Shown: in pieces, positions 1 to 64,000 of the stretch | How the letters are laid out: every line of letters begins with the position of its first letter | How positions within the stretch are numbered: the first letter of the stretch is position 1 | Notes under the pieces: generated by a model | Seen by the model: the letters and a program-made list of their open reading frames with translations, nothing else | What the model was told of the DNA's origin: nothing | The model's database searches: none | From: an uncultured Candidatus Saccharibacteria bacterium | GTDB lineage: Bacteria; Patescibacteriota; Saccharimonadia; Saccharimonadales; CAIOMD01 | Direction of reading: 5' to 3' | Length of the DNA stretch: 64,000 bases | NCBI GenBank assembly: GCA_964566135.1 | Contig: CAZMHM010000002.1 | Span: 1,925-65,924, forward strand | Translations under genes and position numbers: made by a program

Positions 1-849
1 TGGGCTTGGCAGGTAATCGTTCATCATGTCTAGAACTTTTTCAACAATCACACCACGGCCGTCACCACCAGATACTGGGAAGAACTTACCACCCAATGTA
101 GCGGTACGGATAGCTTGCTTTACTTCGTCGATACTGAGGCCTTCTTCACCTACTTCAAAGTACTTTTCTAGCATAGCTTCGTCTTCGGCGACAGCGTTTT
201 CAACAAGGAGGCTTCGATACTTCTTGGCCTTATCAAGCATGTCAGCAGGAATTTCACCTTCGACAAGTGCGTGGTCTGCAAATTCTTTGTAGGTGTATGC
301 TTTCATTTCTACAAGGTCAACAACACCATTGATGCTTTGTTCAAAGCCAATAGGTAAATGTACTGGGAACGCACGCTTGTTTAGGCGATTGTGGATGCTA
401 TCAAGAGATTTGTAGAAATCACCGCCAGTTTGGTTAATCTTGTTGATGAAACAAATGCGAGGCACGCCGTATTTGTCGGCCTGGCGCCAGACAGTTTCGG
501 ATTGTGATTCAACACCCATCTTACCGTCAAAAACAACACAAGCGCCGTCGAGCACGCGCAAAGAGCGTTCTACTTCAACGGTAAAGTCAATGTGTCCTGG
601 GGTGTCAATAATGTTAATTTGGCAATGCTTCCAGAAACAGGTAACTGAGGCTGCAACAATGGTAATACCACGCTCGCGTTCTTGAGCCATCCAGTCGGTT
701 GTAGTTTCGCCGTCGTGTACAGCGCCAATTTTGTGGCTTAAACCGGTGCGGTACAAAATACCTTCGGTTGTAGTTGTCTTACCGGCGTCAATATGCGCGA
801 TAATACCGACGTTACGAATCTTATCCATTGGGGTTGCTTTAGTTGCCAT
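1..849 (-). CDS. fusA: Elongation factor G, N-terminal 283 codons (gene runs off the window's left edge)
   Basis: Hand translation of the reverse strand from ATG 849..847 gives MATKATPMDKIRNVGIIAHIDAGKTTTTEGILYRTG...DWMAQERERGITI...NIIDTPGHIDF. These are the G1-G3 GTPase motifs, and the N-terminus is EF-G type rather than EF-Tu type. The ORF is absent from the track because no stop occurs before the edge. Confidence 0.9.
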   Translation of the reverse strand, partial: MATKATPMDKIRNVGIIAHIDAGKTTTTEGILYRTGLSHKIGAVHDGETTTDWMAQERERGITIVAASVTCFWKHCQINIIDTPGHIDFTVEVERSLRVLDGACVVFDGKMGVESQSETVWRQADKYGVPRICFINKINQTGGDFYKSLDSIHNRLNKRAFPVHLPIGFEQSINGVVDLVEMKAYTYKEFADHALVEGEIPADMLDKAKKYRSLLVENAVAEDEAMLEKYFEVGEEGLSIDEVKQAIRTATLGGKFFPVSGGDGRGVIVEKVLDMMNDYLPSP

Positions 850-931
850 AGTTCCTCTTATTGTTACAAATTATTATTGTTGCTCTCCACGTTTGTGAAT
901 TTTGGCCACAAACAGCAACACTCGGTGGTCA

Positions 932-960
932 ATTATACGCGATTTTTCCCTGTTTGGCTA
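932..960 (-). promoter_or_regulatory. Putative sigma70-type promoter for fusA (TAGCCA-N17-TATAAT)
   Basis: On the minus strand, TATAAT is at 937..932 and a weak -35 TAGCCA is at 960..955 with a 17-nt spacer. The site lies about 80 nt upstream of the fusA ATG. Confidence 0.35.
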
Positions 961-1105
961 GGCTAAAATGCACTACCCAAATAATTCGTAAATGTCGTCA
1001 CGACCCGACTCATCGTCTTGGTCTGTATCAGCATCAAGTATTGCAAGCATATTTGCACATGCAATCCTGCCAGGCCCGTCGCCTCGTATACAGCTCGCGT
1101 GGCGT

Positions 1106-1408
1106 TCAAGAGTGTCTGCCGTCTATACCGTCAGCTTGTTTGAGCTTGCCGGCCCTAATTGCGGCTTCACGAGCACGGATATCAACAATATCAAGCGGGC
1201 ACGAATGCTCATCAGAGGTTTCCGCTGGTTCTGTTACTATCGGCACCACATCTGCAACTGTTTCTTCACTTACTTCTTGGCGGGGCTCAGGCACAGTTGC
1301 GCGAGCAGCAATTTCTGCTTCTTCTAGTATTTCAGCAGCCGTCCAATTGCCTTCGGCAATTAGTCGTTCCATTTCAGGGGTTACAATACGTTCAAATGAT
1401 TCGGTCAT
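1106..1408 (-). CDS. Hypothetical acidic 100-aa protein
   Basis: ORF track entry. AGGA lies 5 nt upstream of the ATG, and the ORF has its own TTTACA-N16-TATAAT promoter upstream. The protein is Glu/Ala-rich and I recognise no motif. Confidence 0.4.
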   Translation of the reverse strand: MTESFERIVTPEMERLIAEGNWTAAEILEEAEIAARATVPEPRQEVSEETVADVVPIVTEPAETSDEHSCPLDIVDIRAREAAIRAGKLKQADGIDGRHS

Positions 1409-1436
1409 GGGGTTCCTATCGATTTATAAATTATTT

Positions 1437-1464
1437 ATTATATAACTTTTACTTTTTTTGTAAA
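1437..1464 (-). promoter_or_regulatory. Putative promoter TTTACA-N16-TATAAT for the 100-aa ORF
   Basis: On the minus strand, -35 TTTACA is at 1464..1459 and -10 TATAAT is at 1442..1437 with a 16-nt spacer. Confidence 0.4.
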
Positions 1465-1472
1465 GTGTAGCA

Positions 1473-1844
1473 TTACACTGGTTGTTCTGGCGGTACCGAG
1501 CCATCATACCCATCGTGCTCTTGCCTGAAGTAATCGAGTACGGCACTCGTGCCTAAATCAAGCAAAATATGCTCTACTGTTGCTCGCACTCGTGCCTCGT
1601 TTGTGAGGCTACCGAACCCACTATTTATATTAAATCGTAGTAGTGTTGCATGTTCCGAAGTCAGCATGTGCTCTAGGTTAACTGATACATCACCCTTAAC
1701 AAATTCCAGATATTCTGCCGAAGGCGAAAATGGAGGTTCAATCCTGATTTGGCCAGTATTGAGCTCTTCAGTTCCACCAACGTATGCACGGTATGGATTA
1801 CCGTCTCTTTCATATTCGGGAGGTAGTACTTCAAAAAATGCCAT
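1473..1844 (-). CDS. Hypothetical 123-aa protein
   Basis: ORF track entry. Its ATG lies 1 nt after the stop of the upstream 103-aa ORF, which suggests translational coupling. No recognisable motif. Confidence 0.55.
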   Translation of the reverse strand: MAFFEVLPPEYERDGNPYRAYVGGTEELNTGQIRIEPPFSPSAEYLEFVKGDVSVNLEHMLTSEHATLLRFNINSGFGSLTNEARVRATVEHILLDLGTSAVLDYFRQEHDGYDGSVPPEQPV

Positions 1845-1845
1845 A

Positions 1846-2157
1846 TTACTCCGTACCTTCTTGCGTTAGGTTGTCAAGCTTTGCAACCAAACCATCCAGC
1901 TCGGAATGCTGGCCAATAACAAAGTCCTGCATAATTGCATGATATCCAAGATTGTAGGCCATATGATCTTGCGCGTCACGTATAGCTCGATACATAACGC
2001 CAGTATCAATAACGTCACCTAGTTCCTCTGGGGTATTAATACTTACGCTGACACTCTGTTTTACTACATCCCTTGCCAGACGAATATATAAGTCGGCTGG
2101 CTGCTCAAAATATACTCCGGGGTATACCTTTTCTGCTACTTCTATCCATTTGCGCAT
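1846..2157 (-). CDS. Hypothetical 103-aa protein
   Basis: ORF track entry. It is the first gene after the rpsG terminator, and a TAAGG sequence lies about 10 nt upstream of the ATG. Confidence 0.55.
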   Translation of the reverse strand: MRKWIEVAEKVYPGVYFEQPADLYIRLARDVVKQSVSVSINTPEELGDVIDTGVMYRAIRDAQDHMAYNLGYHAIMQDFVIGQHSELDGLVAKLDNLTQEGTE

Positions 2158-2222
2158 TGTTATTTCGCCTTACTTTTTAACTACAACTATATCTAGGAGT
2201 ATAAACTCGATACTTCAAGTAA

Positions 2223-2256
2223 CCAAAAGCGCCTTACGTAATGATGCGTAAGGCGC
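2223..2256 (-). terminator. Intrinsic terminator after rpsG
   Basis: The minus strand reads GCGCCTTACG-CATCATTA-CGTAAGGCGC followed by TTTTGG. This is a perfect 10-bp stem. Confidence 0.8.
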
Positions 2257-2280
2257 AATTTAGTCTGTTTAATACAGGAT

Positions 2281-2760
2281 TTAGGTACGGGCGAAGTGAG
2301 CAAACGCGCGGTTTGACTCAGCCATCTTGTGCGTATCTTCACGCTTCTTAACAGCTGCACCGGTGCCGTTAAAGGCATCCATGATTTCTGCTGCTAAGCG
2401 ATCAGCCATTGGCATGCCCTTGCGAGCACGAGCGGCAGCCACGAACCACATAAGGGTAAGGTGACTTTGGCGCTGGCCACGAACTTCAAAAGGAATCTGA
2501 TAGTTCGCACCACCGACACGGCGAGAACGAGTCTCGACGCTAGGCTTTACGTTATCGAGTGCTTTGTTAAGCACCTCTAGTGCGTCTTCTTGCTTTAGCT
2601 TAGCTGCTGCTGATTCCATTGCGTCATACACAATGCGCTCTGCAAGCTGCTTTTTACCATCAAGCATGACACGGTTGATTAAACGTGCAACGCGGACGTT
2701 GTGATACTTTCGGTCTGGTTCAACTTCTCGGACCAGGCTCTTGGTTTTCTTTCGTGGCAT
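2281..2760 (-). CDS. rpsG: 30S ribosomal protein S7
   Basis: The 159-aa sequence [45 protein letters not shown]... is typical S7, and the gene lies downstream of rpsL. Confidence 0.97.
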
Positions 2761-2837
2761 TTCTGTACTCCTTTATTTAATACTTCGGTGTGTTCCTGGC
2801 TGGTAGGCCGGCGGTCACTGAAGCCACGTTAAAATTA

Positions 2838-3251
2838 CTATTTACTATCTTTTTTGGCGCCGTACTTACTGCGACCTTGCTTGCGGTTGTTAACACCTTG
2901 CAAGTCGAGTGAGCCACGTACCACGTGGTAACGAACACCAGGAAGGTCAGGCACACGGCCACCGCGGATTAATACCACAGCGTGCTCTTGTAGGTTGTGA
3001 CCTTCACCACCAATGTAGGCCCATACTTCGTAGCCATTAGTAAGGCGCACACGTGCTACCTTACGCAAAGCTGAGTTAGGCTTTTTTGGAGTCTTGGTTG
3101 TTACCTTTACGCAGACACCACGCTTAAATGGTGCTGGTTTTTCGTAAGCCTTAGTCTTAAGGCTGTTTGTTACGCGCATCAAAGCAGGAGACTTGCTTTT
3201 TACACTTGCTCTCCCACGAGGTTTGCGAACTAATTGATTGATTGTTGGCAT
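2838..3251 (-). CDS. rpsL: 30S ribosomal protein S12
   Basis: [12 protein letters not shown]...[36 protein letters not shown]...[14 protein letters not shown] is a canonical S12 sequence. Confidence 0.97.
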
Positions 3252-3273
3252 ACAGGTTCCTATTTAAACAGAT

Positions 3274-6200
3274 TTATACTTCTTCGTCAAGAAGTTCGTC
3301 GTCATCGACATCTGGCGTGTAGCCAGTGCCAACTGGAATCTTGCGACCCAGGATAACGTTTTCTTTAAGACCATACAGCTGATCGACCTTGCCACTTGTT
3401 GCTGCTGCGATAAGAACACGAGTTGTGTCTTGGAAGCTTGCAGCTGACAAGAAGCTATCAGCCCAGGTTGATACCTTGGTAATTCCGAGTAGTAGCTGGC
3501 TGTATCCTGCTGGCTTTTTGCCTTCTTCTACAAGACGCAAGTTTGCCTCGAATACTGCAGCACGGCTCGCAATATCACCAGTTACAAATTCACTATCACC
3601 AGGTTCTTCGATGGTTACACGGCTAAACATCTGACGCACAACGATTTCGAGGTGCTTATCAGCGATGTTCTGACCTTGGGTTGCGAAAATCTTGCTGATT
3701 TCGTTCATGATGTAGCGCTGAGTATCTTCAACACTCTTAAGACGCATTAAGTCATGAAGGTTAACAGAACCACTCGTAAGACGATCGCCAGCCTTAACGC
3801 TGTCGCCATCTTTAACAAGCAATTGCTTAAAGCCAGGGATTTCGTAACGGACAACCGCTTGGCTCTTTGGCACGATGGTAATTTCGGTTTCTTTAACAGT
3901 TACCTTACCAGCCATGCTTGCTACTAACGGTTCAGCACCCTTTTCACGAGCGGCAAGTACATCACCAATTGATACCTCTTGGCCATCGGTAACACCTGCA
4001 GTGCGACCGAGTAGTGGCAATACTAATGACTGCTCTTCTACGCCGGTTACTTGTACTACATAGTGATCACCTTCTTCCCAAAGGTTAACAGCACCGTCAA
4101 CATCAGAAAGATATGCTTGACCCTTAGGAGTACGAACTTCAAAGAGCTCTTCTACACGGTTAAGACCTTGGGCGGTTTCGTCGGCCATGATTGCGCCGGC
4201 ACGGTGCTTAGAGTCAAGTGAAAGCTGGGTACCAGGCTCACCAATACTCTGTGCAGCAATAACACCAACTGGGTGGCGATTAACCACTAATTGGCCAGTT
4301 GCTGGGTCAACACCATAGCTCTTGCGGCTAATACCACGAACGTTGCCACTTGTTAGTGCGCTCATGATTTTAACGCTTGCAAGGTCGCTCGTTTCAACAT
4401 CAGCTGCGGCTGAGCGAGTGATTAAATCACCCTTAGCAACAAGTGTTTTGCCTGCAACAACAACATCTTCGGCAGCAAAGCGGCCTTCGAGCTTGTGTGC
4501 AAAGGTTACACCAATTTCTTCGGCGTCAGCGCGATAGATAGTGAATCCTGGATCTTCGGCGTCATCTTCTACGGTAAATACATCTTGCGATACATCAACT
4601 AAACGACGTGTTAGGTAGCCAGAGTCAGCGGTCTTCAGGGCGATGTCGATAAGCGCCTTACGAGTACCACGGGTACCGGTAAAGTATTCAAGTGGGCTAA
4701 GACCATGCTTGTAGCCAGCCTTAATTGGGAGTTCGATAGCACGGCCACTGGTGTCAGATACAACACCAAGCATACCAACACTACTCTTCATCTGACCGAT
4801 ATTACCACGAGCACCAGATGTAACGGCGATAGACATAGAATTGTCTTGGCCAGCAAGCTGATCGGCGAGTGTTGTTTGTACACGGCCGTCAACCTTCATC
4901 CAGTTTTCAACAGTCAAGCGATATCGCTCGTCGTTTGTCATAAAACCAGCTTCGTATTGATTGCTGATTTCAGCAGCTCGATCTTCACCTTCTTGGATGA
5001 GACCAGCCATTCCCTTGATATCAGGGAAGTCGTCCATACCCATTGAAAGGCCAGAGATAGTTGCATATTCAAACGCAAGGTCTTTAAGGAAGTCGGCGAT
5101 TTCTGCAGTCTTTTCTTGACCATACTTTTCGTATACTTGGGCCATAACCTTCTGAATTTTCTTCTTGGTCATAGCTTCGTTCTGGTATGGGAAGTCGCTT
5201 GGGAATAACTCGTTGAACAATAGGCGTCCTAGAGTAGTTTCACGCTTTTCGCCACGGAACTGTACCGAAATTGGGCTTTGAAGCTTAATAGTACCTTCTT
5301 CGTAGGCCATTAACGTTTCGTCAATGTCGCTGTAGTTTCGGGTAGCATCTTTTTGGTACTTGTCGTACGTCAAGTAGTAGGTGCCAAGCACGATATCTTG
5401 TTCGATGTGGAGCACCGGTGAACCGTCAGCTGGCTTTAGAATGTTCTTGCTTGCTGCCATGATGTCACGAGCTTCTGCTTGTGCGGCATCTGATAGTGGC
5501 AAGTGAACAGCCATCTGGTCACCGTCAAAGTCAGCGTTAAAACCTTTACAAACTAATGGATGCAGCTGGATAGCCTTACCTTCGATAAGTCGAGGTTGGA
5601 ACGCTTGGATACTTAGGCGGTGCAATGAAGGAGCACGGTTTAATAGCACGTACTTACCCTTAATTACTTCGTCGAGTGCATCCCAAACCGTAATATCACC
5701 AAGCTCGATTAAACGAGTTGCTGAACGGATGTTGTGTGCATGTTCATTAACAATGAGGTGGCCAATAACAAATGGTTTGAATAGTTCAAGCGCCATCATC
5801 TTTGGTAGACCACATTCGTTAATCTTAAGTTCTGGGCCAGCAACAATTACTGAACGGCCAGAGTAGTCAACACGCTTACCTAAAAGGTTTTGGCGGAATC
5901 GACCCTGCTTACCCTTAAGCATGTCAGAAAGACTCTTAAGGCGACGGCGTTGGCCGGTGCTACTTACCGCACGACCGCTACGTGCAGAGTTGTTGTCGAT
6001 GAGTGCATCAACAGCTTCTTGCAGCATACGCATTTCGTTACGGCGGATAACTTCTGGAGCGTTAAGGTCAATGAGCTTCTTAAGACGGTTATTACGGTTA
6101 ATAACACGTCGGTAAAGGTCGTTAAGGTCACTGGTTGCGAAACGGCCGCCAGTAAGCTGCACCATTGGGCGCAAATCTGGAGGAATAACTGGCAACACCG

Positions 6201-7086
6201 TTAGGCACATGCTTGCGGGTTCGATACCGGCGCGTTGCATGCTCTCTAGAATTCGGAGGCGCTTCATTATCTTCTTCTTGCGTTGTCCCTTAGCTTCTTC
6301 TACTTCGACAGAAAGCTGTGCGATGAGTTCTGAAAGATCAACGCTATCAAGCATTGCCTTAACAGCATCACCACCCATACCAACCTTGATGAAATCTTGC
6401 AAATCATCAGGAAGCGCGCGGTAATCAGTCTCGCTAAGAAGTGCGTGTCGCTGTAGGCTATCGAGTTGTGCCTTAAGTTTTTCGTATTCTTTAGCAGTTT
6501 CTTCAAGCTCTTTGGTGCGCTCTGTAGCCAAAGCTTTCACATCAGCACCGTCTTCTGCTGCAGTTTGCTCGTAGCGAGCTTCGATAGCAATTTTAGCAGC
6601 TGCTGCTTCGGCTTCTTTGTCGGCCATCATCTGGTCGCGCTTAGCTTCGTCAACTTCTAGGATTACATAGCTTGCAAAGTAGGCAATGCGCTCTAGGTTC
6701 TTAACAGTCATGTTAAGTACGAGGCCGGTTGCACTTGGTGTACCACGGAGGAACCAAATGTGCGTTACTGGGCTTGCTAAGGTAATGTGCCCCATTCGTT
6801 CACGTCGTACAATTGCCTTGGTTACGATTTCGCCGTTTTTATCAACAGCGGCTTCGCGACTTCGAAGACCCTTGTACTTCGCATCATGTGGGTTAATATC
6901 TTTTACTGGTCCAAAAATCTTTTCGCAGAACAAACCATCTCGTTCTGGCTTCTGGGTTCGGTAGTTGATGGTTTCTGGTTTTGTAACCTCGCCATAACTC
7001 CAATCCATGATATCGCTAGGGCTAGCAACCGCGAGGCGCACAGCATCAAAGTCGGCGATATTGGTACCGTGAGAGTATTTTCGCAT
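3274..7086 (-). CDS. rpoC: DNA-directed RNA polymerase subunit beta'
   Basis: 1270 aa. It contains the NADFDGDQMAVH catalytic Mg motif and starts 4 nt after the rpoB stop. Confidence 0.98.
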   Translation of the reverse strand: MRKYSHGTNIADFDAVRLAVASPSDIMDWSYGEVTKPETINYRTQKPERDGLFCEKIFGPVKDINPHDAKYKGLRSREAAVDKNGEIVTKAIVRRERMGHITLASPVTHIWFLRGTPSATGLVLNMTVKNLERIAYFASYVILEVDEAKRDQMMADKEAEAAAAKIAIEARYEQTAAEDGADVKALATERTKELEETAKEYEKLKAQLDSLQRHALLSETDYRALPDDLQDFIKVGMGGDAVKAMLDSVDLSELIAQLSVEVEEAKGQRKKKIMKRLRILESMQRAGIEPASMCLTVLPVIPPDLRPMVQLTGGRFATSDLNDLYRRVINRNNRLKKLIDLNAPEVIRRNEMRMLQEAVDALIDNNSARSGRAVSSTGQRRRLKSLSDMLKGKQGRFRQNLLGKRVDYSGRSVIVAGPELKINECGLPKMMALELFKPFVIGHLIVNEHAHNIRSATRLIELGDITVWDALDEVIKGKYVLLNRAPSLHRLSIQAFQPRLIEGKAIQLHPLVCKGFNADFDGDQMAVHLPLSDAAQAEARDIMAASKNILKPADGSPVLHIEQDIVLGTYYLTYDKYQKDATRNYSDIDETLMAYEEGTIKLQSPISVQFRGEKRETTLGRLLFNELFPSDFPYQNEAMTKKKIQKVMAQVYEKYGQEKTAEIADFLKDLAFEYATISGLSMGMDDFPDIKGMAGLIQEGEDRAAEISNQYEAGFMTNDERYRLTVENWMKVDGRVQTTLADQLAGQDNSMSIAVTSGARGNIGQMKSSVGMLGVVSDTSGRAIELPIKAGYKHGLSPLEYFTGTRGTRKALIDIALKTADSGYLTRRLVDVSQDVFTVEDDAEDPGFTIYRADAEEIGVTFAHKLEGRFAAEDVVVAGKTLVAKGDLITRSAAADVETSDLASVKIMSALTSGNVRGISRKSYGVDPATGQLVVNRHPVGVIAAQSIGEPGTQLSLDSKHRAGAIMADETAQGLNRVEELFEVRTPKGQAYLSDVDGAVNLWEEGDHYVVQVTGVEEQSLVLPLLGRTAGVTDGQEVSIGDVLAAREKGAEPLVASMAGKVTVKETEITIVPKSQAVVRYEIPGFKQLLVKDGDSVKAGDRLTSGSVNLHDLMRLKSVEDTQRYIMNEISKIFATQGQNIADKHLEIVVRQMFSRVTIEEPGDSEFVTGDIASRAAVFEANLRLVEEGKKPAGYSQLLLGITKVSTWADSFLSAASFQDTTRVLIAAATSGKVDQLYGLKENVILGRKIPVGTGYTPDVDDDELLDEEV

Positions 7087-7090
7087 CGAA

Positions 7091-10000
7091 TTATGCCTCC
7101 CCTTCTTCTATTACTTCATCTGATTCATCGAGTTCCTCGACAGCGCCAACGGCAACTTCTTCACCCTTTTCGTCTAGTACTAAAAATTCATCTGCAACAA
7201 TGTCTTCGGTTACGTCAACATCGCTAATTGCGTCTTGAGGAACTTCGACATCTGATTGATGGCTTGCTTCGTCTTTGATGTTAACTTCGAGGAGTTCCTC
7301 GGCGTCAACAACATGGCCGATGCTTTGATCAACGAGATCAACCTTAAGGCCGAGACCTTGCAGTTCTTTCACAAGCACGTTAAAGCTTTCTGGAACCTTT
7401 GGTCCAACAATCTCGGTTTGCTTGATGATGCTTTCGTAAGCCTTTGCGCGTCCGTAAACATCGTCAGACTTAATGGTAAGCATTTCTTGTAGTGTGCTGG
7501 CGGCGCCGTAAGCTTCGAGCGCCCACACTTCCATCTCTCCAAAGCGCTGACCACCATTTTGCGCCTTACCACCAAGTGGCTGCTGGGTAACCATAGTGTA
7601 TGGCCCAGTGCTACGAGCGTGAATCTTATCGGCAATCATGTGGTTAAGCTTAATCATGTACATACTGCCAACGGTGGTTCGTTCTTTGAACGGTTCACCA
7701 TTGCGGCCATCGTACAACTGTTGCTTGCCGTCTTCTGGCAAGCCAGCTTCCTTAAGCAAACTTTGAATCTTATCAATTGGCACACCATTAAATGGTGGGC
7801 TGGCTACCTTTAGGCCTAGGGCACGTGCGGCCATACCAAGGTGAGTTTCGAACAACTGTCCGATGTTCATACGACTCGGCACACCGAGTGGGTTAAGCAC
7901 TAAGTCCATTGGCGTACCGTCTTCGGTAAATGGCATGTCTTCTTGTGGAAGAACGCGGGCAATAACACCCTTGTTACCGTGACGACCACCAAGCTTGTCT
8001 CCAACTGCAACTTTACGCATTTGGGCAACAAACACCTGGATTTGCATAATCACACCGGCTTTAAGCTCGTGGCCGTTAGCGCGGCTAAATACCTTAACGC
8101 CAACAACTTTACCGTGCTTACCGTTACTCATACGCTGTGAAGTATCACGTACTTCCTTGGCTTTTTCACCAAAGATAGCGCGCAATAGGCGTTCTTCGCT
8201 TGAAAGTTCTTGCTCACCCTTAGGGGTAATCTTACCAACAAGGATATCGCCTGGGCGAACTTCGGCACCAATGCGGACAATACCGTCATCATCAAGGTGA
8301 CGGAGCGCTTCTTCAGATACGTTTGGTATATCGCGAGTAACAACTTCTGGTCCGAGCTTTGTTTCACGAACTTCGGTCATGTAATCAACAATGTGGATGC
8401 TCGTAAAGACATCGTCTTTAACTAAGCGATCGCTTACGATGATAGCGTCTTCAAAGTTGTAGCCGCTCCATGGCATGAATGCCACTAGTACGTCTTTACC
8501 AAGTGCAAGTTCGCCGTTTTCGACGCTCATGCCCTCGATGAGCACATCACCAGCTTTTACTGCATCACCAGAGTTAACAACAACTTTTTGGTTGATGCTT
8601 GAACCCTCGTTACTGCGCTGGAAGTGAAGTGGGTGGTATGACTTTTTGACTTTACCGTATTCAACAACAACTTCGTCACCACTTGCCTTAGTAACAATAC
8701 CGTCTTCTTCGGCAAGAGTAATCTGGCCCGTGTTACGTGCGGCAGTTGCCTCGATACCAGTACCAACAATCGGAGATTGTGGGTTGATAAGTGGCACAGC
8801 CTGACGTTGCTGGTTGCTACCCATGAGTGAGCGGTACACGTAGTTCTTTTCAATAAATGGAATCAATGCAGCAGATGAACCAACGATTTGCTTTAGGGCT
8901 GCGTCCATGTGTGTAACTTCGTTGGCATCGACTTCACCGGCAACTAAACGAGCACGTACCGAAACACGTGGCTCTACAAAGTAACCGTTTTCGTCAATAT
9001 CATTACCGGCACCGGCAATAACAGCTTTTTCTTCTTCGCTTGCGTCAAGGTAAATGACTTCGGTGGTAACCTTAGCCTTGATTGGCCAGGTAATTTTGCT
9101 TTTTACAGCTTCGAGCTTTTTAGCATCAGCAGCAGTAATGGTTGCACCTTTTTTAACGATGGTCTTGCCCTTTTCGTCTTCTAAATCAACGGCAGCAATA
9201 TGGCCTGCTGCGTCTTTTGCTGGTACAGCGTTCAATACTTTGCGATATGGAGTTTCAAGGAAACCATACTCGTTAATACGAGCATAGCTAGCCATGTTAA
9301 GTACCAAACCAATGTTGGCACCTTCTGGTGTTTCAACGGCACAAATACGACCGTAGTGAGTAGCGTGCGCGTCACGAACTTCAAAACCAGCGCGTTCGCG
9401 TGATAGGCCACCAGGACCCATCGAGCTCAGGCGTCGCTTGTGGGCGAGCTCAGATAGCGGATTAATTTGGTCCATGAACTGGCTAAGTTGTGAGCTTGCA
9501 AAGAATTCGCGGACAGCAGCAACAACCGGGCGAGCATTAATAAGCTGGCCAGGGGTTACTGTTTCGATTTCGCTCATACTCATGCGGTCTTTAGCGTTTC
9601 GTTCCATGCGGAGTAAACCAATACGGAACTGGCGCTGTACGAGTTCACCAACCAATTTCACACGGCGATTAGCAAGGCTATCGATATCGTCTGCTAAGTC
9701 TTGTGTGTTGTTAAGGCGAATAACTTCGGCAACAATAGCAATGAGGTCTTCTAGACGCATAACACGGTTTTCAGCAGTGTTAGGCACATCTAGGTCTAGG
9801 CGCTTGTTAATCTTGTAACGACCAACACGGCTAAAGTCAAAGCGCTTAAAGTTGTAGAACATGTTTTCTAGCAAGCTTCGAGCGTTATCAACAGTAGCTA
9901 AATCACCTGGGCGCAAACGACGATACACTTCGATAAGCGCTTCGTTGCTACCCTTAGCAGGATCTTTTTCGAGTGTTGCATTGATGTAATTGAGCTTGCC

Positions 10001-10642
10001 AGTATCAACGTGCTTTACGGCTTCGTGGATAGCAGTTTCGCTCATACCAAGTGCCTTAAATAGAGTTGTAACCGCAATCTTACGACGGCGATCAATCTTT
10101 ACATAAAGAGCACCGCTGGCTGCAGTCTCAAATTCAAGCCATGCACCACGGTTAGGGATAACCTTAGCGCCATAGAGCTTGTGTCCACCATGATTATCAG
10201 ACGTAAAGAACACGCCTGGGCTACGAATAAGCTGGCTAACAACAACGCGCTCAGCGCCATTGATAACGAACGTACCGCGCTCGGTCATCCATGGGTAATC
10301 ACCCAAGTAGATTTCTTGTTCTTTAACTTCGCCTGTTACCTTGTTGGTAAGTTCTACAACTGCCTTTAATGGGGCATCGTAGCTGACGTTGTTTTCGCGA
10401 GCTTCAGCTTCGGAAATTTTTGGTTCCTCAAAGTGGTAGCTCTTGAAACTTAATGATAGTTTTGTACCAGTGTAGTCATCGATAGGACTAACTTCGGCTA
10501 AAAGCTCACCCAAACCCTCATCAACAAACCACTGGAAACTCTTGTTCTGGTGGTCAACTAGGTTCGGGAGGCTGATATCTTCACTTTTTGTGTAATATGT
10601 ACGCGAAACTTGCGTCGTATCCTTGGCTGCTGTCTTGGCCAT
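7091..10642 (-). CDS. rpoB: DNA-directed RNA polymerase subunit beta
   Basis: 1183 aa with conserved beta-subunit blocks (GEMEVWALEAYGAA, NMGQ-like region). It has an acidic C-terminal tail. Confidence 0.98.
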   Translation of the reverse strand: MAKTAAKDTTQVSRTYYTKSEDISLPNLVDHQNKSFQWFVDEGLGELLAEVSPIDDYTGTKLSLSFKSYHFEEPKISEAEARENNVSYDAPLKAVVELTNKVTGEVKEQEIYLGDYPWMTERGTFVINGAERVVVSQLIRSPGVFFTSDNHGGHKLYGAKVIPNRGAWLEFETAASGALYVKIDRRRKIAVTTLFKALGMSETAIHEAVKHVDTGKLNYINATLEKDPAKGSNEALIEVYRRLRPGDLATVDNARSLLENMFYNFKRFDFSRVGRYKINKRLDLDVPNTAENRVMRLEDLIAIVAEVIRLNNTQDLADDIDSLANRRVKLVGELVQRQFRIGLLRMERNAKDRMSMSEIETVTPGQLINARPVVAAVREFFASSQLSQFMDQINPLSELAHKRRLSSMGPGGLSRERAGFEVRDAHATHYGRICAVETPEGANIGLVLNMASYARINEYGFLETPYRKVLNAVPAKDAAGHIAAVDLEDEKGKTIVKKGATITAADAKKLEAVKSKITWPIKAKVTTEVIYLDASEEEKAVIAGAGNDIDENGYFVEPRVSVRARLVAGEVDANEVTHMDAALKQIVGSSAALIPFIEKNYVYRSLMGSNQQRQAVPLINPQSPIVGTGIEATAARNTGQITLAEEDGIVTKASGDEVVVEYGKVKKSYHPLHFQRSNEGSSINQKVVVNSGDAVKAGDVLIEGMSVENGELALGKDVLVAFMPWSGYNFEDAIIVSDRLVKDDVFTSIHIVDYMTEVRETKLGPEVVTRDIPNVSEEALRHLDDDGIVRIGAEVRPGDILVGKITPKGEQELSSEERLLRAIFGEKAKEVRDTSQRMSNGKHGKVVGVKVFSRANGHELKAGVIMQIQVFVAQMRKVAVGDKLGGRHGNKGVIARVLPQEDMPFTEDGTPMDLVLNPLGVPSRMNIGQLFETHLGMAARALGLKVASPPFNGVPIDKIQSLLKEAGLPEDGKQQLYDGRNGEPFKERTTVGSMYMIKLNHMIADKIHARSTGPYTMVTQQPLGGKAQNGGQRFGEMEVWALEAYGAASTLQEMLTIKSDDVYGRAKAYESIIKQTEIVGPKVPESFNVLVKELQGLGLKVDLVDQSIGHVVDAEELLEVNIKDEASHQSDVEVPQDAISDVDVTEDIVADEFLVLDEKGEEVAVGAVEELDESDEVIEEGEA

Positions 10643-10848
10643 AAAAAAGCAGACTCCTCGTTAAAATTGATTTGTTGTTGCCAATATCTTGGCTATTACC
10701 TTTTGCGCGCGAAGGTTAACTAAGCGGGGGTCTTGGGTACTCGTGATTTGGAGACACGCGAGCACTGCCCGATTACACTACTTCTTGATACTAAGTCTAT
10801 AGACTCTGTAAAACAATGTAAAGATTACTACTATGTAGTTTTTACAAC

Positions 10849-11559
10849 TTATCTAAAGTTACGTTCGTAGGGCTGAAGCTGCTGCAATCGGCGCCGTACA
10901 TATAGCAAATCGGGTAGCTCTAGCGCCTTTTCAGCGCGCCATTGCTTATCATCACCTCTTGTCTCACTCATGAAATTTTGTGGCTTTGCCTCTAGCGCTT
11001 CGAGAGCCCGATGACTTGAGCTATCAAGATGTGCACTAGAAACTCTAACGCCTCGCCCCCTGCCGTAACTAAGATCATTTATAAATCCGTCAGTATCAAA
11101 TGCCTGTAGTGCAAAGCGTACAAGATGCAGTTTTGCAGCAACTCGATTAACATCTGGAAGTTCAAGCGAAATCGGGCCTTTAAACAAACTCTGCACTACC
11201 ACTTTTTCAATCGGTACTGCGCCGCCATTTATGCCTACTCCGTATTCTTTTACTTGCTCAAAACCGACAAATGCGTGACCGACCATACTGTTCGGACTCC
11301 CGGGATCTGCGGTTAGATTATCAAATAAGCCGACCGCCAACACACCGTTACCATACTTAGCAATTCGGGCCGCTACTGGAGTTAACTGTTGCTGATTACG
11401 GGCAGCGGAGCCGGACTCAAATGCAACTGCAGTTTCTGCGGCAGCAGCATATTGCGATGCATTCCAAACAGGCAACTTTTCACCAATTGCCTGTAACGAG
11501 AACGGATGATCATTAATCGTAATTAGTTCGGGTTCAGGGACTATAAGATTTCGTTTCAT
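10849..11559 (-). CDS. Hypothetical protein (about 236 aa from MKRNLIV; the track ORF extends to GTG 11601)
   Basis: ORF track 10849..11601. I prefer the ATG at 11559 because TATACT lies 7 nt upstream of it. I recognise no family. Confidence 0.5.
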   Translation of the reverse strand: MKRNLIVPEPELITINDHPFSLQAIGEKLPVWNASQYAAAAETAVAFESGSAARNQQQLTPVAARIAKYGNGVLAVGLFDNLTADPGSPNSMVGHAFVGFEQVKEYGVGINGGAVPIEKVVVQSLFKGPISLELPDVNRVAAKLHLVRFALQAFDTDGFINDLSYGRGRGVRVSSAHLDSSSHRALEALEAKPQNFMSETRGDDKQWRAEKALELPDLLYVRRRLQQLQPYERNFR

Positions 11560-11646
11560 GTTACATAGTATAGTGCTGCTTTTCACGCTAGCCATGAGCA
11601 CTTTACCTGTTTCAAGTTATCGGTATGGCTTATATTACACAACAAC

Positions 11647-11670
11647 AAGCGGCCCCATATGGGGCCGCTT
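11647..11670 (-). terminator. Hairpin terminator after clpP
   Basis: AAGCGGCCCC-ATAT-GGGGCCGCTT is a perfect 10-bp palindromic stem, followed on the minus strand by GTTGTTGTTG, which is only a weak U tract. Confidence 0.6.
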
Positions 11671-11689
11671 AGATTAGCCGTGCGTAAAA

Positions 11690-12280
11690 CTACTTGCGGT
11701 TTGTGATGATATCGTCGATAAGGCCGTATTTTTTGGCTTCTTCGGCGGTCATCCAATAATCACGCTCTACATCTTTTTCGATAGTTGCGAGCTTTTGGCC
11801 AGTGTTTTTTGCCAACACTTCGTTAAGTAACTTCTTAAGGCGAAGACCCTCCTTAAGGTCAATTTCCATATCGGTAACCTTACCACGGGTGCCGCTACTT
11901 GGCTGGTGAATCATCGTTGTAGCGTGTGGCAACATAAATCGCTTGCCTTTGGCGCCACTGCTTAGCAAGAATGCGCCCATACTCGCCTGTACACCAATAC
12001 CAACAGTCTGTACGTCACACTTTACAAATTGCATGGTGTCGTAAATGGCCATGCCATCATAGACACTGCCGCCCGGGCTGTTAATATAAAAAATAATGTC
12101 TTTTCTAGGGTCTTCTGCCTCTAAAAATAGCATCTGTGCAACCACGAGGTTGGCGGTGTGCTCGTTTACGTCTTCGCCTAAAAAGATGATACGGTCTTTT
12201 AATAGTCGGCTATAAATATCATAGGCACGTTCTACACGGCCATCGTTTTCGATTACGGTTGGAATAAGCATGTTTTTCAT
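11690..12280 (-). CDS. clpP: ATP-dependent Clp protease proteolytic subunit
   Basis: 196 aa with typical ClpP sequence: ...[52 protein letters not shown]...QASMGAFLL...IHQP. Confidence 0.95.
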
Positions 12281-12287
12281 ACCCTAA

Positions 12288-12329
12288 ATTGTAGTCCGTA
12301 AATTAGCACTCGTCAAGCCTGAGTGCTAA
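12288..12329 (-). promoter_or_regulatory. clpP promoter overlapped by a perfect CIRCE inverted repeat
   Basis: TTAGCACTC-N9-GAGTGCTAA occupies 12303..12329, a perfect match to the HrcA operator consensus. On the minus strand, -35 TTGACG (12316..12311) lies inside the element. A 17-nt spacer separates it from -10 TACAAT (12293..12288), which is 7 nt from the ATG. Confidence 0.8.
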
Positions 12330-12727
12330 TTATGTGTTTTACCAATATACCGATACTCGACAGTGTCATCGGGGAATCGAACAAGTACATCATCGGTTTC
12401 GCCATATAACGGCATTGTAGCCTCCAGCAACCGAGCACGCGCTTGTGCGAGCAAGGCAGCTTGTGCAACATCTTGTACGTTTGTTGCAAACAAGTAGCGC
12501 TCACCGCTCCTTGTCTGACCCAGTAGGTCAATGGCACCCGGCGTACGAATGAACGGGTAGGCATCTACATGGTCAAACTCTTCGCCAGGTAGTAGCAAAA
12601 CACTTTTGTGCCAAAATCGAGGTAATGAGACCTTCGTCGGTTCGGCAACAGTAGGAGGCTGCGACGTTCGAGCTTCGAGCGTTCGATCAATGAAAAATCT
12701 GCTTCTATTGAACTTAGAACTAGTCAT
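12326..12727 (-). CDS. Hypothetical 133-aa protein
   Basis: ORF track entry. TATAAT (12739..12734) lies 6 nt upstream of the ATG and there is no SD. No motif recognised. Confidence 0.5.
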   Translation of the reverse strand: MTSSKFNRSRFFIDRTLEARTSQPPTVAEPTKVSLPRFWHKSVLLLPGEEFDHVDAYPFIRTPGAIDLLGQTRSGERYLFATNVQDVAQAALLAQARARLLEATMPLYGETDDVLVRFPDDTVEYRYIGKTHN

Positions 12728-12765
12728 GCAACAATTATAAGCCCAGCCAAGGACAAAACCATGAG

Positions 12766-13227
12766 CTATTTACCTGCAATGCTAGCGAGGAAATTGTTAA
12801 TAGCATTTTTTGCCTTGGTCATGCCGGCAGTATCCCGGGTATATTCGATAATTGTAAGATTAGGGTGGGTGTTCGGAGCACCTGCAATCATTGCTGAAAG
12901 CGAATGACCATCTTCAACCTTAGCGAATAAGCACAGTACTGGCTTGCTAAGAGTTAGTGCATGATGAATCTCATATCCAACACCTAAACTTGGATTAGTC
13001 ACTTCTGCAATGATGCCATTAGATTCATCTATCCAAGCAAGATCACGATCATGTATAAATTCAGGTGGCTGATTTTGCCCATTTTGCGACAAATTTGCAT
13101 AACCAACATGTTCACACAGCACGGTTGCACCCTGAGCCTTTATGTCTTCAATCAGTTGGTTATATACAGCTTGGTCTTTGCGACCACCACGGATAGAACC
13201 AGCGAAATATACTTTTAGCTCACTCAT
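12766..13227 (-). CDS. 2'-deoxynucleoside 5'-phosphate N-hydrolase (DNPH1/Rcl family; nucleoside 2-deoxyribosyltransferase-like fold)
   Basis: It carries YFAGSIRGGR, EHV, IHDRDLAWI, AEVTNPSLGVGYE, LCLF and LSAMIAG. These line up block-for-block with the DNPH1 signature as I recall it (YFCGSIRGGR...AEVTQPSLGVGYE...LSAMIRGA). Confidence 0.8.
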   Translation of the reverse strand: MSELKVYFAGSIRGGRKDQAVYNQLIEDIKAQGATVLCEHVGYANLSQNGQNQPPEFIHDRDLAWIDESNGIIAEVTNPSLGVGYEIHHALTLSKPVLCLFAKVEDGHSLSAMIAGAPNTHPNLTIIEYTRDTAGMTKAKNAINNFLASIAGK

Positions 13228-13275
13228 AGCTACAGTATACCCAAAGTGAGTACAATAGTTTACAAGGAAATATGA

Positions 13276-14559
13276 TTAAGCTTTTGCGTAACTAACAAGC
13301 TTGGCGATGGTTTTTTCGGTAAGTAGGCGTGACGCGATGTCGCGACGAGCTTCGGGCTTTTCGAGCTCAGCCTGCATCTGAGGGTCGCTATATTGTCCCT
13401 TCATAATCTGCATGCGGATCTCAATCTCATCGGCCGATACGGTAAGCTTTTCGAGTGTGGCAATTTCACTCAGCAACAATCCTGCCTTCAAACGCTCTTC
13501 TGCCGCTGGCTTAAGTTCTTTTTCGCGATATTCTTGTTCGGTTTGCTGCGTGTTCTCTAAATATTCTTTGATAGTCTCGCCACGATAGGTAAGATTCTGC
13601 TTGAACTCGCGGTCGACTGCCTCGATTTGCTCTTCTAGCAATGCTTCTGGCAAGTTGATTTTAGCCTTAGCAACAAGGCTCTTAATGATTTGATTTTCAA
13701 ACTCTTGGTTGGCTTGATTCTCGCGCTCTATACCAATTTGCTTTTTAATATCCGCTTTAAGCTCGGTAATATCTTTAAATGGACCAACCTTAGCTGCGAA
13801 CGCATCATTGAGCTCTTCGAGCTTTGTTTCTTCAACTTTCTTAACTGTAACGGCAAATGTAACTTTTTTACCCTGTAAGGCCTTCACGCCATAGTCTTTA
13901 GGAAACGGAATAGTGAATGTTTTGTCGTCACCGGCTTTTAGGCCAATTACGGCGTCTTCGAACCCAGGAATAAACGTATTGCTTCCAAGCGCTAACGGAT
14001 AATCTTTACCGGTTGCGCCGTTGACCGGCGCGCCTTTGTCGTCATTGCCTTCGAAATCAATCGTCGCGCGGTCACCGCTTTTCGCAGCTCGCTCGACTTC
14101 AACATATTCGGCAGTTTGTGTTCGTAAGCGCTCAAGCACTTCGTCTACATCTTTGGCAGTTACTTTAACTTCTGGTTTTTTAGCAGTCGTCTTTTTGTAA
14201 TCAGGCACAACAATCTTGCCAATTACTTCTACTTCAGCAGTAAATTCGAGCTCGGAATAAGGTACAAACTTAACAAGCTCAACCTTGGGCTGAGACACAA
14301 CGCGCAGTTCTTTATCTGATATGGCATCACCATAGTAGTGATTAATGGCTTCGTCTAATAGCTCGGCTTGTAATGTGTTTGGATCGAGCTGTTTTTCGAC
14401 TAGCTCTAGTGGCACTTTACCGGCACGAAAACCAGGAATTCTCACTTTGGGTGCAAGCTTTTCAACCACGTGCTTTTTCATCGCGGCCAAATCTTTTGCA
14501 TCGGCAGAAATAGTTAGTTTAGTAATGTTGTCTGAGATTGATTTAAGAGTTACTTGCAT
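13276..14559 (-). CDS. tig: Trigger factor
   Basis: 427 aa. The N-terminal ribosome-binding loop PGFRAGKVP and a central FKBP-like PPIase region (FIPGFEDAVIGLKAGD) are present. Confidence 0.93.
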   Translation of the reverse strand: MQVTLKSISDNITKLTISADAKDLAAMKKHVVEKLAPKVRIPGFRAGKVPLELVEKQLDPNTLQAELLDEAINHYYGDAISDKELRVVSQPKVELVKFVPYSELEFTAEVEVIGKIVVPDYKKTTAKKPEVKVTAKDVDEVLERLRTQTAEYVEVERAAKSGDRATIDFEGNDDKGAPVNGATGKDYPLALGSNTFIPGFEDAVIGLKAGDDKTFTIPFPKDYGVKALQGKKVTFAVTVKKVEETKLEELNDAFAAKVGPFKDITELKADIKKQIGIERENQANQEFENQIIKSLVAKAKINLPEALLEEQIEAVDREFKQNLTYRGETIKEYLENTQQTEQEYREKELKPAAEERLKAGLLLSEIATLEKLTVSADEIEIRMQIMKGQYSDPQMQAELEKPEARRDIASRLLTEKTIAKLVSYAKA

Positions 14560-14582
14560 ACAAGGGGTAACTTTACCATAAT

Positions 14583-14978
14583 TTAGGCAAATTTCATAGG
14601 ACCCATTGCAGGCGTACGCTCAACTGCAGGAGATTCAAGCCTATCAAGCGCCGCTTCAACCGCCTTACACAGCAACCGCGACGAGAACGGCGTGCTGCCA
14701 CCATATTCTTTCGATAGGCTCACGACGTCGTCACCTGCTAAAAACAAATAGCCATTACGTTGTAACCATACCAACGAACTTGCAAGGTCTTCCTCTGATG
14801 GGAAGGGGTTACGAGCCGAATGCTCTGGCCCAAAAAGCATGTAATCATGTACGAGATAATCGAGGCTTACAAGTTCGGTTCCATCGAGCCGACACCTGTC
14901 AAGCCCAACACTCAGCAAAAATTGTATGCAATCTGCCCGAGGCTTTCGTGCGCCAATCATAATATTAGTTTGGTTCAT
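14583..14978 (-). CDS. Hypothetical protein (about 131 aa from MNQTNIM; the track ORF extends to 15107)
   Basis: ORF track 14583..15107. The internal ATG at 14978 overlaps the stop of the upstream 72-aa ORF by 14 nt. Confidence 0.45.
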   Translation of the reverse strand: MNQTNIMIGARKPRADCIQFLLSVGLDRCRLDGTELVSLDYLVHDYMLFGPEHSARNPFPSEEDLASSLVWLQRNGYLFLAGDDVVSLSKEYGGSTPFSSRLLCKAVEAALDRLESPAVERTPAMGPMKFA

Positions 14979-15183
14979 AGCTGGGCTCCTTGCCGACAGC
15001 GACATATTCAATTGGTGCTTGCGCCTTAAATAGTTTGCTTTCAGAATTTTTGCCAAAGTGAATAACACTTGCATCTCTGGCCTGCTGCCGGCGAATTGCT
15101 TCGGCACGCATATGTATTTGGCTTTTTATTTGAAATATACTGTTGGATTTTTTGTTGGTTTTTCGAGTAAAATCGACGACCAT
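14965..15183 (-). CDS. Hypothetical basic 72-aa protein
   Basis: ORF track entry. A strong SD is present (GGTTAGGAGGATGAAATG, with AGGAGG 7 nt upstream of the ATG). Confidence 0.45.
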   Translation of the reverse strand: MVVDFTRKTNKKSNSIFQIKSQIHMRAEAIRRQQARDASVIHFGKNSESKLFKAQAPIEYVAVGKEPSYEPN

Positions 15184-15448
15184 TTCATCCTCCTAACCTT
15201 ATATTTCTCCCCTTTTCCGCGATTCTTTTATACAAAAAAAGCCCGCGTTTTTTTGACAGGGCTATTTATTTTCGTGGAAAATTCAGGGATGTAACAAACT
15301 TTTAGAGTGGGTTCGCTACTAGCTCCACAGTACACAAGCGACCAAATACATGTACTGCTTCAACGCTCCTAAAATGTTAACGTTCTCTCACTCTTACCTT
15401 TAATTATACGCCTAGTTGTCAATAATTTAGTTATTAATAATAATTAAA

Positions 15449-16735
15449 TTATTGAGCGGTAGTCGCTAAGAAGTTACTGAGCTGTTCTACATTCAGGTGT
15501 TGCTCGTCGCCACTGGCAAGGTTTTTAAGTGCAAACTCGTTTTTATCTATCTCTTGATCGCCTACGAAAAGCACAAACTGGTAGCCGGCTTTATCAGCTG
15601 ATTTAATTTTCTTATCTATCTTACGGTCGGTCGCATCAACGGCTACATTAATACCGTTGCGGCGCAGCTCACTGATGAGTGACTGGGCGCGACTGTATAC
15701 GTCATCAATCAAAATGATTCCGACATGCACTTTAGACTCTAAGCGCGGTAGCAACTCATGCAGCTCGAGGAATTCGCGGATTGTGACATCTCCCATTCCA
15801 AAGCCAACCGTCGGCACTGGTTCGACACCAAATAAGCCAACTAAACCATCATAGCGACCACCGCCAAACATACTTCGGTTGTTTTCAGGGTTTGTGTCTA
15901 CCATTTCAAATACAATATCGGTGTAATAATCAAAACCGCGCATAAGGCTCACGTCAAACTGGGCGTTCGTGACACCACCTTCTGCCAATAATACCTGTAG
16001 GTCGTGCACGCGTTGTGCGGCAGGATGTTCTTGCACATCTTGTGGCAATGCCTCAAACGAGCTAGCGCGCAAAATCGAGAGTAACTCGCCAGTTGGCTCG
16101 CCAACTATCGCGCCAAGCATCGCATCGAACTCTTCTGGTTTGAGTTTTTTCATGCGGTCAATCAGCCGAATCGCTTGCAAGCTTTTTTCTGCATCAAGCC
16201 CATATCGTTCTTGCAACAAATAATTAACCAGTTTACGGCTATTCAGTTGAATGGTGTACATGTCGCGGGTGGCACCAAACTTTTGCATAATTGCATCTGC
16301 TATAAGCACGAGCTCGTGATCACCTGCAACCCCTGCTTCGCCAAACAAATCAACGTTAAGTTGCCAGTGCTCGCGCAAGCGACCGCGTTGGGGGCGTTCG
16401 TATCGCCACAAATTAGGAATACTAAACCACCTAAGCGGGTATGCAAGTTCCTGGCGCTTACCTGCCACCATGCGGCTAACAGTCGGCGTCATTTCAGGGC
16501 GAAGCGTTACTTTGCGACCACCACGGTCTTCAAATACATAGGTTTGTTCGCTAACTATTTCCTCGCTGGTTTTTGCTAAATATAAATCAATCGGTTCGAT
16601 AATTGAGGCGTCATATTCCTCGTATCCAAAACTTGTAGCGACAGTGCGCCAAACACCAAAAATATAATCTTGTACCCGCTTATCATTTGGGTAAAAATCG
16701 CGAGCACCTTTATAGGGTTGAGTAGAGAGAGCCAT
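15449..16735 (-). CDS. hisS: Histidine--tRNA ligase
   Basis: 428 aa with class II HisRS blocks: GARDFYP, LRPEMTPTVSRMV, RYERPQRGRLREHWQLNVDLFG, GGGRYDGL. Confidence 0.95.
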   Translation of the reverse strand: MALSTQPYKGARDFYPNDKRVQDYIFGVWRTVATSFGYEEYDASIIEPIDLYLAKTSEEIVSEQTYVFEDRGGRKVTLRPEMTPTVSRMVAGKRQELAYPLRWFSIPNLWRYERPQRGRLREHWQLNVDLFGEAGVAGDHELVLIADAIMQKFGATRDMYTIQLNSRKLVNYLLQERYGLDAEKSLQAIRLIDRMKKLKPEEFDAMLGAIVGEPTGELLSILRASSFEALPQDVQEHPAAQRVHDLQVLLAEGGVTNAQFDVSLMRGFDYYTDIVFEMVDTNPENNRSMFGGGRYDGLVGLFGVEPVPTVGFGMGDVTIREFLELHELLPRLESKVHVGIILIDDVYSRAQSLISELRRNGINVAVDATDRKIDKKIKSADKAGYQFVLFVGDQEIDKNEFALKNLASGDEQHLNVEQLSNFLATTAQ

Positions 16736-16746
16736 ATTGCCTTGTA

Positions 16747-17067
16747 TTATACCTGTTCTTTAAGCTTGCCGTGGATAATTGCGTGCAAAATAATTCCAGG
16801 TGCCTTTTTAGGCGAAGTTTTTTTGACGATTGCCGCAATTGGCTTACCAACAATCAAAAAACCACCCAAACCGATGATTGTTTGGATAATAACCACTACC
16901 GTAGTGACCATAGCTACATCACTAATTCCTAATGCCTTACTAATTGCTGGTGCCGCCGCCCAGATTGGAATCCACCATAGCATAATGAGGACGAAACCTA
17001 TGCGTAAGCGAGTTGCGGACATTGGATTATTGTTCATTCCGCTTAGTATACCTTTTACAAATAACAT
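16747..17067 (-). CDS. Small hydrophobic membrane protein (start uncertain)
   Basis: ORF track entry. Two to three predicted TM helices (FVLIMLWWIPIWAAAP, VVVIIQTIIGLGGFLIV). It ends 11 nt before hisS. Confidence 0.45.
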   Translation of the reverse strand: MLFVKGILSGMNNNPMSATRLRIGFVLIMLWWIPIWAAAPAISKALGISDVAMVTTVVVIIQTIIGLGGFLIVGKPIAAIVKKTSPKKAPGIILHAIIHGKLKEQV

Positions 17068-17121
17068 TGACCATATAGCGCCACTAGTGTTGAATGAAGA
17101 TATACAAATAAGGAGGTAAGG

Positions 17122-17802
17122 ATGGCTACATCAAAGGATGCGCCGGCTAGTGGTGATGATTTCATCACGATTGTCGTCAACGCATTTAAACTCATCAATG
17201 AAAGTTGGGAAGCTCTTAAGCTTAACTTAGTAACGTTTATCGTTTTGGCACTCGTGCCAGCAATTTTGTTTGCAGCGGCGATTCCGTTTTTGCTTTTACC
17301 AGCAATAACTGACGGTGGCAGTGCAAGCACCGTTGTCATGGTTATTGGGCTCATTGCGTTATTTATCGTTGGCTGTATCTTTTTGCCAGCTATTACAATC
17401 ACACAAATAGAAAGTGCCCGAGGAAAAGCTATCGATTTTTCAGCGGTGTTTGAAAAAAGCAAGTCGCTAGTCTTGCCATTTATCGGCCTCGCTCTATTAG
17501 CGGGTCTTGCAATCGGCATTGGATTTTTGTTTTTTGTTATTCCGGGTCTGATTTTAGCTTTCTTCTTAACATTTAGCGCTTACATTCTTGTAGACAAGAA
17601 GCTGGGTGTTATCGATTCTATGAAGGCAAGCTTCGAACTCGTGAAAGCAAACTGGCAGTGGGTTGTTGCACTATTTATCGTGCAGTTCGCAATCTCACTT
17701 GTTTCATACTTTCCACTTGTTGGCTGGCTCGCAGGCATCGTTTTGAGCGTTGCATACTTCTGTTTACCAGCAATTGTGTACGTCAAAATTAGTAAAAAAT
17801 AA
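17122..17802 (+). CDS. Multi-pass membrane protein, unknown function
   Basis: 226 aa with a strong SD (AAGGAGGTAAGGATG) and several hydrophobic helices. Confidence 0.7.
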   Translation: MATSKDAPASGDDFITIVVNAFKLINESWEALKLNLVTFIVLALVPAILFAAAIPFLLLPAITDGGSASTVVMVIGLIALFIVGCIFLPAITITQIESARGKAIDFSAVFEKSKSLVLPFIGLALLAGLAIGIGFLFFVIPGLILAFFLTFSAYILVDKKLGVIDSMKASFELVKANWQWVVALFIVQFAISLVSYFPLVGWLAGIVLSVAYFCLPAIVYVKISKK

Positions 17803-17820
17803 GGTTTTTGCACCCTTAGC

Positions 17821-17849
17821 AAAAAAGCCACCTGTTTGGTGGCTTTTTT
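17821..17849. terminator. Bidirectional intrinsic terminator
   Basis: AAAAAA-AGCCACC-TGTTT-GGTGGCT-TTTTT lies between convergent genes. Confidence 0.75.
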
Positions 17850-18861
17850 AGTGTCTAGGACTGTGTACGGATGCAATATATTTCTCGGCACGATTAGCAA
17901 TTGTTGCAACAACTTTTGCTATATTTCTTTTAAAATTATCCTCATCATTTTTTATATCGTTATATAGTGCGTCTCTCTTCTGAGATAGCTCTTGAGCAAC
18001 GGTGAAAGCCTGTGAGATTTCGTCGTTGAGCTCAGTGGCTGCTACGGTGCCAGCAATAGTTTCGTACGTCGCAACAAGCGCTGTAACTTCGAGAATCCGT
18101 TGCTTAATTGTGGGGCTAATCAATGTTACATCGGGTTTTTTGGTAGTACCAAGTACTTCGTGCGTTGCTGTTGCTAGCGTACCAAAGTTTGTCTTGGCAA
18201 GCGCAACGCCATCACGCAAGGTTTTTACTTCGCTAAACATTTCCCAGCTACGACCTTGGATGACAGCATCACTGGCGCCTTTTAAATCAGTGTGATGTGC
18301 TTCCCATTCTTGAAGCGCATCCTCTTTAGCCCAGTACGTAGCTCGAAGTCCTTTAAGTAATTCCGTTGCTTCGTCGATAAGTGCCAGTAGCTCGGTGCGT
18401 ATTTGGCCAACGGCAATCGTGTTATGCGCGTGCAACAAACGCTCTACGGCCATATATGGTTTCGTTTGCTGAAGTGCATCTTGTTTTTTTGTCTCGAGGC
18501 CATACATTGCTATTTCATCTGCGGCGAGTTCTGCGTCTAGCGCCGCGAGTTCTTCTGCTTTTGTTGCAAGTCGGCTGAGATCATCTAGTCGCTTATCAAG
18601 CCGGACGACATCATCAGGCTTAACAACTTGTATACTAGCGCCCGAATCAACAAGTGCATGCATAGCATCAAGGAGCTCTTGTTCGGAAATTTTTGCGTAA
18701 CGGTACCTGAGTACCATCTCTAGTACGGTTTCGGCGGTTGCAACATTGTCTGAAAGATCTACCTGCACATCAAGAACAGTAATGGTTGTGTCGCCTACCA
18801 AAGGTGGCTCAGTATACTCACCCGGTTCGGATGCTAGGGATTCCTTGCTCATATCGAGCAA
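17848..18861 (-). CDS. Hypothetical 337-aa, predominantly alpha-helical/coiled-coil protein
   Basis: ORF track entry, 22 nt downstream of tyrS. It has heptad-like Ala/Glu/Leu-rich stretches, no TM segment and no recognised motif. Confidence 0.6.
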   Translation of the reverse strand: MLDMSKESLASEPGEYTEPPLVGDTTITVLDVQVDLSDNVATAETVLEMVLRYRYAKISEQELLDAMHALVDSGASIQVVKPDDVVRLDKRLDDLSRLATKAEELAALDAELAADEIAMYGLETKKQDALQQTKPYMAVERLLHAHNTIAVGQIRTELLALIDEATELLKGLRATYWAKEDALQEWEAHHTDLKGASDAVIQGRSWEMFSEVKTLRDGVALAKTNFGTLATATHEVLGTTKKPDVTLISPTIKQRILEVTALVATYETIAGTVAATELNDEISQAFTVAQELSQKRDALYNDIKNDEDNFKRNIAKVVATIANRAEKYIASVHSPRH

Positions 18862-18883
18862 TACTATATCATTTTATTGAATT

Positions 18884-20137
18884 CTAGACAATTTTGATGA
18901 TTACTTGTGAGTTTTTGCCCCGACGCAAGACAATGTAGCCATTAATCGTATCATCGTTATCAAGAGCTGTTTTAGAAAGCGGAATTTGTGAACCATTAAT
19001 GTAAATTGCATTTGACTCTAGAAACCTACGAGCCTCACCCTTACTACTCACGAGACCCGCATCTACAAGTGCACCGGCAAGCTCAACCCCGTGAAATGCT
19101 TCAAAAATGCCGAGCTCTTTACCAAGTTCTTCAAAATCTGCAGCCGTTAGGTCGCTATATTCGCGAGCACCAAACAATACTTCGCTAATACGTTTTACAC
19201 TTTCGGCTCGCTCGGCGCCATGAACAATCTTGGTCACTTCGTACGCGAGTGTCTTCTGAGCCAAACGGTTACTTTTATCTTGTTCAAAATCTGCAATTAC
19301 AGTTTCGATTTCTTCTTTGCTAAGCAACGTGTAAATCTTTAGATAATCCGAAACACCTTCGTCGTCCACATTAAGCCAGAACTGATAAAACTGGTACGGA
19401 CTGGTCAAAGTTTCATCCAACCAAACCGCGCCACCCTCTGACTTGCCAAACTTTACACCTGTAGCCTTATTGATAACCAATGGCGCAGACCAAATATGTG
19501 CTTCGGCGCCTTCTATGCGCCTAATAAGTTCAACACCAGCGATACTGTTGCCCCACTGGTCGGCGCCGCAAACTTGCAAAGTTGCACCATGTTCGCGATA
19601 TAAGTGTAAAAAGTCATAGCCCTGGATAAGTGAATAGCTAAATTCGGCATAGCTAATGCCCGCACCTTCTTCACCCAAGCGGCTTTGCACAAATTCGCGC
19701 CCGAGCATCTGACGCATAGGCACATGCTTGCCGACATCACGCAAAAATTCTAGATATCCAATGTTTTTAAACCAGTCATAGTTATCGACGGGGATAAACG
19801 GCAACTCGCCTAAAATTTGCTTGTACTGCTTTGCAATATTAGCTTTATTCTGGGCGATTTGTTCGAGTGTCAGTAAATTGCGTTCCTCCGCCTTGCCGTC
19901 CGGGTCACCAATCATACCGGTAGCACCACCAACTAACAAAATTGCTTTGTGACCTGCAGCAACAAAATGACGCACCATTAATACCGTTGCAAGATTACCA
20001 ATCTGCATACTGATAGCACTCGGGTCTACACCCAAATAAAACGTAATCGGAGCACCGTCTAAGGCTGTAGCGTCCTTAAAAGTCGTTTGGTTAACAAAAC
20101 CGCGCCATTGGAGTTCTTCTGAAAGTGTGTTTGCCAT
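18884..20137 (-). CDS. tyrS: Tyrosine--tRNA ligase
   Basis: MANTLSEELQWRGFVNQTT...GVDPSA...GGATGMIGDPDGK...KFGKSEGGAVWL (KMSKS-like) plus a C-terminal S4-like domain. I placed the start at ATG 20137, because the track's GTG at 20257 would read through a terminator hairpin. Confidence 0.93.
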   Translation of the reverse strand: MANTLSEELQWRGFVNQTTFKDATALDGAPITFYLGVDPSAISMQIGNLATVLMVRHFVAAGHKAILLVGGATGMIGDPDGKAEERNLLTLEQIAQNKANIAKQYKQILGELPFIPVDNYDWFKNIGYLEFLRDVGKHVPMRQMLGREFVQSRLGEEGAGISYAEFSYSLIQGYDFLHLYREHGATLQVCGADQWGNSIAGVELIRRIEGAEAHIWSAPLVINKATGVKFGKSEGGAVWLDETLTSPYQFYQFWLNVDDEGVSDYLKIYTLLSKEEIETVIADFEQDKSNRLAQKTLAYEVTKIVHGAERAESVKRISEVLFGAREYSDLTAADFEELGKELGIFEAFHGVELAGALVDAGLVSSKGEARRFLESNAIYINGSQIPLSKTALDNDDTINGYIVLRRGKNSQVIIKIV

Positions 20138-20165
20138 ATCTGTTAAATAGCATACCACAAGAAAT

Positions 20166-20190
20166 AAAAAGCCCCAGATAAACTGGGGTA
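20166..20190 (-). terminator. Intrinsic terminator-like hairpin about 30 nt upstream of the tyrS ATG
   Basis: The minus strand reads CCCCAG-TTTAT-CTGGGG followed by CTTTTTATTT. Confidence 0.7.
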
Positions 20191-20195
20191 TTTTA

Positions 20196-20219
20196 TTTGG
20201 TACCGCGGAGAGAACTTGA
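20196..20219 (-). repeat. Duplicate of the 3' T-arm/acceptor/CCA end of tRNA-Leu (23/24 nt identical to 20350..20373)
   Basis: Plus-strand tttggtaccgcggagagaacttga compares with tttggtaccgcggagaggacttga inside the tRNA gene. The two copies are direct repeats 154 nt apart. Confidence 0.85.
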
Positions 20220-20320
20220 CCTGACCAGCAAAAGAATATTACTTTTGCTAAAGTCACCCCTTACGGGGCTAAAGGGCGGCCAACACTCACTGGGTATTGT
20301 CGTTCAAGTCCAAGACCAAA

Positions 20321-20343
20321 CAAAAACCCCTCTTGAGAGGGGC
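20321..20343 (-). terminator. Intrinsic terminator after tRNA-Leu
   Basis: The minus strand reads CCCCTC-TCAA-GAGGGG followed by TTTTTG. Confidence 0.75.
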
Positions 20344-20351
20344 TGTTGTTT

Positions 20352-20436
20352 TGGTACCGCGGAGAGGACTTGAACCTCCACGTCTTGCGACACTAGCTCC
20401 TAAGGCTAGCGTGTCTACCAATTCCACCACCGCGGC
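20352..20436 (-). tRNA. tRNA-Leu (anticodon UAG), class II with long variable arm, CCA encoded
   Basis: The reverse complement is GCCGCGG TG GTGG AATTGGTAGA CACG CTAGC CTTAGGA GCTAG TGTCGCAAGACGT GGAGG TTCAAGT CCTCT CCGCGGT ACCA. It folds as a cloverleaf closely resembling bacterial tRNA-Leu, with anticodon loop CU-UAG-GA. Confidence 0.92.
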
Positions 20437-20458
20437 AAATTAGTACTGATATAATCTA

Positions 20459-20989
20459 TCAAATTTTGCGATAAAAAACTAGGGTACCATCACCATAGTT
20501 CTTTTTACTAATAAGTTCTAGACCATTCAGGTCAAAATCTGCTGACCCTGTGGGCTTTGATATTACCAACAGTCCATCTTTAGCAACACTACTACTCAGT
20601 TGAATGATTTGAGTCGGATGCATATCGTCATACGGCGGATCACAAATCACAATATTGTAATGTTCATACGGGTAGTTTTGGCTGTAACTAGCCGCGTTAA
20701 CTCGCACTAAGCGCACAGTATCTTTTAGGTCTAAGGATTTGATATTTGCAGTGATTGTTTTGGCGACAATAGGGTCAATCTCGGTAATAAGCGCCTTTTT
20801 CGCACCACGACTAATTGCCTCAAAAGCAATCGCACCACTGCCACCATATGCATCAAATACCGTTAGATCACTGATATCACCAAGAACATTAAACAAAGCA
20901 CCTCGCATTTTTTCGCTCATGGGGTGCGTTTTGTGGTGATGCGGGCTTTCGAAATTGCGTCCGCGTAGTGTTCCGGCAATTATTCTCAT
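20459..20989 (-). CDS. rsmD: 16S rRNA (guanine966-N2)-methyltransferase RsmD family
   Basis: MRIIAGTLRGRNF...PMSEKMRGALFNVLG...DAYGGSGAIAFEAISRGA...VICDPPY. These are the typical RsmD N-terminus, SAM-binding motif and DPPY motif. Confidence 0.85.
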   Translation of the reverse strand: MRIIAGTLRGRNFESPHHHKTHPMSEKMRGALFNVLGDISDLTVFDAYGGSGAIAFEAISRGAKKALITEIDPIVAKTITANIKSLDLKDTVRLVRVNAASYSQNYPYEHYNIVICDPPYDDMHPTQIIQLSSSVAKDGLLVISKPTGSADFDLNGLELISKKNYGDGTLVFYRKI

Positions 20990-21028
20990 ACTTGTAGGGT
21001 ACTCACGAAACTGGCAAGAGTAAAGCAG

Positions 21029-21775
21029 CTATCGCCGTATCTCATATGTTTTAGCAAGCCGTTTGTCGCACGGGCTACAAAAGCCAGTTTTATATTCTGC
21101 TTGGCTTGGAAGAAAGCGCCCCTTAGAGGTAAAAGCACCTTTAAATAATCCAACCATCTGGCTTGGGTGCTGCACTTGGCGCATAAGACACCCTGCAGAT
21201 GTGCAACTTCTATCAAAAAAGTCACCGACATCTGATTTCTGGTCCACAGTAACGCCTGTTGGCAAACCATGTAATTCGCCCCACGCACGCCGTGCCAAAA
21301 ACCGTGCTGCAAATTCTTGCATAGTATCGGCTTCGACCGCCGCAAACGATACTATGGCAACGCGGTCATCGGCCCCAACCTTAACTGGTTCTATTGGATT
21401 AAAGACACTCGAGGGTTGTAAGGGATAATCTGTAAAGATAAACGTAGATTTAGCATCATCTTTAATACCGAACCGAGGATCTTTACCGAAAATTTCAAGT
21501 GTTCTATTAACCGCAACTTGCGCACGTCCGGGGACCATGCAAAATCTATCAAAAGCAGTCAAAAACTGAGGTTGTGGTCGCTGAACAGTGCTTGTAACAG
21601 GTTGGCCATATTGTACCCAAAGCTGCTCAAGACTTTCTTGCGCATGACCCGCAAGGCGTTCGCTTACTGGATTTCGAAAAATATTGTAAATACGAAGTTC
21701 GCAAGGCGGAGGTAGTAATTCGCGAGTATCGATATACCCTGAATGTTTATTGGGGTTATTCATCTGGTGTTGCAT
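21029..21775 (-). CDS. Hypothetical protein with C-terminal Cys cluster (start taken at MQHQMNN)
   Basis: ORF track 21029..21856. The earlier start would overlap the upstream gene by 49 nt, so I used ATG 21775. The C-terminal region contains CTSAGC...CSPC. No family recognised. Confidence 0.5.
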   Translation of the reverse strand: MQHQMNNPNKHSGYIDTRELLPPPCELRIYNIFRNPVSERLAGHAQESLEQLWVQYGQPVTSTVQRPQPQFLTAFDRFCMVPGRAQVAVNRTLEIFGKDPRFGIKDDAKSTFIFTDYPLQPSSVFNPIEPVKVGADDRVAIVSFAAVEADTMQEFAARFLARRAWGELHGLPTGVTVDQKSDVGDFFDRSCTSAGCLMRQVQHPSQMVGLFKGAFTSKGRFLPSQAEYKTGFCSPCDKRLAKTYEIRR

Positions 21776-21807
21776 ATTATGCAACGATGAATAAGAATAT
21801 GCAAATA

Positions 21808-22635
21808 TTATACTTCGGCGTTGGCGATGCCAGCTTCGCGTGCTGCCATGTACCATGCCAAAGTAACTGTTTTAGCCATACGTGGAGCCAAATCTGTACG
21901 CACCTGTTTAGACAGTTTTGGAGTCCAACCACGCTTATAAAACTGCTCGTACATATCCAAAAGAGCTACTTCACGCGCGATACGCTTAAAGTATTCATTT
22001 AGGCCAAGATGTTCCACGGTCTTAAGCTCGTACCGATTTGGGCGGGCAATGCGCCCCGACATTGGGGCCATTATCATAGCAGCACCCCATTCGAATAAGG
22101 CATGGGTAGTAAATAGCCCTTTTGCTCCCCACATCTCCCAGTTTTTCGCAAACAACTCACGTTTAGTATCGGCTGGAATCACGACTTTTTTATACACTGT
22201 AGTACGTGTTTCTTTGCCCTCGCCACGTAAGCGTTCGAGTTCTGCCTCGAATGGGTAGTGGTGTGCTGGGGTTAACCCATCGACAATTGCATGCGCCAGC
22301 CAACTCGCTTCAAACGCCGAGCGTTCATGATTCTTCTCTATAAGTGCCTCGACAAGCTTGTTAAAATGAGTTTCCATTTGTTCGAGCAACAAGCCATCGT
22401 CCGGATCAAACGGGTCGTAAAAATGCCATGGGGCATGCACACCATCCAGTTTTGCTTTTGCACTGTCCGGCCCATTTTTACCCTCAAAATGTAGGAGTAA
22501 TTTTTTTGATGGAAAGCCTTTGTCTACCGCCAATAAATCACGCAGCGCCTTACGGGCGGTGCGGTCTATTTTTTGGTGAGCGCCAATGACGTTACCAGAA
22601 ATATTAGTGAGTGTTGAGCCTGAATACATGTTCAA
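21808..22635 (-). CDS. Putative zinc-dependent phospholipase C / P1-nuclease-fold family protein
   Basis: 275 aa. AHAIVDGLTPAHH fits the H-x3-D-x3-P-x-H zinc-ligand pattern of that fold. The function is tentative. Confidence 0.45.
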   Translation of the reverse strand: MNMYSGSTLTNISGNVIGAHQKIDRTARKALRDLLAVDKGFPSKKLLLHFEGKNGPDSAKAKLDGVHAPWHFYDPFDPDDGLLLEQMETHFNKLVEALIEKNHERSAFEASWLAHAIVDGLTPAHHYPFEAELERLRGEGKETRTTVYKKVVIPADTKRELFAKNWEMWGAKGLFTTHALFEWGAAMIMAPMSGRIARPNRYELKTVEHLGLNEYFKRIAREVALLDMYEQFYKRGWTPKLSKQVRTDLAPRMAKTVTLAWYMAAREAGIANAEV

Positions 22636-22647
22636 TTTTGCTGAATT

Positions 22648-24687
22648 TTAGTTCAAGTAGGTCAGCTTACTTGCGCGCTGCACATTTGCAGCGATTTGCT
22701 TGTATTGTAGCAGGTTTTCACCTTTGGCCTGAAAAGATTTTACCGCCAAGCGAGTTTTTGCAATCAATTTTGTATCTGTTAATTGGGCAATCCGTAAATC
22801 TAGCGAGCCATGTTGGCGAGTACCGTAAATTGCACCCGGCCCTCGTATTTCTAAGTCAAGTTCGGCTAGTTCAAAACCATTCGTCGTACCGGCAATAGCT
22901 CGCATGCGGCGCGATGGTGCTTTGCTGTCACTTAATACCAAATAGCAATGCCCCCGATGCTCGGCGCGGCCTACCCGACCCCGTAGTTGATGGAGTTGCG
23001 CAAGACCAAACCTATCCGCAGCCTGGATAACCATAACAGTCGCGTTCGCAACATCAACGCCTACCTCAATCACAGTAGTTGCTACTAGTACATCAATTTC
23101 GTGAGCCGCAAATGCGCGCATGACTGCATCTTTTTCATCTGCTTTCATGCGGCCATGCAATAGACCAACTCGCCAGGCTTTAAATTCTTTTTGAGTTAGT
23201 TCTTTGTAAGTTTTCTCTGCGCTGGCAACCTGAAGTACTTCGCTCTCGGCAATCAGTGGGCAGACAACATACGCCTGACGGCCCGCTTTAAGTTGCTCAA
23301 TAACCGAAGCATACATTTGTGCAGTCGAGTTTGGCGAAACAATACTCGTATCAACACCAGCCCGCGTACTGGGGGCTTGATCAAGAATGCTAATATCGAG
23401 CTCGCCATACACAGTAAGTGCAAGGCTACGCGGAATTGGGGTTGCAGTAAGGCATAAAACGTGTGGCATATGACCGGCTTTGGCGTGTAACTTCTGTCGT
23501 TGTTGAACACCAAATCGATGTTGCTCATCAATGATAACCAGTCCAAGCCGGTGCCAATCAACAGATTCCTGCAATAAGGCATGCGTACCGACTAGTATGC
23601 GTATCTCATTATCCTTAAGCCGTTGCTTAATTTCTGCTTTCATTTTTGACTTTACACTACCCGTTAGCAATGCAAGCTTGTTTGCAAGTTTGCTATGTGC
23701 AAGGAGTTTTGCAAGTGTTTCTGCATGTTGTTGCGCCAGTAACTCGGTAGGTGCAATAAATGCTACTTGTAAGCCTGCTTCGGCCACCATGAGCGCAGAC
23801 ATTGCTGCCACGACTGTTTTGCCAGACCCAACATCGCCTTCTATCAAGCGATTCATTGGCTCTTCGCTATCAATGTCCTTATATACCTGCCATACGTTCT
23901 TCCGTTGTGCATCGGTTAACGTAAATGGTAACTTCGTAACAAAATCAGTTGCTACTTGCTGTTTAAATGGTACAGCGACAGCTTTTGCGCTTATTGCCTC
24001 AAGCCTATTCGCCTGGGCCGCCATCATAACAACAAATAGCTCCTCAAAACCAAGCCTTTCTTTGGCTTGTGCCAAATCCTCTGCGCTTTGTGGCAAATGC
24101 ATACTTTTAACTGCTTCGGCATGAGGGATAAGATGAAATTCTGCAACGAGCCACTGTGGTAATGTTTCGGGTAATAGCGCAATAACACCTGTCACTTGAG
24201 ATATCAACTTACGGATTAGTACTGACGTCACTTGGCCGCTTTCACGATACGTCGGCACAATTCTAGCGGTATGAGCATGCATTTCATCGCCAACAAGCTC
24301 TATGGCTGGATTAATTACCTGTAGACGCTCGCGCTGCAAGCCAAATTCACCGCTAATGTAATACTTTTTGCCCGCCTGAAGATTTTTTGCCCTGTACGGT
24401 TGATTAAACCAGACGATTTTAACTCGACCCGTATCATCATTGGCGACAGCTTCAGTAATATGCATGCCTCTGCGTACTCGGCGTTCTTTAATCTCACTAA
24501 AATGCGCCTTGAGTGTTACCAGACCTGGCCGTAACTGACCGATGGTAATTACATGCGAATAATCGTCGTACTTCCGGGGATAATATTGGATTAAGTCACC
24601 GACTGTGCGTAAACCAATAACCTCAAGACGTTCGGCAACAACGCTGCCCACACCACGCAACTCCGTCAGGCTTGTCTGGGTATTCAT
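22648..24687 (-). CDS. recG: ATP-dependent DNA helicase RecG
   Basis: Wedge domain plus helicase motifs GDVGSGKT, DEQHRFG, TATPIPR and QLHQLRGRVGR. The start is taken at ATG 24687 (MNTQTSLTELRGVG). Confidence 0.93.
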   Translation of the reverse strand: MNTQTSLTELRGVGSVVAERLEVIGLRTVGDLIQYYPRKYDDYSHVITIGQLRPGLVTLKAHFSEIKERRVRRGMHITEAVANDDTGRVKIVWFNQPYRAKNLQAGKKYYISGEFGLQRERLQVINPAIELVGDEMHAHTARIVPTYRESGQVTSVLIRKLISQVTGVIALLPETLPQWLVAEFHLIPHAEAVKSMHLPQSAEDLAQAKERLGFEELFVVMMAAQANRLEAISAKAVAVPFKQQVATDFVTKLPFTLTDAQRKNVWQVYKDIDSEEPMNRLIEGDVGSGKTVVAAMSALMVAEAGLQVAFIAPTELLAQQHAETLAKLLAHSKLANKLALLTGSVKSKMKAEIKQRLKDNEIRILVGTHALLQESVDWHRLGLVIIDEQHRFGVQQRQKLHAKAGHMPHVLCLTATPIPRSLALTVYGELDISILDQAPSTRAGVDTSIVSPNSTAQMYASVIEQLKAGRQAYVVCPLIAESEVLQVASAEKTYKELTQKEFKAWRVGLLHGRMKADEKDAVMRAFAAHEIDVLVATTVIEVGVDVANATVMVIQAADRFGLAQLHQLRGRVGRAEHRGHCYLVLSDSKAPSRRMRAIAGTTNGFELAELDLEIRGPGAIYGTRQHGSLDLRIAQLTDTKLIAKTRLAVKSFQAKGENLLQYKQIAANVQRASKLTYLN

Positions 24688-24851
24688 ACTATATAAAGTG
24701 TACCAGTACAGATGAATACTCAGCGACTTATCAGCAAAAAAATGCACACTATTACGCAATAATATGAGTAAAAAATCATAAGAATAATTACGTCTCGGCT
24801 ACCAGATTTGGTATACTAGGCAGTGATATTCAGTGAGTTTCAAAGAGGATA

Positions 24852-27551
24852 ATGAGTAAAGATAACAACCCGTTTTCGTCTTTTAAAGACAGAGCAAAAC
24901 GAATGACAAAAAAGCCGGACAAGAACAGCAAGGGTGTTCGCGTTAATCGGAGCGTAAGCGACCGTGTTAAAGCACGTAAAGATGCTAAGGCCCGTAAGCG
25001 AGCAGAATATCTTGCAACCTTACCTAAAAATCCTGTTAAGCGATTTGTTTACCGTATGCACCCTAAGCGCCTTGCCAAGTTCTGGTTTAGCCGTGATGGT
25101 GCAATTATGGCGCTTAAAGTTGTTGGGATAGGCTTTGCCATATTTATGGTATTAACACTTGCAACGTTCGCCTACTTCCGTAAAGACTTGCCTAAAAACA
25201 TTACTGACTTACGTACCTGTTCGCAGGGTGCGAGTACTACCTATTACGACCGCACTGGGCAAACACTGCTTTGGGCTAGTTCAGGCGATGTCGAATGTTA
25301 TCCAGTTAAGTTTGACCAAATTTCGCCCTACTTACGTAACGCAGTAATCGCATCAGAAGATAAGAACTTTTATAAGCACGGCGGGTTTAGCGCCGATGGT
25401 ATCTTGCGTGCTGGTTTGAATAACTTGCGTGGCGGTAATACCCAGGGTGGTTCGACCATTACGCAACAGTTTGTTAAAAACTCACTGTTAACCCAAGAGC
25501 AAAAGATATCCCGTAAAATCAAAGAACTTATTTTGTCTATCGAGCTCGAGCGCAGTTATTCAAAAGATGAAATTCTGAATGCCTACCTAAACGAGATTCC
25601 ATTTGGCTCAACATATGACGGAGCAGAAGCAGCATCACGCGGGTACTTTAACAAGCCTTCAAAGGACCTCACACTCGACGAGGCAGCACTTATGACTGCA
25701 ATTATTCCTGCCCCAAGTTACTACTCGCCGTACGGTAAACACACCGATAAGCTGATAGCACGCCAGCACTATGTGCTCGATATCATGGCCGAACAAGGCT
25801 ACATCAAAAAGAGCGAAGCAGAAGCAGCCAAGAAGGTTGATACGCTTGCCAAGCTATCGACAAGTCGTAGCAAATATAAAGATATTATTGCACCGTACTT
25901 TGTGCTCGAAGTTCAAGAACAGCTTGAATCTAAATATGGCGCCTCAAACGTACAAAAACTTGGCTATAAGGTAATCACAACCCTTGATTTACGTTTACAA
26001 AAGAGTGCCGAGGCAGTTGTGGCAGATACGATGCCAAAAGTTACCCGCAACAACGCCGACAACATGGCCGTTGTAGCTGCAGATGCTCAAACGGGTCAGG
26101 TGCTTGCACTTGTTGGTGGTCGTGGCTTTGACTACCCTGGCTATGGACAAAACAACATGGCTACAACCCCTCGTAGCCCAGGCTCAACCATGAAGCCATA
26201 TGACTACGCATCACTTATGACGCAAAACAAGAGCTGGGGCGCAGGTAGTACATTCTATGACTTAAAGACGAATTTTGGCTTTGGCTATTCACCAGATGAC
26301 TACGACCTTCGCCAGCCGGGCGCAATGAGCATGCGCCAAGCACTTGGTGGCTCGCGTAACATTCCTGCAATTAAAGCAACTTACATCGCGGGCGTCCAAA
26401 ACACCATTGACCTTGCCAAGAAAATGGGTGTTATTAGCGGAACATCCTGTGAGCCAAATTGTGGCCTTTCGGCAGCAATCGGTGACGGTAGCGAAATTAG
26501 GCTCGACGAACACGTAAATGGCTTTTCTACTTTTGCCCGCGGCGGTAAATACAAGCCACAAACCTACATCCTAAAAGTAACCGACGCGAAAGATAAGATA
26601 ATCAGCGAGTGGAAAGACACCGCCGGCGAACAAGTCGTTGATCCGCAAATTGCATACATTGTTGCCGACATGATGAGCGACCCTAAAACAAGCTATTTTG
26701 GTAACTCATATCGCCTGAATAACGGTTGGAAAACTGCACTTAAAACCGGTACCACAAACAACAAAGATAATGGTTGGCTCATGGGCTACACCAATAAGCT
26801 AACCTTTGGTATGTGGATGGGCCGCCAAAACGATAATAAAGCGCAGTATAACTTTACCGATACCATTCTTGGGCCAGCCTGGAACCGCTTTATGACCGAA
26901 GCCAACCAAACACTTGGTTACACACAAGGTTCTGGCTTTACCAAGCCTGCTGGTATCAAAACTGTTTGTATCAACCAAACAACTGGCTATGCAACAACGA
27001 GTGGCGGTAACTGCGATATCTTCCCGAGCTGGTATCAGGCACAATACCCTGATAGCTCAAAGAAGGCTGAAATCGATACCGTTTCTAAAAAACTTGCAAC
27101 TGAATGTACTCCAGAGTTAGCCAAGCAATCAATCACCGGTGGTGGTTTGCGGTCTGAGCTGCCAACCAGTGATCCGATGTACAAAAACTGGATTGGACCC
27201 GTGCAGGCACGCTACGGTGCGGCTGGCGGAGCTATTCCAACTGATAAAGATGATGTACACACCTGTGACCCTGCAGACAAACCAACAGCTTCCCTTACGA
27301 CAACACTTGTGTCGCCAGGAGTCTACAAATTGACGGCAACCGTCGTACAGGGCAAGAACCCACTGACAACCGTAAACTTCAAGGTTAACGGCAATATCAT
27401 CGACGGTGGTTCTGTCGACATAACGACAAGTGGAACAACACCTGCCGTTACCTATACCGTATCAGGTACGGACCCCGTGCAAGTTACGGCACAAGTAATC
27501 GATAGTGTGCTCTACGACGCAACATCAGAGCCGAAAACACTAACCCCATAA
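24852..27551 (+). CDS. Class A penicillin-binding protein (glycosyltransferase GT51 + transpeptidase) with C-terminal Ig-like extension
   Basis: N-terminal TM segment. GT51 motifs EDKNFYKHGG and GGSTITQQ are present, as are the transpeptidase motifs STMKP (SxxK), SRN and KTGTT. Confidence 0.93.
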   Translation: MSKDNNPFSSFKDRAKRMTKKPDKNSKGVRVNRSVSDRVKARKDAKARKRAEYLATLPKNPVKRFVYRMHPKRLAKFWFSRDGAIMALKVVGIGFAIFMVLTLATFAYFRKDLPKNITDLRTCSQGASTTYYDRTGQTLLWASSGDVECYPVKFDQISPYLRNAVIASEDKNFYKHGGFSADGILRAGLNNLRGGNTQGGSTITQQFVKNSLLTQEQKISRKIKELILSIELERSYSKDEILNAYLNEIPFGSTYDGAEAASRGYFNKPSKDLTLDEAALMTAIIPAPSYYSPYGKHTDKLIARQHYVLDIMAEQGYIKKSEAEAAKKVDTLAKLSTSRSKYKDIIAPYFVLEVQEQLESKYGASNVQKLGYKVITTLDLRLQKSAEAVVADTMPKVTRNNADNMAVVAADAQTGQVLALVGGRGFDYPGYGQNNMATTPRSPGSTMKPYDYASLMTQNKSWGAGSTFYDLKTNFGFGYSPDDYDLRQPGAMSMRQALGGSRNIPAIKATYIAGVQNTIDLAKKMGVISGTSCEPNCGLSAAIGDGSEIRLDEHVNGFSTFARGGKYKPQTYILKVTDAKDKIISEWKDTAGEQVVDPQIAYIVADMMSDPKTSYFGNSYRLNNGWKTALKTGTTNNKDNGWLMGYTNKLTFGMWMGRQNDNKAQYNFTDTILGPAWNRFMTEANQTLGYTQGSGFTKPAGIKTVCINQTTGYATTSGGNCDIFPSWYQAQYPDSSKKAEIDTVSKKLATECTPELAKQSITGGGLRSELPTSDPMYKNWIGPVQARYGAAGGAIPTDKDDVHTCDPADKPTASLTTTLVSPGVYKLTATVVQGKNPLTTVNFKVNGNIIDGGSVDITTSGTTPAVTYTVSGTDPVQVTAQVIDSVLYDATSEPKTLTP

Positions 27552-27570
27552 TAGAAACGTAATGTAGTAA

Positions 27571-27598
27571 AAACTCCGCTATCGCTAGCGGAGTTTTT
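27571..27598. terminator. Bidirectional intrinsic terminator
   Basis: AAA-ACTCCGCTA-TCGC-TAGCGGAGT-TTTT lies between convergent genes. Confidence 0.8.
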
Positions 27599-27619
27599 AC
27601 TATTGTTTACAGGTGTAGG

Positions 27620-28549
27620 TTACTTATCTGCCATTTCATCAATGGCATTGAGTAGCGATGCCTCGCGCTCACTTTTGCTGCGTGGTCGCTGCGAGTTTGG
27701 GTTGTTTTGCGCAGACTTTCGATATCGTTGTTGCGGAGCACGTTTTGGCGGTACCCCACCAACACGAGGTTTTGGTGTAGCTGGGCGTGGTGCCGGTGCG
27801 CGACGCGGGCGCTGGGCAGGCTGACGAACGAGTTCTTCGACTGGCTTTGATACATGCGCCACTGGCTCGGAAAGCTTTGTTGCAAATAGCATTTTACCCG
27901 CAATAGTCTGATGTGTGCGCGTAATGCGTACTTTCACTGATTTTCCAATATCATTGCGGGCACCATCAATCACAATCATGGTGCCGTCTTCCATGTATCC
28001 TACGCCCTGGTCGCGGTTGCTACCCGGTTGTACGACTTTCACATCAAAACCTTCACCAGGTAACGCTACAGGGCGCAAGGCGTGCGATAGTTCGTTAACA
28101 TTCAATACGCGCACACCTTCGATGCTTGCAACTTGGTTAAGATTAAAATCGGTCGTGAATAAATCTGCACTAATTTTTTTGGCTAGCTTTACAAGTTTGT
28201 CATCGGTAGTTTTAGCCTGCACTTTGGTACGTTCGATATGCACTGATATCTCTGGCTCGCGCTGAAGCTGTTGCACAACTTCGAGTCCAAAGCGGGCGCG
28301 TTCGCGCTTGTGAGAATCACTACCGTCTGCTAAAAATTGCAGCTCGGCGACAATAAATTCTGGCACAGCAAGCTCGTATGGTACAAAACCAGCTTTTGCG
28401 AGCTCTACTACCCTGCCGTCGATAAGTGCACAACTATCAAGAAGTGCGACCTTTTGCTTATTTTTTGATGGGATGAGTCGTGGAAACTCTTTAGTTACTA
28501 CCACGGCTCCGATTGCAACAATGGCAATCGATTGAATTATTTCTAACAT
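27620..28549 (-). CDS. PIN/TRAM-domain protein (YacL-like) with Arg/Pro-rich C-terminal tail
   Basis: N-terminal TM segment, a PIN-like region (LLDSCALIDGR...DDKLVKLAK) and a TRAM-like region (GVGYMEDGTMIVIDGA...VKVRITRTHQTIAGKMLFA). It lies immediately upstream of radA, as in many Gram-positives. Confidence 0.78.
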   Translation of the reverse strand: MLEIIQSIAIVAIGAVVVTKEFPRLIPSKNKQKVALLDSCALIDGRVVELAKAGFVPYELAVPEFIVAELQFLADGSDSHKRERARFGLEVVQQLQREPEISVHIERTKVQAKTTDDKLVKLAKKISADLFTTDFNLNQVASIEGVRVLNVNELSHALRPVALPGEGFDVKVVQPGSNRDQGVGYMEDGTMIVIDGARNDIGKSVKVRITRTHQTIAGKMLFATKLSEPVAHVSKPVEELVRQPAQRPRRAPAPRPATPKPRVGGVPPKRAPQQRYRKSAQNNPNSQRPRSKSEREASLLNAIDEMADK

Positions 28550-28558
28550 ATATGTCCT

Positions 28559-29917
28559 TTATGAGTCTTTAGATAAAAAAGTATTGAGCGCGCTACGTAC
28601 ATCGCGCATCTGATGCAACCACGTCGGTGGCTTAGAACCATTAATTTTTGGCCCGATTGCATCGGTAAATCCGAGTTTTTTGGCTTCGGCAAGGCGCTTA
28701 TCCGCCCATGGCACATGGCGGATTTCACCGCTTAAACCTACTTCGCCAAACACAACTGCATCTGTTTTAAGCTGCATTCCTTTTGCAGCCGAGGCGATTG
28801 CCATACAAATGGCTAAGTCGGCGGCAGGCTCGGTTATTTTCATACCACCAACTATATTAATATAAATGTCTTTGTCGGCTAGTTTTAGTTTTGTGCGGCG
28901 CTCGAGCATGGCAACTAATAAATTTAGCCTGTTTAAATCAATACCTGCTGCTGCACGCTTTGGGTAGCCGTAGCTCGTCGTGTTAACGAGTGCCTGCACT
29001 TCTACCAAAATCGGACGAGTTCCCTCTAGTGTCGCCAGCACAATTGAGCCATCACTAAGCTGCCGCTCCGCCAAAAGTGCCGCTGATGGATTGTCAACAA
29101 CCTTAAGGCCTGTGTCGACCATTTCCAGTATAGCTGCTTCGTTCGTAGACCCGAACCTGTTCTTGATACCACGTAGCACTCTAAAGCCACCGTAGCGATC
29201 CCCCTCGAGCTGCAATACCACATCAACTGCGTGCTCAAGTACTTTTGGCCCGGCAATGCTCCCTTCTTTTGTGACATGGCCGACTAAAATAAGTGCTGTT
29301 TTTGCCTGTTTAGCTGCGACGGTTAATAGTTGCGTGCTGTTGGTAACTTGGCTAACGCTACCTGGTACACCGGTAATCTCGGCTGCAGCTATCGTTTGAA
29401 TTGAGTCTACGATTACCAAGTCGTAGGCATCACTTGCGATGGTTGCAGCAATATCATTAGCACTCGTGCTACTTGCAAGCTGCAAATTCTCGTGCTCTGC
29501 CTTTAAACGCTGGCCGCGCAGGCTAACTTGTTCTGGCGACTCTTCGCCACTGACATATAATACGTTTACTTTTTTTGCCGCATTATAGGCTAGTTGCAGT
29601 AACAGGGTACTTTTCCCAATACCAGGTTGCCCAGCTATTAATACAACGCTACCCGGTACAACACCGCCGCCCAATACCTCGTCGATATCAGGAATGCCGA
29701 GGCTTAGCCGACCCGTAGGCTTGGCGGCTTTCTTATCGAGGGTAACGGGCTTTAAAACATTACCACTTGCTAGTGCTTGTTCTGTTTTGGTGCCACCTCG
29801 AACGTCAATTTGCTGTTCGAGCGTGTTCCATGCACCACAAATACTACATTTACCTGCCCAACTCGTATGATTTGCGCCGCAGGCACTACAAACATACGCT
29901 ACTTTCGCTTTCGCCAT
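28559..29917 (-). CDS. radA: DNA repair protein RadA/Sms
   Basis: Zinc finger CSACGANHTSWAGKCSICGAWNT, Walker A GQPGIGKST, KNRFG and a C-terminal Lon-like domain. Confidence 0.95.
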   Translation of the reverse strand: MAKAKVAYVCSACGANHTSWAGKCSICGAWNTLEQQIDVRGGTKTEQALASGNVLKPVTLDKKAAKPTGRLSLGIPDIDEVLGGGVVPGSVVLIAGQPGIGKSTLLLQLAYNAAKKVNVLYVSGEESPEQVSLRGQRLKAEHENLQLASSTSANDIAATIASDAYDLVIVDSIQTIAAAEITGVPGSVSQVTNSTQLLTVAAKQAKTALILVGHVTKEGSIAGPKVLEHAVDVVLQLEGDRYGGFRVLRGIKNRFGSTNEAAILEMVDTGLKVVDNPSAALLAERQLSDGSIVLATLEGTRPILVEVQALVNTTSYGYPKRAAAGIDLNRLNLLVAMLERRTKLKLADKDIYINIVGGMKITEPAADLAICMAIASAAKGMQLKTDAVVFGEVGLSGEIRHVPWADKRLAEAKKLGFTDAIGPKINGSKPPTWLHQMRDVRSALNTFLSKDS

Positions 29918-29934
29918 TACTTTAGTTTAACAGA

Positions 29935-30450
29935 TTACTGACTGCTAACGAGTACTGAGTTATTTGTGCTAAATATTGCTTGGGTCTTATGGATAAAACG
30001 TGTGACCCTCGCTTCGGGTGAAATGTCCTCGCGCAATTGGCTTTTGGAACGCAGGGCGGCTTCTGTCAAACCTCGCACATGGAGGCTACACTGCAAATCA
30101 GCGCAGCAATAATAGGCAACTGTTTTAGTTTTTTCGCGGTTTAGGGTAAACGTAATAAGCGCAGTTTGATTGCGAGGTTGCATAGTGAAACAAAAATCAC
30201 AGATTATAGGTTTTGATGCACCACTCAAACCAGGTTTAATCTTTTTTAGCTCATACATAACCGCCTGGAGCTGTCCTGTAGCCTCGAACATAAGCACACC
30301 TTTAACCTCGGCTTTGTCGCATAGCGGCGCAAGATCAATTTCAGGCCAGTACTCTTTAAACTGTGATGGTACTCGGTATTCCTTTAGCTTTTTCTTATTA
30401 AAGCCACTAGTGGCAAGACTAGAGGCTAGTGATTCGAGACTGGTTAGCAT
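29935..30450 (-). CDS. FBP (FusB/FusC-type EF-G-binding protein) domain protein
   Basis: 171 aa. CDFC...CCADLQCSLHVRG resembles the C-terminal treble-clef zinc finger of FBP-family proteins. This call is from memory of the motif only. Confidence 0.55.
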   Translation of the reverse strand: MLTSLESLASSLATSGFNKKKLKEYRVPSQFKEYWPEIDLAPLCDKAEVKGVLMFEATGQLQAVMYELKKIKPGLSGASKPIICDFCFTMQPRNQTALITFTLNREKTKTVAYYCCADLQCSLHVRGLTEAALRSKSQLREDISPEARVTRFIHKTQAIFSTNNSVLVSSQ

Positions 30451-30469
30451 TTAGGCATTCTAACACGTC

Positions 30470-30571
30470 CTAGTGGACAGGGGTTTGGATTGTTGTCATG
30501 TAAATCACATAGCATACACCGACAACAAGTAGTCCAGCCAAAATAATCGTGCGTTTCCACTCTTGATTCAT
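30470..30571 (-). CDS. 33-aa single-TM mini-protein (MNQEWKRTIILAGLLVVGVCYVIYMTTIQTPVH)
   Basis: Hand-translated; it is below the track's size cut-off. Its ATG overlaps the sortase TGA as TGATG. One clear hydrophobic helix. Confidence 0.35.
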   Translation of the reverse strand: MNQEWKRTIILAGLLVVGVCYVIYMTTIQTPVH

Positions 30572-31173
30572 CATTTTTGCCCTTCTGGGAGTGCCGTAAT
30601 CACAAGTCGCTCAACAGGGTTCCATATTGGCGTACAGGTGTACAGTGTCAGTTGTGCGTTTGCCGTTGGCGCCTCTACACTAACCTCTGTTGCCTTGACA
30701 ACTTTTGCTGACTTAACGGTGTATACAAACGTCTTGCCATTCCACTGCAGGTATATTTTTTCACCAACTTTCAATTTATCGAGATGATAAAAAGGCTGCA
30801 CAACTCCATGGTTATACGAAAACCTATGGCCAACAACTACCATATTGCCTATAGCATCAGGCGTTGCGGTTGCTGGCCGATGCCACAAGCCTTTGTCGAC
30901 GGTATTTTTATCGGTTCCTTCTATGATTGGCGCAAGTGCCCCGATGCTCGGAATATACAATTGATTTTCAGATGTAGCCTGGCTGGGAGTGCCAGATGTC
31001 GTATTGCTTGATGTTGTCTGGGCACCGCTTTGTACGGCATAGGCAGGTGCAGCAACCGATTGCGGGCCATTAAAGATATAGTCTAACTGTGGCAAGAACG
31101 GTGCTAGCAAAATATAGATTGCTAGCACCACCACGAATACTGATAGACAGTTATTAATGTCCCTGTGTGTCAT
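30571..31173 (-). CDS. Sortase family transpeptidase
   Basis: N-terminal TM anchor, catalytic His (VVVGHRFSY), TLYTCTP (TLxTC Cys motif) and a downstream Arg (VERLVITA). Confidence 0.87.
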   Translation of the reverse strand: MTHRDINNCLSVFVVVLAIYILLAPFLPQLDYIFNGPQSVAAPAYAVQSGAQTTSSNTTSGTPSQATSENQLYIPSIGALAPIIEGTDKNTVDKGLWHRPATATPDAIGNMVVVGHRFSYNHGVVQPFYHLDKLKVGEKIYLQWNGKTFVYTVKSAKVVKATEVSVEAPTANAQLTLYTCTPIWNPVERLVITALPEGQK

Positions 31174-31191
31174 TTGACCTTAGTATATAAC

Positions 31192-34100
31192 TTATTTCTT
31201 TACAGTACGCGTACGAGTTGCGATAAACACACCGCCAAGCATGATTGCTGTGATAAACCAGCTTGCTGAAATCGCGCTACCAGAACCAGTGTTAACAAGT
31301 TCGGCTGGTTTTTCGACATTGAGTGTATGCGTATCGGTTGCACATACCTTTATGGCATCGTTCTTTGGCACGTTAATTGCATCAGTATTAATCTTTAAGA
31401 TACTGATTTCAGGGTTTGATTCCTCGAGCTGAGGCTCAAAACCGCAAGACGTTACGGTATTAGTTATCTGCTTGCCTTCGCTACCTGATGGAACAGTGTA
31501 TTTAGCAGTGTATATCCATGTTTCAGTAACATCTAACTTGTTGTCGCTGTTGGTATCACCAGACTGATACACGCCATTACCGGCAATATTATCTGATACA
31601 GCAATGCCTTCAAGTGGCTCGTCGCCAGCATTTGTAACGGTAAACGTATAGGTAACTACATCGCCAACCTTTGCAGTTGTTGGACCTGCTTTAACAACCT
31701 TAATTGCGGGATGAAGCACGTCTAATGTGTGCGTATCGGTTGCGCAAACTTGCGTACCTTCTTCTTCGCTGTAACCATATTCACGACCTTCGTTCCATCG
31801 ATCACCATAGTAATCACCACATGAAGTAACCGTATTTTCGACGTTAGCTACCTGTGGAGCTGGAATTGTGTACTCAACACTGCAGTAGACCCAGTCGCCG
31901 GGATATAGTGACGTAACACCATAACAATCTGCCGTACCAGCAATATCATCAACAACACTCAGATTATCGATATAGGTATCTCCAGAGTTGTATACCCAGA
32001 AGCTATAAGCAACTGTATCCCCTTCGTGAGCTACGTCAGGGCCATATTTGTAAACCTCTAGGCCAGGATTCTGGTTGTCATTATTCGTGATATAACAGGT
32101 TACATTTTCGCCGAGTGCTAGTGTTATAACGTTGCCATCTTGTTCGCCATCATTACACCACCATGTACCTGCAGCATAGCCAGTTGGACCCTGCTCTGAC
32201 AACGCATAGGCAACATTTGCAACAGCAGTTTCTTCGACAACGCCATCTTCGCCATTGCCACTAATAGTGTCTGCACCATCTTCGTCATCAGAAGGAGTTG
32301 CGGTTAATGTCCAATCACTTGGGCTGCTTTCGCCGCTATTGTTATTGATCACCTGCTTCTTCAGGGTAAGCGTTGGTGCGATTGCCGTATTCGTAACTGT
32401 ACAGGTCTTGTCGTCACCTAGTGATATTGTGCCTTCACAATCTTCGGAATACGTAACATTATAGCCATCATGGCTACCTTCGCTTACTTCGTACTCGCCA
32501 ACATTTAGAGTCAATTTCGTACCTGTCTCGCTACCATCAAATTCTTCATCGGATACATTAGTACCGTCGACATACATAGTAAAGTCACTAGCCTCGCCCG
32601 TTCCTCCACTTTTACCGTTTTCAACGTGCTTTATAACCGTTAATTTAGGCTGCACACCAGAATTGGTAATGGTGCAGGTAAAGCTTTGGCCAAGTGCAAT
32701 CGCAAGTGCTGAACTAATTGTTGTAGTCTGCTGAGTTACATTATTGACGCATGACCATTGGCTAGCAGTAAAGCCACTAGGGCCGCCAGTTTCACCAAAT
32801 GTATAGGTATCTGCCTTGAAGTTTGAACCGCTTGTTGCACCAGCAGTGCCGGTAGCACCCGAAAGGTTCGTTGGGTTATTTCCAGTACCGGTTGCTGTTA
32901 GCGTCCAGTTTGATGGATCAACTTTGCTTCCATAGGTTTCGCCAAGCTTTTTAACGAGCGTGAGCGCAGGAGTGTCATCATCATTCACAATCGTACAAAC
33001 AGTAGTTTTTCCATTCGTAAGAGTAATTTTGCTACTAACTACTGTCACGCCATTAGTACATGTCCAGGCACTTGCGGTATAACCACTAGGACCACCTGTT
33101 TCACTAAGTGTATAGGTATCTGCCTTGAAGTTTGAACCGCTTGTTGCACCAGCAGTGCCGGTAGCACCCGAAAGGTTCGTTGGCAAAGCAAGCGTACCCG
33201 TTGCCTTAAGCGTCCAATCAGTTGCATTCGCTGTTCCACCGTTATCCTTGATTAGGCTCTTTACTAACGTAAGCCCCGCAGCTTTGTCGTCATTTGTAAC
33301 AATACACGTTTTCGTTTCTCCAAGTGCAATCGAACCTGAGCAGTCAGCTCCTAAAGATTTGACATACTCATTATCTACAGTTTCATCAACCGTGTATGAA
33401 CCAGGATTTAATGTTACCGTTGTGCCCTGCTCGTCACCTGCAAAACTTGTGTTACTAACATTTGTTCCTGTTACCTTCATGGTAAAGTTTCCAGCAACTT
33501 TAGTGCCGCCGTTATCATTAACGACATGTTTTTTGATAATCAGCTTTGGAGTTACATCGTCATTTGTAATTGTGCAGTTTGTTGTCTGGTTGTGCGAAAC
33601 AACAACGTTGCTACATGTATTGGACGTCATCTGGTACCCACCCGTGTTAGGGTTTACCTCATCAACCGTGTATGTTCCGGTAGGCAAAACAATCGAGTTT
33701 GTACCGTTCCCGTTGAATGTGTACGTCTGGCCATTTACTACGAAACTAAAGTTTCCAGGAGTCTTAGTACCACCATGGTTATTGTGAACAACCTTATTTA
33801 CTACAAGTGTTCCCTTTGTAGCTGAGTTTACAAACTTGCATGAAACGATGTTGTTTGAGGCAATTTGGATACCTGTTACTGCGTTGCCATTCTTTGAACC
33901 ATTATTTGCAGCCCCTGTACAGCTAGCAGATAAAAGAGTGTAGCCAGCTTTTTGGGTCTCATTTACTGAGTACCCCGAAGCAGCGTCAACTTTGACAGCA
34001 GGAGTCTTGCCCTGGGCATCAGTTTGCGAGGCAGCTGGATTAGAGCCACCATTGACATCAAACTCCCAGCCCGCACCGGCAAGAGTCTGATCATTGGTAG

Positions 34101-34890
34101 TATTTGCATTACCATCAGCATCAATGTACTTAGTTGTAGTGACCGTACCGCCACAAGTTTGGCTTGCGAAAGTTGCAAGGCTGGTAGCCAATTGTGCAAA
34201 ATCGGTTGTGATTACATCAGATGTTAGAACATTGCCAGTGTTAGCACTTGGACCAGAGATAGCCTTTAGACGATCAAGTGAACCGCCCGATACCCCAATG
34301 CCCATCGCAAGCATACGAGTTCCGCCGTTCTTGATTGTATTAGCGGCAACAATCGCTGGGTCAAGATGCGCATTTGGTTGACCTGAATCAATCCCACCAA
34401 CTGTGTTGCTAGTCGTTGGATCTCCGTCAGTAGCAAAAATAACAAGGTTTGGGTTTGACGTCCCAGAGGCAAAAGTACTATTTGCCTTAATAAGGCCATC
34501 TTCCCAGTTGGTATAGCCGCCACCAGTAGAGACTGAATCAATTGCATTGTTTGCCGTCGTTACGTCGCTGGTGAAGTTTTGGAGCACTGTTGCACTTGTT
34601 GCGAAACGTGTCACAGAAAACTGCGTAGGAGTGCCGCTCAGCGCATTTGTAAATGCTTTTAGTGCACTTTTGAATGAGTTCATTTCATTAGTGCTAATAC
34701 TTGTAGAATTATCGATAACTATAGCTATATCGAGGCCACACGCTCTTGCAAGTGATGGATTCGCGACGGGAGAAGCAGCATGCGCCGTCCCCGCTAAAGT
34801 CGTCAATGGCCCAAACTGAGCGACCACAAACAGTAAACTTAATAATATCCACCGTGCCCTATTCAATGGGTTCTTTGCTCGCAGCTGCAT
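31192..34890 (-). CDS. Sortase-anchored surface protein: signal peptide, vWA domain, repeated Cna-B/SpaA-like Cys-pair domains, DUF11-like repeats, LVNTG sorting signal
   Basis: Signal peptide ...AGTAHA/AS. vWA MIDAS motif DNSTS at 34699..34713. At least 8 modules of about 90-100 aa end in C-x-(I/V)-(T/V)-N-(D/T/S). Near the C-terminus are VTYTFTVTNAGD-type repeats. The C-terminus reads ELVNTG (31285..31299) plus a hydrophobic helix plus RTRTVKK. The SD is strong (AAAGGAGGCGGTTATG). Confidence 0.87.
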   Translation of the reverse strand: MQLRAKNPLNRARWILLSLLFVVAQFGPLTTLAGTAHAASPVANPSLARACGLDIAIVIDNSTSISTNEMNSFKSALKAFTNALSGTPTQFSVTRFATSATVLQNFTSDVTTANNAIDSVSTGGGYTNWEDGLIKANSTFASGTSNPNLVIFATDGDPTTSNTVGGIDSGQPNAHLDPAIVAANTIKNGGTRMLAMGIGVSGGSLDRLKAISGPSANTGNVLTSDVITTDFAQLATSLATFASQTCGGTVTTTKYIDADGNANTTNDQTLAGAGWEFDVNGGSNPAASQTDAQGKTPAVKVDAASGYSVNETQKAGYTLLSASCTGAANNGSKNGNAVTGIQIASNNIVSCKFVNSATKGTLVVNKVVHNNHGGTKTPGNFSFVVNGQTYTFNGNGTNSIVLPTGTYTVDEVNPNTGGYQMTSNTCSNVVVSHNQTTNCTITNDDVTPKLIIKKHVVNDNGGTKVAGNFTMKVTGTNVSNTSFAGDEQGTTVTLNPGSYTVDETVDNEYVKSLGADCSGSIALGETKTCIVTNDDKAAGLTLVKSLIKDNGGTANATDWTLKATGTLALPTNLSGATGTAGATSGSNFKADTYTLSETGGPSGYTASAWTCTNGVTVVSSKITLTNGKTTVCTIVNDDDTPALTLVKKLGETYGSKVDPSNWTLTATGTGNNPTNLSGATGTAGATSGSNFKADTYTFGETGGPSGFTASQWSCVNNVTQQTTTISSALAIALGQSFTCTITNSGVQPKLTVIKHVENGKSGGTGEASDFTMYVDGTNVSDEEFDGSETGTKLTLNVGEYEVSEGSHDGYNVTYSEDCEGTISLGDDKTCTVTNTAIAPTLTLKKQVINNNSGESSPSDWTLTATPSDDEDGADTISGNGEDGVVEETAVANVAYALSEQGPTGYAAGTWWCNDGEQDGNVITLALGENVTCYITNNDNQNPGLEVYKYGPDVAHEGDTVAYSFWVYNSGDTYIDNLSVVDDIAGTADCYGVTSLYPGDWVYCSVEYTIPAPQVANVENTVTSCGDYYGDRWNEGREYGYSEEEGTQVCATDTHTLDVLHPAIKVVKAGPTTAKVGDVVTYTFTVTNAGDEPLEGIAVSDNIAGNGVYQSGDTNSDNKLDVTETWIYTAKYTVPSGSEGKQITNTVTSCGFEPQLEESNPEISILKINTDAINVPKNDAIKVCATDTHTLNVEKPAELVNTGSGSAISASWFITAIMLGGVFIATRTRTVKK
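32801..32874 (-). repeat. 74-nt perfect intragenic direct repeat, copy 1
   Basis: gtataggtatctgccttgaagtttgaaccgcttgttgcaccagcagtgccggtagcacccgaaaggttcgttgg is identical to 33110..33183. The offset is 309 nt, which is 103 codons and therefore in frame. Confidence 0.95.
33110..33183 (-). repeat. 74-nt perfect intragenic direct repeat, copy 2
   Basis: Identical to 32801..32874. Both copies encode PTNLSGATGTAGATSGSNFKADTYT. Confidence 0.95.
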
Positions 34891-35066
34891 AACCGCCTCC
34901 TTTAAATTGCAAAAAGACAGCCAGCCTATTTTGTCCCTTTTTTTGGGAAGCTAGGCTAGTTGTGTTTTCTATTATTCAAACTCCGCAGAGGAGGTTTCGC
35001 CACTTGCTCCGATTACGCTTGGCGACCAAGATACCGCGTAACCATCAATGCACTCTGTTAAAAATT

Positions 35067-35094
35067 ACTATACTCGCATACATGACATTTGCAA
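35067..35094 (-). promoter_or_regulatory. Putative promoter of the vWA surface-protein gene (TTGCAA-N16-TATAGT)
   Basis: On the minus strand, -35 is at 35094..35089 and -10 at 35072..35067. This predicts a 5' UTR of about 170 nt. Confidence 0.45.
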
Positions 35095-35217
35095 ATACAT
35101 TTTTTTATTTTATAGCTATACCGCTTATGTTAAAGAAAATACTGCATTTTATATACACGAGGTGGCCTGTCATCAACAATGACATCTCAAAATTTAGTAT
35201 TGATACTACGTTCCGGA

Positions 35218-35676
35218 TTACGATAAATACTTCGTGAATCTCTGATTCTTTTTGCCAGATTCGACAATTTCACGCAACATATTTAGTTCGTCACTATCAA
35301 GTTTTGTAAGCCCTTGGGCTAGAAAGTCAATAATGAGATTATCGTTTGGGTCTGCTAACTCTAGTGCCCGCAAGAACACTTTGTTGTAACCTTCTTTGTA
35401 CACTTGGCTTAATAAGGTGGCGAGCTCAATATAATCGTCATTTGGTAATTCTGGCCCTAGGTGGGAAGCAATTATATCTGCAACCTGCTTATCGCCAATA
35501 CAATACATCTGAATATCAAGGTAATGCTCTACTGTCGAATTAACACTATGCACGGCAGCAAGAACTGTGCTAAATCTAGTGTCCATTTCAGAAACCAAAG
35601 CCGAATTCTCTTTTAACCAAGTTTGATGCTGATTAGAGATAGCCTGTTTCTCTGCCTTTGAAAATATCGACTGCAC
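35218..35676 (-). CDS. Hypothetical 152-aa cytoplasmic protein (candidate orphan immunity protein)
   Basis: ORF track entry. Third small gene downstream of the RHS toxin. No signal peptide, acidic and helical. Confidence 0.5.
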   Translation of the reverse strand: MQSIFSKAEKQAISNQHQTWLKENSALVSEMDTRFSTVLAAVHSVNSTVEHYLDIQMYCIGDKQVADIIASHLGPELPNDDYIELATLLSQVYKEGYNKVFLRALELADPNDNLIIDFLAQGLTKLDSDELNMLREIVESGKKNQRFTKYLS

Positions 35677-35700
35677 TTGCGTCTTTCTGGTGGTTATCCT

Positions 35701-36216
35701 TTAGCGAGTCTTGTAGGCAAAAATACTATTGATATCTTTGATTACGTCATTAGCCCGATCTTCAACTTGCGATATTTCCCAACCCTTATTTTTATACGTG
35801 TTTGCAATATCCGCTCTGAGTATATCGCAAGCTTTTTCGTAATTGCCGAAAATCTCGCTTACATAGTGAGAAATCTGTCGTTGATACTCACGGGAAAGAT
35901 TTGCTTGCGCCTGAGCGTAATTGTTGTTTTGAGGGTCATCAAGTGTCTCATAGAACATAGGGTTATTTGCCCACTCGGGGAACGAAGTAATGTCACCTGA
36001 TGCTTCGTGGTGCGACGTAACCCAGTCTTCTGGCACCCAATCATCAATAACTTGCAAATCGGACGCATTAATAGGATACGGATACGTGTCATCAGGACCA
36101 CGCATCACCGCTAGAACCTCTCCGCCCTTCTCATTGGCAATAATTGCCGTAACCAAGTAAAAATGGTTACTTTCTATCGGATATTCCTGCGTTTCATTAG
36201 CCAAGGCTACAATCAT
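35701..36216 (-). CDS. Hypothetical 171-aa cytoplasmic protein (candidate immunity protein)
   Basis: ORF track entry. Second small gene downstream of the RHS toxin. No signal peptide, acidic, Trp/Asp-rich. Confidence 0.5.
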   Translation of the reverse strand: MIVALANETQEYPIESNHFYLVTAIIANEKGGEVLAVMRGPDDTYPYPINASDLQVIDDWVPEDWVTSHHEASGDITSFPEWANNPMFYETLDDPQNNNYAQAQANLSREYQRQISHYVSEIFGNYEKACDILRADIANTYKNKGWEISQVEDRANDVIKDINSIFAYKTR

Positions 36217-36292
36217 TATCTAGTTCTTTCAGAATGGATTTCTTTTAAGTCAGCGAGCATTCTCATTTGATTAATAACAGTGGTGCAACTGG

Positions 36293-36721
36293 CTATATAA
36301 GTGCTTTCTTTAAACTTGAGAATTTTTCAGGAATTGACTCTTTCTCGCCATCAAGAATTCGCTTCATCACCCAAGCCATAGGGAAAATTGTATAACCATC
36401 TTTCAGCACATACGGATAGGTATTACTACCTACTGTTTCGTCATCCTGAAACCAGTCACCATCGATATCATTTTTTCTAAGGAAACTCACGATTACGGCT
36501 GCATTTTTAATTGCAATACTACTCAATAAGAGCTCAGGGTCCCGACTTGCATATATCGAATTAAGTCTGCTGTTCAGGTCAAGCGCTATGGCGTCAATCG
36601 TCACCAGACAGTTTTTGTCAACATTTAGTTCGAAACCGAGGTCGGCAGCCGCCGAGATTGCGTCTCGTATATATTTTTGCTCAAGTTCATGCGGAATATT
36701 GTTCATGGTTGTTAATAGCAT
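36293..36721 (-). CDS. Hypothetical 142-aa protein, probable cognate immunity protein of the RHS C-terminal toxin
   Basis: Its start lies 4 nt after the RHS stop codon, on the same strand, and it has no signal peptide. The assignment is by position only. Confidence 0.55.
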   Translation of the reverse strand: MLLTTMNNIPHELEQKYIRDAISAAADLGFELNVDKNCLVTIDAIALDLNSRLNSIYASRDPELLLSSIAIKNAAVIVSFLRKNDIDGDWFQDDETVGSNTYPYVLKDGYTIFPMAWVMKRILDGEKESIPEKFSSLKKALI

Positions 36722-36725
36722 ACAC

Positions 36726-39700
36726 TTAATACTTTGTAATTGTCAGTAAACCGTTACTAGCTGCGTCTTCAAGAGGGCCCGATAGCCGTGCGTCGGAATT
36801 GATTTTTAAAATAAAGGAGAGGTTATCCCTTTGGCTAATACTAACGTAGTCGCGAATTTGATTGGTATATGTTTGATATTGAACATTCTTAGTCTCGCCA
36901 AGAACTCGAGAATTAAGTGTGTCAGGAACACGATATCTCCCAGGTCGCAATACCGAATCGACCCTCGTTGTATTTTGTACTGTATTTGATCGCACCATAC
37001 CGTCGGCGTACTTTTCAAATGCAGTGGCAACTTTTCCTTCAGCTTCAGAAGCATGGGGAGCTATTTGTGCTGCGGTCGGCGTCGAGAACCAATTTTTTAC
37101 TGCTGTTACAACCTTGCCGCCAGAGCTCAACGCTCTACTGCCAGTTGAAATGATTGCACCAGAGCTTCTTGCAACTAGAGCCGCCGCAGTAATATATGGG
37201 GCACTCGCTGCGATTGCTCCAGCTGCCGCGGCGCAGAATGCAATACACGCCGCTACTGCCGCTACTGCAACAACTACTGCTACGGCCACTACAACAGCCT
37301 TGCCCCACGATGGTAGCCCGTTAAACCATTTCTTGACACTCCACATCCCGTTATAATCCGCATAATTGACTGGGTCTAGTACGTATGAGTAGCTATTCGG
37401 CGTGCCGCCCTCAACAGGGTCTACCTGTAGGAACCTGCCTAGCGTAGGCAAGTATACGCGTGCACCCATTTGGATTATTGGGATGCTAAACATGCTTTCT
37501 GACTTACGGGCAGGGTTTGCCGCCCAGCCCATACCTTCGTTACTTGCATTTGTTGGATTCCCACTAGTGCCAAAAGTTGTCGATGCGATAGGTAAGCCAA
37601 ACGGATCATAAAGGTAAACTGCACTTGTGGCAGTCCCATCTTTGCCAACAGTTATAGCGGTGTCGCCATGGAAATTCTTTATAGAATACGTATCGGTGGT
37701 GTTAATGGTCAGCCCTACACCACCAGGTAACGAAACATACTTATCGGCTATTGCGCACTGATTTTCATCTTGTACGTTGCACGTAAGCATTACACTCGAG
37801 CTATTTCGATATATCTTATCAAGTACGCCGTTTCTGAATTCTTTTTTTACAAGGACACTGCCGCTGACAGTTTTGGTGTACTCGACACGGTTTTGACCTT
37901 GCGTAATCGAGATATTCTGATCGTCAGCAGTGTATCCAAATGAAATCGGCGTACCAGCACCAGCAAGCTCGGTAATATTGCCATGATCGTCATAAACAGG
38001 AGTGCCTATTTGCCCATCGCTCGAACTAATCAGCCTATCGGCGCTATCGTAACAGCTGTTTACCGTCGTGGTGACACTTGTAGTGTTATTTGTCACTGTA
38101 TAGGATGTTCTGTTGCCATTCTTATTGGCGTTGGCATTATAGCCGGTCAAGCTACTACAGCTCGAGTCTTGTGCTCCAAATCCATACTGATACAGCATAT
38201 TATCGACGGATGTACTCGTTAGCCTACCGCCTGTGTCATATCCATAGGTTGCCCCTCCGGTTTTGCCATCAAAGCTATTCGCGTAATTAAGCACTATACC
38301 TGATTGCAATGATGATGTGACAGTTTCATCAAATTGCTTACCATCGCTAAGGCTAAATGTTGCTCCCGAATTCTGTTGCATGGCGTCACGTTTAACCTGG
38401 GTAAGTTTCATGTTTGTTCCGTTGGCCTGCGCCTGCGGATATTCAACATTCAGAATTCGGCCAAATTGATCATAGCTTGTTGACGCATATATCTTTCCGT
38501 CTATCGAGTAACTCGTTGGCCTATCGAGAGAATCATATAGATACGATTCTGAACCTTTTATAGATACGATTGACACAATGTGACCAAAGTTATCGCGATT
38601 GATAGTAGTCTCATATCCAAAACTATCGGTTACCTTGACAGGCCTGCCAAGCAAATCAGATTCACTGATACTCGTGCCCGTAACACTGTCCGTCTGGGCA
38701 GTAATGAGTGGATTACCATTGTGCGCAAAGTTATTACTGATGGTGCGCCCAGGCCTTCCATTAACCGTAGGCGAAACCATCTGAACAATCCGGCCTCTAG
38801 CATCAAGACGGGTACAAGTCCATGCATCGTTATTAAACCTTGTTGCTACTACGCGACCCGAGGCATCATACACCGATTCGCTGGTGCGCGACGTTAATGG
38901 ACCTGCGCCATCAGGGTCAGGCTCAGCCTTACCTTTAGCAAATCCAGCCTGGCTAACGGCAATACTGTTTGCGTCACAAGGGTTAGCAATTACGTCTTCT
39001 GTTGCACGATAATACTGATACGCATAGCTATTTCCGCCAGGTAGGGTCTTGGCTGTTTGGCGCATTAAGCTCCCTGCTTGGTATGGCTCGTAAGCAATTG
39101 AGCTTGTAAGATTTAGCCCGCCAGCGTCAGCAGTGATTGATTTTTCTTGGCCAAGTTCTGGTTGCGAACCATAATCTTTTTTTAGCGTGACATTCGAAGT
39201 TTGACTATCATAGGTCGTTGTCGAGGTTACGAGGTTATATGCCGGCCTCATAACATTCGACCAGAACGGATTGCCCGTAGAAAGATCCAGGCCGCCTCCC
39301 TTTATTCTCATACTAAATGCCATGTAGTCATTACCGACGTTGGCATAGTCATACTTAAACCTATAGGGTTTGTTGGCTTCAAGCGTTATTGCCGCCGAGT
39401 AGCTCATCTTGATAGCAGTCCCCCGGTTTGCCCAGTCATCTATGACAAGTTTATCGTCGATATAAAGTCTGGCGGCATCTTCGTGGTTAATCTGGAAGGT
39501 ATAGCTTGCATTTGCGGGCAATACCAGTACGCCTGTTGCAATAAATCCTACACCAGTTGCGCTAGTTGATTTTGTAATCGGCGCAGCCCGATAGTTTGAA
39601 TCTTGCCAAAACAAGTCCGGCTGCTGGCTGTCAAAGCCAGTCTGGTGATACTTTGAAGCTCCAACAAAGGATCCGCCGTTAGCCGAAGAATAGTCATACC

Positions 39701-42700
39701 ATGCCACTGCAGGGCCCTTAAAACCTTCATCATACTTCGTGCTTGTGCGCGGAACTTTGTTCTCGTTTTCGACAAGTGGTTTTAGGTTCGTCCCAAACCA
39801 TCCACTTGGCGCCGGACCGTATGATTCAATTGGCAAATCATTCGCATCGTAAATGGTCGTTGATTTCAGACCGGTTGGATCCGTAGACGCATACAATAAG
39901 TCTTTTGTGCTATCCCATGTACGGGTAGACACGAGACCATCCTTGGCCATGGTACGAACTGGGCGCAACAATGAATCGTATTCCACTCGTTGTGCGTATC
40001 CGTTCGGCATTGAAGATTTCGTGATAACCCATTTATCGTTTGCATCCTTAGCTGACGTGTAGCCATCAGTCATCTCTGCAAAGCCAACGACCTTTTCTTT
40101 CTCATCGCCTGTCCCTAATAAAGTAGAGTTTGGCACATACCTATATGTATGTATTCCCCTCACTCCTCCACTAGAGGCCGAAGGCATAACTACCTGCTCG
40201 ACACGCCCAATACTGTCGTAGACAAACTGCGTCGTTACGGTGTCGTCATTTGCGCGCACGCCAGCATCTACGACATCATTGGCGGTGCTACCTTTGAGTT
40301 GTACAATTCTTCCGTTGGTGTCATATCCGATATCTTGCCTGATACCACCACTCGTTGCGAGTTGCGATAACCTATAGACTTCCTGGTTATTAATGACTAC
40401 TTTTTTGTACCAGAAATTTGTAAAGTTATTATCGGTAGTCTCTGTCCGACACAACATTCCAGCCGGAGCGCGCACTAAGCCATCAGGAGCATTATTCGGA
40501 GAATTACACTGACTATCGCCGCCATAGTACACACGCAAGTTTCGGCTAATATCTACACCATCAATGATCTTTGTTACGTGAGCCGGCGAGCCACCATATT
40601 CATAACGCAATGCCGCTAGTCGTAAATCATCAGTTGGAGTCGTCACTGTTTTTAGTAAACCATCCGTACCAAAATCATATGTCCTGCCATCACTATCAAG
40701 TAGCACAAAAGTACCGTCTGCATTGCGTGCAAGATAGCCGTATTCGTTTACGGGTGGCTTATATGCGCTGCCCGTCCATGTATACTCATGCGTATCGCCG
40801 TTAGAGTCATAGATTAAGGCGCCAGTTGACGTCGCCTTAAGCCTCTCGTAGGCAATACTACCAGTAGGGTCGATGCCCATCGTCCAGCCTTCTGGCAATG
40901 TATTTGCTCCTGTAGTAAGCCAACTACTTGGTACCGTTTCGCTTCGGGTAGCGTTAAGCCATTTAACATAGAACTGCATGGCTGCACCACTGCCATTCTC
41001 ATAGTAGTCAATCGTAACTTTTCGAGTTGTCCCCTCTGCTAGTCGCAGTAATGCCCCACACTGATTTGCGGTTACGCCCTGATCCCTCCAGTAATCTGCA
41101 TACAGCGCATCGTCAAGATACAACCTAAAGCCATCATCGGCCCCGATACAAAACTGATAATCTGTTGTTTGCGGAACCGTGATATAGCCCGACCATCGAG
41201 TCACGACCCTATCTGCAATTCCCGAGCCTGGCAAGAACTCGCCTGTTCCCCAGTTGAATTGCATAACTTTGTCTTGACGCGTCATAAATGGTGCCCTTGC
41301 TTGAGGAACTGCGAAGCCCTCGCCGTCGTTCAGCTTGTAATAACGACCGGTCAAACCAGCATTAGGTTTAGTTGCTTTCAAGCCAGTGCGTAACCAGTCG
41401 TTTGGAATAACGCGGTCGCTGATAATGACAGCTCCTGAGGTATCTTTAGCCCGAACCCACATCTTTGCCTGTGCGCCGCCACCATATTCAATCATCCATG
41501 CATTAAGTGGAACGGCTTGGCCTTCGACCAAATCAATGCCAACAGTGTCCCCCCAACTACTTCCGGGAGCGGTGTAGTCGAACACAAGCGTTCCGTTAAT
41601 AGCCGCGGACATTTTGTCATCGCGGGTTGAACCAAAATAGTACTTTCCCGTCTTAGGGGCCACGAAATATCCAGTCCAATTAGCCGCAAAGTTATCCGCG
41701 ACAATTGTCCCTGGCTGCGGGCTTGATAGCCCCCAATCAAAGTCAATATTTGCATCAACACGCGTTAGGCCAACTTTTGTAGCATCTCCGCCTGGCGCAT
41801 TGTAATACGTTGCATCAAGCCCTTTTTGACTCATAACAGGCGAATTGTAATCCAAATTTATACCCATCGCCCCGCCAAGCGCATTCATAGTGTTAGAGCC
41901 TACACTAGTCGTAAGGTTACCCGTTACCAAGTTAACTGATGTGCCTGCGACTTCGTCGTATACCTGAGAATTATTTTTACCCGTTCGCAAGTCTACTTTA
42001 AATGGTATTGGTTGTGTCACGTTCCAATAGTCACCACCCCTTGCATAGTGAGTTGTGACATCGGCGTTATCAAATACATAACCGCAGAACCAATACGTCT
42101 GACCATCGTCAAGCACTCCGTCAGGTACAGTCCACTGCGTAGCTGGTACTAATTGCGAATCGACTAAAATGCTAGCCGGATTCCAACAATCTACTGGTTT
42201 CGATGTCATAACCCTAAACCAATATTTAAGTGTATCGCCATTACCGTCACCACTTGCTCCCATTTTAAACGAAGGCTGAGTGCTCGTTAGAATCTGAGGG
42301 TTGCCCGAACTATTGGCAGGTAAGGCAGGCACTATTGGGGTCGGTGCGGTTGGTTGTTTGTTGTAGTCTACGAGATACATATCTACAAAGGTGCCGTATG
42401 GGTCAAGTTGTTTAAAGCTCGTTGTGTTCCATTCTTCGCCATAAATCATTAGCCAACCACCATAGTCACCACGGCTTTGTAGCCATCTAAAGATTGGTGC
42501 AATATCTGCCCATCCATCCGTTGCCATCTGGAATTGGACAACTGGCGCACCGCCTCCGTTATTGTAATTAAACGCAGGTAGCCATGTAACATACATCCAG
42601 CGAGTATCGGTATAGCCTACCCAACTTGCTGTACCAAGGCGCATATTGGTATGTAGCCATGCAGACTCAATGTAGCGACCGTTCGCATCACCGTAAGGGA

Positions 42701-43964
42701 TTTGAAATCCGGTATGCCAAAGTCTCTTACCGGCACCAGCTTGGTTTAATGAACCTGTATACATCCAACAGTTTGCACTAGAACACACGTAGCCGTCAGA
42801 CTTGTAATCGACATAACTATTGCTGTTGTTGTTTACCCCTCTACGCCACGCCCCAAAACTTGGGTCGACTACCACCGGAAAGCTCGTCTTTGGCAAAGAG
42901 CTCAACCAGCTTGGCAGAACTTGTACCACAAAGAAACCGTTTTTGTAGGTGACTTTGATTGGTGGATTACTCATCGGGCCCTCACCCCAAACACTAACCG
43001 TAAAAGGGGCGATGTTGATTTTCGAATCTTTAACCGCCCAATAACCGTCACCTGCATCTACAAGCTCGCCTCCAAGAACCTTAAACATATATGTGTTTGC
43101 AGCCGAAGCATTCTTTATAACAATTGATTCTTTGATTGATTCCGGGCTGATATCGTACTGCAAATCAATGCCATTCCAGGCATCTTTATATGCAATGTAG
43201 TTCCGCCCCTTATCTGTAACTTCTTTAGGGATTACTTTGTCTGATGTACCAATTGGCACAAAACGCACGCTTTTTACTCCGTCACTCACAAGCATACCGT
43301 CACCATCCATGAGCGTCTGCAGTTGTACAGACAGCTCGGATGTTTTTGCATTTAGCGCGGTAGGTTGCGAAGAACCAGGGAGTATTTTTTGCAGGATACT
43401 TTCGCTTTGCTTACGATTTTTGGCGTAGTTTGTATCACTACTTGTCGAGTTATCATGTTTTTGCCAGCCTGATGACGTCTTATCATTTGTAGATGTCGCA
43501 CCAATCCGTTTTGCCAGTGTACCGTCGGCTAACGTCTGCTGGTTTGTCTTTGCATCGACAGCTTCCAGTTTACCTGTGTCAATTTTCCTCGCAGATTTTT
43601 GGTGCTCTGAAGTAATGCTTTTGCCAACATCAGAAGGATTAATAGTATCTTCTTGTTTTGCACTCTCTGGAATACTACTCATATCAGCGGCCTGCGTTAT
43701 TTTCTGGTCTTGGGCAGATTTTTGGCTGGCAGATAAAGGCTTTGATTTCCCGTTTTCGGCAACCGCCTTATTAACATTCGTAGCAATAGGTAGCAAGAAC
43801 GATGCTACAAATGCAACAATAAAAAACAGCGCCATGAGACGCTGTTTTTGGGAGTTAACCTTTGAAAGAGGGCGCGAAAAAGCGCCTGTCGCCGCGATAA
43901 ATAGTGGACGTTTTGGACTTTTTGCGGTGTTTGTGTGGATGCGCTTCAAATGCAAATATGGCAT
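36726..43964 (-). CDS. RHS/YD-repeat polymorphic toxin (WapA-like): signal/TM, N-terminal beta-rich region, 3 PA14 domains, YD-repeat shell, RHS core motif, hydrophobic linker, PD-ExK nuclease-like C-terminus
   Basis: 2412 aa. The N-terminal hydrophobic segment is MALFFIVAFVASFLLPIATNVNKAVA. PA14-like blocks lie at about aa 715-845 (41430..41822), 869-1003 (40956..41360) and 1415-1560 (39285..39722), each with YY...F.W...P...F..RWTG-type patterns. There are many YD repeats (YEYGG, IGYDTNGR, FVYDSIGR, VEYDSLLR, YGYDTGGR...). The RHS core end reads GARVYLPTLGRFLQVDPVEGG..NSYSYVLDPVNYADYNGMW. A 204-aa C-terminal module follows. Confidence 0.92.
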   Translation of the reverse strand: MPYLHLKRIHTNTAKSPKRPLFIAATGAFSRPLSKVNSQKQRLMALFFIVAFVASFLLPIATNVNKAVAENGKSKPLSASQKSAQDQKITQAADMSSIPESAKQEDTINPSDVGKSITSEHQKSARKIDTGKLEAVDAKTNQQTLADGTLAKRIGATSTNDKTSSGWQKHDNSTSSDTNYAKNRKQSESILQKILPGSSQPTALNAKTSELSVQLQTLMDGDGMLVSDGVKSVRFVPIGTSDKVIPKEVTDKGRNYIAYKDAWNGIDLQYDISPESIKESIVIKNASAANTYMFKVLGGELVDAGDGYWAVKDSKINIAPFTVSVWGEGPMSNPPIKVTYKNGFFVVQVLPSWLSSLPKTSFPVVVDPSFGAWRRGVNNNSNSYVDYKSDGYVCSSANCWMYTGSLNQAGAGKRLWHTGFQIPYGDANGRYIESAWLHTNMRLGTASWVGYTDTRWMYVTWLPAFNYNNGGGAPVVQFQMATDGWADIAPIFRWLQSRGDYGGWLMIYGEEWNTTSFKQLDPYGTFVDMYLVDYNKQPTAPTPIVPALPANSSGNPQILTSTQPSFKMGASGDGNGDTLKYWFRVMTSKPVDCWNPASILVDSQLVPATQWTVPDGVLDDGQTYWFCGYVFDNADVTTHYARGGDYWNVTQPIPFKVDLRTGKNNSQVYDEVAGTSVNLVTGNLTTSVGSNTMNALGGAMGINLDYNSPVMSQKGLDATYYNAPGGDATKVGLTRVDANIDFDWGLSSPQPGTIVADNFAANWTGYFVAPKTGKYYFGSTRDDKMSAAINGTLVFDYTAPGSSWGDTVGIDLVEGQAVPLNAWMIEYGGGAQAKMWVRAKDTSGAVIISDRVIPNDWLRTGLKATKPNAGLTGRYYKLNDGEGFAVPQARAPFMTRQDKVMQFNWGTGEFLPGSGIADRVVTRWSGYITVPQTTDYQFCIGADDGFRLYLDDALYADYWRDQGVTANQCGALLRLAEGTTRKVTIDYYENGSGAAMQFYVKWLNATRSETVPSSWLTTGANTLPEGWTMGIDPTGSIAYERLKATSTGALIYDSNGDTHEYTWTGSAYKPPVNEYGYLARNADGTFVLLDSDGRTYDFGTDGLLKTVTTPTDDLRLAALRYEYGGSPAHVTKIIDGVDISRNLRVYYGGDSQCNSPNNAPDGLVRAPAGMLCRTETTDNNFTNFWYKKVVINNQEVYRLSQLATSGGIRQDIGYDTNGRIVQLKGSTANDVVDAGVRANDDTVTTQFVYDSIGRVEQVVMPSASSGGVRGIHTYRYVPNSTLLGTGDEKEKVVGFAEMTDGYTSAKDANDKWVITKSSMPNGYAQRVEYDSLLRPVRTMAKDGLVSTRTWDSTKDLLYASTDPTGLKSTTIYDANDLPIESYGPAPSGWFGTNLKPLVENENKVPRTSTKYDEGFKGPAVAWYDYSSANGGSFVGASKYHQTGFDSQQPDLFWQDSNYRAAPITKSTSATGVGFIATGVLVLPANASYTFQINHEDAARLYIDDKLVIDDWANRGTAIKMSYSAAITLEANKPYRFKYDYANVGNDYMAFSMRIKGGGLDLSTGNPFWSNVMRPAYNLVTSTTTYDSQTSNVTLKKDYGSQPELGQEKSITADAGGLNLTSSIAYEPYQAGSLMRQTAKTLPGGNSYAYQYYRATEDVIANPCDANSIAVSQAGFAKGKAEPDPDGAGPLTSRTSESVYDASGRVVATRFNNDAWTCTRLDARGRIVQMVSPTVNGRPGRTISNNFAHNGNPLITAQTDSVTGTSISESDLLGRPVKVTDSFGYETTINRDNFGHIVSIVSIKGSESYLYDSLDRPTSYSIDGKIYASTSYDQFGRILNVEYPQAQANGTNMKLTQVKRDAMQQNSGATFSLSDGKQFDETVTSSLQSGIVLNYANSFDGKTGGATYGYDTGGRLTSTSVDNMLYQYGFGAQDSSCSSLTGYNANANKNGNRTSYTVTNNTTSVTTTVNSCYDSADRLISSSDGQIGTPVYDDHGNITELAGAGTPISFGYTADDQNISITQGQNRVEYTKTVSGSVLVKKEFRNGVLDKIYRNSSSVMLTCNVQDENQCAIADKYVSLPGGVGLTINTTDTYSIKNFHGDTAITVGKDGTATSAVYLYDPFGLPIASTTFGTSGNPTNASNEGMGWAANPARKSESMFSIPIIQMGARVYLPTLGRFLQVDPVEGGTPNSYSYVLDPVNYADYNGMWSVKKWFNGLPSWGKAVVVAVAVVVAVAAVAACIAFCAAAAGAIAASAPYITAAALVARSSGAIISTGSRALSSGGKVVTAVKNWFSTPTAAQIAPHASEAEGKVATAFEKYADGMVRSNTVQNTTRVDSVLRPGRYRVPDTLNSRVLGETKNVQYQTYTNQIRDYVSISQRDNLSFILKINSDARLSGPLEDAASNGLLTITKY

Positions 43965-44028
43965 TTAGTGGGCTCCAATGGTTATTGTAAATATTCGTCT
44001 TGGTTAACTCCACCGAGACTTAAGCCGA

Positions 44029-44056
44029 ATTATAAGCAAAAATTTATGAAATGCAA
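44029..44056 (-). promoter_or_regulatory. Putative promoter of the RHS gene (TTGCAT-N16-TATAAT)
   Basis: On the minus strand, -35 is at 44056..44051 and -10 at 44034..44029, about 60 nt upstream of the ATG. Confidence 0.45.
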
Positions 44057-44123
44057 GTACATTTTTGTCAAATTAACTTTAATATTCGTCAAAGTTATTA
44101 TTTAGCAATGTCTCAGATTGTAG

Positions 44124-45083
44124 TTATTTGATGTTATCAAGACGGCTATCAAGGCTCTTTGCAAGCCCCTGTTGCTGTACGGCAAGATTGTTTCGTTGTT
44201 CTACTATTTTGTTGTATTCGTCTATAAGCACCTTAACGTTGGCAACCTCTGCATTGTAGGCGCTAACAGATGCGTTATACGATGAAACTTGTGCATTATA
44301 TGCTTTGGTTTGTCCGGAACGTAGTTGAGTATCCATCTGCAGTTTTTGGGCTTCGAGCTGCTTTCCCTTAGCATCTAAGGCCGCTTCTCGCTGCGTAATT
44401 TCCGCCTTGCGGAGCGTCAAATCTGCATCGTATTTTGCAACCTGCGTATTAATGTCTTCAAAAACTTTTTTGTAGCTATTCGAGAGTGCCACAACCTTGC
44501 CCCTATCGGTGAAGTATTTCGCATAGTACGCCTCAAGCTCGGGGCCTAAGTTTGCGTATTCGGTACCGAGTATCGAGTGTAGCTCGTTAGCTTCTTCGCC
44601 AGGTTCTGTCTTTTGATAGCTTGCCATTACCTCAGTTAAGTGAGGATCATTCACACGCTTATAGGCGTCCTGCACAAGTGCGTCAATCCGCTGCTTATCT
44701 TTTTTCGATAACCGTTGATAGGCGGCATGGAGCATCTCGTGAGCGGCGGTAACTTCTTCTACACCATTCAATTTTGCGTCTTCAACTTTAAAAACGTAAA
44801 TATTTGTGCCGGTATAGCACCCGAGTACAATGGTCTGTTCTGTTGTTTTGCATTCCGAATTAAATGTTTGCCTGTCGGATATCTGCGGTTCGTTAACATA
44901 AAAAAGTCGTTTGCCGTAATCATTCATGCCACTGTTGTTTGATAGTTCGGCAACAGCCACTGGCGCAGTATAGTTGCGCAACCGCGACCAGTCATAGATA
45001 TTAAACCGATTACTCCACACTAAACCTGCAATAGCTAGGATTGCAATCAACGCAAACAGTGATCCGAGTGTCTTTTTTGACAT
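44124..45083 (-). CDS. Membrane-anchored protein with HExxH motif and C-terminal coiled coil (putative metallopeptidase)
   Basis: N-terminal TM segment (LGSLFALIAILAIAGLVW). It contains HEMLH and a Cys pair (CKTTEQTIVLGC). The C-terminal 110 aa are heptad-like and rich in Gln/Ala/Lys. Confidence 0.6.
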   Translation of the reverse strand: MSKKTLGSLFALIAILAIAGLVWSNRFNIYDWSRLRNYTAPVAVAELSNNSGMNDYGKRLFYVNEPQISDRQTFNSECKTTEQTIVLGCYTGTNIYVFKVEDAKLNGVEEVTAAHEMLHAAYQRLSKKDKQRIDALVQDAYKRVNDPHLTEVMASYQKTEPGEEANELHSILGTEYANLGPELEAYYAKYFTDRGKVVALSNSYKKVFEDINTQVAKYDADLTLRKAEITQREAALDAKGKQLEAQKLQMDTQLRSGQTKAYNAQVSSYNASVSAYNAEVANVKVLIDEYNKIVEQRNNLAVQQQGLAKSLDSRLDNIK

Positions 45084-45107
45084 ACAACTACTAGTATACG
45101 TTCAATA

Positions 45108-47585
45108 CTATTCTTTGACGACAGAAAAACGTAAGCCTTTTTTGTCAGTTCCCACCTTAATTACATCTCCATCATTGTAAGCACCGCTTAAGACCGCTTC
45201 TGCTATATGGTCTTCAATTGTATCTTGGATCAGGCGTCGCATTGGTCGCACACCGTTATGCGCATCATAGCCGTTTTCGAGCAGCCATTCCTTAGCGGGA
45301 GTATTAAGAACTAAACCTAGTTTCTTGCGTTGCAATCGACTCTGTAGCTCTGCGATTTGGACATCGATAATCTTTTTGACGTCGTCTTTCGTAAGCGCAC
45401 GGAACACAATAATCTTATCGATTCGGTTAATGAGTTCAGGACGCATGTGCTTTTTAAGCTCGTCATTGACTTTGTCTTTATTCTCTTCGTGAAGAGTATC
45501 AAGATCTTTTGCGTCTTTAGCGCCAACCCTGAATCCTAAACTAGCTTCTTTTTGCAACAAATGCGCACCGATATTACTTGTCATGATGATGATGGTATTC
45601 CTAAAATCAACCTTGCGACCTTTCGCATCGGTTAACTCACCATCTTCGAAAATCTGCAAAAGCATGTTAAAGACTTCTGGGTGAGCTTTTTCGATTTCAT
45701 CAAACAGCACGAGACTATATGGTTGGCGACGAATCTTATCGGTTAACTGGCCCCCTTCTTCGTATCCGACATAGCCCGCAGGCGCACCAACTAGTCGAGC
45801 AACGGTATGTCGTTCACTAAACTCACTCATATCAATCTTAATTAACGCATCATCACGACCAAAGAATTCGTGTGCCAAAATGCGTGCAAGCTCTGTCTTA
45901 CCAACACCCGTCGGACCCATAAAGATAAACGAACCAATGGGGCGCTTTTCGCTACCAATTCCAGAGCGACTTCGGCGAATTGCCTTAGCCACTGCCTCGA
46001 CCGCTTCTTTTTGTCCAATGACGTGCCTTGTAAGCTGCTGCTCTAGCTTCAAAAGGTTCTTAGCCTCTTGACGTACAAGTTTGCGAACCGGTACACCGGT
46101 CGCCTGGCTAACAACGGCAGCGATATCATCGCTACTTAGTGTTAGGCGCTTGTGTGACGCAGTCTTTTCTTTAAGTGATTCTAACTTTTCTTGTGCGGCA
46201 CTAATACGTTGCTTATACTTCGCAGCGCGTTCATAATCTTCTTGCTCTACGGCATCATCACGGCGAACCGTCAGTAGTTTAATTTCTTTTAAGAGGGTTC
46301 GGTATTCAGTAGGAGTCTTGCCTTTATCAACGCGCAACAAAGCTGCTGCTTCGTCGAGCAAGTCAATCGCCTTATCGGGCATAAATCGATCGTTAATATA
46401 GCGATCTGCAAAATAGACTGCATCTTCGACAATTTTATCGTCGATAACCACGCCATGAAAATGCTCATAATGGCTTTTGAGCCCTTTTAAGATAGCTATT
46501 GTTTCTGGGACGGTAGTTTCTGGGACAACAACAGGCTGGAATCGACGCTCAAGCGCGGCGTCTTTTTCGATATGCTTATGATATTCACTCGTCGTGGTAG
46601 CGCCAATAACTTGGATATGCCCACGCGCAAGTGCTGGCTTTAAAATATTGCCGGCATCTATCGCACCTTCGGCAGCACCAGCGCCAACCAGTAGGTGCAT
46701 TTCATCAATAAAGACAATGATTTTCCTGTCATTAGTAAGCTCATCCATCACCTTTTTTAGGCGTTCTTCAAACTCACCACGATATTTGGTGCCTGCAATC
46801 ATAGCAGCTAAATCAAGCATAACTATTCTCTTATCAAGCAGGCTATCAGGCACATCCTCGGCAACAATGCGCTGGGCAAGGCCTTCGACGACTGCAGTTT
46901 TGCCAACTCCCGGCTCACCAATAAGGACAGGATTGTTTTTGCTACGTCGATTTAAGATAGTAATCATTCGACGCACAACGCCTTCTCTGCCAATTACTGG
47001 ATCTAGCTTTCCGCTCGCAGCAAGCGCGGTTAAGTCTGTTCCAAAGTATTCAAGTGCACTTTTGTTGCCTTTCTTTTTCGTACGCGTAGCTGTGCGCTTT
47101 TGGCCATCTTGTTCGCTTTCATACTGTTGGCGATGCAAAAACTGCTCGAGTTCTTCAAGCAACCTATCAATATCGACATTCATATCACGTAGCAGTACTG
47201 TTGCTCGGGCATTCTTTTGCATAAGCATGCTATACAAAATGTGCTCTGTACCGCACATATCTTGGTTAAAGTCTTGGGCGTAATCCCAGCTAAGCTTTAA
47301 AGCCAGCTTGGCTGTTTCGCTCAGGCCTTTAGCACCTAAGTTGATGACAAGGTTCTTAGGCGTCAAATTGAGTGCAAGTTGTGCACGCTGGAAGTTAACC
47401 CCTGCAGATTCGAGCATCTTTGCTGCAACAGAAGATTCTTGGCTTAAAACGCCGAGCAGTACGTGTTCGGTACCGACATACGCACTACCTTGCGTACGCG
47501 CAATTTGATCAGCCTGCTTAAGGCTCATCAAAGCATTTTCGGTTAAATGGTTCAAAAATTCTTGAAAATCAGGTGATTCAGGCAT
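45108..47585 (-). CDS. clpC: ATP-dependent Clp protease ATP-binding subunit ClpC-type (class I AAA+)
   Basis: 825 aa. Duplicated Clp_N repeat, Walker A motifs GEPGVGKTA and GPTGVGKTE, and two AAA+ modules. Confidence 0.93.
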   Translation of the reverse strand: MPESPDFQEFLNHLTENALMSLKQADQIARTQGSAYVGTEHVLLGVLSQESSVAAKMLESAGVNFQRAQLALNLTPKNLVINLGAKGLSETAKLALKLSWDYAQDFNQDMCGTEHILYSMLMQKNARATVLLRDMNVDIDRLLEELEQFLHRQQYESEQDGQKRTATRTKKKGNKSALEYFGTDLTALAASGKLDPVIGREGVVRRMITILNRRSKNNPVLIGEPGVGKTAVVEGLAQRIVAEDVPDSLLDKRIVMLDLAAMIAGTKYRGEFEERLKKVMDELTNDRKIIVFIDEMHLLVGAGAAEGAIDAGNILKPALARGHIQVIGATTTSEYHKHIEKDAALERRFQPVVVPETTVPETIAILKGLKSHYEHFHGVVIDDKIVEDAVYFADRYINDRFMPDKAIDLLDEAAALLRVDKGKTPTEYRTLLKEIKLLTVRRDDAVEQEDYERAAKYKQRISAAQEKLESLKEKTASHKRLTLSSDDIAAVVSQATGVPVRKLVRQEAKNLLKLEQQLTRHVIGQKEAVEAVAKAIRRSRSGIGSEKRPIGSFIFMGPTGVGKTELARILAHEFFGRDDALIKIDMSEFSERHTVARLVGAPAGYVGYEEGGQLTDKIRRQPYSLVLFDEIEKAHPEVFNMLLQIFEDGELTDAKGRKVDFRNTIIIMTSNIGAHLLQKEASLGFRVGAKDAKDLDTLHEENKDKVNDELKKHMRPELINRIDKIIVFRALTKDDVKKIIDVQIAELQSRLQRKKLGLVLNTPAKEWLLENGYDAHNGVRPMRRLIQDTIEDHIAEAVLSGAYNDGDVIKVGTDKKGLRFSVVKE

Positions 47586-47631
47586 GATATGTATACCCTT
47601 TCTATACCGAGCTACCCCCGGATATACATCT

Positions 47632-47672
47632 AGTATAGCAATAAATTAGCACTCGTCAATAACGAGTGCTAA
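47632..47672 (-). promoter_or_regulatory. clpC promoter overlapped by a perfect CIRCE inverted repeat
   Basis: TTAGCACTC-N9-GAGTGCTAA occupies 47646..47672. On the minus strand, -35 TTGACG (47659..47654) lies inside the element. A 16-nt spacer separates it from -10 TATACT (47637..47632). Confidence 0.8.
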
Positions 47673-47694
47673 TTATACATTGTAAGTATGCGAA

Positions 47695-48876
47695 TTACTC
47701 TGTAGCGTCTTCGCCGTGTTCTTCGATAGCTTCAAGGAGGCTATTTTCTAAATCACTCTTGCGCTTTAGCTTAGGTGCATTAGCAGCGTGAACAACCTTT
47801 GCCTCTTCGGGCTTAATTGGCTCTTCTGCCTTAACTGGCTGTTCGCTTTCGATATCAAGTTCATAGCCACTTAGCTTGCTCGCAAGGCGAACATTTTGGC
47901 CACTCTTACCGATTGCAACTGAAAGCTGATCTTCGGGTACAATAACGCGCGCCTTGTGATTCTTTTCATCAAGTTCGACGCGAGTCACATTTGTTGGGCT
48001 CAGCGCATTTGTAATGTACTGCTTAGTTTCGTCAGCCCAGATAACAATATCAATCTTCTCTTGTTCGCCAATTTCACTCATAACTGCTTGCACACGAGTA
48101 CCATGACCACCAACAAAGGTGCCAACAGGGTCTACGCCCTGTACTGTGCTGGCAACTGCAATCTTACTGCGCACGCCGGCTTCGCGGGCAATACCTTTAA
48201 TAACAACTGCGCCGTTTTCCATTTCTGGCACTTCTGCACGAAATAGATGTTCTAGGAATTCTGGGCAACCGCGACTAACAATAAGCTGTGCACCCCTAAA
48301 ACCACGCTCGACATCTTTTAGATATACCTTTAAGCGTTGTCCGGGATAGTAGCGCTCACCTTGAATTTGTTCGCTAGCAGGCATGATGCCTTGTGCTTTG
48401 TTAAGCTCAAGGCGAATCAAACGACCTTCTACGCGAGTTACAGTACCGTTGATAACGGTGTGAATCTTATCTTCGAACTCAGCCATAACGATTTCTCGCT
48501 CGGCTTCACGCAAACGCTGCAAGATAACTTGCTTCGCAGTCTGCGCAGCAACACGGCCAAAGTTTTCAACCTTTTCTTCGATTTCAACAGTCTCGCCTGC
48601 TTTTGCGTTCTTACGGATAACTTGCGCATCGCCGACACTAATTTGCAAGAACTCGTTTTCAACTTCGTCAACGACTTCTTTGGTGATGTACACAAATACC
48701 GTACCGTTGTTTACATTGATAACTGCTCGAACTTCTTGTTCGCGATCACCGTAGTCGCGACGCCATGCTGCAGCAAGTGCTTGCTCAACTGCATCTTGTA
48801 CGACGTCTTCTGGTAAATTCTTTTCTTCGGCGATTGCCTTAACCGCCATCACTAGTTGTTTTGTCTCTAATTCCAT
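47695..48876 (-). CDS. nusA: Transcription termination/antitermination factor NusA
   Basis: N-terminal domain, S1 and two KH regions (..GQNVRLASKLSGYELDI..). The start is taken at ATG 48876, 7 nt after AAGGAG; the track's first Met is a TTG. Confidence 0.93.
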   Translation of the reverse strand: MELETKQLVMAVKAIAEEKNLPEDVVQDAVEQALAAAWRRDYGDREQEVRAVINVNNGTVFVYITKEVVDEVENEFLQISVGDAQVIRKNAKAGETVEIEEKVENFGRVAAQTAKQVILQRLREAEREIVMAEFEDKIHTVINGTVTRVEGRLIRLELNKAQGIMPASEQIQGERYYPGQRLKVYLKDVERGFRGAQLIVSRGCPEFLEHLFRAEVPEMENGAVVIKGIAREAGVRSKIAVASTVQGVDPVGTFVGGHGTRVQAVMSEIGEQEKIDIVIWADETKQYITNALSPTNVTRVELDEKNHKARVIVPEDQLSVAIGKSGQNVRLASKLSGYELDIESEQPVKAEEPIKPEEAKVVHAANAPKLKRKSDLENSLLEAIEEHGEDATE

Positions 48877-48895
48877 CAAAAATCTCCTTATCTCA

Positions 48896-48917
48896 TGAAA
48901 AAAGCCGACCTTTCGGC
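48896..48917 (-). terminator. Terminator-like hairpin inside the nusA leader
   Basis: The minus strand reads GCCGA-AAGG-TCGGC followed by TTTTTT, ending 7 nt before the SD of nusA. Confidence 0.5.
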
Positions 48918-48989
48918 CGGACTCAGTAACAAATAAATGGTATCATACTTATTGACTATTTTCAAACCGTCTAACGAAAGAACAATACA

Positions 48990-51518
48990 ATGACTGCAGT
49001 TGTCCACCTCTATGAATTTTTTAAGCCAAGCTACTATGAGCTTAGCCTAACCCCCAATAAAGACACATTGTTATTCAGTGGCAACGTATCAATAACCGGG
49101 AAACTCAAGAGTGGGCAGACCCAGCTGCGCTTGCATGCTAAAGAGCTACAGATTAGCGCTGTCGCAATCAATACGAGTAGCCGACAATTTACGTTAGATG
49201 CAGAAAACGATGAGATTATCATAAGCCTAAAGCCAGAAGACAAAGGAACGATTCGCGTAAGTATTGAGTTTGATGGCGTTATTACCAAGCCAATGCATGG
49301 TTTATATCCTTGCTACTCACGCGGTAAAGAGGTTATTTTGGCAACGCAGTTCGAAAGCCACCACGCACGTGAGGTGTTTCCGTCCATTGATGAGCCAGAG
49401 GCTAAGGCAGTGTTTAGTCTCAGCCTGACGACGCCAAGCACCGATGTTGTACTCGCCAATACCGAGCCAAAAGAAACATTACGTGGGGCTGAGTTAACCA
49501 CCACCCTCTTCGAGGATACGCCAATCATGAGTACGTATTTGTTGGCATTTGTTACCGGTAGCTTGCATGCCGTTGAAGGGGAAACAAAAAACGGCACCGA
49601 TGTCCGCGTTTGGGCAAGCAATGACCACGCCGACGAAACGCTTACATTTGCGTTAGACGCCGCAATCCGCGTTACCGAATTCTTTAATGATTATTTCGAC
49701 ACACCCTATCCATTATCTAAGTGCGACCATGTTGCATTGCCTGATTTTAGCAGTGGCGCAATGGAAAACTGGGGCCTTATTACGTACCGGGAAGTCTGCC
49801 TCGTCGTTGACCCAGCGACAACTTCAACGAATACCAAGGAATACGCGGCGACCGTTATTGCTCATGAGCTTTCGCACCAATGGTTTGGCAACTTGGTCAC
49901 TATGAAGTGGTGGGATGATTTATGGCTTAACGAAAGTTTTGCAACCTTAATGGAATACATTGCAATTGATGCGCTGTATCCAGAGTGGGACGTAATGCTC
50001 AGCTTTGCTTCACAAGAGGCCTTAGGCGCCTTCTGGCGCGATAGCATCCCTGGCGTTCAGCCTGTAAAATGCGTTGTGAATCATCCAGACGAAATTAGCA
50101 CACTATTTGACGCATCGATTGTATACGCCAAGGGCGCCCGACTCTTACTAATGGTTCATAACTATGTTGGTAAAGCAGCTTTTAAAAAGGGCTTGCGGCT
50201 CTATTTTGACCGCTTTGCATATCAAAACACCAAAGGAAATGATTTATGGCAGGCGCTCGAGGATGCTTCTGGCAAACAAGTTAAGCGCTTTATGAACACC
50301 TGGATTGAACAATCCGGCTTCCCGCTCGTGAGCGTCAATCAAGATGGTGCTAGATTGCACCTAACCCAAAAACAATTTGCTGAAAGCACCGCAGAATCAA
50401 GCAACAAAACCTGGCCCGTGCCACTCGCCATTCGTCCTAAGCAAGAATCGCTCGAGATATTTAGCAAACCCGCAAAAACATATGACCTAGGTAGCAGCCG
50501 TTTTGTGCGACTAAACGCGGATGGCGCACATTATTCAGTCAGGTACGAATCAGCCGAACACCGAGCATATCTTAAAGACCTTATTGAAAATGGGAAAATC
50601 GCGCCAGCAGAACGATTATTCATGCTCAATGATAGTCTTATGCAAGCTCGCTCTGGCCAAGGGTCAATCGCCGAGACAATGGATATCCTAGAGGCACTCA
50701 GAAACGAAACCGAGGACCCGGTATGGGGAGTTATGAGTTTATGCATGAGCGACGCACGAACGCTTGTTGAATCGAACAAAAAACTCGAAGAAAGTATGAA
50801 ACGCTTTGCATGGCAATTAGTACAAACTCACTATGAGAGCCTTGGTTGGGAGAAGCGAAATAAAGAACCGCTCAACACCACCAAGCTTAGGGGGATTATT
50901 TTAGGGCTGGCTACCTATAGCGAAGAACCACATGTTATCGCCGAAGCACTGAAACAATTTAATCGGTACGAAAACCTCGAACAGATGCCTGCTGATACTA
51001 GGCACATTATTCTAACAGGTGCAGTACGTCATGGTAGTAAAGATATTTTCGACAGATTGCTCGCTGTCTATCCAACAATTGGCAACGCCGAACTCCAGCA
51101 AGATGTTTGCAACGCGCTTGCAAGCACAAAGGATGTTGCAGCTGCAAAAGAAATCCTTACAAAGCTCAAAGATCCTACGTTCGTACGTTTGCAGGATTTC
51201 GACAGATGGATTATTTATCTTTTACGCAACCGTAAAGCTCGTACCAATACTTGGAATTGGTTTACCAACAATTGGCAATGGATTGAGGAGAACTTTGGCA
51301 GCGATAAATCGTACGATAATTATCCACGATACGCAGGACGAGTATTCTCAACCCAGCAATGGCTTGATAAATACATTGCGTTCTTTGAACCACTAAAATC
51401 GTCGGTCTCGCTCAAGCGCAACATCGAGCTCGGTATCGAAGAGATTACTTCTCGGATTATCTGGCGTCAACGCGACGAAGCAGCCTTAAAACAATGGCTG
51501 TCAGATCGCTTTAATTAA
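48990..51518 (+). CDS. pepN: Aminopeptidase N (M1 family)
   Basis: 842 aa with GAMENWG and HELSHQWFGNLVT-x-WLNESFA (HExxH-x18-E). Confidence 0.93.
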   Translation: MTAVVHLYEFFKPSYYELSLTPNKDTLLFSGNVSITGKLKSGQTQLRLHAKELQISAVAINTSSRQFTLDAENDEIIISLKPEDKGTIRVSIEFDGVITKPMHGLYPCYSRGKEVILATQFESHHAREVFPSIDEPEAKAVFSLSLTTPSTDVVLANTEPKETLRGAELTTTLFEDTPIMSTYLLAFVTGSLHAVEGETKNGTDVRVWASNDHADETLTFALDAAIRVTEFFNDYFDTPYPLSKCDHVALPDFSSGAMENWGLITYREVCLVVDPATTSTNTKEYAATVIAHELSHQWFGNLVTMKWWDDLWLNESFATLMEYIAIDALYPEWDVMLSFASQEALGAFWRDSIPGVQPVKCVVNHPDEISTLFDASIVYAKGARLLLMVHNYVGKAAFKKGLRLYFDRFAYQNTKGNDLWQALEDASGKQVKRFMNTWIEQSGFPLVSVNQDGARLHLTQKQFAESTAESSNKTWPVPLAIRPKQESLEIFSKPAKTYDLGSSRFVRLNADGAHYSVRYESAEHRAYLKDLIENGKIAPAERLFMLNDSLMQARSGQGSIAETMDILEALRNETEDPVWGVMSLCMSDARTLVESNKKLEESMKRFAWQLVQTHYESLGWEKRNKEPLNTTKLRGIILGLATYSEEPHVIAEALKQFNRYENLEQMPADTRHIILTGAVRHGSKDIFDRLLAVYPTIGNAELQQDVCNALASTKDVAAAKEILTKLKDPTFVRLQDFDRWIIYLLRNRKARTNTWNWFTNNWQWIEENFGSDKSYDNYPRYAGRVFSTQQWLDKYIAFFEPLKSSVSLKRNIELGIEEITSRIIWRQRDEAALKQWLSDRFN

Positions 51519-51868
51519 AGTTCTATAAGCTCGTCAACCCTAGGTGGGCTACCGCTAGCGCTGGCCACCAGTAGTACCGTGTCGTTCTGCCAATTGTGCT
51601 CACTAACCCATAGTTCCGCCGCAAACATCATTTGCTGGAGCTTTTTTGGCGTTATCGCATCTAAGCCATCACCCCAAGTACCTACTTTTCTGTACTTAAC
51701 TTCTACAAAATATACTCGCTTGTGGCGTTTCGCAACAATATCAATCTCGCACCACCGCGTACGCCAATTCTGTGCTAGAATTTCATACCCCTGCTTTTGC
51801 AATGTTTGGGCAACAACCTGCTCTGCCTCGCGGCCAATCTGCGTCGTAGACATCTTGCCTCCTATCAT
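51515..51868 (-). CDS. yraN: YraN-family (UPF0102) endonuclease-like protein
   Basis: GREAEQVVAQTLQKQGYEILAQNWRTRWCEIDIVA...VYFVEVKYR is the typical YraN PD-(D/E)xK signature. Its stop shares the palindrome TTAA with the pepN stop. Confidence 0.85.
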   Translation of the reverse strand: MIGGKMSTTQIGREAEQVVAQTLQKQGYEILAQNWRTRWCEIDIVAKRHKRVYFVEVKYRKVGTWGDGLDAITPKKLQQMMFAAELWVSEHNWQNDTVLLVASASGSPPRVDELIEL

Positions 51869-51926
51869 AATGAAACGTAAGCTCTATGGAAATAGATTTT
51901 TGACAGATTAACGATGCTCAAATAGC

Positions 51927-52463
51927 CTAAATAGTAATTTTAAACGATTTTCTGTGCTCTGCGCATAGTCCATGTGCCGCAATCGCGGCCCGATGTTTGG
52001 CGGTACCGTACCCGACATGTGACGCAAATGCATACCTTGGTAAGTCCTGATCGAGTTTAGCCATATAGGCATCCCGTGCAACTTTAGCAACAATACTTGC
52101 AGCACTGACTGCAGCGATATGCAGATCAGCCTTAACGACGGTTTTTGAGTTGAGCAGTGGCAAGAAATTAACACTGCCGTCAATGACTATTTCTTCGTTC
52201 GGTTCTGGCACGACCCCTGCAATCGCTCGCTTCGATGCTAACCGCAAGGCTGGGCCGAGTCCGATAGTGTCGATTTCTTGGGCAGTAACCCAGCCAAAAC
52301 CAATGTCCGCATTAGCAAGAATCTGTTCTGATAATTGCTCTCGTTTTTTTGGGGTTACTAGTTTCGAATCCGTCAGACCCGGAATATCGGCGTGCAAACG
52401 CGCAGCACAAACTAGTAGCGGGCCTGCCCATGCCCCCCGCCCAACCTCGTCAATACCTATCAT
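51927..52463 (-). CDS. rnhB: Ribonuclease HII
   Basis: MIGIDEVGRGAWAGPLLV...DSK... is the canonical RNase HII N-terminus. Confidence 0.92.
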   Translation of the reverse strand: MIGIDEVGRGAWAGPLLVCAARLHADIPGLTDSKLVTPKKREQLSEQILANADIGFGWVTAQEIDTIGLGPALRLASKRAIAGVVPEPNEEIVIDGSVNFLPLLNSKTVVKADLHIAAVSAASIVAKVARDAYMAKLDQDLPRYAFASHVGYGTAKHRAAIAAHGLCAEHRKSFKITI

Positions 52464-53275
52464 TAGTTGCGCGCCTTTGCATCTTTGAATAGTGGATAGA
52501 CTTCCTCTAGCGTAAGGTTAGCTTGCTTCATTGCAAGCGCAAGCTTGGTACCAACGTAGCGATAATGCCAATTTTCTGACGGATATCCAGTAATAGTCAC
52601 TTTGTCTGTGGGGTATCGCAGGATAAACCCATACTCAGCAGCATGGCTTGCAAGCCATCCAGCGCCCTTATTGCTCAATGCACATGTTGTGACGCAAGAA
52701 CTATCAGTCGTATTAAAATCAATCGCCAGCCCCGTTTGGTGTTCACTCGTACCCGGAACTGCCACGTATTCGCCTCCGCCGGTCTGCTGTGTCGCATTGT
52801 ATAATTCTCGCTGCTCATTAGCCGAGCGAAAAGCACTACGTACCATTAGTTGTACATTGTCTTTTTGTGCGGCTTGGCTCAGTTGTACTAATGATTCTTG
52901 CAGCTCATCCCTTGCCGTAACTGCACTGTCATTCTGGTATTTAGAAATTCTCACGGTAGTAAGATGGGTTGGCGCATAATCAATTGGGAGGCTATGAGCC
53001 TTGTTGACGAGCGTCCATAGCCCATTTGGTTGCGCATATATCGCACTACTAGGTACCAAAAAGAGCTTGTTATTCAGCGAGATATATTTATACCGCTGCT
53101 TAACTGCATCATACGATGCGTTCGCTTGTGTAATCTGGTGCGTATACTGCTTGTTCAGTTCATTACACACAGAAACAACGTGCCAAGCAATCCCAATGAC
53201 CGCCACTATACATACCGCCCATCCAAAACCCTGCAAGGCAATGTTTTTTACACCACTGCGTACCATTTTTCCCAT
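52463..53275 (-). CDS. M15B (VanY-type) D-alanyl-D-alanine carboxypeptidase
   Basis: N-terminal TM segment. It contains SAFRSANEQ, PGTSEHQTGLAIDF and ENWHYRYVG (the H-x6-D...H zinc motif). Confidence 0.85.
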   Translation of the reverse strand: MGKMVRSGVKNIALQGFGWAVCIVAVIGIAWHVVSVCNELNKQYTHQITQANASYDAVKQRYKYISLNNKLFLVPSSAIYAQPNGLWTLVNKAHSLPIDYAPTHLTTVRISKYQNDSAVTARDELQESLVQLSQAAQKDNVQLMVRSAFRSANEQRELYNATQQTGGGEYVAVPGTSEHQTGLAIDFNTTDSSCVTTCALSNKGAGWLASHAAEYGFILRYPTDKVTITGYPSENWHYRYVGTKLALAMKQANLTLEEVYPLFKDAKARN

Positions 53276-53379
53276 TACATACTATTATGGCACATCTGTT
53301 GCAATCACATACGATGTATTGCTATTTTGTTAATTTTATTCTATTATATAGTTTCGTCCAGCACTCATAGGGAGCTATC

Positions 53380-53826
53380 ATGAATGACGTGGCAATGGGC
53401 CTTCGGCTCGATCTTTCGCAGGTTACCTTCGGGACTCCCGAAGTCGGCCTCGTCGGAATCATCGGACCGATGCTCAGCAAGACCAGTGGTGCTCTCCAGG
53501 GTGGCAAGTTGCTCGACAAGAGCTTCATCGACCTCGAGTTCGCCCGTCGAACAGAAGGTGGCCCCGAGCTTCACACCGTCAAGTCGGAGGTTATCGCCGA
53601 CAAGACCGACAGAAACGCGGGAGTCATCTCGTTCGTCACGATTGGCGAGGTCGAAATCGGTGCCAAATACCGGTACCTCGTTGTCGTCGTCAAGCATCAG
53701 CTTTGCGCCAACGACGAGGCGTGGATCATCACCAAGGCGTATCTTTCGCCTGCCTTCGAGCTCGACAACCGCGACGAAACTGTCGACGAACTCTGGCGCC
53801 AGAAAGCCGTCGACTTGCTGGACTAG
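53380..53826 (+). CDS. Hypothetical 148-aa protein in a GC-rich, GC3-biased segment (probable horizontal acquisition)
   Basis: GGAG lies 6 nt upstream of the ATG, and a TTGCTA-N17-TATTAT promoter-like sequence is upstream. A GC-rich hairpin follows the stop. By hand count, 41 of the first 60 codons end in G or C. A competing antisense ORF exists (see rejected list). Confidence 0.55.
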   Translation: MNDVAMGLRLDLSQVTFGTPEVGLVGIIGPMLSKTSGALQGGKLLDKSFIDLEFARRTEGGPELHTVKSEVIADKTDRNAGVISFVTIGEVEIGAKYRYLVVVVKHQLCANDEAWIITKAYLSPAFELDNRDETVDELWRQKAVDLLD

Positions 53827-53832
53827 GGCTGC

Positions 53833-53864
53833 GGTGGGGGATAGTGCGCGCACTCTCCCCCACC
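53833..53864 (+). terminator. GC-rich near-perfect 16-bp palindrome/hairpin after the GC-rich ORF
   Basis: GGTGGGGGATAGTGCG/CGCACTCTCCCCCACC with one mismatch. The style is unlike the A/U-flanked terminators elsewhere in the window. Confidence 0.5.
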
Positions 53865-53885
53865 CGCCCCCCTCAACATTCGCAA

Positions 53886-53916
53886 TAAAAAAGACCCTCG
53901 TAATGAGGGTCTTTTA
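53886..53916. terminator. Bidirectional intrinsic terminator (serves rplS and the GC-rich ORF)
   Basis: AAAAAA-AGACCCTC-GTAAT-GAGGGTCT-TTT. Confidence 0.8.
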
Positions 53917-53931
53917 GTAACAAAAAATCGT

Positions 53932-54450
53932 CTAGGCTTCTTCGTGAGACTTAACAGCCTCTTCGAACTTTTTATCAGCCTCTGCAGCTTCAGCTGCTTT
54001 TGCGGCCTCTTCGGCTTTGTGGGCTGCTTCTGCTTCTGCAGCAAGCTTAGCCTCTTCTTCTTCGGCTTTGGTATCACGAATAGTGTTTACCGCGTGCTTA
54101 TCGAAATCAACACCACTTAAACGAGCTGATTTACCTGTAAGCTTACGCATGTAGGTAAGGTAGTTTCGGCGAACTTTGCTACGCTTGGTAACTTCAATTT
54201 TGAGCACGTTAGGTCCGTGAAGTAAAAAGCTTTTTTCTACACCAACGCCACTTGCAATACGGCGAACCGTAATACTACTCGTTAGGCTTGCCTTACGGCT
54301 TGTGCGAATAACAAGACCTTCAAAAATCTGAACACGCTCTTTGTTGCCTTCTTTAATCTTTTGGTGAACACGAACTGTGTCACCGGTTTTGACATCGACA
54401 ACCTGCGATTTTAGGTGCTTGGCTTCGACTTTTTGAATAACGCTTTGCAT
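53932..54450 (-). CDS. rplS: 50S ribosomal protein L19 with about 50-aa Ala/Glu/Lys-rich C-terminal extension
   Basis: The L19 core reads MQSVIQKVEAKHLKSQVVDVKTGDTVRVHQKIKEGNKERVQIFEGLVI...RRIASGVGVEKSF..HGPNV. An extra tail, ...KAEEEEAKLAAEAEAAHKAEEAAKAAEAAEADKKFEEAVKSHEEA, follows. Confidence 0.93.
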   Translation of the reverse strand: MQSVIQKVEAKHLKSQVVDVKTGDTVRVHQKIKEGNKERVQIFEGLVIRTSRKASLTSSITVRRIASGVGVEKSFLLHGPNVLKIEVTKRSKVRRNYLTYMRKLTGKSARLSGVDFDKHAVNTIRDTKAEEEEAKLAAEAEAAHKAEEAAKAAEAAEADKKFEEAVKSHEEA

Positions 54451-54566
54451 AACTCTATAAAAATCCCAAAAAATTAGTTTACTAAAAGATAGTCCAAAAC
54501 ACTATACCACATCTGTTTCAAATTGAAAAGAGTGCCAGGAGAGTTTTTGGCCTGTACACTAATAAC

Positions 54567-55703
54567 ATGACAATTTATGACGAGGCTATGCAAGCGCATA
54601 GGAATTTACGAGGCAAGTTAGAGGTAATATCAAAAGTTCATCTTGAGTCTGCGCATGATCTGAGCACCTATTACAGCCCTGGCGTTGGTGCGGTTGCCAC
54701 TCACCTAGCAAATAATCCTTCCGAAACTCCCCTGTATACTGGTACAAATAATTCGGTTGCTATTATTTCTGATGGCTCAGCAGTGCTTGGGTTGGGCAAT
54801 ATTGGGCCAGAAGGCGCCCTACCCGTTATGGAAGGTAAAGCAATGCTATTTAAGCAATTTGCGGGTATCGACGCGTATCCGATTGTGCTAAATACTCAAG
54901 ATCCTAATAAAATTATTGAAACAGTGATGGCGATTGCCCCCAGCTTCGGAGGTATCAACCTCGAAGACATTGCGGCACCCCAATGTTTTTATATCGAAAC
55001 AGAGCTCAAGAAACGGCTCAAGATGCCTATCATGCACGATGATCAGCATGGAACTGCCATCGTGGTACTTGCTGGACTCATTAACGCGTGTCGCGTCACG
55101 AGGCGTAATCTGAGCGATTGTAAGATTGTACTCATCGGTGCTGGAGCTGCTGGGATTGCAATTGCAAAGCTACTCCGTGAATACGCTAAGCCAAAGATTG
55201 TTGCGGTAGATAGTAAGGGCATCATCACAAAAGCACGGACGGATTTAAATCAAGAAAAACAATTACTCCTTGAGTTCGGTGACAAAAATCAGCAACCAGG
55301 CAATCTCCAAGACGCAGTCATTGATGCTGATATTTTTATCGGTGTTTCACGAGGTGGATTATTAACACCCGAAATGGTGGCAACAATGGCCAAGAACCCA
55401 ATTATTTTTGCAATGGCTAATCCTGAACCAGAAATTCTACCCGAGCTAGCCCTTAAAGCAGGCGCTGCCATTGTCGCGACAGGTCGCAGCGATTATCCTA
55501 ACCAAGTAAATAATGTTTTAGCATTCCCTGGTATCTTTAGGGGCGCGCTTAATGCTCACTCGCCAATTACCGAAGCGCATAAAATGGCAGCAGCAGAAGC
55601 AATTGCAGATATCGTACGACACCCAACCCCAGAATTAATTGTACCCAGTGCGCTTGACGAAAAAGTTGTGCGCGCTGTTTCTTCAGTCTTTTTGAGCGAG
55701 TAA
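54567..55703 (+). CDS. NAD(P)-dependent malic enzyme (short, about 380-aa form)
   Basis: YSPGVG...SDGSAVLGLGNIGPEGALPVMEGKAMLFK...FGGINLEDI...HDDQHGTA...GAGAAG are characteristic malic-enzyme blocks. Confidence 0.9.
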   Translation: MTIYDEAMQAHRNLRGKLEVISKVHLESAHDLSTYYSPGVGAVATHLANNPSETPLYTGTNNSVAIISDGSAVLGLGNIGPEGALPVMEGKAMLFKQFAGIDAYPIVLNTQDPNKIIETVMAIAPSFGGINLEDIAAPQCFYIETELKKRLKMPIMHDDQHGTAIVVLAGLINACRVTRRNLSDCKIVLIGAGAAGIAIAKLLREYAKPKIVAVDSKGIITKARTDLNQEKQLLLEFGDKNQQPGNLQDAVIDADIFIGVSRGGLLTPEMVATMAKNPIIFAMANPEPEILPELALKAGAAIVATGRSDYPNQVNNVLAFPGIFRGALNAHSPITEAHKMAAAEAIADIVRHPTPELIVPSALDEKVVRAVSSVFLSE

Positions 55704-56387
55704 TTCGCTAACCGTAACAAATGCATAGCCTTGTTTCGCTAGTGCTTTCGTAACCTGTCGAACTGCCTCGACTGTTTGGAATCGAGGTGCCGCTTGAGCA
55801 TTGTAGCCATCATGAAAAATAATAATGGCACCTGGCTTTGCAATCTTTAGGGTATGTTTAATAATCTTTGCTGAATCGACCTGAAACGGCTCAAATGCAT
55901 GCGAAAATTGCCCTGAAATTGGTGTTGGATAGCCGGCTTTTTTAACTGATTCCAGTAGCCAAGGAGTGCGGAACAACCACGGGAACCGAAACAGCTCTGC
56001 AGTAACTCCTTGTTGTTCCAAAACTTGCTTAGACTTGCTTATCTCGCCGTTATAGAGCGGATCAACTATGTAGCGATGAAACGCGTGTCGATACGAGTGT
56101 GTACCTATTTGATGGCCCCTAGCTTGCATTTTTTTAGCAACCCCCGGAAACCGCTCACAGTTTTTGCCCACAACAAAAAAAGTCGCCTTACCACCATAAG
56201 ATTCAATAATGTCAGCAATCTGAGTCGTAAAGGGTTCGTTTGGGCCATCATCAAACGTTAAAGCAATGATTTTTTTATTAGTTTTAATATGCCATGGCAT
56301 CGGACCAAAAAGATAACTTTTGTAAAATAACGACGCCCAGGCAAAAATACCAAGCAGTAAGGCTGCAATTCCGATAGGTACTACCAT
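55683..56387 (-). CDS. Polysaccharide deacetylase (NodB/CE4 family)
   Basis: N-terminal TM segment. LTFDDGPNEPFT, ATFFVVG, HQIGTHSYRH and IIFHDG are present. Confidence 0.88.
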   Translation of the reverse strand: MVVPIGIAALLLGIFAWASLFYKSYLFGPMPWHIKTNKKIIALTFDDGPNEPFTTQIADIIESYGGKATFFVVGKNCERFPGVAKKMQARGHQIGTHSYRHAFHRYIVDPLYNGEISKSKQVLEQQGVTAELFRFPWLFRTPWLLESVKKAGYPTPISGQFSHAFEPFQVDSAKIIKHTLKIAKPGAIIIFHDGYNAQAAPRFQTVEAVRQVTKALAKQGYAFVTVSELLAQKD

Positions 56388-57211
56388 AAGTGATACCTGA
56401 TTATTGCAATAATTGCGATTGCTGCGACACTAACAACTGCCCATTGAGTGACCAATATTGGCCAATGTGCCATCTTGGCTTCTGTGCGAATTGCAGGCGG
56501 TGGCCCTATTTTGCTATAACCATTCTTTTTCGTATGCCATACGTTATAGCCATAATAATATCCAATCGTCATGACCATACTATGCCAAAAGCCTTGGTTA
56601 ACGCGCCTGCTAGAGGTATACACAGGGTTCTGGAGCGTAACGTATACTCGTCCTTTATCGACAAGCTGAAGCAATACTCCCCGCTCATCCGCACCTTGAT
56701 AAAATCGGGTGTCATAACCACTAAAGGCCTTCTTTCGAAAGCTAAGATTAGCACCTGAGACATAAATAGGACGATGCGTAGCTAGCGTCAGCATCCAAAC
56801 CGCCACAGCACCAAGAGGGGGAAATATCTTTGCCCACAAAGCAGCTTTATAGAAGTAGTAGTGACCGGCTAAACCAGATGCGCCCTCGTGCGTATCAAAA
56901 AAAGTACCAATATATGCCAGCCATGTCGGCCGAAAAAACGAATCAGCATCAGTTGAAACAATAATATTCCCTTTGGCGGCGCGTAAGCCATCTTCACGAG
57001 CATGCACGACACCTTGGGTCGGTTCATAAATGACACGGGCGCCATACTCTTTCGCTACTGTAGCTGTTTCATCGGTACTCGCATTATCAACAACAATTAC
57101 TTCAAAGTTTGGTGCGTCAATTTGTGCATTCAGTGATTTAAGGCAACGGGGTAGAAAGTCTGCCTCGTTATAGGCAGGAATAATGACACTTATTTGAATG
57201 TTTTTTGACAT
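56381..57211 (-). CDS. Family 2 glycosyltransferase
   Basis: ISVIIPAYNEADFLPRCLKSL..VVDNASTDET..TDADS, with C-terminal TM segments. It overlaps the deacetylase gene by 7 nt. Confidence 0.88.
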   Translation of the reverse strand: MSKNIQISVIIPAYNEADFLPRCLKSLNAQIDAPNFEVIVVDNASTDETATVAKEYGARVIYEPTQGVVHAREDGLRAAKGNIIVSTDADSFFRPTWLAYIGTFFDTHEGASGLAGHYYFYKAALWAKIFPPLGAVAVWMLTLATHRPIYVSGANLSFRKKAFSGYDTRFYQGADERGVLLQLVDKGRVYVTLQNPVYTSSRRVNQGFWHSMVMTIGYYYGYNVWHTKKNGYSKIGPPPAIRTEAKMAHWPILVTQWAVVSVAAIAIIAIIRYHLW

Positions 57212-57216
57212 AGTTT

Positions 57217-57507
57217 CTAGCGAGTCCTTTTTTCTTCTCGTTTGCGCTGCGCTATCATCGCGCGCCGCTCAAGCTCTGTTTTGCCGGCCCATATCCCTGC
57301 CATATGCTCATCACTGAGGGCAAATTCTAGGCAAGCAGACGTTACAGTGCATTTTCGGCAAACAGCTTTTGCTTGCTCGATCTGATTAAGGTATACGCCC
57401 GAATTGCCTATTGGGAAGAATAGTTCAGGATCTTCATTCCGGCAGACCGCTTTGTGACGCCAATCTAAACGCTTGTCACTGTCGGGCTCCGAAATGGATT
57501 CTGACAT
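57217..57507 (-). CDS. whiB: WhiB-like (Wbl) iron-sulfur transcription factor
   Basis: Four Cys in a C-x29-C-x2-C-x5-C arrangement (AVCRNEDPELFFP...AKAVCRKCTVTSAC), a G(I/V)W(G/A)G turn (GIWAG) and a basic tail (RRAMIAQRKREEKRTR). Confidence 0.88.
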   Translation of the reverse strand: MSESISEPDSDKRLDWRHKAVCRNEDPELFFPIGNSGVYLNQIEQAKAVCRKCTVTSACLEFALSDEHMAGIWAGKTELERRAMIAQRKREEKRTR

Positions 57508-57534
57508 AAAGTTATTTTCTCAGGAACAAGACTA

Positions 57535-59133
57535 CTACGCAAGCACACGCATGATTTCTTCAAGGCTTGTATCACCAGCAATAGCCCGTAACACACCATC
57601 TTGTAGCATAGTCAGCATGCCGTCGCGCACCGCGACAGTTTCGAGCCCTGCAGTCGTGATTTGTTGAGCCGGCTTACGAAGTTCAGCTTGCAGATTATCA
57701 GTCATTAGTAATAGTTCTCGCACAGCAAACTGGCCTGCATATCCAAACGGTACCTCGGGTGAGCTTCCGGGTCGATAAAGCTGAATTCCGTTAAGTGATG
57801 GTTTTTCGATATGTGCGGGCAGACCATCAATTACTGTCTGTAGCCAGCGTAATGTTTGTTCGTCGGGTGTATATACTTGCTTTGAGGCATCATCTAGACG
57901 CCTCACAAGGCGCTGGGCGGTCACAAGACGTATAGCAGAGGCAAACAGCGGATTATCACCAATAGAATCAAGCATACGCGTTAATGCGGCAGTTGCCGAA
58001 CTTGCATGGTAGGTCGAAAGCACTAAATGACCAGTAAGAGCAGACTGGAGGGCTGTCTTTGCGGTGTCATGGTCACGGATTTCTCCGACCATGATCACAT
58101 CTGGGTCAAGCCTGAGCACTGCACGGAATTTTTCTGCAAACCCATTTTCTCCCTGACGCGAATCAACGGGAATCTGTGTAATCCCCTTAACATAGTATTC
58201 AACGGGATCTTCGAGCGTAATAATCTTACGTTCAGGATGATTGAGTTCGTTGAGCATGCTGTAGAGTGTTGTTGTTTTACCTGACCCAGTTGGTCCGACA
58301 ATAAGCACCAACCCAGATGGGTGGCTAATAATGTCATCAATAATTGCTTTTTCATCTGGGTTAAGTCCTAAGCTAGCAAGCTGCATAAGCTCTGGCTTTA
58401 GGTTAAAAAGGCGCAAGACGCCATCAATACCATACACCGTGGGAACGGTCTCGACGCGAAGGTTTACTGTTACTTCACTACCGTCTGCAAGTTGGTATGT
58501 TTTATTAATATGTCCAGTTTGGGCATCATCAGTGCTTGTAGAAATATTTGCTGCAATAGCAAGGCTTGAAAGCATTTGTCGATATTTATCATTTTCGAGC
58601 TCAGCAACAGGGTGTAAGACACCATCGACACGAAACCTAATGCGAACGCCATTCTCTTGTGTCTCAAGGTGGATATCTGACGCTTTGAGCCGATATGCCT
58701 GCTGCACAACGTAGGCCAACATATCATCAGCCCTAACAGAATTAAGGGTTTGCGATACAATAGATAGCTGATCTGTGGCCTCGCCAGAAGTCAATGAAAT
58801 ATCTTGGTATACAACTTGTTTTGGCGGGTCGTACCGTCGCATTAAATCCCGAAAGCCAGTGTCAGAAATGATTGCAAAGCTAACTCTTTGATCGGCAAAC
58901 CGTTGCTGTAAATTTGTCATGGTTGATTGCGACGTCGTATTTGTTACGCCAAATTGTAGGTTGCTTTGGTCGGCAAACAACGGCACAGCCTTAAGCTGGT
59001 AGAGTTCTGGTACGGGTAATACTTCGGGGTATAGCGAAATTTCACGATTTGACGTGTCTTCATAACTCATATTTAACAAACGTGCGCGCCTAAGCGTACT
59101 TTGTTCTTCAATAATCCGTGCTTCATCTGCCAT
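57535..59133 (-). CDS. pilB: GspE/PilB-family type IV pilus / type II secretion ATPase
   Basis: Walker A GPTGSGKTT, Asp box, Walker B (DPDVIMVGEIRD) and His box (TGHLVLSTYH). The start is taken at ATG 59133; the track's first codon is a TTG. Confidence 0.88.
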   Translation of the reverse strand: MADEARIIEEQSTLRRARLLNMSYEDTSNREISLYPEVLPVPELYQLKAVPLFADQSNLQFGVTNTTSQSTMTNLQQRFADQRVSFAIISDTGFRDLMRRYDPPKQVVYQDISLTSGEATDQLSIVSQTLNSVRADDMLAYVVQQAYRLKASDIHLETQENGVRIRFRVDGVLHPVAELENDKYRQMLSSLAIAANISTSTDDAQTGHINKTYQLADGSEVTVNLRVETVPTVYGIDGVLRLFNLKPELMQLASLGLNPDEKAIIDDIISHPSGLVLIVGPTGSGKTTTLYSMLNELNHPERKIITLEDPVEYYVKGITQIPVDSRQGENGFAEKFRAVLRLDPDVIMVGEIRDHDTAKTALQSALTGHLVLSTYHASSATAALTRMLDSIGDNPLFASAIRLVTAQRLVRRLDDASKQVYTPDEQTLRWLQTVIDGLPAHIEKPSLNGIQLYRPGSSPEVPFGYAGQFAVRELLLMTDNLQAELRKPAQQITTAGLETVAVRDGMLTMLQDGVLRAIAGDTSLEEIMRVLA

Positions 59134-59198
59134 ATATTGCCCATAGTATAGCAACTAACCATAAGCGCTGGGTAGTGATTTGTTATTATTAAGCTACG

Positions 59199-59708
59199 AT
59201 GTTCAAAGTAACTCTTATCCTAGAAGATATTCGCAGCACTCACAATGTTGGCAGCATCCTCAGGACTGCTGATGGATTTGGTGTAAGCCATGTCTTTTTT
59301 TGCGGATACACCCCATACCCTACTATCATCAATGATCCACGTCTGCCCCACGAACGCGAAAAAATTACTCGTGCCATACATAAGACTGCTCTTGGTGCAG
59401 AAACTACGATGTCAATCAGCGTCCACGAAACCGTGCAACAAGCAATACAAGAAGCACGAGCAAATGGCTATTCTATCGCATCACTCGAGCAATCTGCGTC
59501 GAGCACCGATATCCGTGATTATGTCCAAAACAGCGATATGGCAATCATACTTGGCAACGAGGTAACTGGCGTCGCAAATGATACACTAGATGCTAGTGAT
59601 ATAACACTAGAAATTCCTATGTTCGGAAACAAAGAATCATTCAACGTAAGCGTATCGGCAGCAATCTGCCTGTATGAGCTTGCAAGGGAAAAACCCAATG
59701 CAAACTGA
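59199..59708 (+). CDS. TrmH/SpoU-family RNA 2'-O-methyltransferase
   Basis: HNVGSILRTADGFGV...LGNEVTGV...IPMFGNKESFNVSVSAAICLYEL are SPOUT motifs. Confidence 0.85.
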   Translation: MFKVTLILEDIRSTHNVGSILRTADGFGVSHVFFCGYTPYPTIINDPRLPHEREKITRAIHKTALGAETTMSISVHETVQQAIQEARANGYSIASLEQSASSTDIRDYVQNSDMAIILGNEVTGVANDTLDASDITLEIPMFGNKESFNVSVSAAICLYELAREKPNAN

Positions 59709-60393
59709 TCATCATGCTCATCATCGTATCGGTCATACGCTATTCGCGTTTGGCGCATTTTTACTACTAATTGTCGGCACAATATTGTTACCAATCACGA
59801 GCGTCAATACTCATGCGTTTGGCGTTAGTGACATCGTAAAAGGTAGCAATGATGCCCGAACACAGCTTAATAAAACCCCGTTGGTTGCTAATAATACACT
59901 CATGTCTGCCGCCCAAATGAAGGCAGAAGACATGGCAAAGGGCCACTTTTTTGCGCATACCGCACCAGATGGCACGGTAGCTTGGGATTACTTTAAAAAA
60001 GTAGGCTACGCCTACGAAGTTGCTGGTGAAAATCTTGCAATCACCAACGAGAGCTCAGATTCAGTAATCAATGGCTGGCTTAACAGTCCGACGCATCGAG
60101 ACAACTTACTAAGTACCGAATATAGTGATTTTGGTATTGGTATTGCACCCTTTGGTGACTATCAAGGACATAAAAACACATTTGTTGTTGTCGCATTCTA
60201 TGGCCGACGTGGTGCAACCCAAGCCGTGACCGCCCAAACGAACCCTGCCGGTGGCACCACTACATTGAAGCCTCGCTTTATTAGCATCCCACCAGCCGCA
60301 CTAGCCTCTGTTGGGGTTGGCCTCATGCTCATCGGGGTTGGGTTTGAGATCCGTCACATTCGACGTCTACACAACGCCAAGCATCTCGCGTAA
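59698..60393 (+). CDS. CAP/SCP (PR-1-like, YkwD-type) domain protein with N- and C-terminal TM segments
   Basis: AEDMAKGHFFAHT..G......GY....AGENLA......V.NGWLNSPTHRDNLL...YSDFGIGIA. The start is ambiguous (59674 or 59698). Confidence 0.75.
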   Translation: MQTDHHAHHRIGHTLFAFGAFLLLIVGTILLPITSVNTHAFGVSDIVKGSNDARTQLNKTPLVANNTLMSAAQMKAEDMAKGHFFAHTAPDGTVAWDYFKKVGYAYEVAGENLAITNESSDSVINGWLNSPTHRDNLLSTEYSDFGIGIAPFGDYQGHKNTFVVVAFYGRRGATQAVTAQTNPAGGTTTLKPRFISIPPAALASVGVGLMLIGVGFEIRHIRRLHNAKHLA

Positions 60394-60401
60394 TATCGAA
60401 T

Positions 60402-63400
60402 TTATTGAAATTTAATGTGTTCTTTGCCGACCAGCTTCTGTAAAGACAGCACCATTTCGGGGCTATCGCCAACGCGTTGTGGCAGTTTAATTATCTGCTT
60501 GTCCGCACCACCCAACACAAGGACCGCCTCGTGCTTTCCGCTAAAATCATCTAAAATCGATTTCAACTTTTCTAAGGTTTTGCCATCACTCGTGTCTTGA
60601 AGACGAATGTATAATCGCTCTTGTTCTTTAGTAGATTTGGTAGTGGCAGGTTTCGCCGCCTCGGCCGCTGCTCTGCCGGCACTTTTCTTGCGCACCTTTG
60701 GCGTGCCAAGCTCGGGTTTAAGCCCCGCGCGTGCATAGGCTCGCGCCTCATCGATTGGCACAATGCGAGCACTATCAACCAGAATCTTCGCTTCTTGCAT
60801 CACAACACCCGAACGATCTAAGCCATTAACCTTGCCAGTAACTAACAGTATTTTTTCCTTATTCCAGGCATCGGCAGTATCTTTGTAAACAGTAGGGAAC
60901 ACGACTAATTCGCGTTCATCACCCATGATGTCTTCGAGTTTTACAAAAGCCATCGGCTGCCCATTTTTGGTAGTAATCTGTCGTATGTCATTAATTGTGC
61001 CGCCGACAATCGCGGTTTTGCCATCCGCATTACCGGTGATAAGTGACAAAGGGACTGCCTGCTCGGTCAAAAATGCATCATACGCCTCGAGTGGATGACT
61101 CGAAAGATAGAGACCGAGTAGTTCACGTTCCCACTGCAAATATTCGTGCTCACCAAATACACCTGTACTTGGTGGAATCTCAATAGTGAACATCGGCGCT
61201 GCTGTGTCGCCGTCACCGCCAAATAAATCAGTTTGGCCAATCTTTTGATCTTTATTTAATTTTGCGGCAATCGCGATAATCGTATCAATGTTTTCAAGGA
61301 TAGCTCCTCTATCCGCAAAACGGTCAAATGCACCTGCCTTTGTTAAACTTTCCCAAACTTTCTTGTTTACCAGTCGCCCATTAACGCGTGCAATAAAATC
61401 TGCAATAGAAGTAAATGGGCCGCCTTCTTCACGGGCGCGAATAATTTCAGCGACCGCACCATGGCCAACATTTTTAATAGCATCCATACCAAAACGAATT
61501 TGTAGTGGTTCGTTTTCTTGATGTGGCACAACACCAAACTCGTGATACGACTCATTCACATCCGGTGGGAGCACCTTTATGTTCATATGCTTACATTCGC
61601 TAATTTCAATCGCAAGCCTATCCGTATCATCAAAGTCGCTTGTCATTACAGCTGCCATAAACGCAGCCGGATAATGTGCCTTTAAGTATGCCGTCCAGTA
61701 AGCTACCAGTGCATAGCAAGCGGCATGGCTCTTGTTAAAACAGTAATTAGCAAATTCTTCGAGTTGATCCCAAAATTTTTCCATCAAAAGTGGGTCAGCA
61801 CCACTATTTTTTACACCGCCTTCGATAAATTCTGGCTTTACTTTGCGCATAAGGTCGATATTTTTCTTACCGACGGCTTTACGCAAAGTATCTGCTTGTC
61901 CACCGGTAAAGCCACTCACGTCTTTACTGATTTGCATAAACTGCTCTTGATAGACCAAAACACCATACGTACTGCCAAGCGCGTTTTCCATTTTTGGATG
62001 TAAATACGATATTGCTTCTTCGCCATGTTTTCGAGCAATAAAACTATCGATAAACTGCATCGGTCCCGGGCGATACAAAGCGACCATCGCAATAATGTCT
62101 TCGAACGTAGACGGCTTAAGCTCTTTAAGGTACCGCTTCATACCGGCAGATTCAAGCTGAAAAACCCCTGTTGAGTCTCCCCGACCAAGCAGCTCATACG
62201 TTTTCACATCATCAAGCGGTAAAGTATCAATATCGATTTCAACACCATACACTTTTTTAACAATTCGCAGAGCGTTTTTGATGGTTGTGAGGTTAGATAG
62301 CCCCAAAAAATCCATCTTAAGGAGCCCAAGCTCTTCGATTGGACCCATAGGGTACTGCGTCGAAACAACACCTTTTTGTGCCATCTCGAGCGGGACAAAC
62401 TTTACAATTTCATCTGGTGCAATCACAACACCAGCGGCGTGAATACCATGACTTCGCACAGTGCCTTCTAGCCGAATCGCCATATCAAATACCAATTTTG
62501 CAGTTGGATTTTTCTCGTATTCTGCCTTAAGGTCGGCATTCTCAACAATCGATTTTTCGAGCGGAATATGACGACCCTGTACAGGTGGCGGAATCATCTT
62601 AGCTAATCTATCGGCATCACCGTACGGCACTTGTAGCACACGGGCAACATCACGTACGGCAGCCCGTGCAGCCATTCGGCCAAACGTTACAATATTTGCT
62701 ACCCTATCAGAGCCATATTTTTCAACACAATACTGAATAACTTCATCACGCCGAGTATCCTGAATATCAATATCAATATCCGGCATGCTAATGCGGTCTG
62801 GATTCAAGAAACGTTCGAATAGCAAGTCGTATTTTAAGGGGTCAAGTTCGGTAATTTTAAGGCTAAACGCAATAATCGAGCCTGCAGCACTACCACGACC
62901 CGGGCCGAACACGATTCCATTATCTTTACCCCATTTAATGAAGTCCCAAATAATTAAGAAATAGCCGTTAAAGCCCATTTTATCGATAACACCAAGCTCA
63001 TATTCGGCTCGAGTTAGGATATCTTCCGGCAATTTCGCTTTTGACTCATCAATTGAGAGCGTTTTACTATCACTCTCATGAACGCCTCCATATCGAAATG
63101 CCAAGCCTTGATAGACAAGGGTGTGCAAATAGGATTTTTCAGTCTCGCCTTTTGGAACGGGGAATTTTGGGATTAATATTTTGCCAAGCTCAATATCTAC
63201 ATTGCACCTATCGGCAATTGCTTTAGTGTTCGTAATGACATCAGGATGTTCTGAACCCCAGCGTTCAATGATTTCTTTGGGTTCTGTCACATGTAGCGGA
63301 AAATCTTTAAGTGACATACGGTTGGTATCGCTTAGGTATGAGCCCGTGCCGACGCACAATAAGATTTCGTGCGCTTCTTGGTCTTCGTGCTTCAGATAGT

Positions 63401-64000
63401 GGGCGTCACAGGTTACGACAACTTTGATATCAAGTTTCTTGCCAAGCTCAATCACTTTTTCGTTAATGGTTTGTTGCTCTTTGTTAGGGATAGGATTATC
63501 GGGGTGGCCATGATCTTGGATTTCGAGGTAATATCGGTCACCAAACACTTTTTTATACCATTTGGCGATTTTCTCGGCTGCTTCACCCTGGCCTTCTTTT
63601 AAGGCATTGCCAATTTCTCCACCCATGCAAGCACTGAGTGCAATCAGACCTTCGTTGTATTCCTCTAATAAGTCATGGTCAACGCGCGGGAAGTAATAAT
63701 AGCCATCAAGATTCGCTTTTGTAGAAAGACGCATGAGGTTCTGATAACCAGTGTTGTTCATGGCAAGCAAGATAAGGTGAAAACGGTTTTTGTCTTTCTG
63801 TGGGTCTTTGTCAGTATGCTTCCTGGTTGCAACATAGGTTTCAAGCCCAATAATCGGCTTGATGCCGCGAGCCTTAGCCTCTTTATAGAACTCTATTGTT
63901 CCACTTAACGTACCATGGTCTGTCATCGCGACAGCTTCCATTCCCTGTTCTTTGACAAAATCTAATAGCGCACCAATCTTGGTGAGACCATCAAGCAGAC
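60402..64000 (-). CDS. dnaE: DNA polymerase III alpha subunit (N-terminus runs off the window's right edge)
   Basis: PHP domain, polymerase core and OB fold are present. The frame stays open to position 64000; the in-frame residues LLDGLTKIGALLDFVKEQG precede the Met listed in the track. Confidence 0.95.
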   Translation of the reverse strand, partial: LLDGLTKIGALLDFVKEQGMEAVAMTDHGTLSGTIEFYKEAKARGIKPIIGLETYVATRKHTDKDPQKDKNRFHLILLAMNNTGYQNLMRLSTKANLDGYYYFPRVDHDLLEEYNEGLIALSACMGGEIGNALKEGQGEAAEKIAKWYKKVFGDRYYLEIQDHGHPDNPIPNKEQQTINEKVIELGKKLDIKVVVTCDAHYLKHEDQEAHEILLCVGTGSYLSDTNRMSLKDFPLHVTEPKEIIERWGSEHPDVITNTKAIADRCNVDIELGKILIPKFPVPKGETEKSYLHTLVYQGLAFRYGGVHESDSKTLSIDESKAKLPEDILTRAEYELGVIDKMGFNGYFLIIWDFIKWGKDNGIVFGPGRGSAAGSIIAFSLKITELDPLKYDLLFERFLNPDRISMPDIDIDIQDTRRDEVIQYCVEKYGSDRVANIVTFGRMAARAAVRDVARVLQVPYGDADRLAKMIPPPVQGRHIPLEKSIVENADLKAEYEKNPTAKLVFDMAIRLEGTVRSHGIHAAGVVIAPDEIVKFVPLEMAQKGVVSTQYPMGPIEELGLLKMDFLGLSNLTTIKNALRIVKKVYGVEIDIDTLPLDDVKTYELLGRGDSTGVFQLESAGMKRYLKELKPSTFEDIIAMVALYRPGPMQFIDSFIARKHGEEAISYLHPKMENALGSTYGVLVYQEQFMQISKDVSGFTGGQADTLRKAVGKKNIDLMRKVKPEFIEGGVKNSGADPLLMEKFWDQLEEFANYCFNKSHAACYALVAYWTAYLKAHYPAAFMAAVMTSDFDDTDRLAIEISECKHMNIKVLPPDVNESYHEFGVVPHQENEPLQIRFGMDAIKNVGHGAVAEIIRAREEGGPFTSIADFIARVNGRLVNKKVWESLTKAGAFDRFADRGAILENIDTIIAIAAKLNKDQKIGQTDLFGGDGDTAAPMFTIEIPPSTGVFGEHEYLQWERELLGLYLSSHPLEAYDAFLTEQAVPLSLITGNADGKTAIVGGTINDIRQITTKNGQPMAFVKLEDIMGDERELVVFPTVYKDTADAWNKEKILLVTGKVNGLDRSGVVMQEAKILVDSARIVPIDEARAYARAGLKPELGTPKVRKKSAGRAAAEAAKPATTKSTKEQERLYIRLQDTSDGKTLEKLKSILDDFSGKHEAVLVLGGADKQIIKLPQRVGDSPEMVLSLQKLVGKEHIKFQ

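Follow-up and report, generated by a model that had tools for sequence, protein, structure and literature searches.

Organization of the interrupted str operon

Few bacterial gene arrays are as conserved as the str operon. In the window (the whole 64,000-nucleotide stretch of DNA analysed here) it runs on the minus strand in the order rpsL, rpsG, terminator, open reading frame (ORF) A, ORF B, promoter, ORF C, promoter and fusA, with rpoB-rpoC directly upstream of rpsL-rpsG. The genes rpsL (2838..3251; ribosomal protein S12, 137 aa) and rpsG (2281..2760; ribosomal protein S7, 159 aa) are assigned from their ORFs and translations; Pfam Ribosom_S12_S23 is found in relatives with the same gene order, and Pfam Ribosomal_S7 is recorded for the identical rpsG gene on contig L001. 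The window rpsG is 88% identical to that of Saccharibacteria MAGs (metagenome-assembled genomes). fusA (1..849, start at 849), assigned from its translation, encodes EF-G and runs off the window after its first 283 codons; its product shares 81–91% identity with the EF-G proteins of relatives. Between rpsG and fusA lie 1431 nt with three genes, a strong hairpin terminator and two promoter-like sites. ORF, hairpin and promoter scans therefore bear out the preliminary description of this DNA, in which a terminator, new promoters and three genes without known motifs interrupt the operon.

The intrinsic-terminator-like hairpin after rpsG (2223..2256, minus strand, with the hairpin itself at 2229-2256) has a 10-bp stem and an 8-nt loop followed by UUUUGG. 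Its folding energy in an 81-nt context is -28.6 kcal/mol (z = -5.6), none of 200 shuffled sequences folds as well, and analogous hairpins occur 3' of rpsG in loci L002, L084 and L090. The strong 10-bp-stem terminator proposed earlier is thus upheld by both scan and folding score. A promoter-like TTTACA-16-TATAAT sequence before C (1437..1464, minus strand) agrees with the consensus at 11 of 12 positions and is kept in L002 as TTTACA-16-TATAGT. The new promoter described ahead of fusA was likewise recovered by scan, as TAGCCA-17-TATAAT (932..960, minus strand); the L084 sequence is almost the same, and downstream of the site comes a conserved leader (850-931) with a motif common to the window and six other Saccharibacteria loci. 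A conserved RNA hairpin in this leader is unsupported (z = -0.22), and an Rfam search of window positions 700-3400 gave no match.

Three small genes between rpsG and fusA

All three genes lie on the minus strand and were identified as ORFs with their translations: A (1846..2157; 103 aa, acidic, predicted all-helical), B (1473..1844; 123 aa, acidic alpha/beta) and C, whose 5' part (1106..1408) forms an open frame of 100 aa. The stop codon of A (1846-1848) and the ATG of B (1842-1844) are separated by a single base (1845), so the coordinates agree with the earlier report of a 103/123-aa pair with stop and start 1 nt apart. The three proteins are all acidic (pI 4.4–4.7). Codon-usage log-odds per codon are 0.28 for A, 0.20 for B and 0.32 for C, compared with 0.25 ± 0.09 for true genes of the window and values below 0 for all off-frame controls; codon usage of the three is therefore native, and the genes are real. 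No match to Pfam, NCBIfam, PADLOC or PHROGs was obtained for A, B or C, in keeping with the absence of recognisable motifs noted before. Word-indexed homologue searches with the three returned only near-identical or clade-level relatives.

A is a lineage-specific orphan. Its only detected homologue is a 99% identical twin that differs at just 4 nucleotides. An AAGG ribosome-binding site precedes A, whose frame is also uninterrupted in L003, a relative with 97% identity. Sister lineage L002 instead has a 127-aa gene of unrelated sequence at this position, with the same 1-nt coupling to B. A shows no relation to B, C or this 127-aa gene, and the idea that A and the 127-aa gene are diverged B paralogues was rejected (hhalign probability <=0.1%). 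An AlphaFold model of A from its single sequence (pLDDT 55) is unusable for fold searches.

C is a clade-specific gene with its own promoter, and its reading frame is broken in this assembly. The window has GG at 1119-1120 (minus strand) where intact homologues carry a single G (GAC-G-GCA-GAC). Removing one G joins C to 48 further codons (976-1119, with the stop at 973-975), for a repaired length of 144 aa; this 3' part (973..1119 on the minus strand, in the +1 frame, ending ...DQDDESGRDDIYELFG) was recognised from its homologue matches. The repaired tail agrees with homologues whose frame is intact, namely P0005 (134 aa) and the copy in L002, and no intact homologue is shorter than 134 aa. 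The 5' part shares 56–65% identity with its homologues in L002 and L084, and the 3' tail matches the L084 copy with a phmmer E of 2.6e-22. The tail has a codon log-odds of 0.25, contains no stop codon and, compared with L084, has dN 0.10 and dS 1.5. An independent contig (L001) is 100% identical to the window and ends exactly at base 1120; a break at the indel base suggests a variant or error in C rather than decay. The 1-nt insertion that truncates C is best explained by an error of assembly or by a variant in the population, and the repaired frame corrects a public annotation that gives C as 100 aa. A programmed frameshift was rejected because homologues need no shift of frame and because slippery or stop-codon context is missing from the site. 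Of the earlier picture of C as a separately promoted acidic 100-aa gene, the promoter and acidity stand, and the 100 aa represent only the frameshifted part; the approximately 250 nt of non-coding DNA placed before fusA shrink accordingly to a spacer of about 123 nt. P0005 and repaired C have no Pfam match even at E up to 1, a PDB sequence-profile search with C gave no match, and C is not a diverged B paralogue (hhalign probability <=0.1%).

The ORF B family

Judged from sequence comparison, B is a member of an undescribed protein family. A profile search recovered 49 representatives or clusters at E < 1e-3, with lengths of 105–140 aa (nearly all profile matches are full length at 105–128 aa), and all members are acidic (pI 4.2–5.4). 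Window B matches the family profile with an hmmsearch E of 4e-36 and has all of the family motifs, NPY-x-A (NPYRA), G-x-IRIEPPF, AT-x-L-x-F and L-x-x-LG; P37 and P38 are invariant in 45 aligned family sequences. Two long repeat proteins, P0038 and P0048, also came up among the matches, apparently spuriously, and P0038 is built of Ig-like surface-protein repeats. B and C evolve under purifying selection (dN/dS 0.12–0.19), with a value of 0.15 for B. The 45 aligned family members gave single chance-level matches only against family and defence models, a PDB sequence-profile search with B gave none, and literature searches found no prior description. A metagenome-contig scan with the B and C alignments also gave no match, with patterns so narrow that a JGI contig with both genes was missed. 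The AlphaFold model of B is confident (pLDDT 91.5, pTM 0.82), and Foldseek comparison of this model with PDB and BFVD returned nothing at E < 1e-3.

A variable slot in Saccharibacteria

Across the seven independent lineages whose context could be read (the window and six others), B is always located between rpsG and fusA, L002 and L003 included. In L085/L086 it starts 1 nt after rpsG and ends 2 nt before fusA; in L088/L089 the order is rpoB-rpoC-rpsL-rpsG-B-fusA; in L087 it again lies between rpsG and fusA, and tuf and rpsJ follow fusA in B-carrying relatives. Two tandem B paralogues occupy the slot in L090 within an array of five small genes, and in L091, where the family member is detected at only E 2.6e-6, the B stop overlaps the fusA start. 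B usually lies 0–2 nt from rpsG, with its stop 0–41 nt before, or overlapping, the fusA start. Five lineages (L085, L087, L088, L090 and L091) have B without an upstream partner gene, either coupled directly to rpsG or behind a terminator 3' of rpsG. This survey of rpsG-fusA content, which the preliminary description had proposed, places B in the slot in 7/7 B-carrying lineages with readable context; B is absent from the slot in 20/20 of the nearest species-representative Saccharibacteria genomes, with no remnants, and a test of whether small slot ORFs of these B-less relatives derive from B was negative.

The slot itself is variable. Within a clade with rpsG >94% identical, its contents are C alone, the 127-aa gene with B and C, or A with B and C. 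fusA was located at 16 Saccharibacteria species-representative loci; 12 of these have rpsG-fusA gaps of 163 nt to 5.6 kb, most of which hold unrelated ORFs. Another two Saccharibacteria loci lack a fusA within 6 kb. In bacteria at large such a split is uncommon: 55 of 57 sampled non-Saccharibacteria loci keep the two genes <=181 nt apart, and the median gap is 49 nt. B is 26–44% identical where the EF-G N-terminus is 81–91%, S12 84–89% and RpoC 72–75% identical. Identity ranks of B and of flanking genes, for which few sequences are available, are not significantly related (rho 0.30, p 0.40).

Interpretation and alternatives

Saccharibacteria and other bacteria of the candidate phyla radiation (CPR), a large group of lineages that are small-celled and mostly uncultured, are known for unusual ribosomes. 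The explanation that we favour, tentatively and at somewhat under even confidence, is that the Saccharibacteria rpsG-fusA junction would be a variable slot for lineage-specific small genes, with B as a widespread resident and likely translation accessory. B, an acidic alpha/beta protein of about 115 aa, would be the fourth translated str-operon cistron in most lineages, beginning 1–2 nt past the rpsG stop. In the window clade, the operon may have been broken further by the terminator 3' of rpsG, an orphan gene (A, or the 127-aa gene in L002) may have been put before B with 1-nt coupling, and clade-specific C may have been added after B with its own promoter, leaving fusA with a promoter of its own. 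Retention and co-translation of B between S7 and EF-G suggest an accessory role in the translation apparatus, in which B could bind the ribosome, S7 or EF-G as a protein-binding partner; its acidity makes direct rRNA binding unlikely. This translation-linked role is plausible from synteny. The proposed role is drawn from gene position, and several observations weigh against it: B is missing from the slot in all 20 nearest species-representative genomes, it evolves far faster than its neighbours, which is unusual for a core translation component, and unrelated genes (e.g., YajQ/DUF520) fill the same slot elsewhere, so that the slot may merely tolerate cargo. The earlier suggestion of lineage-specific translation proteins nevertheless fits B better than the alternative offered with it, through its conserved operon position, although Foldseek and profile searches gave no fold or sequence link from B to a known translation protein. 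With a family confined to these organisms, a confident model and no detected structural neighbour, B offers a concrete candidate for a translation accessory specific to this lineage.

It is quite possible, if on balance doubtful, that the junction is instead a permissive, well-expressed slot between stretches of conserved sequence, in which fast-evolving accessory genes, such as immunity-like or host-interaction genes of these epibionts (bacteria attached to host cells), accumulate and turn over and in which A, B and C have no translation role. The fast evolution and patchy distribution of B also fit unrelated cargo of this kind, as do differences in slot content among close relatives, the unrelated ORFs or YajQ that occupy the slot elsewhere and the five-small-gene array of L090 with its tandem B paralogues. 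B identity ranks that do not track flanking genes point the same way, and A, B and C are small and acidic, as are many immunity proteins. Against cargo, the position and tight coupling of B are unchanged although only about 30% identity is retained, and codon usage of the three genes is native. Toxin, integrase, repeat and mobile-element signatures were not found near the locus, where flanking repeats are short chance repeats only. Defence models (PADLOC-DB 2.0) matched none of A, B and C, and viral-contig scans and tblastn searches of phages and plasmids gave no real matches, with C reaching only a chance-level E of 0.5. Even if B were cargo, the junction would stand out as a hot spot where small genes turn over in the reduced genome of a symbiont.

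A further reading, which we consider unlikely, extends the accessory role to the whole slot as a set of Saccharibacteria-specific translational-GTPase modulators, with B as a new-fold binder of the ribosome, S7 or EF-G, and with C and an 87-aa protein of L090 docking on EF-G/EF-Tu through a P-stalk-like tail. Repaired C and P0005 both end in DDIYELFG, where an acidic stretch leads into the C-terminal I-Y-E-L-F-G. In L090, the 87-aa protein, unrelated to C and encoded directly upstream of fusA, ends in GFGPLFD; such L-F-G/L-F-D-like endings are rare in the background (7/3135 ORFs). Eukaryotic P1/P2 tails end in GFGLFD, and EF-G recruitment in bacteria proceeds via the bL12 C-terminal domain, not a tail. 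If this reading is true, it would represent a bacterial reinvention or mimic of stalk-tail recruitment, encoded beside fusA.

It is similarly improbable that some of the ORFs are non-functional, A being an ORF of chance or very recent origin and C a pseudogene in decay. Apart from its near-identical twin, A lacks homologues, and C is frameshifted and annotated as 100 aa in this assembly; however, A has a log-odds (0.28) like that of true genes, higher than in any off-frame control, carries a ribosome-binding site and is itself intact in L003. The out-of-frame tail of C is strongly conserved and stop-free, and the break of L001 exactly at the indel base suggests a variant or error.

The earlier proposal saw the A-B pair as a two-gene selfish/defence module, for instance of the type II toxin-antitoxin kind, that had entered the str operon; the small size and tight coupling of the genes and their position behind a terminator speak for it. 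It is now very improbable and largely refuted, because B occurs alone in five lineages and A is swapped for an unrelated gene in L002, and also because both proteins are acidic, B holds a fixed chromosomal position, A and B have no match in plasmids, phages or viral contigs, no flanking repeats beyond chance are present, and no toxin, antitoxin or defence model matched A, B or the 45 aligned family members; B is most likely not a toxin, antitoxin or defence gene.

Comparison with known systems

The A-B pair resembles type II toxin-antitoxin modules in consisting of two small translationally coupled genes and differs from them in lacking known-family homology, obligate pairing and signs of mobility, in the acidity of both products and in its fixed syntenic position. 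When the B model was compared with PDB by Foldseek, three of the top six matches (7a6h_K, 8hil_K and 4qjv_D) were RBP11/Rpo11/RPAC2-like RNA polymerase subunits, and B sits in a cluster that begins with rpoB-rpoC; scores are sub-significant (best E 0.017, TM 0.34–0.47, rmsd 5.6–8 Å) with no sequence signal, so that the predicted model offers a weak fold-level lead and not membership. YajQ/DUF520 (PF04461) occupies the same place directly after rpsG in Nanosynbacter-like Saccharibacteria, but it has no sequence relation to A, B or C and is absent from the window.

The acidic C-terminal tail of C ending in L-F-G is similar, at the level of sequence, to P-stalk proteins (aP1, P1/P2), but C has no stalk N-terminal dimerisation domain (Pfam Ribosomal_60s; no match at E up to 1). 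What the two have in common is a short motif, noticed post hoc, and SSB-type acidic tails (DDDIPF) are also similar to the tail of C. In Pyrococcus horikoshii aP1, the tail includes L100, L103, S104, A105, L106 and F107 and ends with G108, and L106 and F107 bind aEF1A and aEF2 (PMC4267659; for archaeal aP1 and eukaryotic P1/P2 stalk C-terminal tails, see also PMC5887453).

The window shares the order of rpsL, rpsG and fusA, with rpoB-rpoC upstream, with the canonical str operon (rpsL-rpsG-fusA-tufA in Escherichia coli). It differs in having extra cistrons between rpsG and fusA, where the other bacteria sampled have a median gap of 49 nt and no gene, and its clade differs further in having a terminator after rpsG and separate putative promoters for C and fusA.

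Architecture of the rpsG–fusA interval

The gene block between rpsG (S7) and fusA (EF-G) is a real, lineage-typical variant of the str operon, of which no earlier description was found in the searchable literature. Every gene within the window's first 11 kb is on the minus strand. rpoB (7091–10642), rpoC (3274–7086), rpsL (2838–3251) and rpsG (2281–2760) are followed by a terminator-like hairpin (2229–2256; a 10-bp stem, then UUUUGG) that folds at −28.6 kcal/mol in an 81-nt context (z = −5.6), which 0 of 200 shuffles matched. Three small genes come next: A (1846–2157, 103 aa) and B (1473–1844, 123 aa), with one base between the stop of A and the ATG of B, and, beyond a near-consensus promoter-like site (TTTACA-16-TATAAT, 1437–1464), C (1106–1408). 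A second promoter-like site (932–960) precedes fusA, which starts at 849 and continues beyond the window edge. Coordinates and fold confirm the layout in the preliminary description, with its terminator, one-nucleotide coupling of A and B, promoters and fusA. Upstream of rpoB (10849–14559) are an unassigned 250-aa ORF, clpP (11690–12280) and the trigger factor gene (13276–14559), the last two identified from their translations alone; rplJ-rplL does not precede rpoB, unlike in most bacteria, and a tblastn search of the 64-kb window with E. coli bL12 returned no bL12 gene.

Codon-usage log-odds, trained on 19 long window genes, are 0.28, 0.20 and 0.32 for A, B and C, compared with 0.25 ± 0.09 for in-frame pieces of true genes and values below 0 for all off-frame controls. 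Each ORF has a Shine-Dalgarno-like sequence, and all three products are acidic (pI 4.4–4.7). Purifying selection is evident for B (dN/dS = 0.15 against its homologue in the sister lineage L002) and C (0.12–0.19 among three copies). A is an orphan: its sole relative is a 99% twin with 4 nucleotide differences, and it is predicted, with low confidence, to be helical. C is clade-specific; its N-terminus is helical, and it contains an acidic linker, His and Cys at conserved positions, and a tail that is likewise conserved.

C is also mis-assembled or a variant in the window. The L002 copy and an intact 134-aa homologue (P0005, locus L084) run well beyond residue 96, and the rest of C lies in the +1 frame at 976–1119, ending ...DQDDESGRDDIYELFG with a stop at 973–975. 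Deleting one G from the GG at 1119–1120 gives a product of 144 aa, alignable with P0005 from end to end. The out-of-frame part has coding-type codon usage and is strongly conserved against L084 (dN 0.10, dS 1.5). An independent Logan contig (L001; 1.9 kb, 100% identical) stops exactly at base 1120, the last base common to the intact (GACGCAGAC) and frameshifted (GACGGCAGAC) alleles. We infer an assembly error or population variant rather than a frameshift that is programmed or due to decay. The preliminary description placed about 250 nt of non-coding DNA before fusA; the spacer exists, but shrinks to ~123 nt once C is repaired.

A variable slot in Saccharibacteria

The window rpsG is 88% identical to those of Candidatus Saccharibacteria MAGs. 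The distance between rpsG and fusA was measured in the loci retrieved: 55 of 57 non-Saccharibacteria loci have gaps of ≤181 nt (median 49), whereas of the 16 Saccharibacteria species representatives in which fusA could be reached, only 4 have gaps of ≤57 nt, the others spanning 163 nt to 5.6 kb; two further representatives lack fusA within 6 kb. In most of the larger gaps there are plus-strand ORFs with no relation to one another or to A, B or C. Because gaps are mostly large and their ORFs mostly unrelated in Saccharibacteria, and short elsewhere, the junction is a variable slot in this phylum. Kilobase insertions occur in the two remaining non-Saccharibacteria loci (L028, Paceibacterota, 3.5 kb; L062, Treponemataceae, 3.0 kb).

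A YajQ/DUF520 gene (PF04461, E 3e-49) recurs directly after rpsG in Nanosynbacter-like lineages (L021:6593–7087; L015:9060–9635; L016:6560–7054; L022:6485–6978, the last apparently split into two ORFs). The closest species representative (L004:942–1782, rpsG 88% identical) has a pair of 164 and 117 aa overlapping by 8 nt, with no Pfam match and no relation to A, B or C.

All B homologues with readable surroundings occupy this slot, in loci that are all saccharibacterial by rpsG and fusA similarity. B lies 1 nt after the rpsG stop and 2 nt before fusA in L085/L086, 2 and 9 nt from these genes in L087 (fusA ... tuf ... rpsJ following), and 2 and 41 nt from them in L088/L089 (rpoB-rpoC-rpsL-rpsG preceding). 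L091 has the same order as L088/L089, with a distant B (E 2.6e-6) and an overlap between the B stop and the fusA start; rpsG of this locus (L091:6098–6995, NCBI MAG GCA_964426755.1) is annotated as two fragments (88 and 111 aa, ~300 nt apart), probably another assembly problem. In L090 (slot 6497–8424), rpsG and a terminator are followed by five small genes, namely B, a 142-aa paralogue of B and three genes for cysteine-containing proteins (130, 143 and 87 aa), and then fusA.

The arrangement rpsG-B-fusA is probably ancestral because B predates the window's clade. Within that clade (rpsG >94% identical), the slot contents are A, B and C in the window and its 97%-identical relative L003, and C alone in L084; in L002 a terminator is followed by an unrelated 127-aa gene and, 1 nt further on, by B and then C. 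Since contents differ in this way, the clade would have gained the terminator after rpsG, C together with a conserved promoter of its own, a separate promoter for fusA (with a nearly identical copy in L084) and a changeable gene upstream of B. Flanking repeats, matches in phage, plasmid and viral collections, and a compositional anomaly were not found. Just downstream of the TATAAT box, a motif (~G-Y-T-R-TTTTTT-R-TGG-C-M-AAAAA) recurs before fusA in distant Saccharibacteria (window 850–931, minus strand; L084:1361–1443; also L015, L017, L018, L020, L021 and L022); its RNA fold is not significant (z = −0.22) and it has no Rfam match. It may be a conserved promoter, leader or operator of fusA.

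Possible roles of B and C

B represents a new, conserved, structurally unassigned family. A word-indexed search returned only its close relatives; a full HMMER profile search against 1.84 billion representatives yielded 49 proteins (E < 1e-3), almost all of 105–128 aa with full-length matches. The alignment of 45 members (A3) contains the motifs NPY-x-A, G-x-IRIEPP (both prolines invariant), AT-x-L-x-F and L-x-x-LG, and every member is acidic (pI 4.2–5.4). Pfam matched none of the 45, and only single hits at chance level came from the NCBIfam and PADLOC scans. An AlphaFold model with this alignment (pLDDT 91.5, pTM 0.82) predicts the topology b1-b2-b3-a1-b4-b5-a2-a3. The structure search suggested in the preliminary description was run for B, and Foldseek found no PDB or BFVD match at E < 1e-3; the best PDB matches, a weak lead, are Rpb11/RPAC2/Rpo11-like RNA polymerase subunits (E 0.017–0.12, TM 0.34–0.47). 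A PDB sequence-profile search was empty.

Guilt by association tentatively suggests that B works with the translation machinery, because it is co-translated between S7 and EF-G despite drift to ~30% identity; being acidic, it more likely binds protein than rRNA. In the main rival reading, which is somewhat less probable, the slot is permissive and well expressed, and accessory proteins that evolve fast are parked there. Several results point this way: none of the 20 nearest species representatives has B or remnants of it in the slot, unrelated genes are housed there too, and B identity is 26–44% between lineages with 81–91% for the EF-G N-terminus, 84–89% for S12 and 72–75% for RpoC. With few flanking sequences to compare, B and flanking-gene identities show no significant correlation (rho 0.30, p 0.40), a result compatible with both vertical descent and cassette exchange. 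The toxin-antitoxin or defence role first proposed for A and B is contradicted by the lack of family matches and of obligate pairing, the fixed location and the acidity of both proteins. B offers a candidate translation accessory, specific to Saccharibacteria, that can be tested.

C ends in an acidic run followed by IYELFG. The 87-aa protein of L090, encoded directly upstream of fusA and unrelated to C, has a tail of similar pattern. Among 3135 ORFs of ≥70 aa in the DNA analysed, the ending [LIVMF]F[GD], noticed post hoc, is seen in only 7, these two proteins included. No stalk-domain homology was found for C, and the use of such tails is not known from bacterial factors; a stalk-tail-like role for the two ends, proposed by analogy, would be quite improbable. 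Eukaryotic P1/P2 end in GFGLFD. The C-terminal residues of Pyrococcus aP1 include L100, L103, S104, A105, L106, F107 and the terminal G108, and its binding to aEF1A and aEF2 requires L103, L106 and F107 (PMC4267659; also PMC5887453). The end of the 87-aa protein, GFGPLFD, resembles eukaryotic P-stalk tails.

Follow-up and report, generated by a model that had tools for sequence, protein, structure and literature searches.

The HrcA repressor and its inverted-repeat operator CIRCE classically control the groESL and dnaK operons of Bacillus subtilis and many other bacteria. The B. subtilis operator is situated downstream of the -10 element, and in model organisms HrcA is inactivated when GroEL is titrated away. 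Control of the Clp protease genes clpP and clpC is exerted by CtsR in Firmicutes and by ClgR in Actinobacteria. To our knowledge, transcriptional regulation has hardly been studied in the Patescibacteria (candidate phyla radiation), to which the tiny, parasitic Saccharibacteria (TM7) belong. A full-text search for HrcA together with Saccharibacteria, TM7, Patescibacteria, or the candidate phyla radiation returned no paper on the subject, and the co-mentions that it did return are unrelated as judged from their titles and abstracts.

Clp proteins and related factors have been connected with HrcA before. [quoted passage not shown] The Saccharibacteria locus that we describe resembles S. salivarius clpP in having a CIRCE/HrcA site on its promoter, but there is no CtsR box, the partner gene clpC also has a CIRCE, and the arrangement is conserved across an order of an unrelated phylum. 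As in Mollicutes and L. gasseri, the predicted HrcA regulon extends to AAA+ chaperones or proteases in a reduced genome with few regulators. Here, however, it would include the ClpC-ClpP pair rather than ClpB, Lon, or ClpL, and it occurs in another phylum. A preliminary description of this DNA had proposed that HrcA control of clpP would amount to a rewired heat-shock regulon; such control gains comparative support from the evidence given below, but in light of these precedents it is not unprecedented.

Compared with the canonical system, the operator TTAGCACTC-N9-GAGTGCTAA is identical, is again part of the promoter of a gene for protein quality control, and is also found at the groES gene of Saccharibacteria. 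Repression of a promoter that is used by the housekeeping sigma factor is presumed. What differs is that the predicted targets are clpP and clpC, which encode a protease, and that the -35 element is located inside the operator spacer.

Predicted operators and promoters of clpP and clpC

The sequence TTAGCACTCGTCAAGCCTGAGTGCTAA at positions 12303..12329 of a 64-kb stretch of DNA (hereafter, the window) is a CIRCE inverted repeat, TTAGCACTC-N9-GAGTGCTAA, that agrees with the consensus at 18 of 18 arm positions with no mismatches. Our scan thereby recovers both the coordinates and the perfect arm match that had been reported for it. When up to three mismatches are allowed, the whole window has two matches, both of them perfect, versus 0.03 expected from shuffled sequences. 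For a perfect 18-base match on either strand of the 64 kb, simple arithmetic gives a naive expectation of about 2e-6.

Read on the minus strand, which is the gene strand, the unit is TTAGCACTC-aggcTTGAC-GAGTGCTAA-tttacggac-TACAAT-ttagggt-ATG, with the CIRCE ending 23 nt before the clpP start codon. A promoter scan predicts a sigma-70-like promoter in this interval that consists of TTGACG (12311..12316, minus strand), a 17-nt spacer, and TACAAT (12288..12293, minus strand). It agrees with the consensus at 10 of 12 positions, a score that is equalled, but not exceeded, by one site within the coding sequence of clpP. The -35-like hexamer is formed by the last five bases of the CIRCE spacer (positions 5-9) and the first base of the promoter-proximal arm, just as the preliminary description had placed it. 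The -10-like hexamer precedes the clpP ATG by 7 nt, a spacing that is also found in relatives. This close placement (12281..12293 in the window), with 6-7 nt separating the hexamer from the clpP start codon, is seen in most loci of Saccharibacteria (L122, L123, L125, L126, L127, L130, L029, L054, L098, and L106), even where there is no CIRCE, and this position suggests that the clpP mRNA may be leaderless or near-leaderless in this lineage.

The clpP gene itself (11690..12280, minus strand) encodes a 196-aa Clp protease proteolytic subunit. Its identity is supported by a score of 309.8 bits against NCBIfam PRK00277 (NF001368), for which the cutoff is 249, and by an E-value of 3.7e-89 for TIGR00493. 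A terminator-like hairpin of 11 pairs (8 G-C) that is followed by a T-rich tail occurs 3' of the gene (11646..11671, minus strand). Upstream of clpP is a 133-aa ORF (12326..12727, minus strand) that has no NCBIfam or Pfam match and whose protein is on record as an exact copy in public collections. Farther upstream, a 153-aa protein of the nucleoside 2-deoxyribosyltransferase family (PF05014; 12766..13227, minus strand) is inserted between tig and clpP, and it may bear on the salvage of nucleotides by an organism that does not make its own.

The second perfect CIRCE in the window (47646..47672, 18 of 18 arm positions) was absent from the preliminary description. It is located between nusA (47695..48879) and a gene for an 825-aa AAA+ protein (45108..47585), and both genes are on the minus strand. 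The unit TTAGCACTC-gttaTTGAC-GAGTGCTAA is followed by a predicted promoter with the same layout as at clpP, in which the -35-like hexamer TTGACG (47654..47659, minus strand) falls within the CIRCE spacer and arm. A 16-nt spacer separates it from the -10-like hexamer TATACT (47632..47637, minus strand), which is preceded by TG, and the promoter again agrees with the consensus at 10 of 12 positions. At both genes, the CIRCE overlaps the best promoter-like site of its region (the joint best at clpP), which is the predicted promoter of the gene that it would regulate.

The 825-aa protein is a ClpC-type ATPase. It contains two Clp_N repeats, an AAA domain, a UVR motif that sits in a short middle region, and AAA_2 and ClpB_D2-small domains, and its translation includes an LGF tripeptide of the kind that docks ClpP. 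Its homologs are named ClpC by JGI, and one that is 92% identical is assigned to Candidatus Saccharimonadales by NCBI. The two sites are 35 kb apart, and both halves of the ClpC-ClpP protease carry the same operator/promoter unit.

Several other features of this region deserve mention. The genes clpC and radA are near neighbors in Saccharimonadales (clpC, a gene for a 320-aa hypothetical protein, then radA in L207-L212), without ctsR or mcsAB, and this gene order recalls the ctsR-mcsA-mcsB-clpC-radA operon of Firmicutes. The radA gene of the window (28559..29917) is separated from clpC by two giant-protein genes (1232 and 2412 aa; 31192..34890 and 36726..43964) and smaller ORFs. The window also encodes a 96-aa WhiB-family protein (PF02467, E = 3e-23; 57217..57507, minus strand). 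Because WhiB proteins are typical of Actinobacteria, the group that provides the hosts of cultivated Saccharibacteria, this gene may have been acquired horizontally.

If the operator is real, clpP could still be co-regulated or chiefly regulated by a different regulator, such as CtsR, ClgR, or HspR. Dual control of clpP by CtsR and HrcA is known in streptococci, and expression data from the cultivated strain TM7x provide a hint of extra inputs. In the part of the published TM7x RNA-seq results that we drew on, clpP (TM7x_02110) and a Clp ATPase gene (TM7x_03020) are upregulated in stable symbiosis, and groES/EL, dnaK, dnaJ, and grpE are downregulated. This pattern, in which the clp genes covary and the chaperone genes respond oppositely in a single comparison, is not what one shared repressor predicts. 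On the other hand, no CtsR box or ClgR operator is found near clpP or clpC. The CtsR box (RGTCADNNANRGTCADN, a tandem heptad) has one match with one mismatch in the window, at 24525, versus 1.84 expected by chance. The ClgR operator, which we take from the Corynebacterium and Streptomyces literature to be WNNWCGCYNANRGCGWWS, also has one such match, at 23238, versus 1.92 expected. CtsR and ClgR have the same clpP and clpC targets elsewhere and would serve the same physiological purpose, but their operator sequences differ from the one found here, and clpC is preceded by nusA rather than by ctsR-mcsA-mcsB. The annotation tables for the Saccharibacteria species Southlakia epibionticum (PMC10633639 supplements) do not mention CtsR, ClgR, or HspR. 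We consider it quite unlikely that one of these regulators co-regulates or chiefly regulates clpP.

Conservation and distribution of the operator/promoter fusion

Conservation of the clpP operator was assessed with loci that were chosen by protein homology, independent of the motif. A metagenome scan with the ClpP protein gave 80 loci. Nine of these are assigned to Saccharibacteria by hisS-tig-clpP-rpoB-rpoC synteny with the window and by RpoB proteins that are 64-82% identical. A CIRCE is present at five of the nine, with no mismatches in L122, L123, and L124, three in L125, and two in L126, and the three perfect sites lie 25-38 nt ahead of the stretch of clpP that aligns. No CIRCE is found at clpP in the four most distant of the nine syntenic loci (L127-L130), and in two of these (L128 and L129) clpP directly adjoins tig. 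The link between clpP and CIRCE is consequently not universal in Saccharibacteria. The remaining 71 loci were assigned to other phyla by Tig proteins that are about 25-39% identical to that of the window, where the locus includes tig, and no CIRCE with up to four mismatches occurs at any of them.

The window is closely related to a MAG that is labelled uncultured Candidatus Saccharibacteria (L101), with 82.6% DNA identity in the rpoB region. The clpP operator is perfect in L101, as it is in the other nearest relatives (L122, L123, and L124). Gene order is shared with S. epibionticum over rpoB, a hypothetical gene, clpP, a hypothetical gene, and tig, and over nusA, clpC, and a hypothetical gene. 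The single hypothetical gene between clpP and tig in S. epibionticum corresponds to two ORFs in the window.

For the clpC operator, seven ClpC homologs on long contigs (71-92% identical) were likewise chosen by protein homology, and all seven loci preserve the order nusA, clpC, hypothetical gene, radA. Every one of them has a CIRCE in the nusA-clpC spacer, and five of these sites are perfect, one has one mismatch, and one has two (0, 0, 2, 0, 1, 0, and 0 for L206-L212). No further CIRCE with up to three mismatches occurs in any of these loci, which extend up to 22 kb. The gene call for ClpC in L208 (position 10001) begins with a GTG inside the right arm of the CIRCE; this start is probably an annotation artefact, and the true start is probably further downstream.

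When the 12 motif-independent sites are combined with the two from the window, the 14 sites come from genomes that range from 33% to 52% GC. Their arms have 1.83-1.89 bits of information per position, compared with 0.62 for the spacer and 0.33-0.36 for the flanks. The arms are nearly invariant amid flanks that have been randomized, and this is a clear phylogenetic footprint of the kind left by a protein that recognizes a specific DNA sequence. Thus, the site is kept in orthologous promoters (five of nine for clpP and seven of seven for clpC) while the nearby DNA diverges.

A -35-like hexamer is found inside the CIRCE spacer at every site that was compared, and it occurs in three registers. It occupies spacer positions 5-9 plus the first arm base in the window, L122, and L206; positions 1-6 in L123-L125 and L207-L212, where it reads TTGACA, TTGACG, TTGACC, TTGCAT, or TTGATT; and positions 3-8 in L126. 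A TAnnnT hexamer can be read 16-18 nt downstream in each case. Preservation of the overlap while its register shifts argues that the overlap between the operator and the -35 element may itself be under selection, which is what would be predicted if repression operates by occlusion of RNA polymerase.

To map the distribution of this fusion, we scanned one genome per species for TTAGCACTC-N4-TTGAC-GAGTGCTAA and obtained at least 120 loci. Among the matches listed, clpP follows the motif solely in Saccharibacteria-type genomes, in at least six loci whose proteins are 67-93% identical to that of the window. ClpC-type genes follow it in at least nine Saccharibacteria or Patescibacteria loci (57-69% identical), and one MAG has the fusion at both clpP and clpC (L029 and L048), as the window does. 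Core members of the HrcA regulon have the same operator in this lineage: groES is found behind the fusion in at least nine Saccharibacteria loci and in at least one that is labelled Patescibacteria group, and groEL in at least two Patescibacteria or Saccharibacteria loci (including L096). Within these groups, dnaK follows it in at least two loci and hrcA in at least four. These dnaK and hrcA loci, among the matches listed, are from Patescibacteria other than Saccharibacteria.

The same fusion, with TTGAC at spacer positions 5-9, occurs in Lachnospiraceae and other Clostridia, but the genes that follow it there are different. Among the matches listed, the first downstream ORF encodes hsp18/20 at most loci and otherwise clpB, htpG, lon, dnaJ, or hrcA, with representatives confirmed by NCBIfam, and no clpP or ClpC-type gene is included. 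The presence of the fusion ahead of hsp18/20, clpB, htpG, lon, and dnaJ in many Lachnospiraceae (L002-L120, among the matches listed) implies that their HrcA regulon may be much enlarged.

These comparisons bear on whether the palindrome might instead function mainly in the transcript, as a terminator or stabilizing hairpin that ends the transcription unit of tig, the 153-aa protein, and the 133-aa ORF. The stop codon of the 133-aa ORF (TAG, 12326..12328) does fall within the distal arm of the clpP CIRCE, and RNA from the gene strand is predicted to fold into a hairpin of 11-12 bp with a free energy of -14.8 kcal/mol and a z-score of -2.98. However, the exact letters of the CIRCE are kept across 33-52% GC, where a requirement for pairing alone would tolerate compensatory changes, and the same sequence precedes clpC, groES, hrcA, and dnaK in varied upstream contexts. 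An intrinsic terminator at 12303..12329 was rejected specifically, since the hairpin is followed by UUUACGGAC and there is no U-tract on the transcribed minus strand; the terminator scan reports a hairpin only on the irrelevant plus strand. We regard a mainly RNA-level function as very improbable. It is equally implausible that the site is a chance match or a decaying relic, with clpP expressed constitutively from its own promoter or by read-through from tig, for although the clpP CIRCE is degraded or lost in some Saccharibacteria, it matches at 18 of 18 positions where even three mismatches would be rare by chance, it is duplicated at clpC, and it is perfect in the nearest relatives.

HrcA in Saccharibacteria and other Patescibacteria

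An HMM search does not find hrcA in the 64-kb window. The gene is, however, described in S. epibionticum ML1 (PMC10633639 supplements), where SEML1_0720 (729 bp, 242 aa) is assigned to K03705, PF01628, and PF03444 and to the ECOD domains of the HrcA structure 1stz. It is located directly upstream of grpE and dnaK, in the order hrcA-grpE-dnaK. According to the same supplements, Tn-seq classifies hrcA as essential and clpP (SEML1_0493) and the Clp ATPase gene (SEML1_0512) as non-essential. The essentiality of hrcA could reflect either polarity on grpE-dnaK or toxicity of the derepressed regulon. Among the rows listed in the supplementary tables of three TM7x papers, the only hrcA is that of the host.

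Searches with HrcA profiles recover relatives of other lineages. When the loci that we had fetched were searched with the hrcA HMM, matches were confined to those that are not from Saccharibacteria. Broader profile searches, including one with HMMER over 1.84 billion representatives, gave no Saccharibacteria name among the matches listed, most of which are unnamed. The names that do appear are Moranbacteria, Parcubacteria, Patescibacteria group, Andersenbacteria, Eubacteriaceae, 'Candidatus Fimivivens sp.', and unclassified 'bacterium'. The HrcA of S. epibionticum matches Pfam weakly (E = 2e-20, PMC10633639 supplements), and therefore Saccharibacteria HrcAs probably rank below the matches listed. 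Four viral contigs that contain hrcA were considered as candidates for Saccharibacteria and rejected; three of them have 55-61% G+C and full-length ORFs of about 350 aa, and in the fourth the gene adjoins large phage-like ORFs.

Parcubacteria, Moranbacteria, and Kuenenbacteria loci also contain hrcA, which encodes a short HrcA there (PF01628, about 227-251 aa). The gene is preceded by a CIRCE with the architecture described above, and the repressor may therefore be autoregulated in these groups. A dnaK gene is found downstream of hrcA in the Parcubacteria and Moranbacteria loci. In contrast with the HrcA of about 340 aa that is known elsewhere, the Patescibacteria protein has a short form, with about 226-260 aa (L046, L066, and L080; P0001-P0120; P0164-P0313), and it lacks roughly 100 residues. 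One contig that is labelled Candidatus Fimivivens sp. (DATMYW010000001.1, L065) carries hrcA and dnaK of the Parcubacteria type, 63-69% identical to those of L080, and so it is probably mis-binned or mislabelled.

Predicted regulation of the Clp protease and its significance

We think it likely, with good confidence, that the palindrome upstream of clpP functions as a CIRCE operator for HrcA within a sigma-70-type promoter of a Saccharibacteria genome. The preliminary description had predicted that an HrcA operator would occlude the clpP promoter, and this proposal is supported by the twin site at clpC, the retention of the clpP and clpC sites in relatives, the conservation of the arms, the operator at groES and, in other Patescibacteria, at hrcA, and the lack of CtsR and ClgR boxes nearby. 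The sequences, their positions, and their conservation are observed, whereas HrcA binding, its dependence on GroEL, use of the promoter, the transcription start, and induction by stress are all predicted by analogy to what is known of HrcA and CIRCE in other organisms.

The -35 element is located inside the operator, and the first half of the promoter spacer is taken up by the promoter-proximal arm. In the mechanism that we propose, a bound HrcA dimer would therefore block the -35 element and the upstream half of the spacer and keep RNA polymerase off the clpP promoter. When unfolded proteins accumulate, HrcA would lose activity and clpP would be transcribed, probably as a leaderless mRNA. The identical operator/promoter unit at clpC would place the whole ClpCP protease in the HrcA regulon with groES-groEL, where this repressor would take over the role of CtsR in Firmicutes or ClgR in Actinobacteria. 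Proteotoxic stress would then induce clpC jointly with clpP and groESL. The opposite responses of the clp and chaperone genes in TM7x, and the lack of a CIRCE at clpP in L127-L130, count against this proposal. Because both sites persist in related genomes, HrcA, which normally controls chaperones, probably regulates the Clp protease in this lineage.

A broader proposal is also possible, although we advance it tentatively and with considerable doubt. Short-form HrcA might act as the only master repressor for all members of the proteostasis set (GroES/EL and ClpC-ClpP) in Saccharibacteria, and perhaps more broadly in Patescibacteria, replacing CtsR or ClgR in an ultra-small genome. If so, the essentiality of hrcA in S. 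epibionticum would result from toxic derepression of ClpCP rather than from polarity on grpE-dnaK.

This type of regulation is known and does not constitute a new mechanism. What is new is the predicted placement of the ClpC-ClpP pair under HrcA, lineage-wide in Saccharimonadales, with an operator that is fused to the -35 element. The analysis supplies a defined operator/promoter architecture and a concrete, conserved regulon prediction (groESL, clpC, and clpP) for one of the few recognizable regulators in these reduced genomes. Nanosynbacter lyticus TM7x and S. epibionticum can both be cultivated, and the latter is genetically tractable, so this prediction is testable now. HrcA control of the Clp protease in Saccharibacteria would represent a further case of heat-shock regulon rewiring between phyla, in which a common set of Clp targets is controlled by CtsR, ClgR, or HrcA.

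What the first reader, a model, noticed from the sequence alone, without database searches (positions are those of the whole stretch)
30571..34890. vWA-headed, multi-domain surface protein with a non-canonical LVNTG sorting signal and its adjacent sortase
The 1232-aa protein has a signal peptide and a vWA domain with an intact MIDAS motif (DNSTS). It then has a long stalk of about 90-100-aa modules, each with a Cys pair and ending in ..C.(I/V)TN(D/T).., followed by two DUF11-like repeats. Its C-terminus is ELVNTG, then a hydrophobic helix, then RTRTVKK. The sortase gene starts 18 nt downstream. LVNTG differs from the LPXTG (class A) and LAXTG (class E) consensus motifs, suggesting a lineage-specific sortase/substrate pair. 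A vWA tip on a rigid stalk is the architecture of pilus-tip adhesins.
Basis: partly seen in the sequence, partly recalled or inferred. Interest (0 to 1): 0.66.

Follow-up and report, generated by a model that had tools for sequence, protein, structure and literature searches.

The report
Saccharibacteria wall-anchored vWA adhesin plus sortase
A two-gene operon in a Saccharibacteria (CPR) genome encodes a long stalked adhesin and the sortase predicted to attach it to the cell wall; the unusual LVNTG attachment signal recurs across the lineage, so this is an ordinary kind of system with an apparently undescribed lineage-specific signal.

Summary
A 1232-aa secreted protein (31192-34890, minus strand) has a signal peptide, an N-terminal vWA domain with a complete MIDAS site, seven Cys-paired stalk modules and two DUF7507/DUF11 repeats. 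It ends in LVNTG, a hydrophobic helix and RTRTVKK. A 200-aa sortase gene starts 18 nt downstream.

The genome is a Saccharimonadales (Patescibacteria) genome. The stalk modules are SpaA_2/CnaB-type domains whose Lys/Glu/Asn isopeptide triad is 96-100% conserved in 1084 homologous modules.

LVNTG is not a chance match. It is the commonest sorting motif among 120 homologs (20 LVNTG, 4 LVDTG). The adhesin-sortase adjacency is kept in the three closest genomes. L[VA][NDK]TG is 22-fold enriched in C-terminal tails near homologous sortases.

The sortase has the His-Cys-Arg triad. It reaches no NCBIfam class A-F cut-off and lacks the class E tyrosine, the class E loop insertion, and the class C lid and C-terminal anchor.

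The head resembles pilus-tip adhesins (PitA, SpaC, RrgA), but the 64-kb window holds no backbone pilin, pilin motif or pilus sortase. The best reading is a single wall-anchored adhesin of an epibiont. It is a lineage-specific variant of a well-known system, of moderate interest, and all biochemistry is inferred.

The parts
34891..35217 (-). Upstream intergenic region, probable promoter region of the adhesin-sortase operon
   Evidence: 327 nt without an ORF. It holds sigma-70-like sites at 35173-35146 (10/12 match) and 35094-35067. The number of such sites in the scanned region is not above the shuffled expectation, so this is positional inference only.
31192..34890 (-). Adhesin gene (1232 aa): signal peptide, vWA head, CnaB-type stalk, DUF7507 repeats, LVNTG sorting signal
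   Evidence: ORF. Pfam hits: VWA, SpaA_4, 6x SpaA_2 (E 9.5e-76), 2x DUF7507. 396 homologs at E<=1e-10, several of them named VWA domain-containing protein of Ca. Saccharibacteria.
34777..34890 (-). Sec signal peptide (residues 1-38, cleavage after AHA)
   Evidence: Basic n-region, hydrophobic core WILLSLLFVVAQF, AHA|A site, read directly from the sequence. The start and the leader are conserved in P0121.
34153..34740 (-). vWA domain (residues 51-246) with MIDAS D60/S62/S64/T127/D155, bracketed by invariant C51 and C246
   Evidence: PF00092 E 1.2e-14. Invariant columns in alignment A2. AF2 model has pLDDT 85 and a Rossmann-like alternating strand/helix pattern. Foldseek matches vWA domains of PitA, SpaC, integrin and ANTXR.
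33820..34098 (-). First stalk module (residues 265-357), SpaA_4-like, Cys324-Cys351
   Evidence: PF24514 E 1.2e-05, 26.5 bits, just under the 27.3-bit cut-off. Weak match to the module HMM. All-beta in the AF2 model.
32077..33819 (-). Six SpaA_2/CnaB-type stalk modules (residues 358-938), each with a Lys...Glu...Asn triad and a Cys pair
   Evidence: PF19403, 6 stretches. Module alignment. In 1084 homologous modules: K 96%, E 100%, N 99%, second Cys 99%.
31321..32076 (-). Two DUF7507/DUF11-type repeats (about residues 939-1190) with three further Cys pairs
   Evidence: PF24346, 2 stretches, E 1.3e-20. PF01345 E 6.7e-06. TIGR01451 E 8.9e-09. Cys positions.
31195..31299 (-). Cell-wall sorting signal: LVNTG (31285-31299), hydrophobic segment, RTRTVKK tail
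   Evidence: Sequence. It is the only such tail in the 64-kb window. TIGR01167 scores 12.2 bits, below the 15.9-bit cut-off. The motif recurs in homologs.
31174..31191 (-). 18-nt intergenic spacer with an AAGG ribosome-binding-site-like element; no terminator
   Evidence: Sequence. No terminator-like site lies between the two genes.
30571..31173 (-). Sortase gene (200 aa): N-terminal TM helix (residues 3-35), linker, catalytic barrel (residues 68-200) with H116, C180 (TLYTC) and R189
   Evidence: PF04203 E 6.6e-29. The triad is invariant in 34 homologs. AF2 model pLDDT 87. Foldseek matches sortases at E about 1e-11. It is the only sortase in the window.

Best explanation
This is a two-gene operon of a Saccharimonadales (Patescibacteria/CPR) bacterium. 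It encodes a sortase-anchored, single-polypeptide surface adhesin and its dedicated membrane-bound sortase.

Proposed pathway, all steps inferred unless noted:
1. The precursor is exported by Sec and its leader is cut after AHA.
2. The C-terminal hydrophobic helix and RTRTVKK tail hold it in the membrane.
3. The sortase (Cys180/His116/Arg189) cleaves LVNT|G, forms a thioacyl intermediate and transfers the protein to a peptidoglycan precursor.
4. The protein ends up covalently linked to the cell wall.

The rod consists of seven CnaB-type Ig-like modules and two DUF7507 repeats. Six of the modules carry a Lys-Asn isopeptide triad and all seven carry a disulfide. The rod holds an N-terminal vWA domain with a metal-ion (MIDAS) binding site tens of nanometres from the wall, where it binds a ligand, most plausibly on the surface of the host bacterium of this epibiont.

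Valine at the second motif position (the Pro of LPXTG) and Asn at the third are the lineage's preferred signal, read by a Saccharibacteria-specific sortase clade.

Shown here: sequence features, folds, conservation, synteny and motif enrichment. Inferred: cleavage, wall linkage, isopeptide and disulfide formation, and the ligand.
For: Anatomy is.

Sortase:
- The catalytic triad and TLYTC are invariant in 34 homologs.
- The fold is a sortase fold with an N-terminal TM helix.

Operon: 18-nt spacer with AAGG and no terminator.

Lineage: 285 relatives were found in genome contigs, and most of the 80 kept are labelled Saccharibacteria or Saccharimonadales MAGs.

Synteny: a co-directional adhesin-sortase pair 15-27 nt apart occurs in L001, L002 and L003, with LVDTG or LVNTG. 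A further sortase clade has large L[VA][NDK]TG proteins adjacent.

Motif:
- 73 of 120 adhesin homologs carry a sorting signal. LVNTG (20) is the most frequent, and P3 = Val in 26.
- The motif is 22-fold enriched in C-terminal tails.

Stalk: the isopeptide triad is conserved at 96-100% in 1084 modules.

Head: MIDAS residues are invariant, and the head resembles vWA adhesins.

Context: surface adhesins are essential for epibiotic growth of a cultured Saccharibacterium (PMC10633639). A sortase family is present in more than half of CPR genomes (PMC6744442).
Against: - There is no biochemical evidence for cleavage at LVNT|G, for wall linkage, or for isopeptide or disulfide bonds.
- Only one substrate is visible in 64 kb, so the full substrate set of this genome is unknown.
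- Some related sortases sit near small [LIV]P[ND]TG proteins. The clade may therefore accept Pro as well as Val at P3, and specificity for Val is not demonstrated.
- SrtE1, a class E enzyme, cleaves both LPETG and LAETG in vitro (PMC5148588). This shows that motif bias need not mean strict specificity.
- Promoter-like sites are not above chance.
- The ligand is unknown.
Confidence: 0.75

Rival explanations
1. The protein is the tip pilin of a sortase-assembled pilus, as RrgA, SpaC and PitA are. It would be joined by the sortase to a backbone pilin encoded elsewhere.
For: The top Foldseek hits of residues 39-448 are the pilus-tip adhesins PitA (7w6b, E 1.9e-15) and SpaC (6m3y), with RrgA (2ww8) also matching. 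The best PDB sequence and fold matches of the sortase are class C enzymes, by a very small margin. A JGI source names one homolog a fimbrial isopeptide formation D2 family protein.
Against: - The window contains no other SpaA/CnaB protein, no other sorting signal and no second sortase.
- The protein has no YPK pilin motif.
- The sortase has no lid segment and no C-terminal membrane anchor. It scores 67 bits against the class C cut-off of 160.
- The vWA domain lies directly after the signal peptide, not nested inside a CnaB domain.
- A rod of nine Ig-like domains already supplies the reach that a pilus shaft would.
- The syntenic loci L001-L003 likewise show only the pair.
Confidence: 0.08
2. 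LVNTG is only a tolerated variant of LPXTG or LAXTG, processed by an ordinary class E-like housekeeping sortase. On this reading there is no lineage-specific enzyme-signal co-adaptation.
For: - Class E is the best-scoring NCBIfam model (88.8 bits), and NCBI names one homolog (P0050) a class E sortase.
- LVNTG also occurs in an actinobacterial adhesin, Gardnerella Cna (PMC12095359).
- Relatives near the same sortase family carry LA.TG, LP.TG, LT.TG and LG.TG signals.
- SrtE1 cleaves both LAETG and LPETG.
Against: - The score is far below the class E cut-off of 160.
- The class E tyrosine is replaced by Arg99 (WHR versus GHY), and the longer beta6/beta7 loop is absent, in alignment with an annotated Streptomyces class E sortase (hallmarks from PMC5148588).
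- Identity to every reference class is only 27-36%, against 37-69% within the Saccharibacteria clade.
- Val at P3 is the plurality state among homologs, not a rare variant.
- Sortase sub-clades track different adjacent motifs.
Confidence: 0.15
3. The protein stays membrane-anchored through its C-terminal helix, or is released. The neighbouring sortase would then serve other substrates, and the adjacency would be incidental.
For: Only in-silico evidence links the two genes. In many related loci no sorting-signal protein lies within 10 kb of the sortase.
Against: - The 15-27-nt co-directional adjacency is conserved in genomes whose sortases are only 51-66% identical over the full length.
- The tripartite signal (motif, hydrophobic segment, basic tail) sits at the canonical distance from the C-terminus.
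- The motif is strongly enriched in tails.
- The window holds no other candidate substrate.
Confidence: 0.05

Closest known systems
Sortase-anchored stalked adhesins of Gram-positive bacteria (MSCRAMM/Cna-type, with CnaB isopeptide stalks)
   Same: Signal peptide, N-terminal ligand-binding head, tandem CnaB-type Ig-like modules with a Lys/Glu/Asn triad, a C-terminal pentapeptide followed by a hydrophobic segment and a basic tail, and an adjacent sortase gene.
   Different: The head is a vWA/MIDAS domain rather than a DEv-IgG or collagen-binding domain. Every module also carries a conserved Cys pair. The signal is LVNTG. The organism is an ultrasmall CPR epibiont, not a Firmicute or Actinobacterium.
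vWA-bearing pilus-tip adhesins RrgA (S. pneumoniae), SpaC (L. rhamnosus GG) and PitA (S. oralis)
   Same: A vWA/MIDAS head combined with CnaB-type domains, and the best structural matches. All are sortase substrates.
   Different: In those proteins the vWA domain is inserted into a CnaB domain (established knowledge of the RrgA and SpaC structures, not tested here). They are joined to backbone pilins by lid-bearing class C sortases. Here the vWA domain is terminal, the stalk lies within the same polypeptide, and no pilin or class C sortase is present.
Class E sortases (SrtE1 of Streptomyces coelicolor; housekeeping sortases of Actinobacteria) with LAXTG signals
   Same: A non-proline residue at P3 of the signal, N-terminal membrane-anchor topology, and the best (sub-threshold) NCBIfam match.
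   Different: It lacks the beta3/beta4-loop tyrosine (Arg99 instead) and the extended beta6/beta7 loop. It lacks the long cytoplasmic N-terminal extension. It has a family-specific 3-4-residue insertion after GHRF. It scores 88.8 bits against a cut-off of 160.
Gardnerella vaginalis Cna fibrinogen-binding adhesin
   Same: The only published protein found here with a reported non-canonical LVNTG sorting motif (PMC12095359).
   Different: It belongs to an unrelated organism (Actinobacteria), has a different head (N2/N3 DEv-IgG) and has a PKD-rich stalk. In that paper the motif is treated as an isolated oddity.

Membership tests
Sortase superfamily (PF04203, cysteine transpeptidase C60) | Pfam model above the gathering score | tested here: met
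   100.6 bits against 26.6.
Sortase superfamily (PF04203, cysteine transpeptidase C60) | His-Cys-Arg catalytic triad with a TLxTC motif | tested here: met
   H116, C180 (TLYTC) and R189 are invariant in 34 homologs.
Sortase superfamily (PF04203, cysteine transpeptidase C60) | Eight-stranded beta-barrel fold | tested here: met
   AF2 model pLDDT 87. Foldseek matches many sortase structures at E about 1e-10 to 1e-11.
Class E sortase | NCBIfam NF033747 above the curated cut-off | tested here: not met
   88.8 bits against 160.
Class E sortase | Conserved Tyr in the beta3/beta4 loop that reads the P3 residue (PMC5148588) | tested here: not met
   In alignment with a PGAP-annotated Streptomyces class E sortase, GHY aligns with WHR (Arg99). 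Across the 34 aligned homologs this position is mostly Arg or Leu.
Class E sortase | Extended beta6/beta7 loop | tested here: not met
   The window sortase is 8 residues shorter than the class E reference in this loop and has the same length as classes A, C and D.
Class E sortase | Substrates with LAXTG | tested here: inconclusive
   The substrate has a non-Pro P3 residue (Val). LA.TG variants occur in relatives.
Class C (pilus-specific) sortase | NF033745 above the cut-off; N-terminal lid over the active site; C-terminal membrane anchor | tested here: not met
   67.4 bits against 160. Residues 52-70 form a low-confidence linker without a DP(F/W/Y) motif. The protein ends 11 residues after Arg189, whereas the E. 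faecium class C reference has a C-terminal extension of about 110 residues ending in a hydrophobic anchor.
Class D sortase | NF033746 or NF058671 above the cut-off | tested here: not met
   72 bits against 165, and 82 bits against 140.
Class A sortase | Match to the class A model; LPXTG substrates | tested here: not met
   No class A model appears among the NCBIfam hits at E<=0.01. The adjacent substrate has Val, not Pro.
Sortase substrate (cell-wall sorting signal) | Pentapeptide ending in TG, then a hydrophobic segment of about 20 residues, then a basic tail, at the extreme C-terminus | tested here: met
   LVNTG, 23 mostly hydrophobic residues, then RTRTVKK.
Sortase substrate (cell-wall sorting signal) | TIGR01167 LPXTG_anchor above the cut-off | tested here: not met
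   12.2 bits against 15.9. No other dedicated NCBIfam model matches.
Sortase substrate (cell-wall sorting signal) | Cleavage between Thr and Gly and amide linkage to peptidoglycan | not testable with these tools
   Requires biochemistry.
CnaB/SpaA-type isopeptide domain | Match to SpaA-family Pfam models | tested here: met
   PF19403, 6 stretches, E 9.5e-76. PF17802 E 9e-11.
CnaB/SpaA-type isopeptide domain | Lys in the first strand, catalytic Glu and Asn in the last strand, all conserved | tested here: met
   K 96%, E 100% and N 99% in 1084 modules. All six SpaA_2 modules of this protein carry them. Assigning these residues to the CnaB triad rests on established knowledge of CnaB domains.
CnaB/SpaA-type isopeptide domain | Isopeptide bond actually formed | not testable with these tools
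   Needs mass spectrometry or a crystal structure.
vWA/MIDAS adhesin domain | DxSxS...T...D metal-ion-dependent adhesion site on a vWA fold | tested here: met
   D60, S62, S64, T127 and D155 are invariant. PF00092. The fold matches vWA domains.
Sortase-assembled pilus tip pilin (RrgA/SpaC/PitA type) | Operon with a backbone pilin (pilin-motif Lys, E-box) and a class C sortase | tested here: not met
   The window contains no other SpaA-module protein, sorting signal or sortase, and the protein has no YPK motif. The syntenic loci L001-L003 show only the pair.
Sortase-assembled pilus tip pilin (RrgA/SpaC/PitA type) | vWA head combined with CnaB domains | tested here: met
   Foldseek top hits are 7w6b, 6m3y and 2ww8.

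The most novel reading that the evidence does not exclude
Saccharibacteria (and related Patescibacteria) possess their own sortase class, outside classes A-F. It would have co-evolved with an L-V-N-T-G signal (Val at P3, Asn at P2) and would display isopeptide- and disulfide-reinforced vWA adhesins that mediate attachment of these epibionts to their host bacteria. On this reading the fast-diverging adhesin-sortase pair would be a determinant of host range.
Probability: 0.35. Interest if true: 0.6.

Novelty: new variant of a known kind. Interest (0 to 1): 0.42.

Why it matters
Saccharibacteria are obligate epibionts, and how they attach to their hosts is only partly understood. Type IV pili and a few adhesins have been shown to matter.

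A covalently wall-anchored vWA adhesin family about 1000-2000 aa long, with its own sortase clade and sorting motif, is a concrete and testable candidate for host recognition. It would also be further genomic evidence for a Gram-positive-like, peptidoglycan-based envelope in CPR bacteria.

There are two practical consequences. First, the canonical LPXTG-anchor model misses these tails (12.2 bits against a cut-off of 15.9), so current annotation under-counts CPR surface proteins, and a dedicated model would fix that. Second, a sortase that prefers LVNTG would be an orthogonal tool for sortase-mediated protein ligation.

Tried and rejected
- Assigning the sortase to a class by structure failed. 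Foldseek against the PDB and a profile search of PDB sequences place classes C, A, D and E within about one to two orders of magnitude of E-value, which is not discriminating.
- A literature search with LANTG and LPNTG as substrings was swamped by 'PlantG...' words. It was repeated as whole words.
- A search of the window for further substrates, pilins or sortases found none, both with strict and relaxed tail scans and with HMMs of the sortase and of the stalk module.
- Promoter and terminator scans gave nothing above chance.
- No paper in the library links Saccharibacteria or Patescibacteria to a specific sorting motif or to vWA adhesins. The Pam pilus paper and the Southlakia Tn-seq paper do not mention this family.
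- Isopeptide geometry could not be measured because model coordinates are not exposed.
- I considered and rejected filing the enzyme as class E, because two structural hallmarks and the cut-off all fail.
- I considered and rejected filing the adhesin as a pilus tip, because no pilus components are present.
Full report
**Observation**

The two ORFs exist exactly as described. The 1232-aa ORF lies at 31192..34890 and the 200-aa ORF at 30571..31173, both on the minus strand. They are separated by 18 nt that contain AAGG 6 nt before the second ATG, and no terminator-like site lies between them.

The large protein has the following parts:
- A Sec leader ending in AHA|A.
- A vWA domain (PF00092, E 1.2e-14).
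- One SpaA_4-like module, scoring just under its Pfam cut-off, and six SpaA_2 modules (PF19403, E 9.5e-76).
- Two DUF7507/DUF11 repeats.

Seven modules end in C.[IVF][TV]N, and each holds a Cys pair. All 22 Cys of the protein fall into 11 neighbouring pairs. The C-terminus reads ELVNTG, then 23 mostly hydrophobic residues, then RTRTVKK. It is the only such tail in the 64-kb window.

**Organism**

Sortase homologs and genome loci are mostly from Candidatus Saccharibacteria or Saccharimonadales MAGs. Two of these genomes (L001, L002) share 91-92% identical ClpB and RadA with the window.

**The sortase**

- His116, Cys180 (TLYTC) and Arg189 are invariant in 34 homologs.
- The AF2 model (pLDDT 87) shows an N-terminal TM helix (residues 3-35), a low-confidence linker and the sortase barrel. 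It shows no lid and no C-terminal anchor.
- No NCBIfam class model reaches its cut-off: class E 88.8/160, SrtD 82/140, class D 72/165, class C 67/160, class F 32/166.
- PDB sequence and fold searches rank classes C, D, A and E almost equally.
- tblastn against annotated plasmid sortases gives 27-36% identity to every class.

I aligned the enzyme with a PGAP-annotated Streptomyces class E sortase. The class E beta3/beta4-loop tyrosine (GHY) corresponds to Arg99 (WHR), and the longer class E beta6/beta7 loop is absent. The Saccharibacteria family also carries its own 3-4-residue insertion after GHRF. The class E hallmarks are taken from PMC5148588. The enzyme is therefore a sortase, but it is not a demonstrable member of any described class.

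**Is LVNTG more than chance?**

Of the 120 best homologs of the adhesin, 73 carry a sorting signal. The counts are:

| Motif | Count |
|---|---|
| LVNTG | 20 |
| LAVTG | 8 |
| LPATG | 6 |
| LVDTG | 4 |

Val occupies P3 in 26 of the 73.

Among 80 loci around homologous sortases:
- The window's own clade (L001-L003) keeps a large adhesin 15-27 nt upstream and co-directional, ending in LVDTG or LVNTG.
- A second group of sortases has large L[VA][NDK]TG proteins adjacent.
- A third clade has small [LIVT][PT][NDS]TG proteins 2-3.5 kb away.

L[VA][NDK]TG occurs 16 times in the last 50 residues and 4 times elsewhere in 1032 ORFs, a 22-fold enrichment per residue.

The canonical LPXTG-anchor model scores below its threshold on this tail (12.2 against 15.9 bits), and no dedicated NCBIfam model matches it. 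In the searchable literature, LVNTG appears only once, as an oddity of a Gardnerella adhesin. No paper links CPR sortases to a motif.

**The adhesin**

The MIDAS residues D60, S62, S64, T127 and D155, and the bracketing C51 and C246, are invariant in 16 homologs.

The six SpaA_2 modules each have Lys in the first strand, Glu in Y.V.E...GY and Asn in C.ITN. In 1084 homologous modules these residues are conserved at 96%, 100% and 99%, and the second Cys at 99%. By established knowledge of CnaB domains this is the intramolecular isopeptide triad. Bond formation itself is inferred.

The AF2 model of residues 39-448 (pLDDT 85) best matches the vWA pilus-tip adhesins PitA and SpaC, with Mfa5 and RrgA among the further matches.

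**Pilus or single adhesin?**

The resemblance to tip pilins is real, but the defining context is missing:
- There is no second SpaA-type protein, no other sorting signal and no second sortase in the window.
- There is no pilin motif.
- The sortase has no lid or C-terminal anchor.
- The vWA domain is terminal rather than nested.
- Syntenic genomes also show only the pair.

The nine-domain rod within one polypeptide replaces a pilus shaft. I therefore read the protein as a stand-alone wall-anchored adhesin.

**Mechanism**

The steps below are all inferred:
1. Sec export.
2. Retention by the C-terminal helix and basic tail.
3. Cleavage at LVNT|G by Cys180.
4. Transfer to a peptidoglycan precursor.
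5. Display of the MIDAS head on a rod stabilised by isopeptide and disulfide bonds.

A role in attachment to the host bacterium fits the epibiotic lifestyle and the essentiality of surface adhesins in Southlakia (PMC10633639). It is not tested here.

The pair evolves faster than its neighbours. The adhesin is about 69% identical and the sortase about 64-66% identical over the full length (68% in the catalytic domain for L001). ClpB and RadA are 91-92% identical. This is as expected for a host-interaction locus.

**Verdict**

The system is a lineage-specific variant of the classical sortase-anchored adhesin. Its interest is moderate and rests on an apparently uncurated CPR sorting motif and sortase clade, and on a candidate host-attachment factor.

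Noticed in passing
window 36726-43964 (-), plus small ORFs at 36293-36721, 35701-36216 and 35218-35676: A 2412-aa Rhs/YD-repeat protein with three PA14 domains, a GLEYA domain and a C-terminal Tox-REase-7 nuclease lies directly upstream of the adhesin operon. Three small ORFs without Pfam hits follow it and are candidate immunity or orphan genes. In L001 and L002 the Rhs cassette lies on the other side of the adhesin-sortase pair.
   Followed up: partly
homologs P0137, P0145, P0164, P0165, P0172, P0196-P0200 and others: About 30 of the 120 SpaA_2-stalk homologs have no sortase signal. They end instead in a conserved '...DAYNNSGD...(S/A)FWN(V/I/L)LP' C-terminus, which is an unexplained alternative C-terminal signature.
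   Followed up: no
L004, L006, L007, L009, L010, L015, L016, L020 and L030, 2-3.5 kb downstream of the sortase: One Saccharibacteria sortase clade is accompanied by a small (160-230 aa) protein on the opposite strand that ends in an [LIVT][PT][NDS]TG sorting signal. This is a second, Pro-containing substrate type in the lineage.
   Followed up: partly
L042 7470-9965 and L049 7365-9971: Proteins of 831 and 868 aa lie immediately upstream of the sortase and end in 'GGELQPTSSRSS..FFLGVLLLSGVLFLQFLKLKLKEV'. This may be a further signal variant (LQPTS).
   Followed up: no
window 31192-34890 and 30571-31173 compared with L001 and L002: The adhesin (about 69% identity, with a different module number: 1232 against 1505-1565 aa) and the sortase (about 64-66%) diverge much faster than the flanking ClpB and RadA (91-92%). 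In L002 the best sortase ORF is only 141 aa, possibly truncated.
   Followed up: partly
P0225 (Anaerolineales, 1565 aa): This homolog combines SpaA_2 stalk modules with a sortase domain (PF04203) in one polypeptide, according to the precomputed Pfam hits.
   Followed up: no
window 29935-30450 (-): The gene downstream of the sortase encodes a 171-aa protein with an FBP_C treble-clef zinc-finger domain (PF16571). It is followed by RadA and a PIN/TRAM protein, and it appears unrelated to the surface system.
   Followed up: no

Follow-up and report, generated by a model that had tools for sequence, protein, structure and literature searches.

Does a row of three small genes directly behind a polymorphic toxin gene serve one toxin or several? 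Such a row is found in the window, by which we mean the whole 64-kb stretch of DNA that was analysed, and the sequence-only reading of it had proposed that the cognate immunity gene comes first and is followed by orphan immunity genes directed against the toxins of neighbouring strains. Our comparison with related loci bears this out, as homologues of the three genes stand behind different toxin tips: those of ORF1 with one subtype of Tox-REase-7 nuclease (type A), those of ORF3 with another (type B) and those of ORF2 with tips that are not REase-7. Homologues occurring mainly outside toxin loci, which would have spoken against the proposal, were not what we found. From homology and gene context, then, the locus is probably a polymorphic-toxin gene with a short attached array, in which ORF1 would neutralise the strain's own toxin and ORF2 and ORF3 would be spare, orphan immunity genes.

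An RHS toxin with a Tox-REase-7 tip

The RHS polymorphic toxin gene (36726..43964, minus strand), recognised as an open reading frame with Pfam and NCBIfam matches, encodes a protein of 2412 aa. The protein opens with a hydrophobic signal or anchor and continues with three PA14 domains, one GLEYA domain and RHS repeats, to end in a C-terminal tip (Pfam PA14, GLEYA, RHS_repeat and Tox-REase-7), and its RHS repeat-associated core was found with the NCBIfam model Rhs_assc_core (E 1.5e-11). The tip is a Tox-REase-7 nuclease domain of the PD-(D/E)xK kind, here called type A (36771..36974, minus strand); PF15649 matched over residues 2331-2398 (E 3e-11 to 2e-12), and the RVPD and GETKNVQYQ motifs are both intact. 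The final 130 residues of the toxin are basic (pI 9.47).

In the translation, a hydrophobic stretch of about 46 residues, WGKAVVVAVAVVVAVAAVAACIAFCAAAAGAIAASAPYITAAALVA (37170..37307, minus strand), lies past the end of the RHS core (DPVEGG...LDPVNYADYNG) and ahead of the nuclease, and comparable stretches follow the RHS core at four related loci (L009, L022, L027 and L029). This stretch might serve the released tip in membrane entry or as an anchor. In the mechanism that we propose, the RHS protein would be exported and would deliver a tip of about 200 residues made up of the hydrophobic segment, a linker and the basic PD-(D/E)xK nuclease. Scanning of neighbours of the RHS gene turned up a sortase and a pilin-like gene but no gene of a T6SS.

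A first metagenome scan with an alignment of the tip gave no match, and in a genome collection that does not include the source genome the same kind of scan yielded no more than two REase-7 loci, L005 and L006, both distant and with unrelated genes downstream.

Three unrelated genes behind the toxin

The array itself is as it had been described from the sequence: three tandem ORFs of 142, 171 and 152 aa behind the RHS gene, all intact and on the minus strand and spaced by 4, 76 and 24 nt, the first of these figures being counted from the toxin gene. All three products are acidic (pI 4.73 for ORF1, 4.38 for ORF2 and 4.90 for ORF3), none of the three translations has a hydrophobic N-terminus that could serve as a signal peptide, and tblastn shows no toxin-tip remnant between or after the ORFs. 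There are no terminator-like sites on the minus strand between the three ORFs, and the array is probably transcribed together with the RHS gene.

None of the ORFs found a match in Pfam (E up to 1), NCBIfam or PADLOC, and the profiles of Imm23, Imm54 and ImmHEAT matched neither the three ORFs (Pfam, E up to 1) nor the members of their families. Paralogy among the three was considered and rejected, as ORF1, ORF2 and ORF3 have no sequence or profile similarity to one another. Word-indexed homology searches with each ORF returned only the ORF itself or sequences at least 93% identical to it, and the families surfaced only in an exhaustive HMMER search; when the family profiles were searched against PDB sequences, the matches were no more than noise from low-complexity or helical segments. 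The existence of homologues for each ORF, the confident structure models of ORF1 and ORF2 (pLDDT 95.8 and 90.9) and the low pN/pS ratios of ORF3 (0.11) and ORF2 (0.26) together indicate that these are real genes and not chance ORFs.

ORF1 and the type A nuclease

ORF1 (142 aa, ATG start, pI 4.7; 36293..36721, minus strand) starts 4 nt past the stop codon of the toxin gene, on the same strand, and belongs to a family for which the exhaustive HMMER search found about 45 distant homologues. Two of these, P0011 (at L007) and P0013 (at L016), start at, or 3-4 nt past, the stop codon of a Tox-REase-7 tip. The nuclease domain of the window is 57-59% identical to the tips of L007 and L016, and the nuclease domains of L001 and L011 are 55% identical to each other, while identity between the window/L007/L016 group and the L001/L011 group is 36-46%. 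The family of the immunity gene follows this split: ORF1-family genes accompany the first group of tips, and ORF3-family genes the second. L007 also carries a stand-alone REase-7 tip cassette of 191 aa.

By its position and the company that its homologues keep, ORF1 is predicted to be the cognate immunity protein of the type A tip; it would act by binding the type A nuclease and blocking it, both in the producing cell and in its siblings. ORF1 and the tip carry opposite charges (pI 4.7 and 9.5, respectively), which is only suggestive of pairing.

The AF2 model of ORF1 (pLDDT 95.8) is mostly helical. Foldseek found no significant match to it in the PDB, the best hit being 3hlz_A (E 0.08, TMq 0.53), a Bacteroides protein (BT_1490, a tag that occurs in papers on B12 uptake) with a Tsi3-like N-terminal domain; ORF1, however, is mostly helical, and we regard this hit as uninformative. 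Assignment of the ORF1 family to Pfam DUF6278 was likewise rejected: 2 of 48 members match, with a best E of about 1e-3, below the gathering threshold, and ORF1 itself does not match. A scan of viral contigs for the ORF1 family gave no match.

ORF3 and a sibling strain's type B nuclease

ORF3 (152 aa, GTG start, pI 4.9; 35218..35676, minus strand) can be placed with the help of the sibling strain L001. There a type B REase-7 tip is followed by one gene of the array only, an ORF3 allele of 93% identity (P0004), which overlaps the tip's stop codon. ORF3 is followed in the window by a surface-protein gene, and the start of that gene, with its signal peptide conserved, also comes after the L001 allele; from this shared gene start we conclude that L001 and the window represent the same chromosomal locus. 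In L011, P0052, a distant homologue of ORF3 to which the whole-library search gave an E of 3e-5, lies 4 nt behind a type B-like tip; the ORF3 family is known from two other contexts only.

Between the window and L001, ORF3 has a pN/pS of 0.11 (15 synonymous changes against 6 non-synonymous ones), and the two proteins do not differ over the ~100 residues at the C-terminus. One source annotation of ORF3, P0005, is a 122-aa form starting at M31; we favour the 152-aa form, since the alignments with its homologues P0004 and P0052 already begin at about residue 8. No type B tip was found in the 64-kb window, and it is the absence of this subtype that would make ORF3 an orphan there. From these gene neighbourhoods we predict that ORF3 confers immunity to the type B REase-7 tip that a sibling strain carries at the same locus.

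A proposed replacement of the tip in place

Comparison of the two states of this locus suggests how ORF3 may have lost its toxin. Upstream of the segment that differs, the only DNA similarity to L001 is in a conserved linker, …AVKNWFSTPTAAQIAPHASEA (37042..37103, minus strand; 62 nt at 77% identity in blastn, with support from the protein alignment), which we therefore consider the putative left junction. Similarity to L001 at the DNA level resumes about 27 nt inside ORF3, and the first ~9 codons of ORF3 (35650..35676, minus strand), which differ from those of the L001 allele, would form the putative junction on the right. A stretch of about 1.4 kb, comprising the type A nuclease, ORF1 and ORF2, would thus have replaced the coding region of the type B nuclease, with one crossover in the conserved linker and the other ~27 nt inside ORF3. 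The old immunity gene would have been retained and the old tip deleted rather than displaced, and such an in-place deletion could explain why the window contains no orphan tip fragments. The event may have led from an L001-like ancestor to the window, or the reverse. G+C content is 0.38-0.43 across the cassette and 0.45-0.50 in the flanks, and a search for repeats or recombination sites around the cassette found only short repeats at chance level.

The content of the array differs between close strains: where L001 has the type B tip and the ORF3 allele only, the sibling lineage L002-L004, which comes from sewage samples, has an ORF3 that is frameshifted, and truncated, by a shared 1-nt deletion. 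ORF2 is intact in that lineage, and so is ORF1 over its last 62 codons, the part present on those contigs.

These observations raise the possibility that ORF3 is, in this strain, a decaying and non-functional remnant that the tip replacement left behind, rather than a gene kept up for protection. Its original ATG and first ~9 codons have been replaced, so that it now starts with GTG, one source annotates the 122-aa form only, and the deletion shared by L002-L004 truncates it there; given the GTG start and the replaced N-terminus, expression of ORF3 in this strain is uncertain. The frame is nevertheless open over 152 codons in the window, its pN/pS against L001 is as low as 0.11 and the C-terminal ~100 residues are the same as in L001, and we consider decay an improbable account of the gene as it stands in the window.

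ORF2 and a second class of tips

ORF2 (171 aa, ATG start, pI 4.4; 35701..36216, minus strand) is predicted to be an orphan immunity protein against a class of tips other than REase-7. Its family has about 20 homologues, with SFPEWA.DP.FY as a common motif, and at eight loci (L009/L010, L022, L023, L024, L026, L028, L029 and L030/31) a member lies directly behind a large RHS-type ORF, at distances from a 4-nt overlap to a 58-nt gap. RHS repeats were found in the upstream ORFs of L009 and L029, and the PA14/GLEYA/RHS architecture of the window's RHS protein recurs in the L009 protein.

Six of the tips upstream of ORF2-family genes make up one family. The tips found at this position are not REase-7 and have no Pfam match even at E 10; in one group of them the motifs run in the order …LxEQ…AK.G.G…LGD…W.K…VHY…(D/E)FKFK, and we refer to these as FKFK-type tips. 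The tips of L009 and L022 have a similar order of motifs, but in HMM comparison they reach an E of only ~1 and we do not claim a link to the FKFK group; since they are not significantly related to it, the ORF2 family may pair with more than one family of toxins.

The AF2 model of ORF2 (pLDDT 90.9) combines an SH3-like barrel at the N-terminus with a C-terminal half that is helical. Foldseek found nothing significant for it in the PDB, where small Tudor, PWWP or SH3 barrels match the N-terminal half only. Between strains, ORF2 has a pN/pS of 0.26 (3 synonymous and 3 non-synonymous changes). No FKFK-type tip for ORF2 was found in the 64-kb window, and the gene is predicted, from its homologues behind other tips, to encode an orphan immunity protein from a third, unrelated family.

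It is also conceivable that ORF2 and/or ORF3 are immunity genes without being orphans, their cognate toxins lying elsewhere in the same genome. Bacteria commonly carry several polymorphic toxin loci, and our search for toxins covered a 64-kb window of a 154.7-kb contig, both of which leave room for this explanation. Against it, the type B and FKFK-type tips are absent from the window, and in all informative relatives toxin and cognate immunity gene are directly adjacent. Moreover, L001 has the type B tip at this very locus, which indicates that the tip was replaced here and not moved. We therefore think it unlikely that toxins for ORF2 or ORF3 are to be found elsewhere in this genome, and prefer to see both as orphans that would protect against toxins fired by non-identical neighbours.

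Immunity arrays at other loci

Members of the ORF1 and ORF2 families are also found in same-strand arrays that lack a toxin. One such array, at L013, also contains Imm33-like and DUF4265 genes, and another, at L017, has two clear ORF2-family paralogues and one weak match; arrays of ORF2-family paralogues occur at L017, L029 and L013. Both families moreover supply second or later genes behind other toxins (L008, L027 and L034). In HMM searches of L001-L033, with L034 judged from its gene list and Pfam matches, the three families were found together in two settings only, one being the lineage of the window itself and the other the mixed array of L013, where they are not adjacent.

This distribution bears on the alternative that had been raised along with the orphan proposal, namely that the three gene products assemble into a single immunity complex directed at the REase-7 tip of the window itself. 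The genes do share a strand, with short gaps and no terminator-like site in between, and ORF1 and ORF2 remain linked in L002-L004. On the other hand, the three families have no sequence or profile similarity and do not co-occur as a set elsewhere: no gene of the ORF2 or ORF3 family neighbours the ORF1-family genes of L007 and L034, ORF2-family genes stand alone behind toxins at eight loci and the ORF3 allele stands alone behind the L001 tip. In L002-L004, furthermore, ORF3 is frameshifted while ORF2 and the visible part of ORF1 are intact. A shared complex is, on this evidence, very improbable.

Equally hard to uphold is the view that the ORFs have nothing to do with immunity and are unrelated small cytoplasmic proteins, or accessories for secretion or stabilisation of the RHS protein: although no named immunity family was matched and no fold match was significant, homologues of these genes follow toxin tips again and again at close range, with overlaps of start and stop codons, the subtype of the tip and the family of the immunity gene vary together, the arrays with Imm33-like genes and tandem paralogues are typical of immunity genes and not of accessories, and PADLOC gave no match.

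Significance and relation to known systems

The arrangement is textbook polymorphic-toxin biology, already known as polyimmunity, and so it brings no conceptual change; the member families are new to Pfam, NCBIfam and PADLOC. With a confidence somewhat short of even, we would see the novelty in the undescribed ORF1 and ORF2 families, in the unannotated VHY…(D/E)FKFK tip that partners the latter, and in a lineage, probably Saccharibacteria-like, that may replace its tips in place and keep the old immunity gene. If the previous immunity gene is kept at each in-place replacement, strains would accumulate a record of their relatives' toxins without accumulating orphan tip fragments. The analysis yields three testable pairings (ORF1 with type A REase-7, ORF3 with type B REase-7 and ORF2 with FKFK-type tips) and points to a family of toxin tips that lacks a Pfam model. 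It would also provide a clean natural case of tip replacement with retention of the earlier immunity gene: environmental strains show both states, one in the window and one in L001, and the spare gene, ORF3, is being lost from a third lineage, L002-L004. If the host is an episymbiont of the Saccharibacteria type, the locus would document strain-level toxin warfare in a poorly studied group.

In classical Rhs/CDI arrays a displaced tip fragment lies ahead of each orphan immunity gene. Unlike such an orphan-cassette array, the window has no tip-like sequence downstream of the RHS stop codon. The likeness to Rhs/CDI cassettes lies in the variable C-terminal tip, the immunity gene next to it, the further immunity genes for other tips and the part played by recombination. 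Orphan toxin-tip/immunity cassettes of Rhs and CDI systems were reportedly treated by Poole et al. in 2011 and Koskiniemi et al. in 2014.

Immunity genes whose own strain lacks the cognate effector have been proposed or shown to protect against non-self effectors, for Rhs NADase immunity in Serratia (PMC10539506) and for acquired interbacterial defence in Bacteroidales (PMC10470768, PMC12247911). Those systems are T6SS-linked and Gram-negative, whereas the RHS protein of the window has a Sec-type N-terminus. A closer parallel in architecture is a secreted toxin of Saccharibacteria, 2487 aa long, with RHS/YD repeats, a PA14 domain and an adjoining immunity gene (Starr et al. 2018, PMC6031116), which the 2412-aa protein of the window closely resembles; that report does not describe the tip family or extra immunity genes.

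The known immunity partners of Tox-REase-7 are ImmHEAT, Imm23 and Imm54 (Zhang et al. 2012, PMC3482391). The toxin domain family is the same here, but ORF1 and ORF3 have no Pfam match at E up to 1, and the families of the window are not among the Imm families that can be searched in Pfam. The same study described polyimmunity loci, in which structurally unrelated immunity families stand in tandem and in the same orientation, with short spacing and no toxin cassettes between them (Zhang et al. 2012, PMC3482391); their gene content varies between close strains, and they were inferred to give pre-emptive protection against the toxins of non-kin (PMC3482391). The array of the window shares the tandem order, the unrelated families, the short gaps and the strain-variable content of those loci (PMC3482391). 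It differs from them in having only three genes and in being joined directly to a full-length toxin gene, and it is this attachment that suggests that its first member is the cognate immunity gene.

The locus and its three small genes

The RHS toxin gene (2412 aa; 36726-43964, minus strand) is followed on the same strand by ORF1 (142 aa, 36293-36721), ORF2 (171 aa, 35701-36216) and ORF3 (152 aa, GTG start, 35218-35676), with successive gaps of 4, 76 and 24 nt, so that the ORF calls and the sequence bear out the sizes and spacing given in the sequence-only reading. The three proteins are also acidic, as that reading had it (computed pI 4.73, 4.38 and 4.90), and the toxin's last 130 residues have a pI of 9.47. 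No terminator-like sites were found between the window genes on the coding strand, and G+C is 0.38–0.43 across 35000-36750 compared with 0.45–0.50 in both flanks. The toxin carries three PA14 domains, one GLEYA domain and RHS repeats (Pfam), with an RHS-associated core domain (NCBIfam) ahead of its variable C-terminal toxin domain, or tip, where a search with the last 324 residues gave a Tox-REase-7 match (Pfam, E 2e-12). Somewhere between the end of the RHS core and the nuclease is a hydrophobic, Ala/Val/Ile-rich stretch of about 46 residues (37170-37307, minus strand), long enough for about two membrane helices; similar stretches occur in the tips of four other loci (L009, L022, L027 and L029), and this one may help the released tip to enter a membrane or anchor in it. 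A 319-aa ORF (44124-45083, minus strand) immediately precedes the RHS gene in the same orientation; it has no Pfam match and may be either a toxin-system accessory or unconnected with it.

In word-indexed searches against 5.8 billion clusters, every protein retrieved for ORF1–3 was identical or shared at least 93% identity. Further homologues emerged when ORF1–3 were joined into a single query for an exhaustive HMMER search through 1.84 billion representatives: about 45 distant ones of ORF1 (E down to 1e-15, 26–37% identity, mostly 125–150 aa), about 20 of ORF2 (E down to 3e-8) and one of ORF3 (P0052, E 3e-5; 28% identity over 138 residues by BLASTP). The three families are mutually unrelated by pairwise BLASTP and profile-profile comparison. 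ORF1–3 matched nothing in Pfam, NCBIfam or PADLOC, and the sole family match among the members scanned was a weak Pfam match to DUF6278 in just two of 48 ORF1 relatives. AlphaFold2, given the family alignments, confidently modelled ORF1 as an α+β fold (pLDDT 95.8, pTM 0.90) and ORF2 as an SH3-like barrel at the N-terminus with a helical half after it (pLDDT 90.9, pTM 0.83); neither model had a significant Foldseek match in the PDB. Strain comparison gave 15 synonymous and 6 non-synonymous differences in ORF3 (pN/pS 0.11) and three of each in ORF2 (pN/pS 0.26). ORF1–3 are real genes from three unrelated families. Several members of the ORF1-family alignment are variant in form (P0039, P0044, P0049, P0063, P0065, P0076, P0033 and P0022): some begin with a hydrophobic segment and so may be membrane-anchored versions, and others carry extra domains, for example P0033 (350 aa) and P0022 (222 aa).

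Each family accompanies a different class of toxin tip

Two ORF1-family genes, P0011 (in L007) and P0013 (in L016), start at, or 3–4 nt past, the stop codons of Tox-REase-7 tips. An ORF3 allele, P0004, 93% identical to that of the window, is found on a 2.4-kb contig from another sample (L001), where its start sits on the stop codon of a Tox-REase-7 tip unlike the window's, type B (Pfam, E 1e-16), and in L011 a further Tox-REase-7 tip ends 4 nt ahead of P0052. On the 3' side of P0004 begins the same surface-protein gene that comes after window ORF3, which indicates that L001 represents this chromosomal locus in a sibling strain; the DNA of the two is about 93% identical until about 80 nt into that gene (signal peptide), beyond which the proteins diverge. 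The nuclease domains of the window, L007 and L016 tips (type A), partnered by the ORF1 family, are 57–59% identical, and those of the L001 and L011 tips (type B), partnered by the ORF3 family, 55%, while type A and type B share 36–46%. Such co-variation of immunity family with REase-7 tip subtype is the signature expected of cognate pairs. L007 (3-2793) has a classical orphan-cassette layout: a 5'-cut gene with a weak Colicin_M-like match, a 126-aa gene, a 262-nt gap and a lone 191-aa Tox-REase-7 tip, then the ORF1-family gene and two further small genes.

ORF2 relatives keep other company. In L009/L010, P0034 overlaps the stop codon of a 2391-aa protein that has PA14, GLEYA and RHS parts and a tip that is not REase-7. 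A metagenome scan with the SFPEWA motif added loci (L022, L023, L024, L026, L028, L029 and L030/31) in which an ORF2-family gene directly follows a large ORF running off the contig, at distances between a 4-nt overlap and a 58-nt gap; the upstream ORF of L029 has RHS repeats, as does that of L027, where the ORF2-family gene is second. Six of the upstream tips form one family over their C-terminal ~90 aa, with the motif order …LxEQ…AK.G.G…LGD…W.K…VHY…(D/E)FKFK (ORFs at L023 1-453, L024 3-683, L026 3-827, L028 3-3920, L029 3-3818 and L030 3-3836). The tips of L009 (229-5001) and L022 (2-679), possibly related, make up another group, with 43% identity between the two and a similar motif order, whose relationship to the first is not significant. 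None of the ORF2-partner tips matched Pfam even at E 10, nor did one FKFK-motif tip match PDB sequences. Since an ORF2-family gene always follows them, the FKFK-motif tips, borne on large, mostly 5'-cut proteins, are probably an unannotated toxin family.

From these pairings we infer that the window's type A nuclease has its cognate immunity gene in ORF1, that ORF3 is a putative immunity gene for type B, carried by a sibling strain at the same locus, and that ORF2 is a putative immunity gene for a different tip class, each predicted to neutralise its partner. Neither a type B tip (tblastn) nor the ORF2-partner tip class was found within the 64-kb window. Comparative genomics supports the main proposal of the sequence-only reading, a cognate immunity gene followed by orphan ones; the search it had suggested for relatives beside different RHS C-termini turned up type A, type B and non-REase-7 tips. 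The three immunity families and ORF2's partner tip family appear to be uncatalogued.

Behind other toxins, members of both the ORF1 and ORF2 families are also found in second or later position (L008, with a Colicin-E5-like tip, L027 and L034). L013 has a single toxin-less, same-strand array in which one ORF1-family gene and two of the ORF2 family are joined by an Imm33-like and a DUF4265 gene. In L017 (3214-6124; also L018–L020), six small genes form a same-strand array without a toxin between uvrB upstream and a glycogen-branching-type enzyme gene on the other side; they include two clear ORF2-family paralogues and one weak match.

Replacement and loss in sibling strains

DNA similarity between the window and L001 starts about 27 nt inside ORF3, and upstream of ORF3 is confined to 62 nt in a conserved linker encoding WFSTPTAAQI. 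These junctions suggest mutual replacement of two segments, one of about 1.4 kb that holds the type A nuclease with ORF1 and ORF2, the other holding the type B nuclease, and they can explain the absence of orphan tip fragments. Tip exchange would then proceed by replacement rather than downstream displacement, and retaining ORF3 would be an advantage for as long as type B is still in use among neighbours. The downstream surface protein (31192-34890, minus strand) is sortase-associated, with VWA, SpaA-like and DUF7507 domains; it and the L001 protein (1272-2429) have the first ~30 residues (signal peptide) in common and wholly different mature parts, so that a second strain-variable surface gene abuts the toxin locus.

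In a lineage 97% identical to the window (L002–L004), ORF3 has a common 1-nt deletion (L002 806-949, same position in L003 and L004; about window 35515) that brings a premature stop after 47 codons, while ORF2 is intact, as is ORF1 over the last 62 codons, the portion on those contigs. Here the spare immunity gene is being lost. That the three proteins are instead subunits of one multi-protein immunity complex is unlikely, given this inactivation of ORF3 only and the fact that the three families do not stay together as a trio at other loci. When window 35218-36216 is compared with L002, ORF3 has about five times the synonymous divergence of ORF2 (pS 0.14 against 0.03), and several ORF3 variants are common to L002 and L001, which suggests a mosaic or recombinant history within the immunity array.

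Comparison with known systems

REase-7 immunity partners already known are ImmHEAT, Imm23 and Imm54, none of which the window ORFs matched. A Saccharibacteria genome is reported to encode a 2487-aa RHS/PA14 toxin with an adjacent immunity gene (PMC6031116), and the window architecture, with its neighbouring sortase and pilin-like genes, is consistent with such an organism. Classical Rhs orphan arrays keep tip fragments, as in L007, whereas the array in the window is without them. It fits polyimmunity loci (Zhang et al. 2012), in which unrelated immunity genes stand in tandem and in one orientation, separated by short spacers without toxin cassettes, and the content differs from strain to strain; the arrangement is ordinary for polymorphic toxins, and the kind of system is already known.
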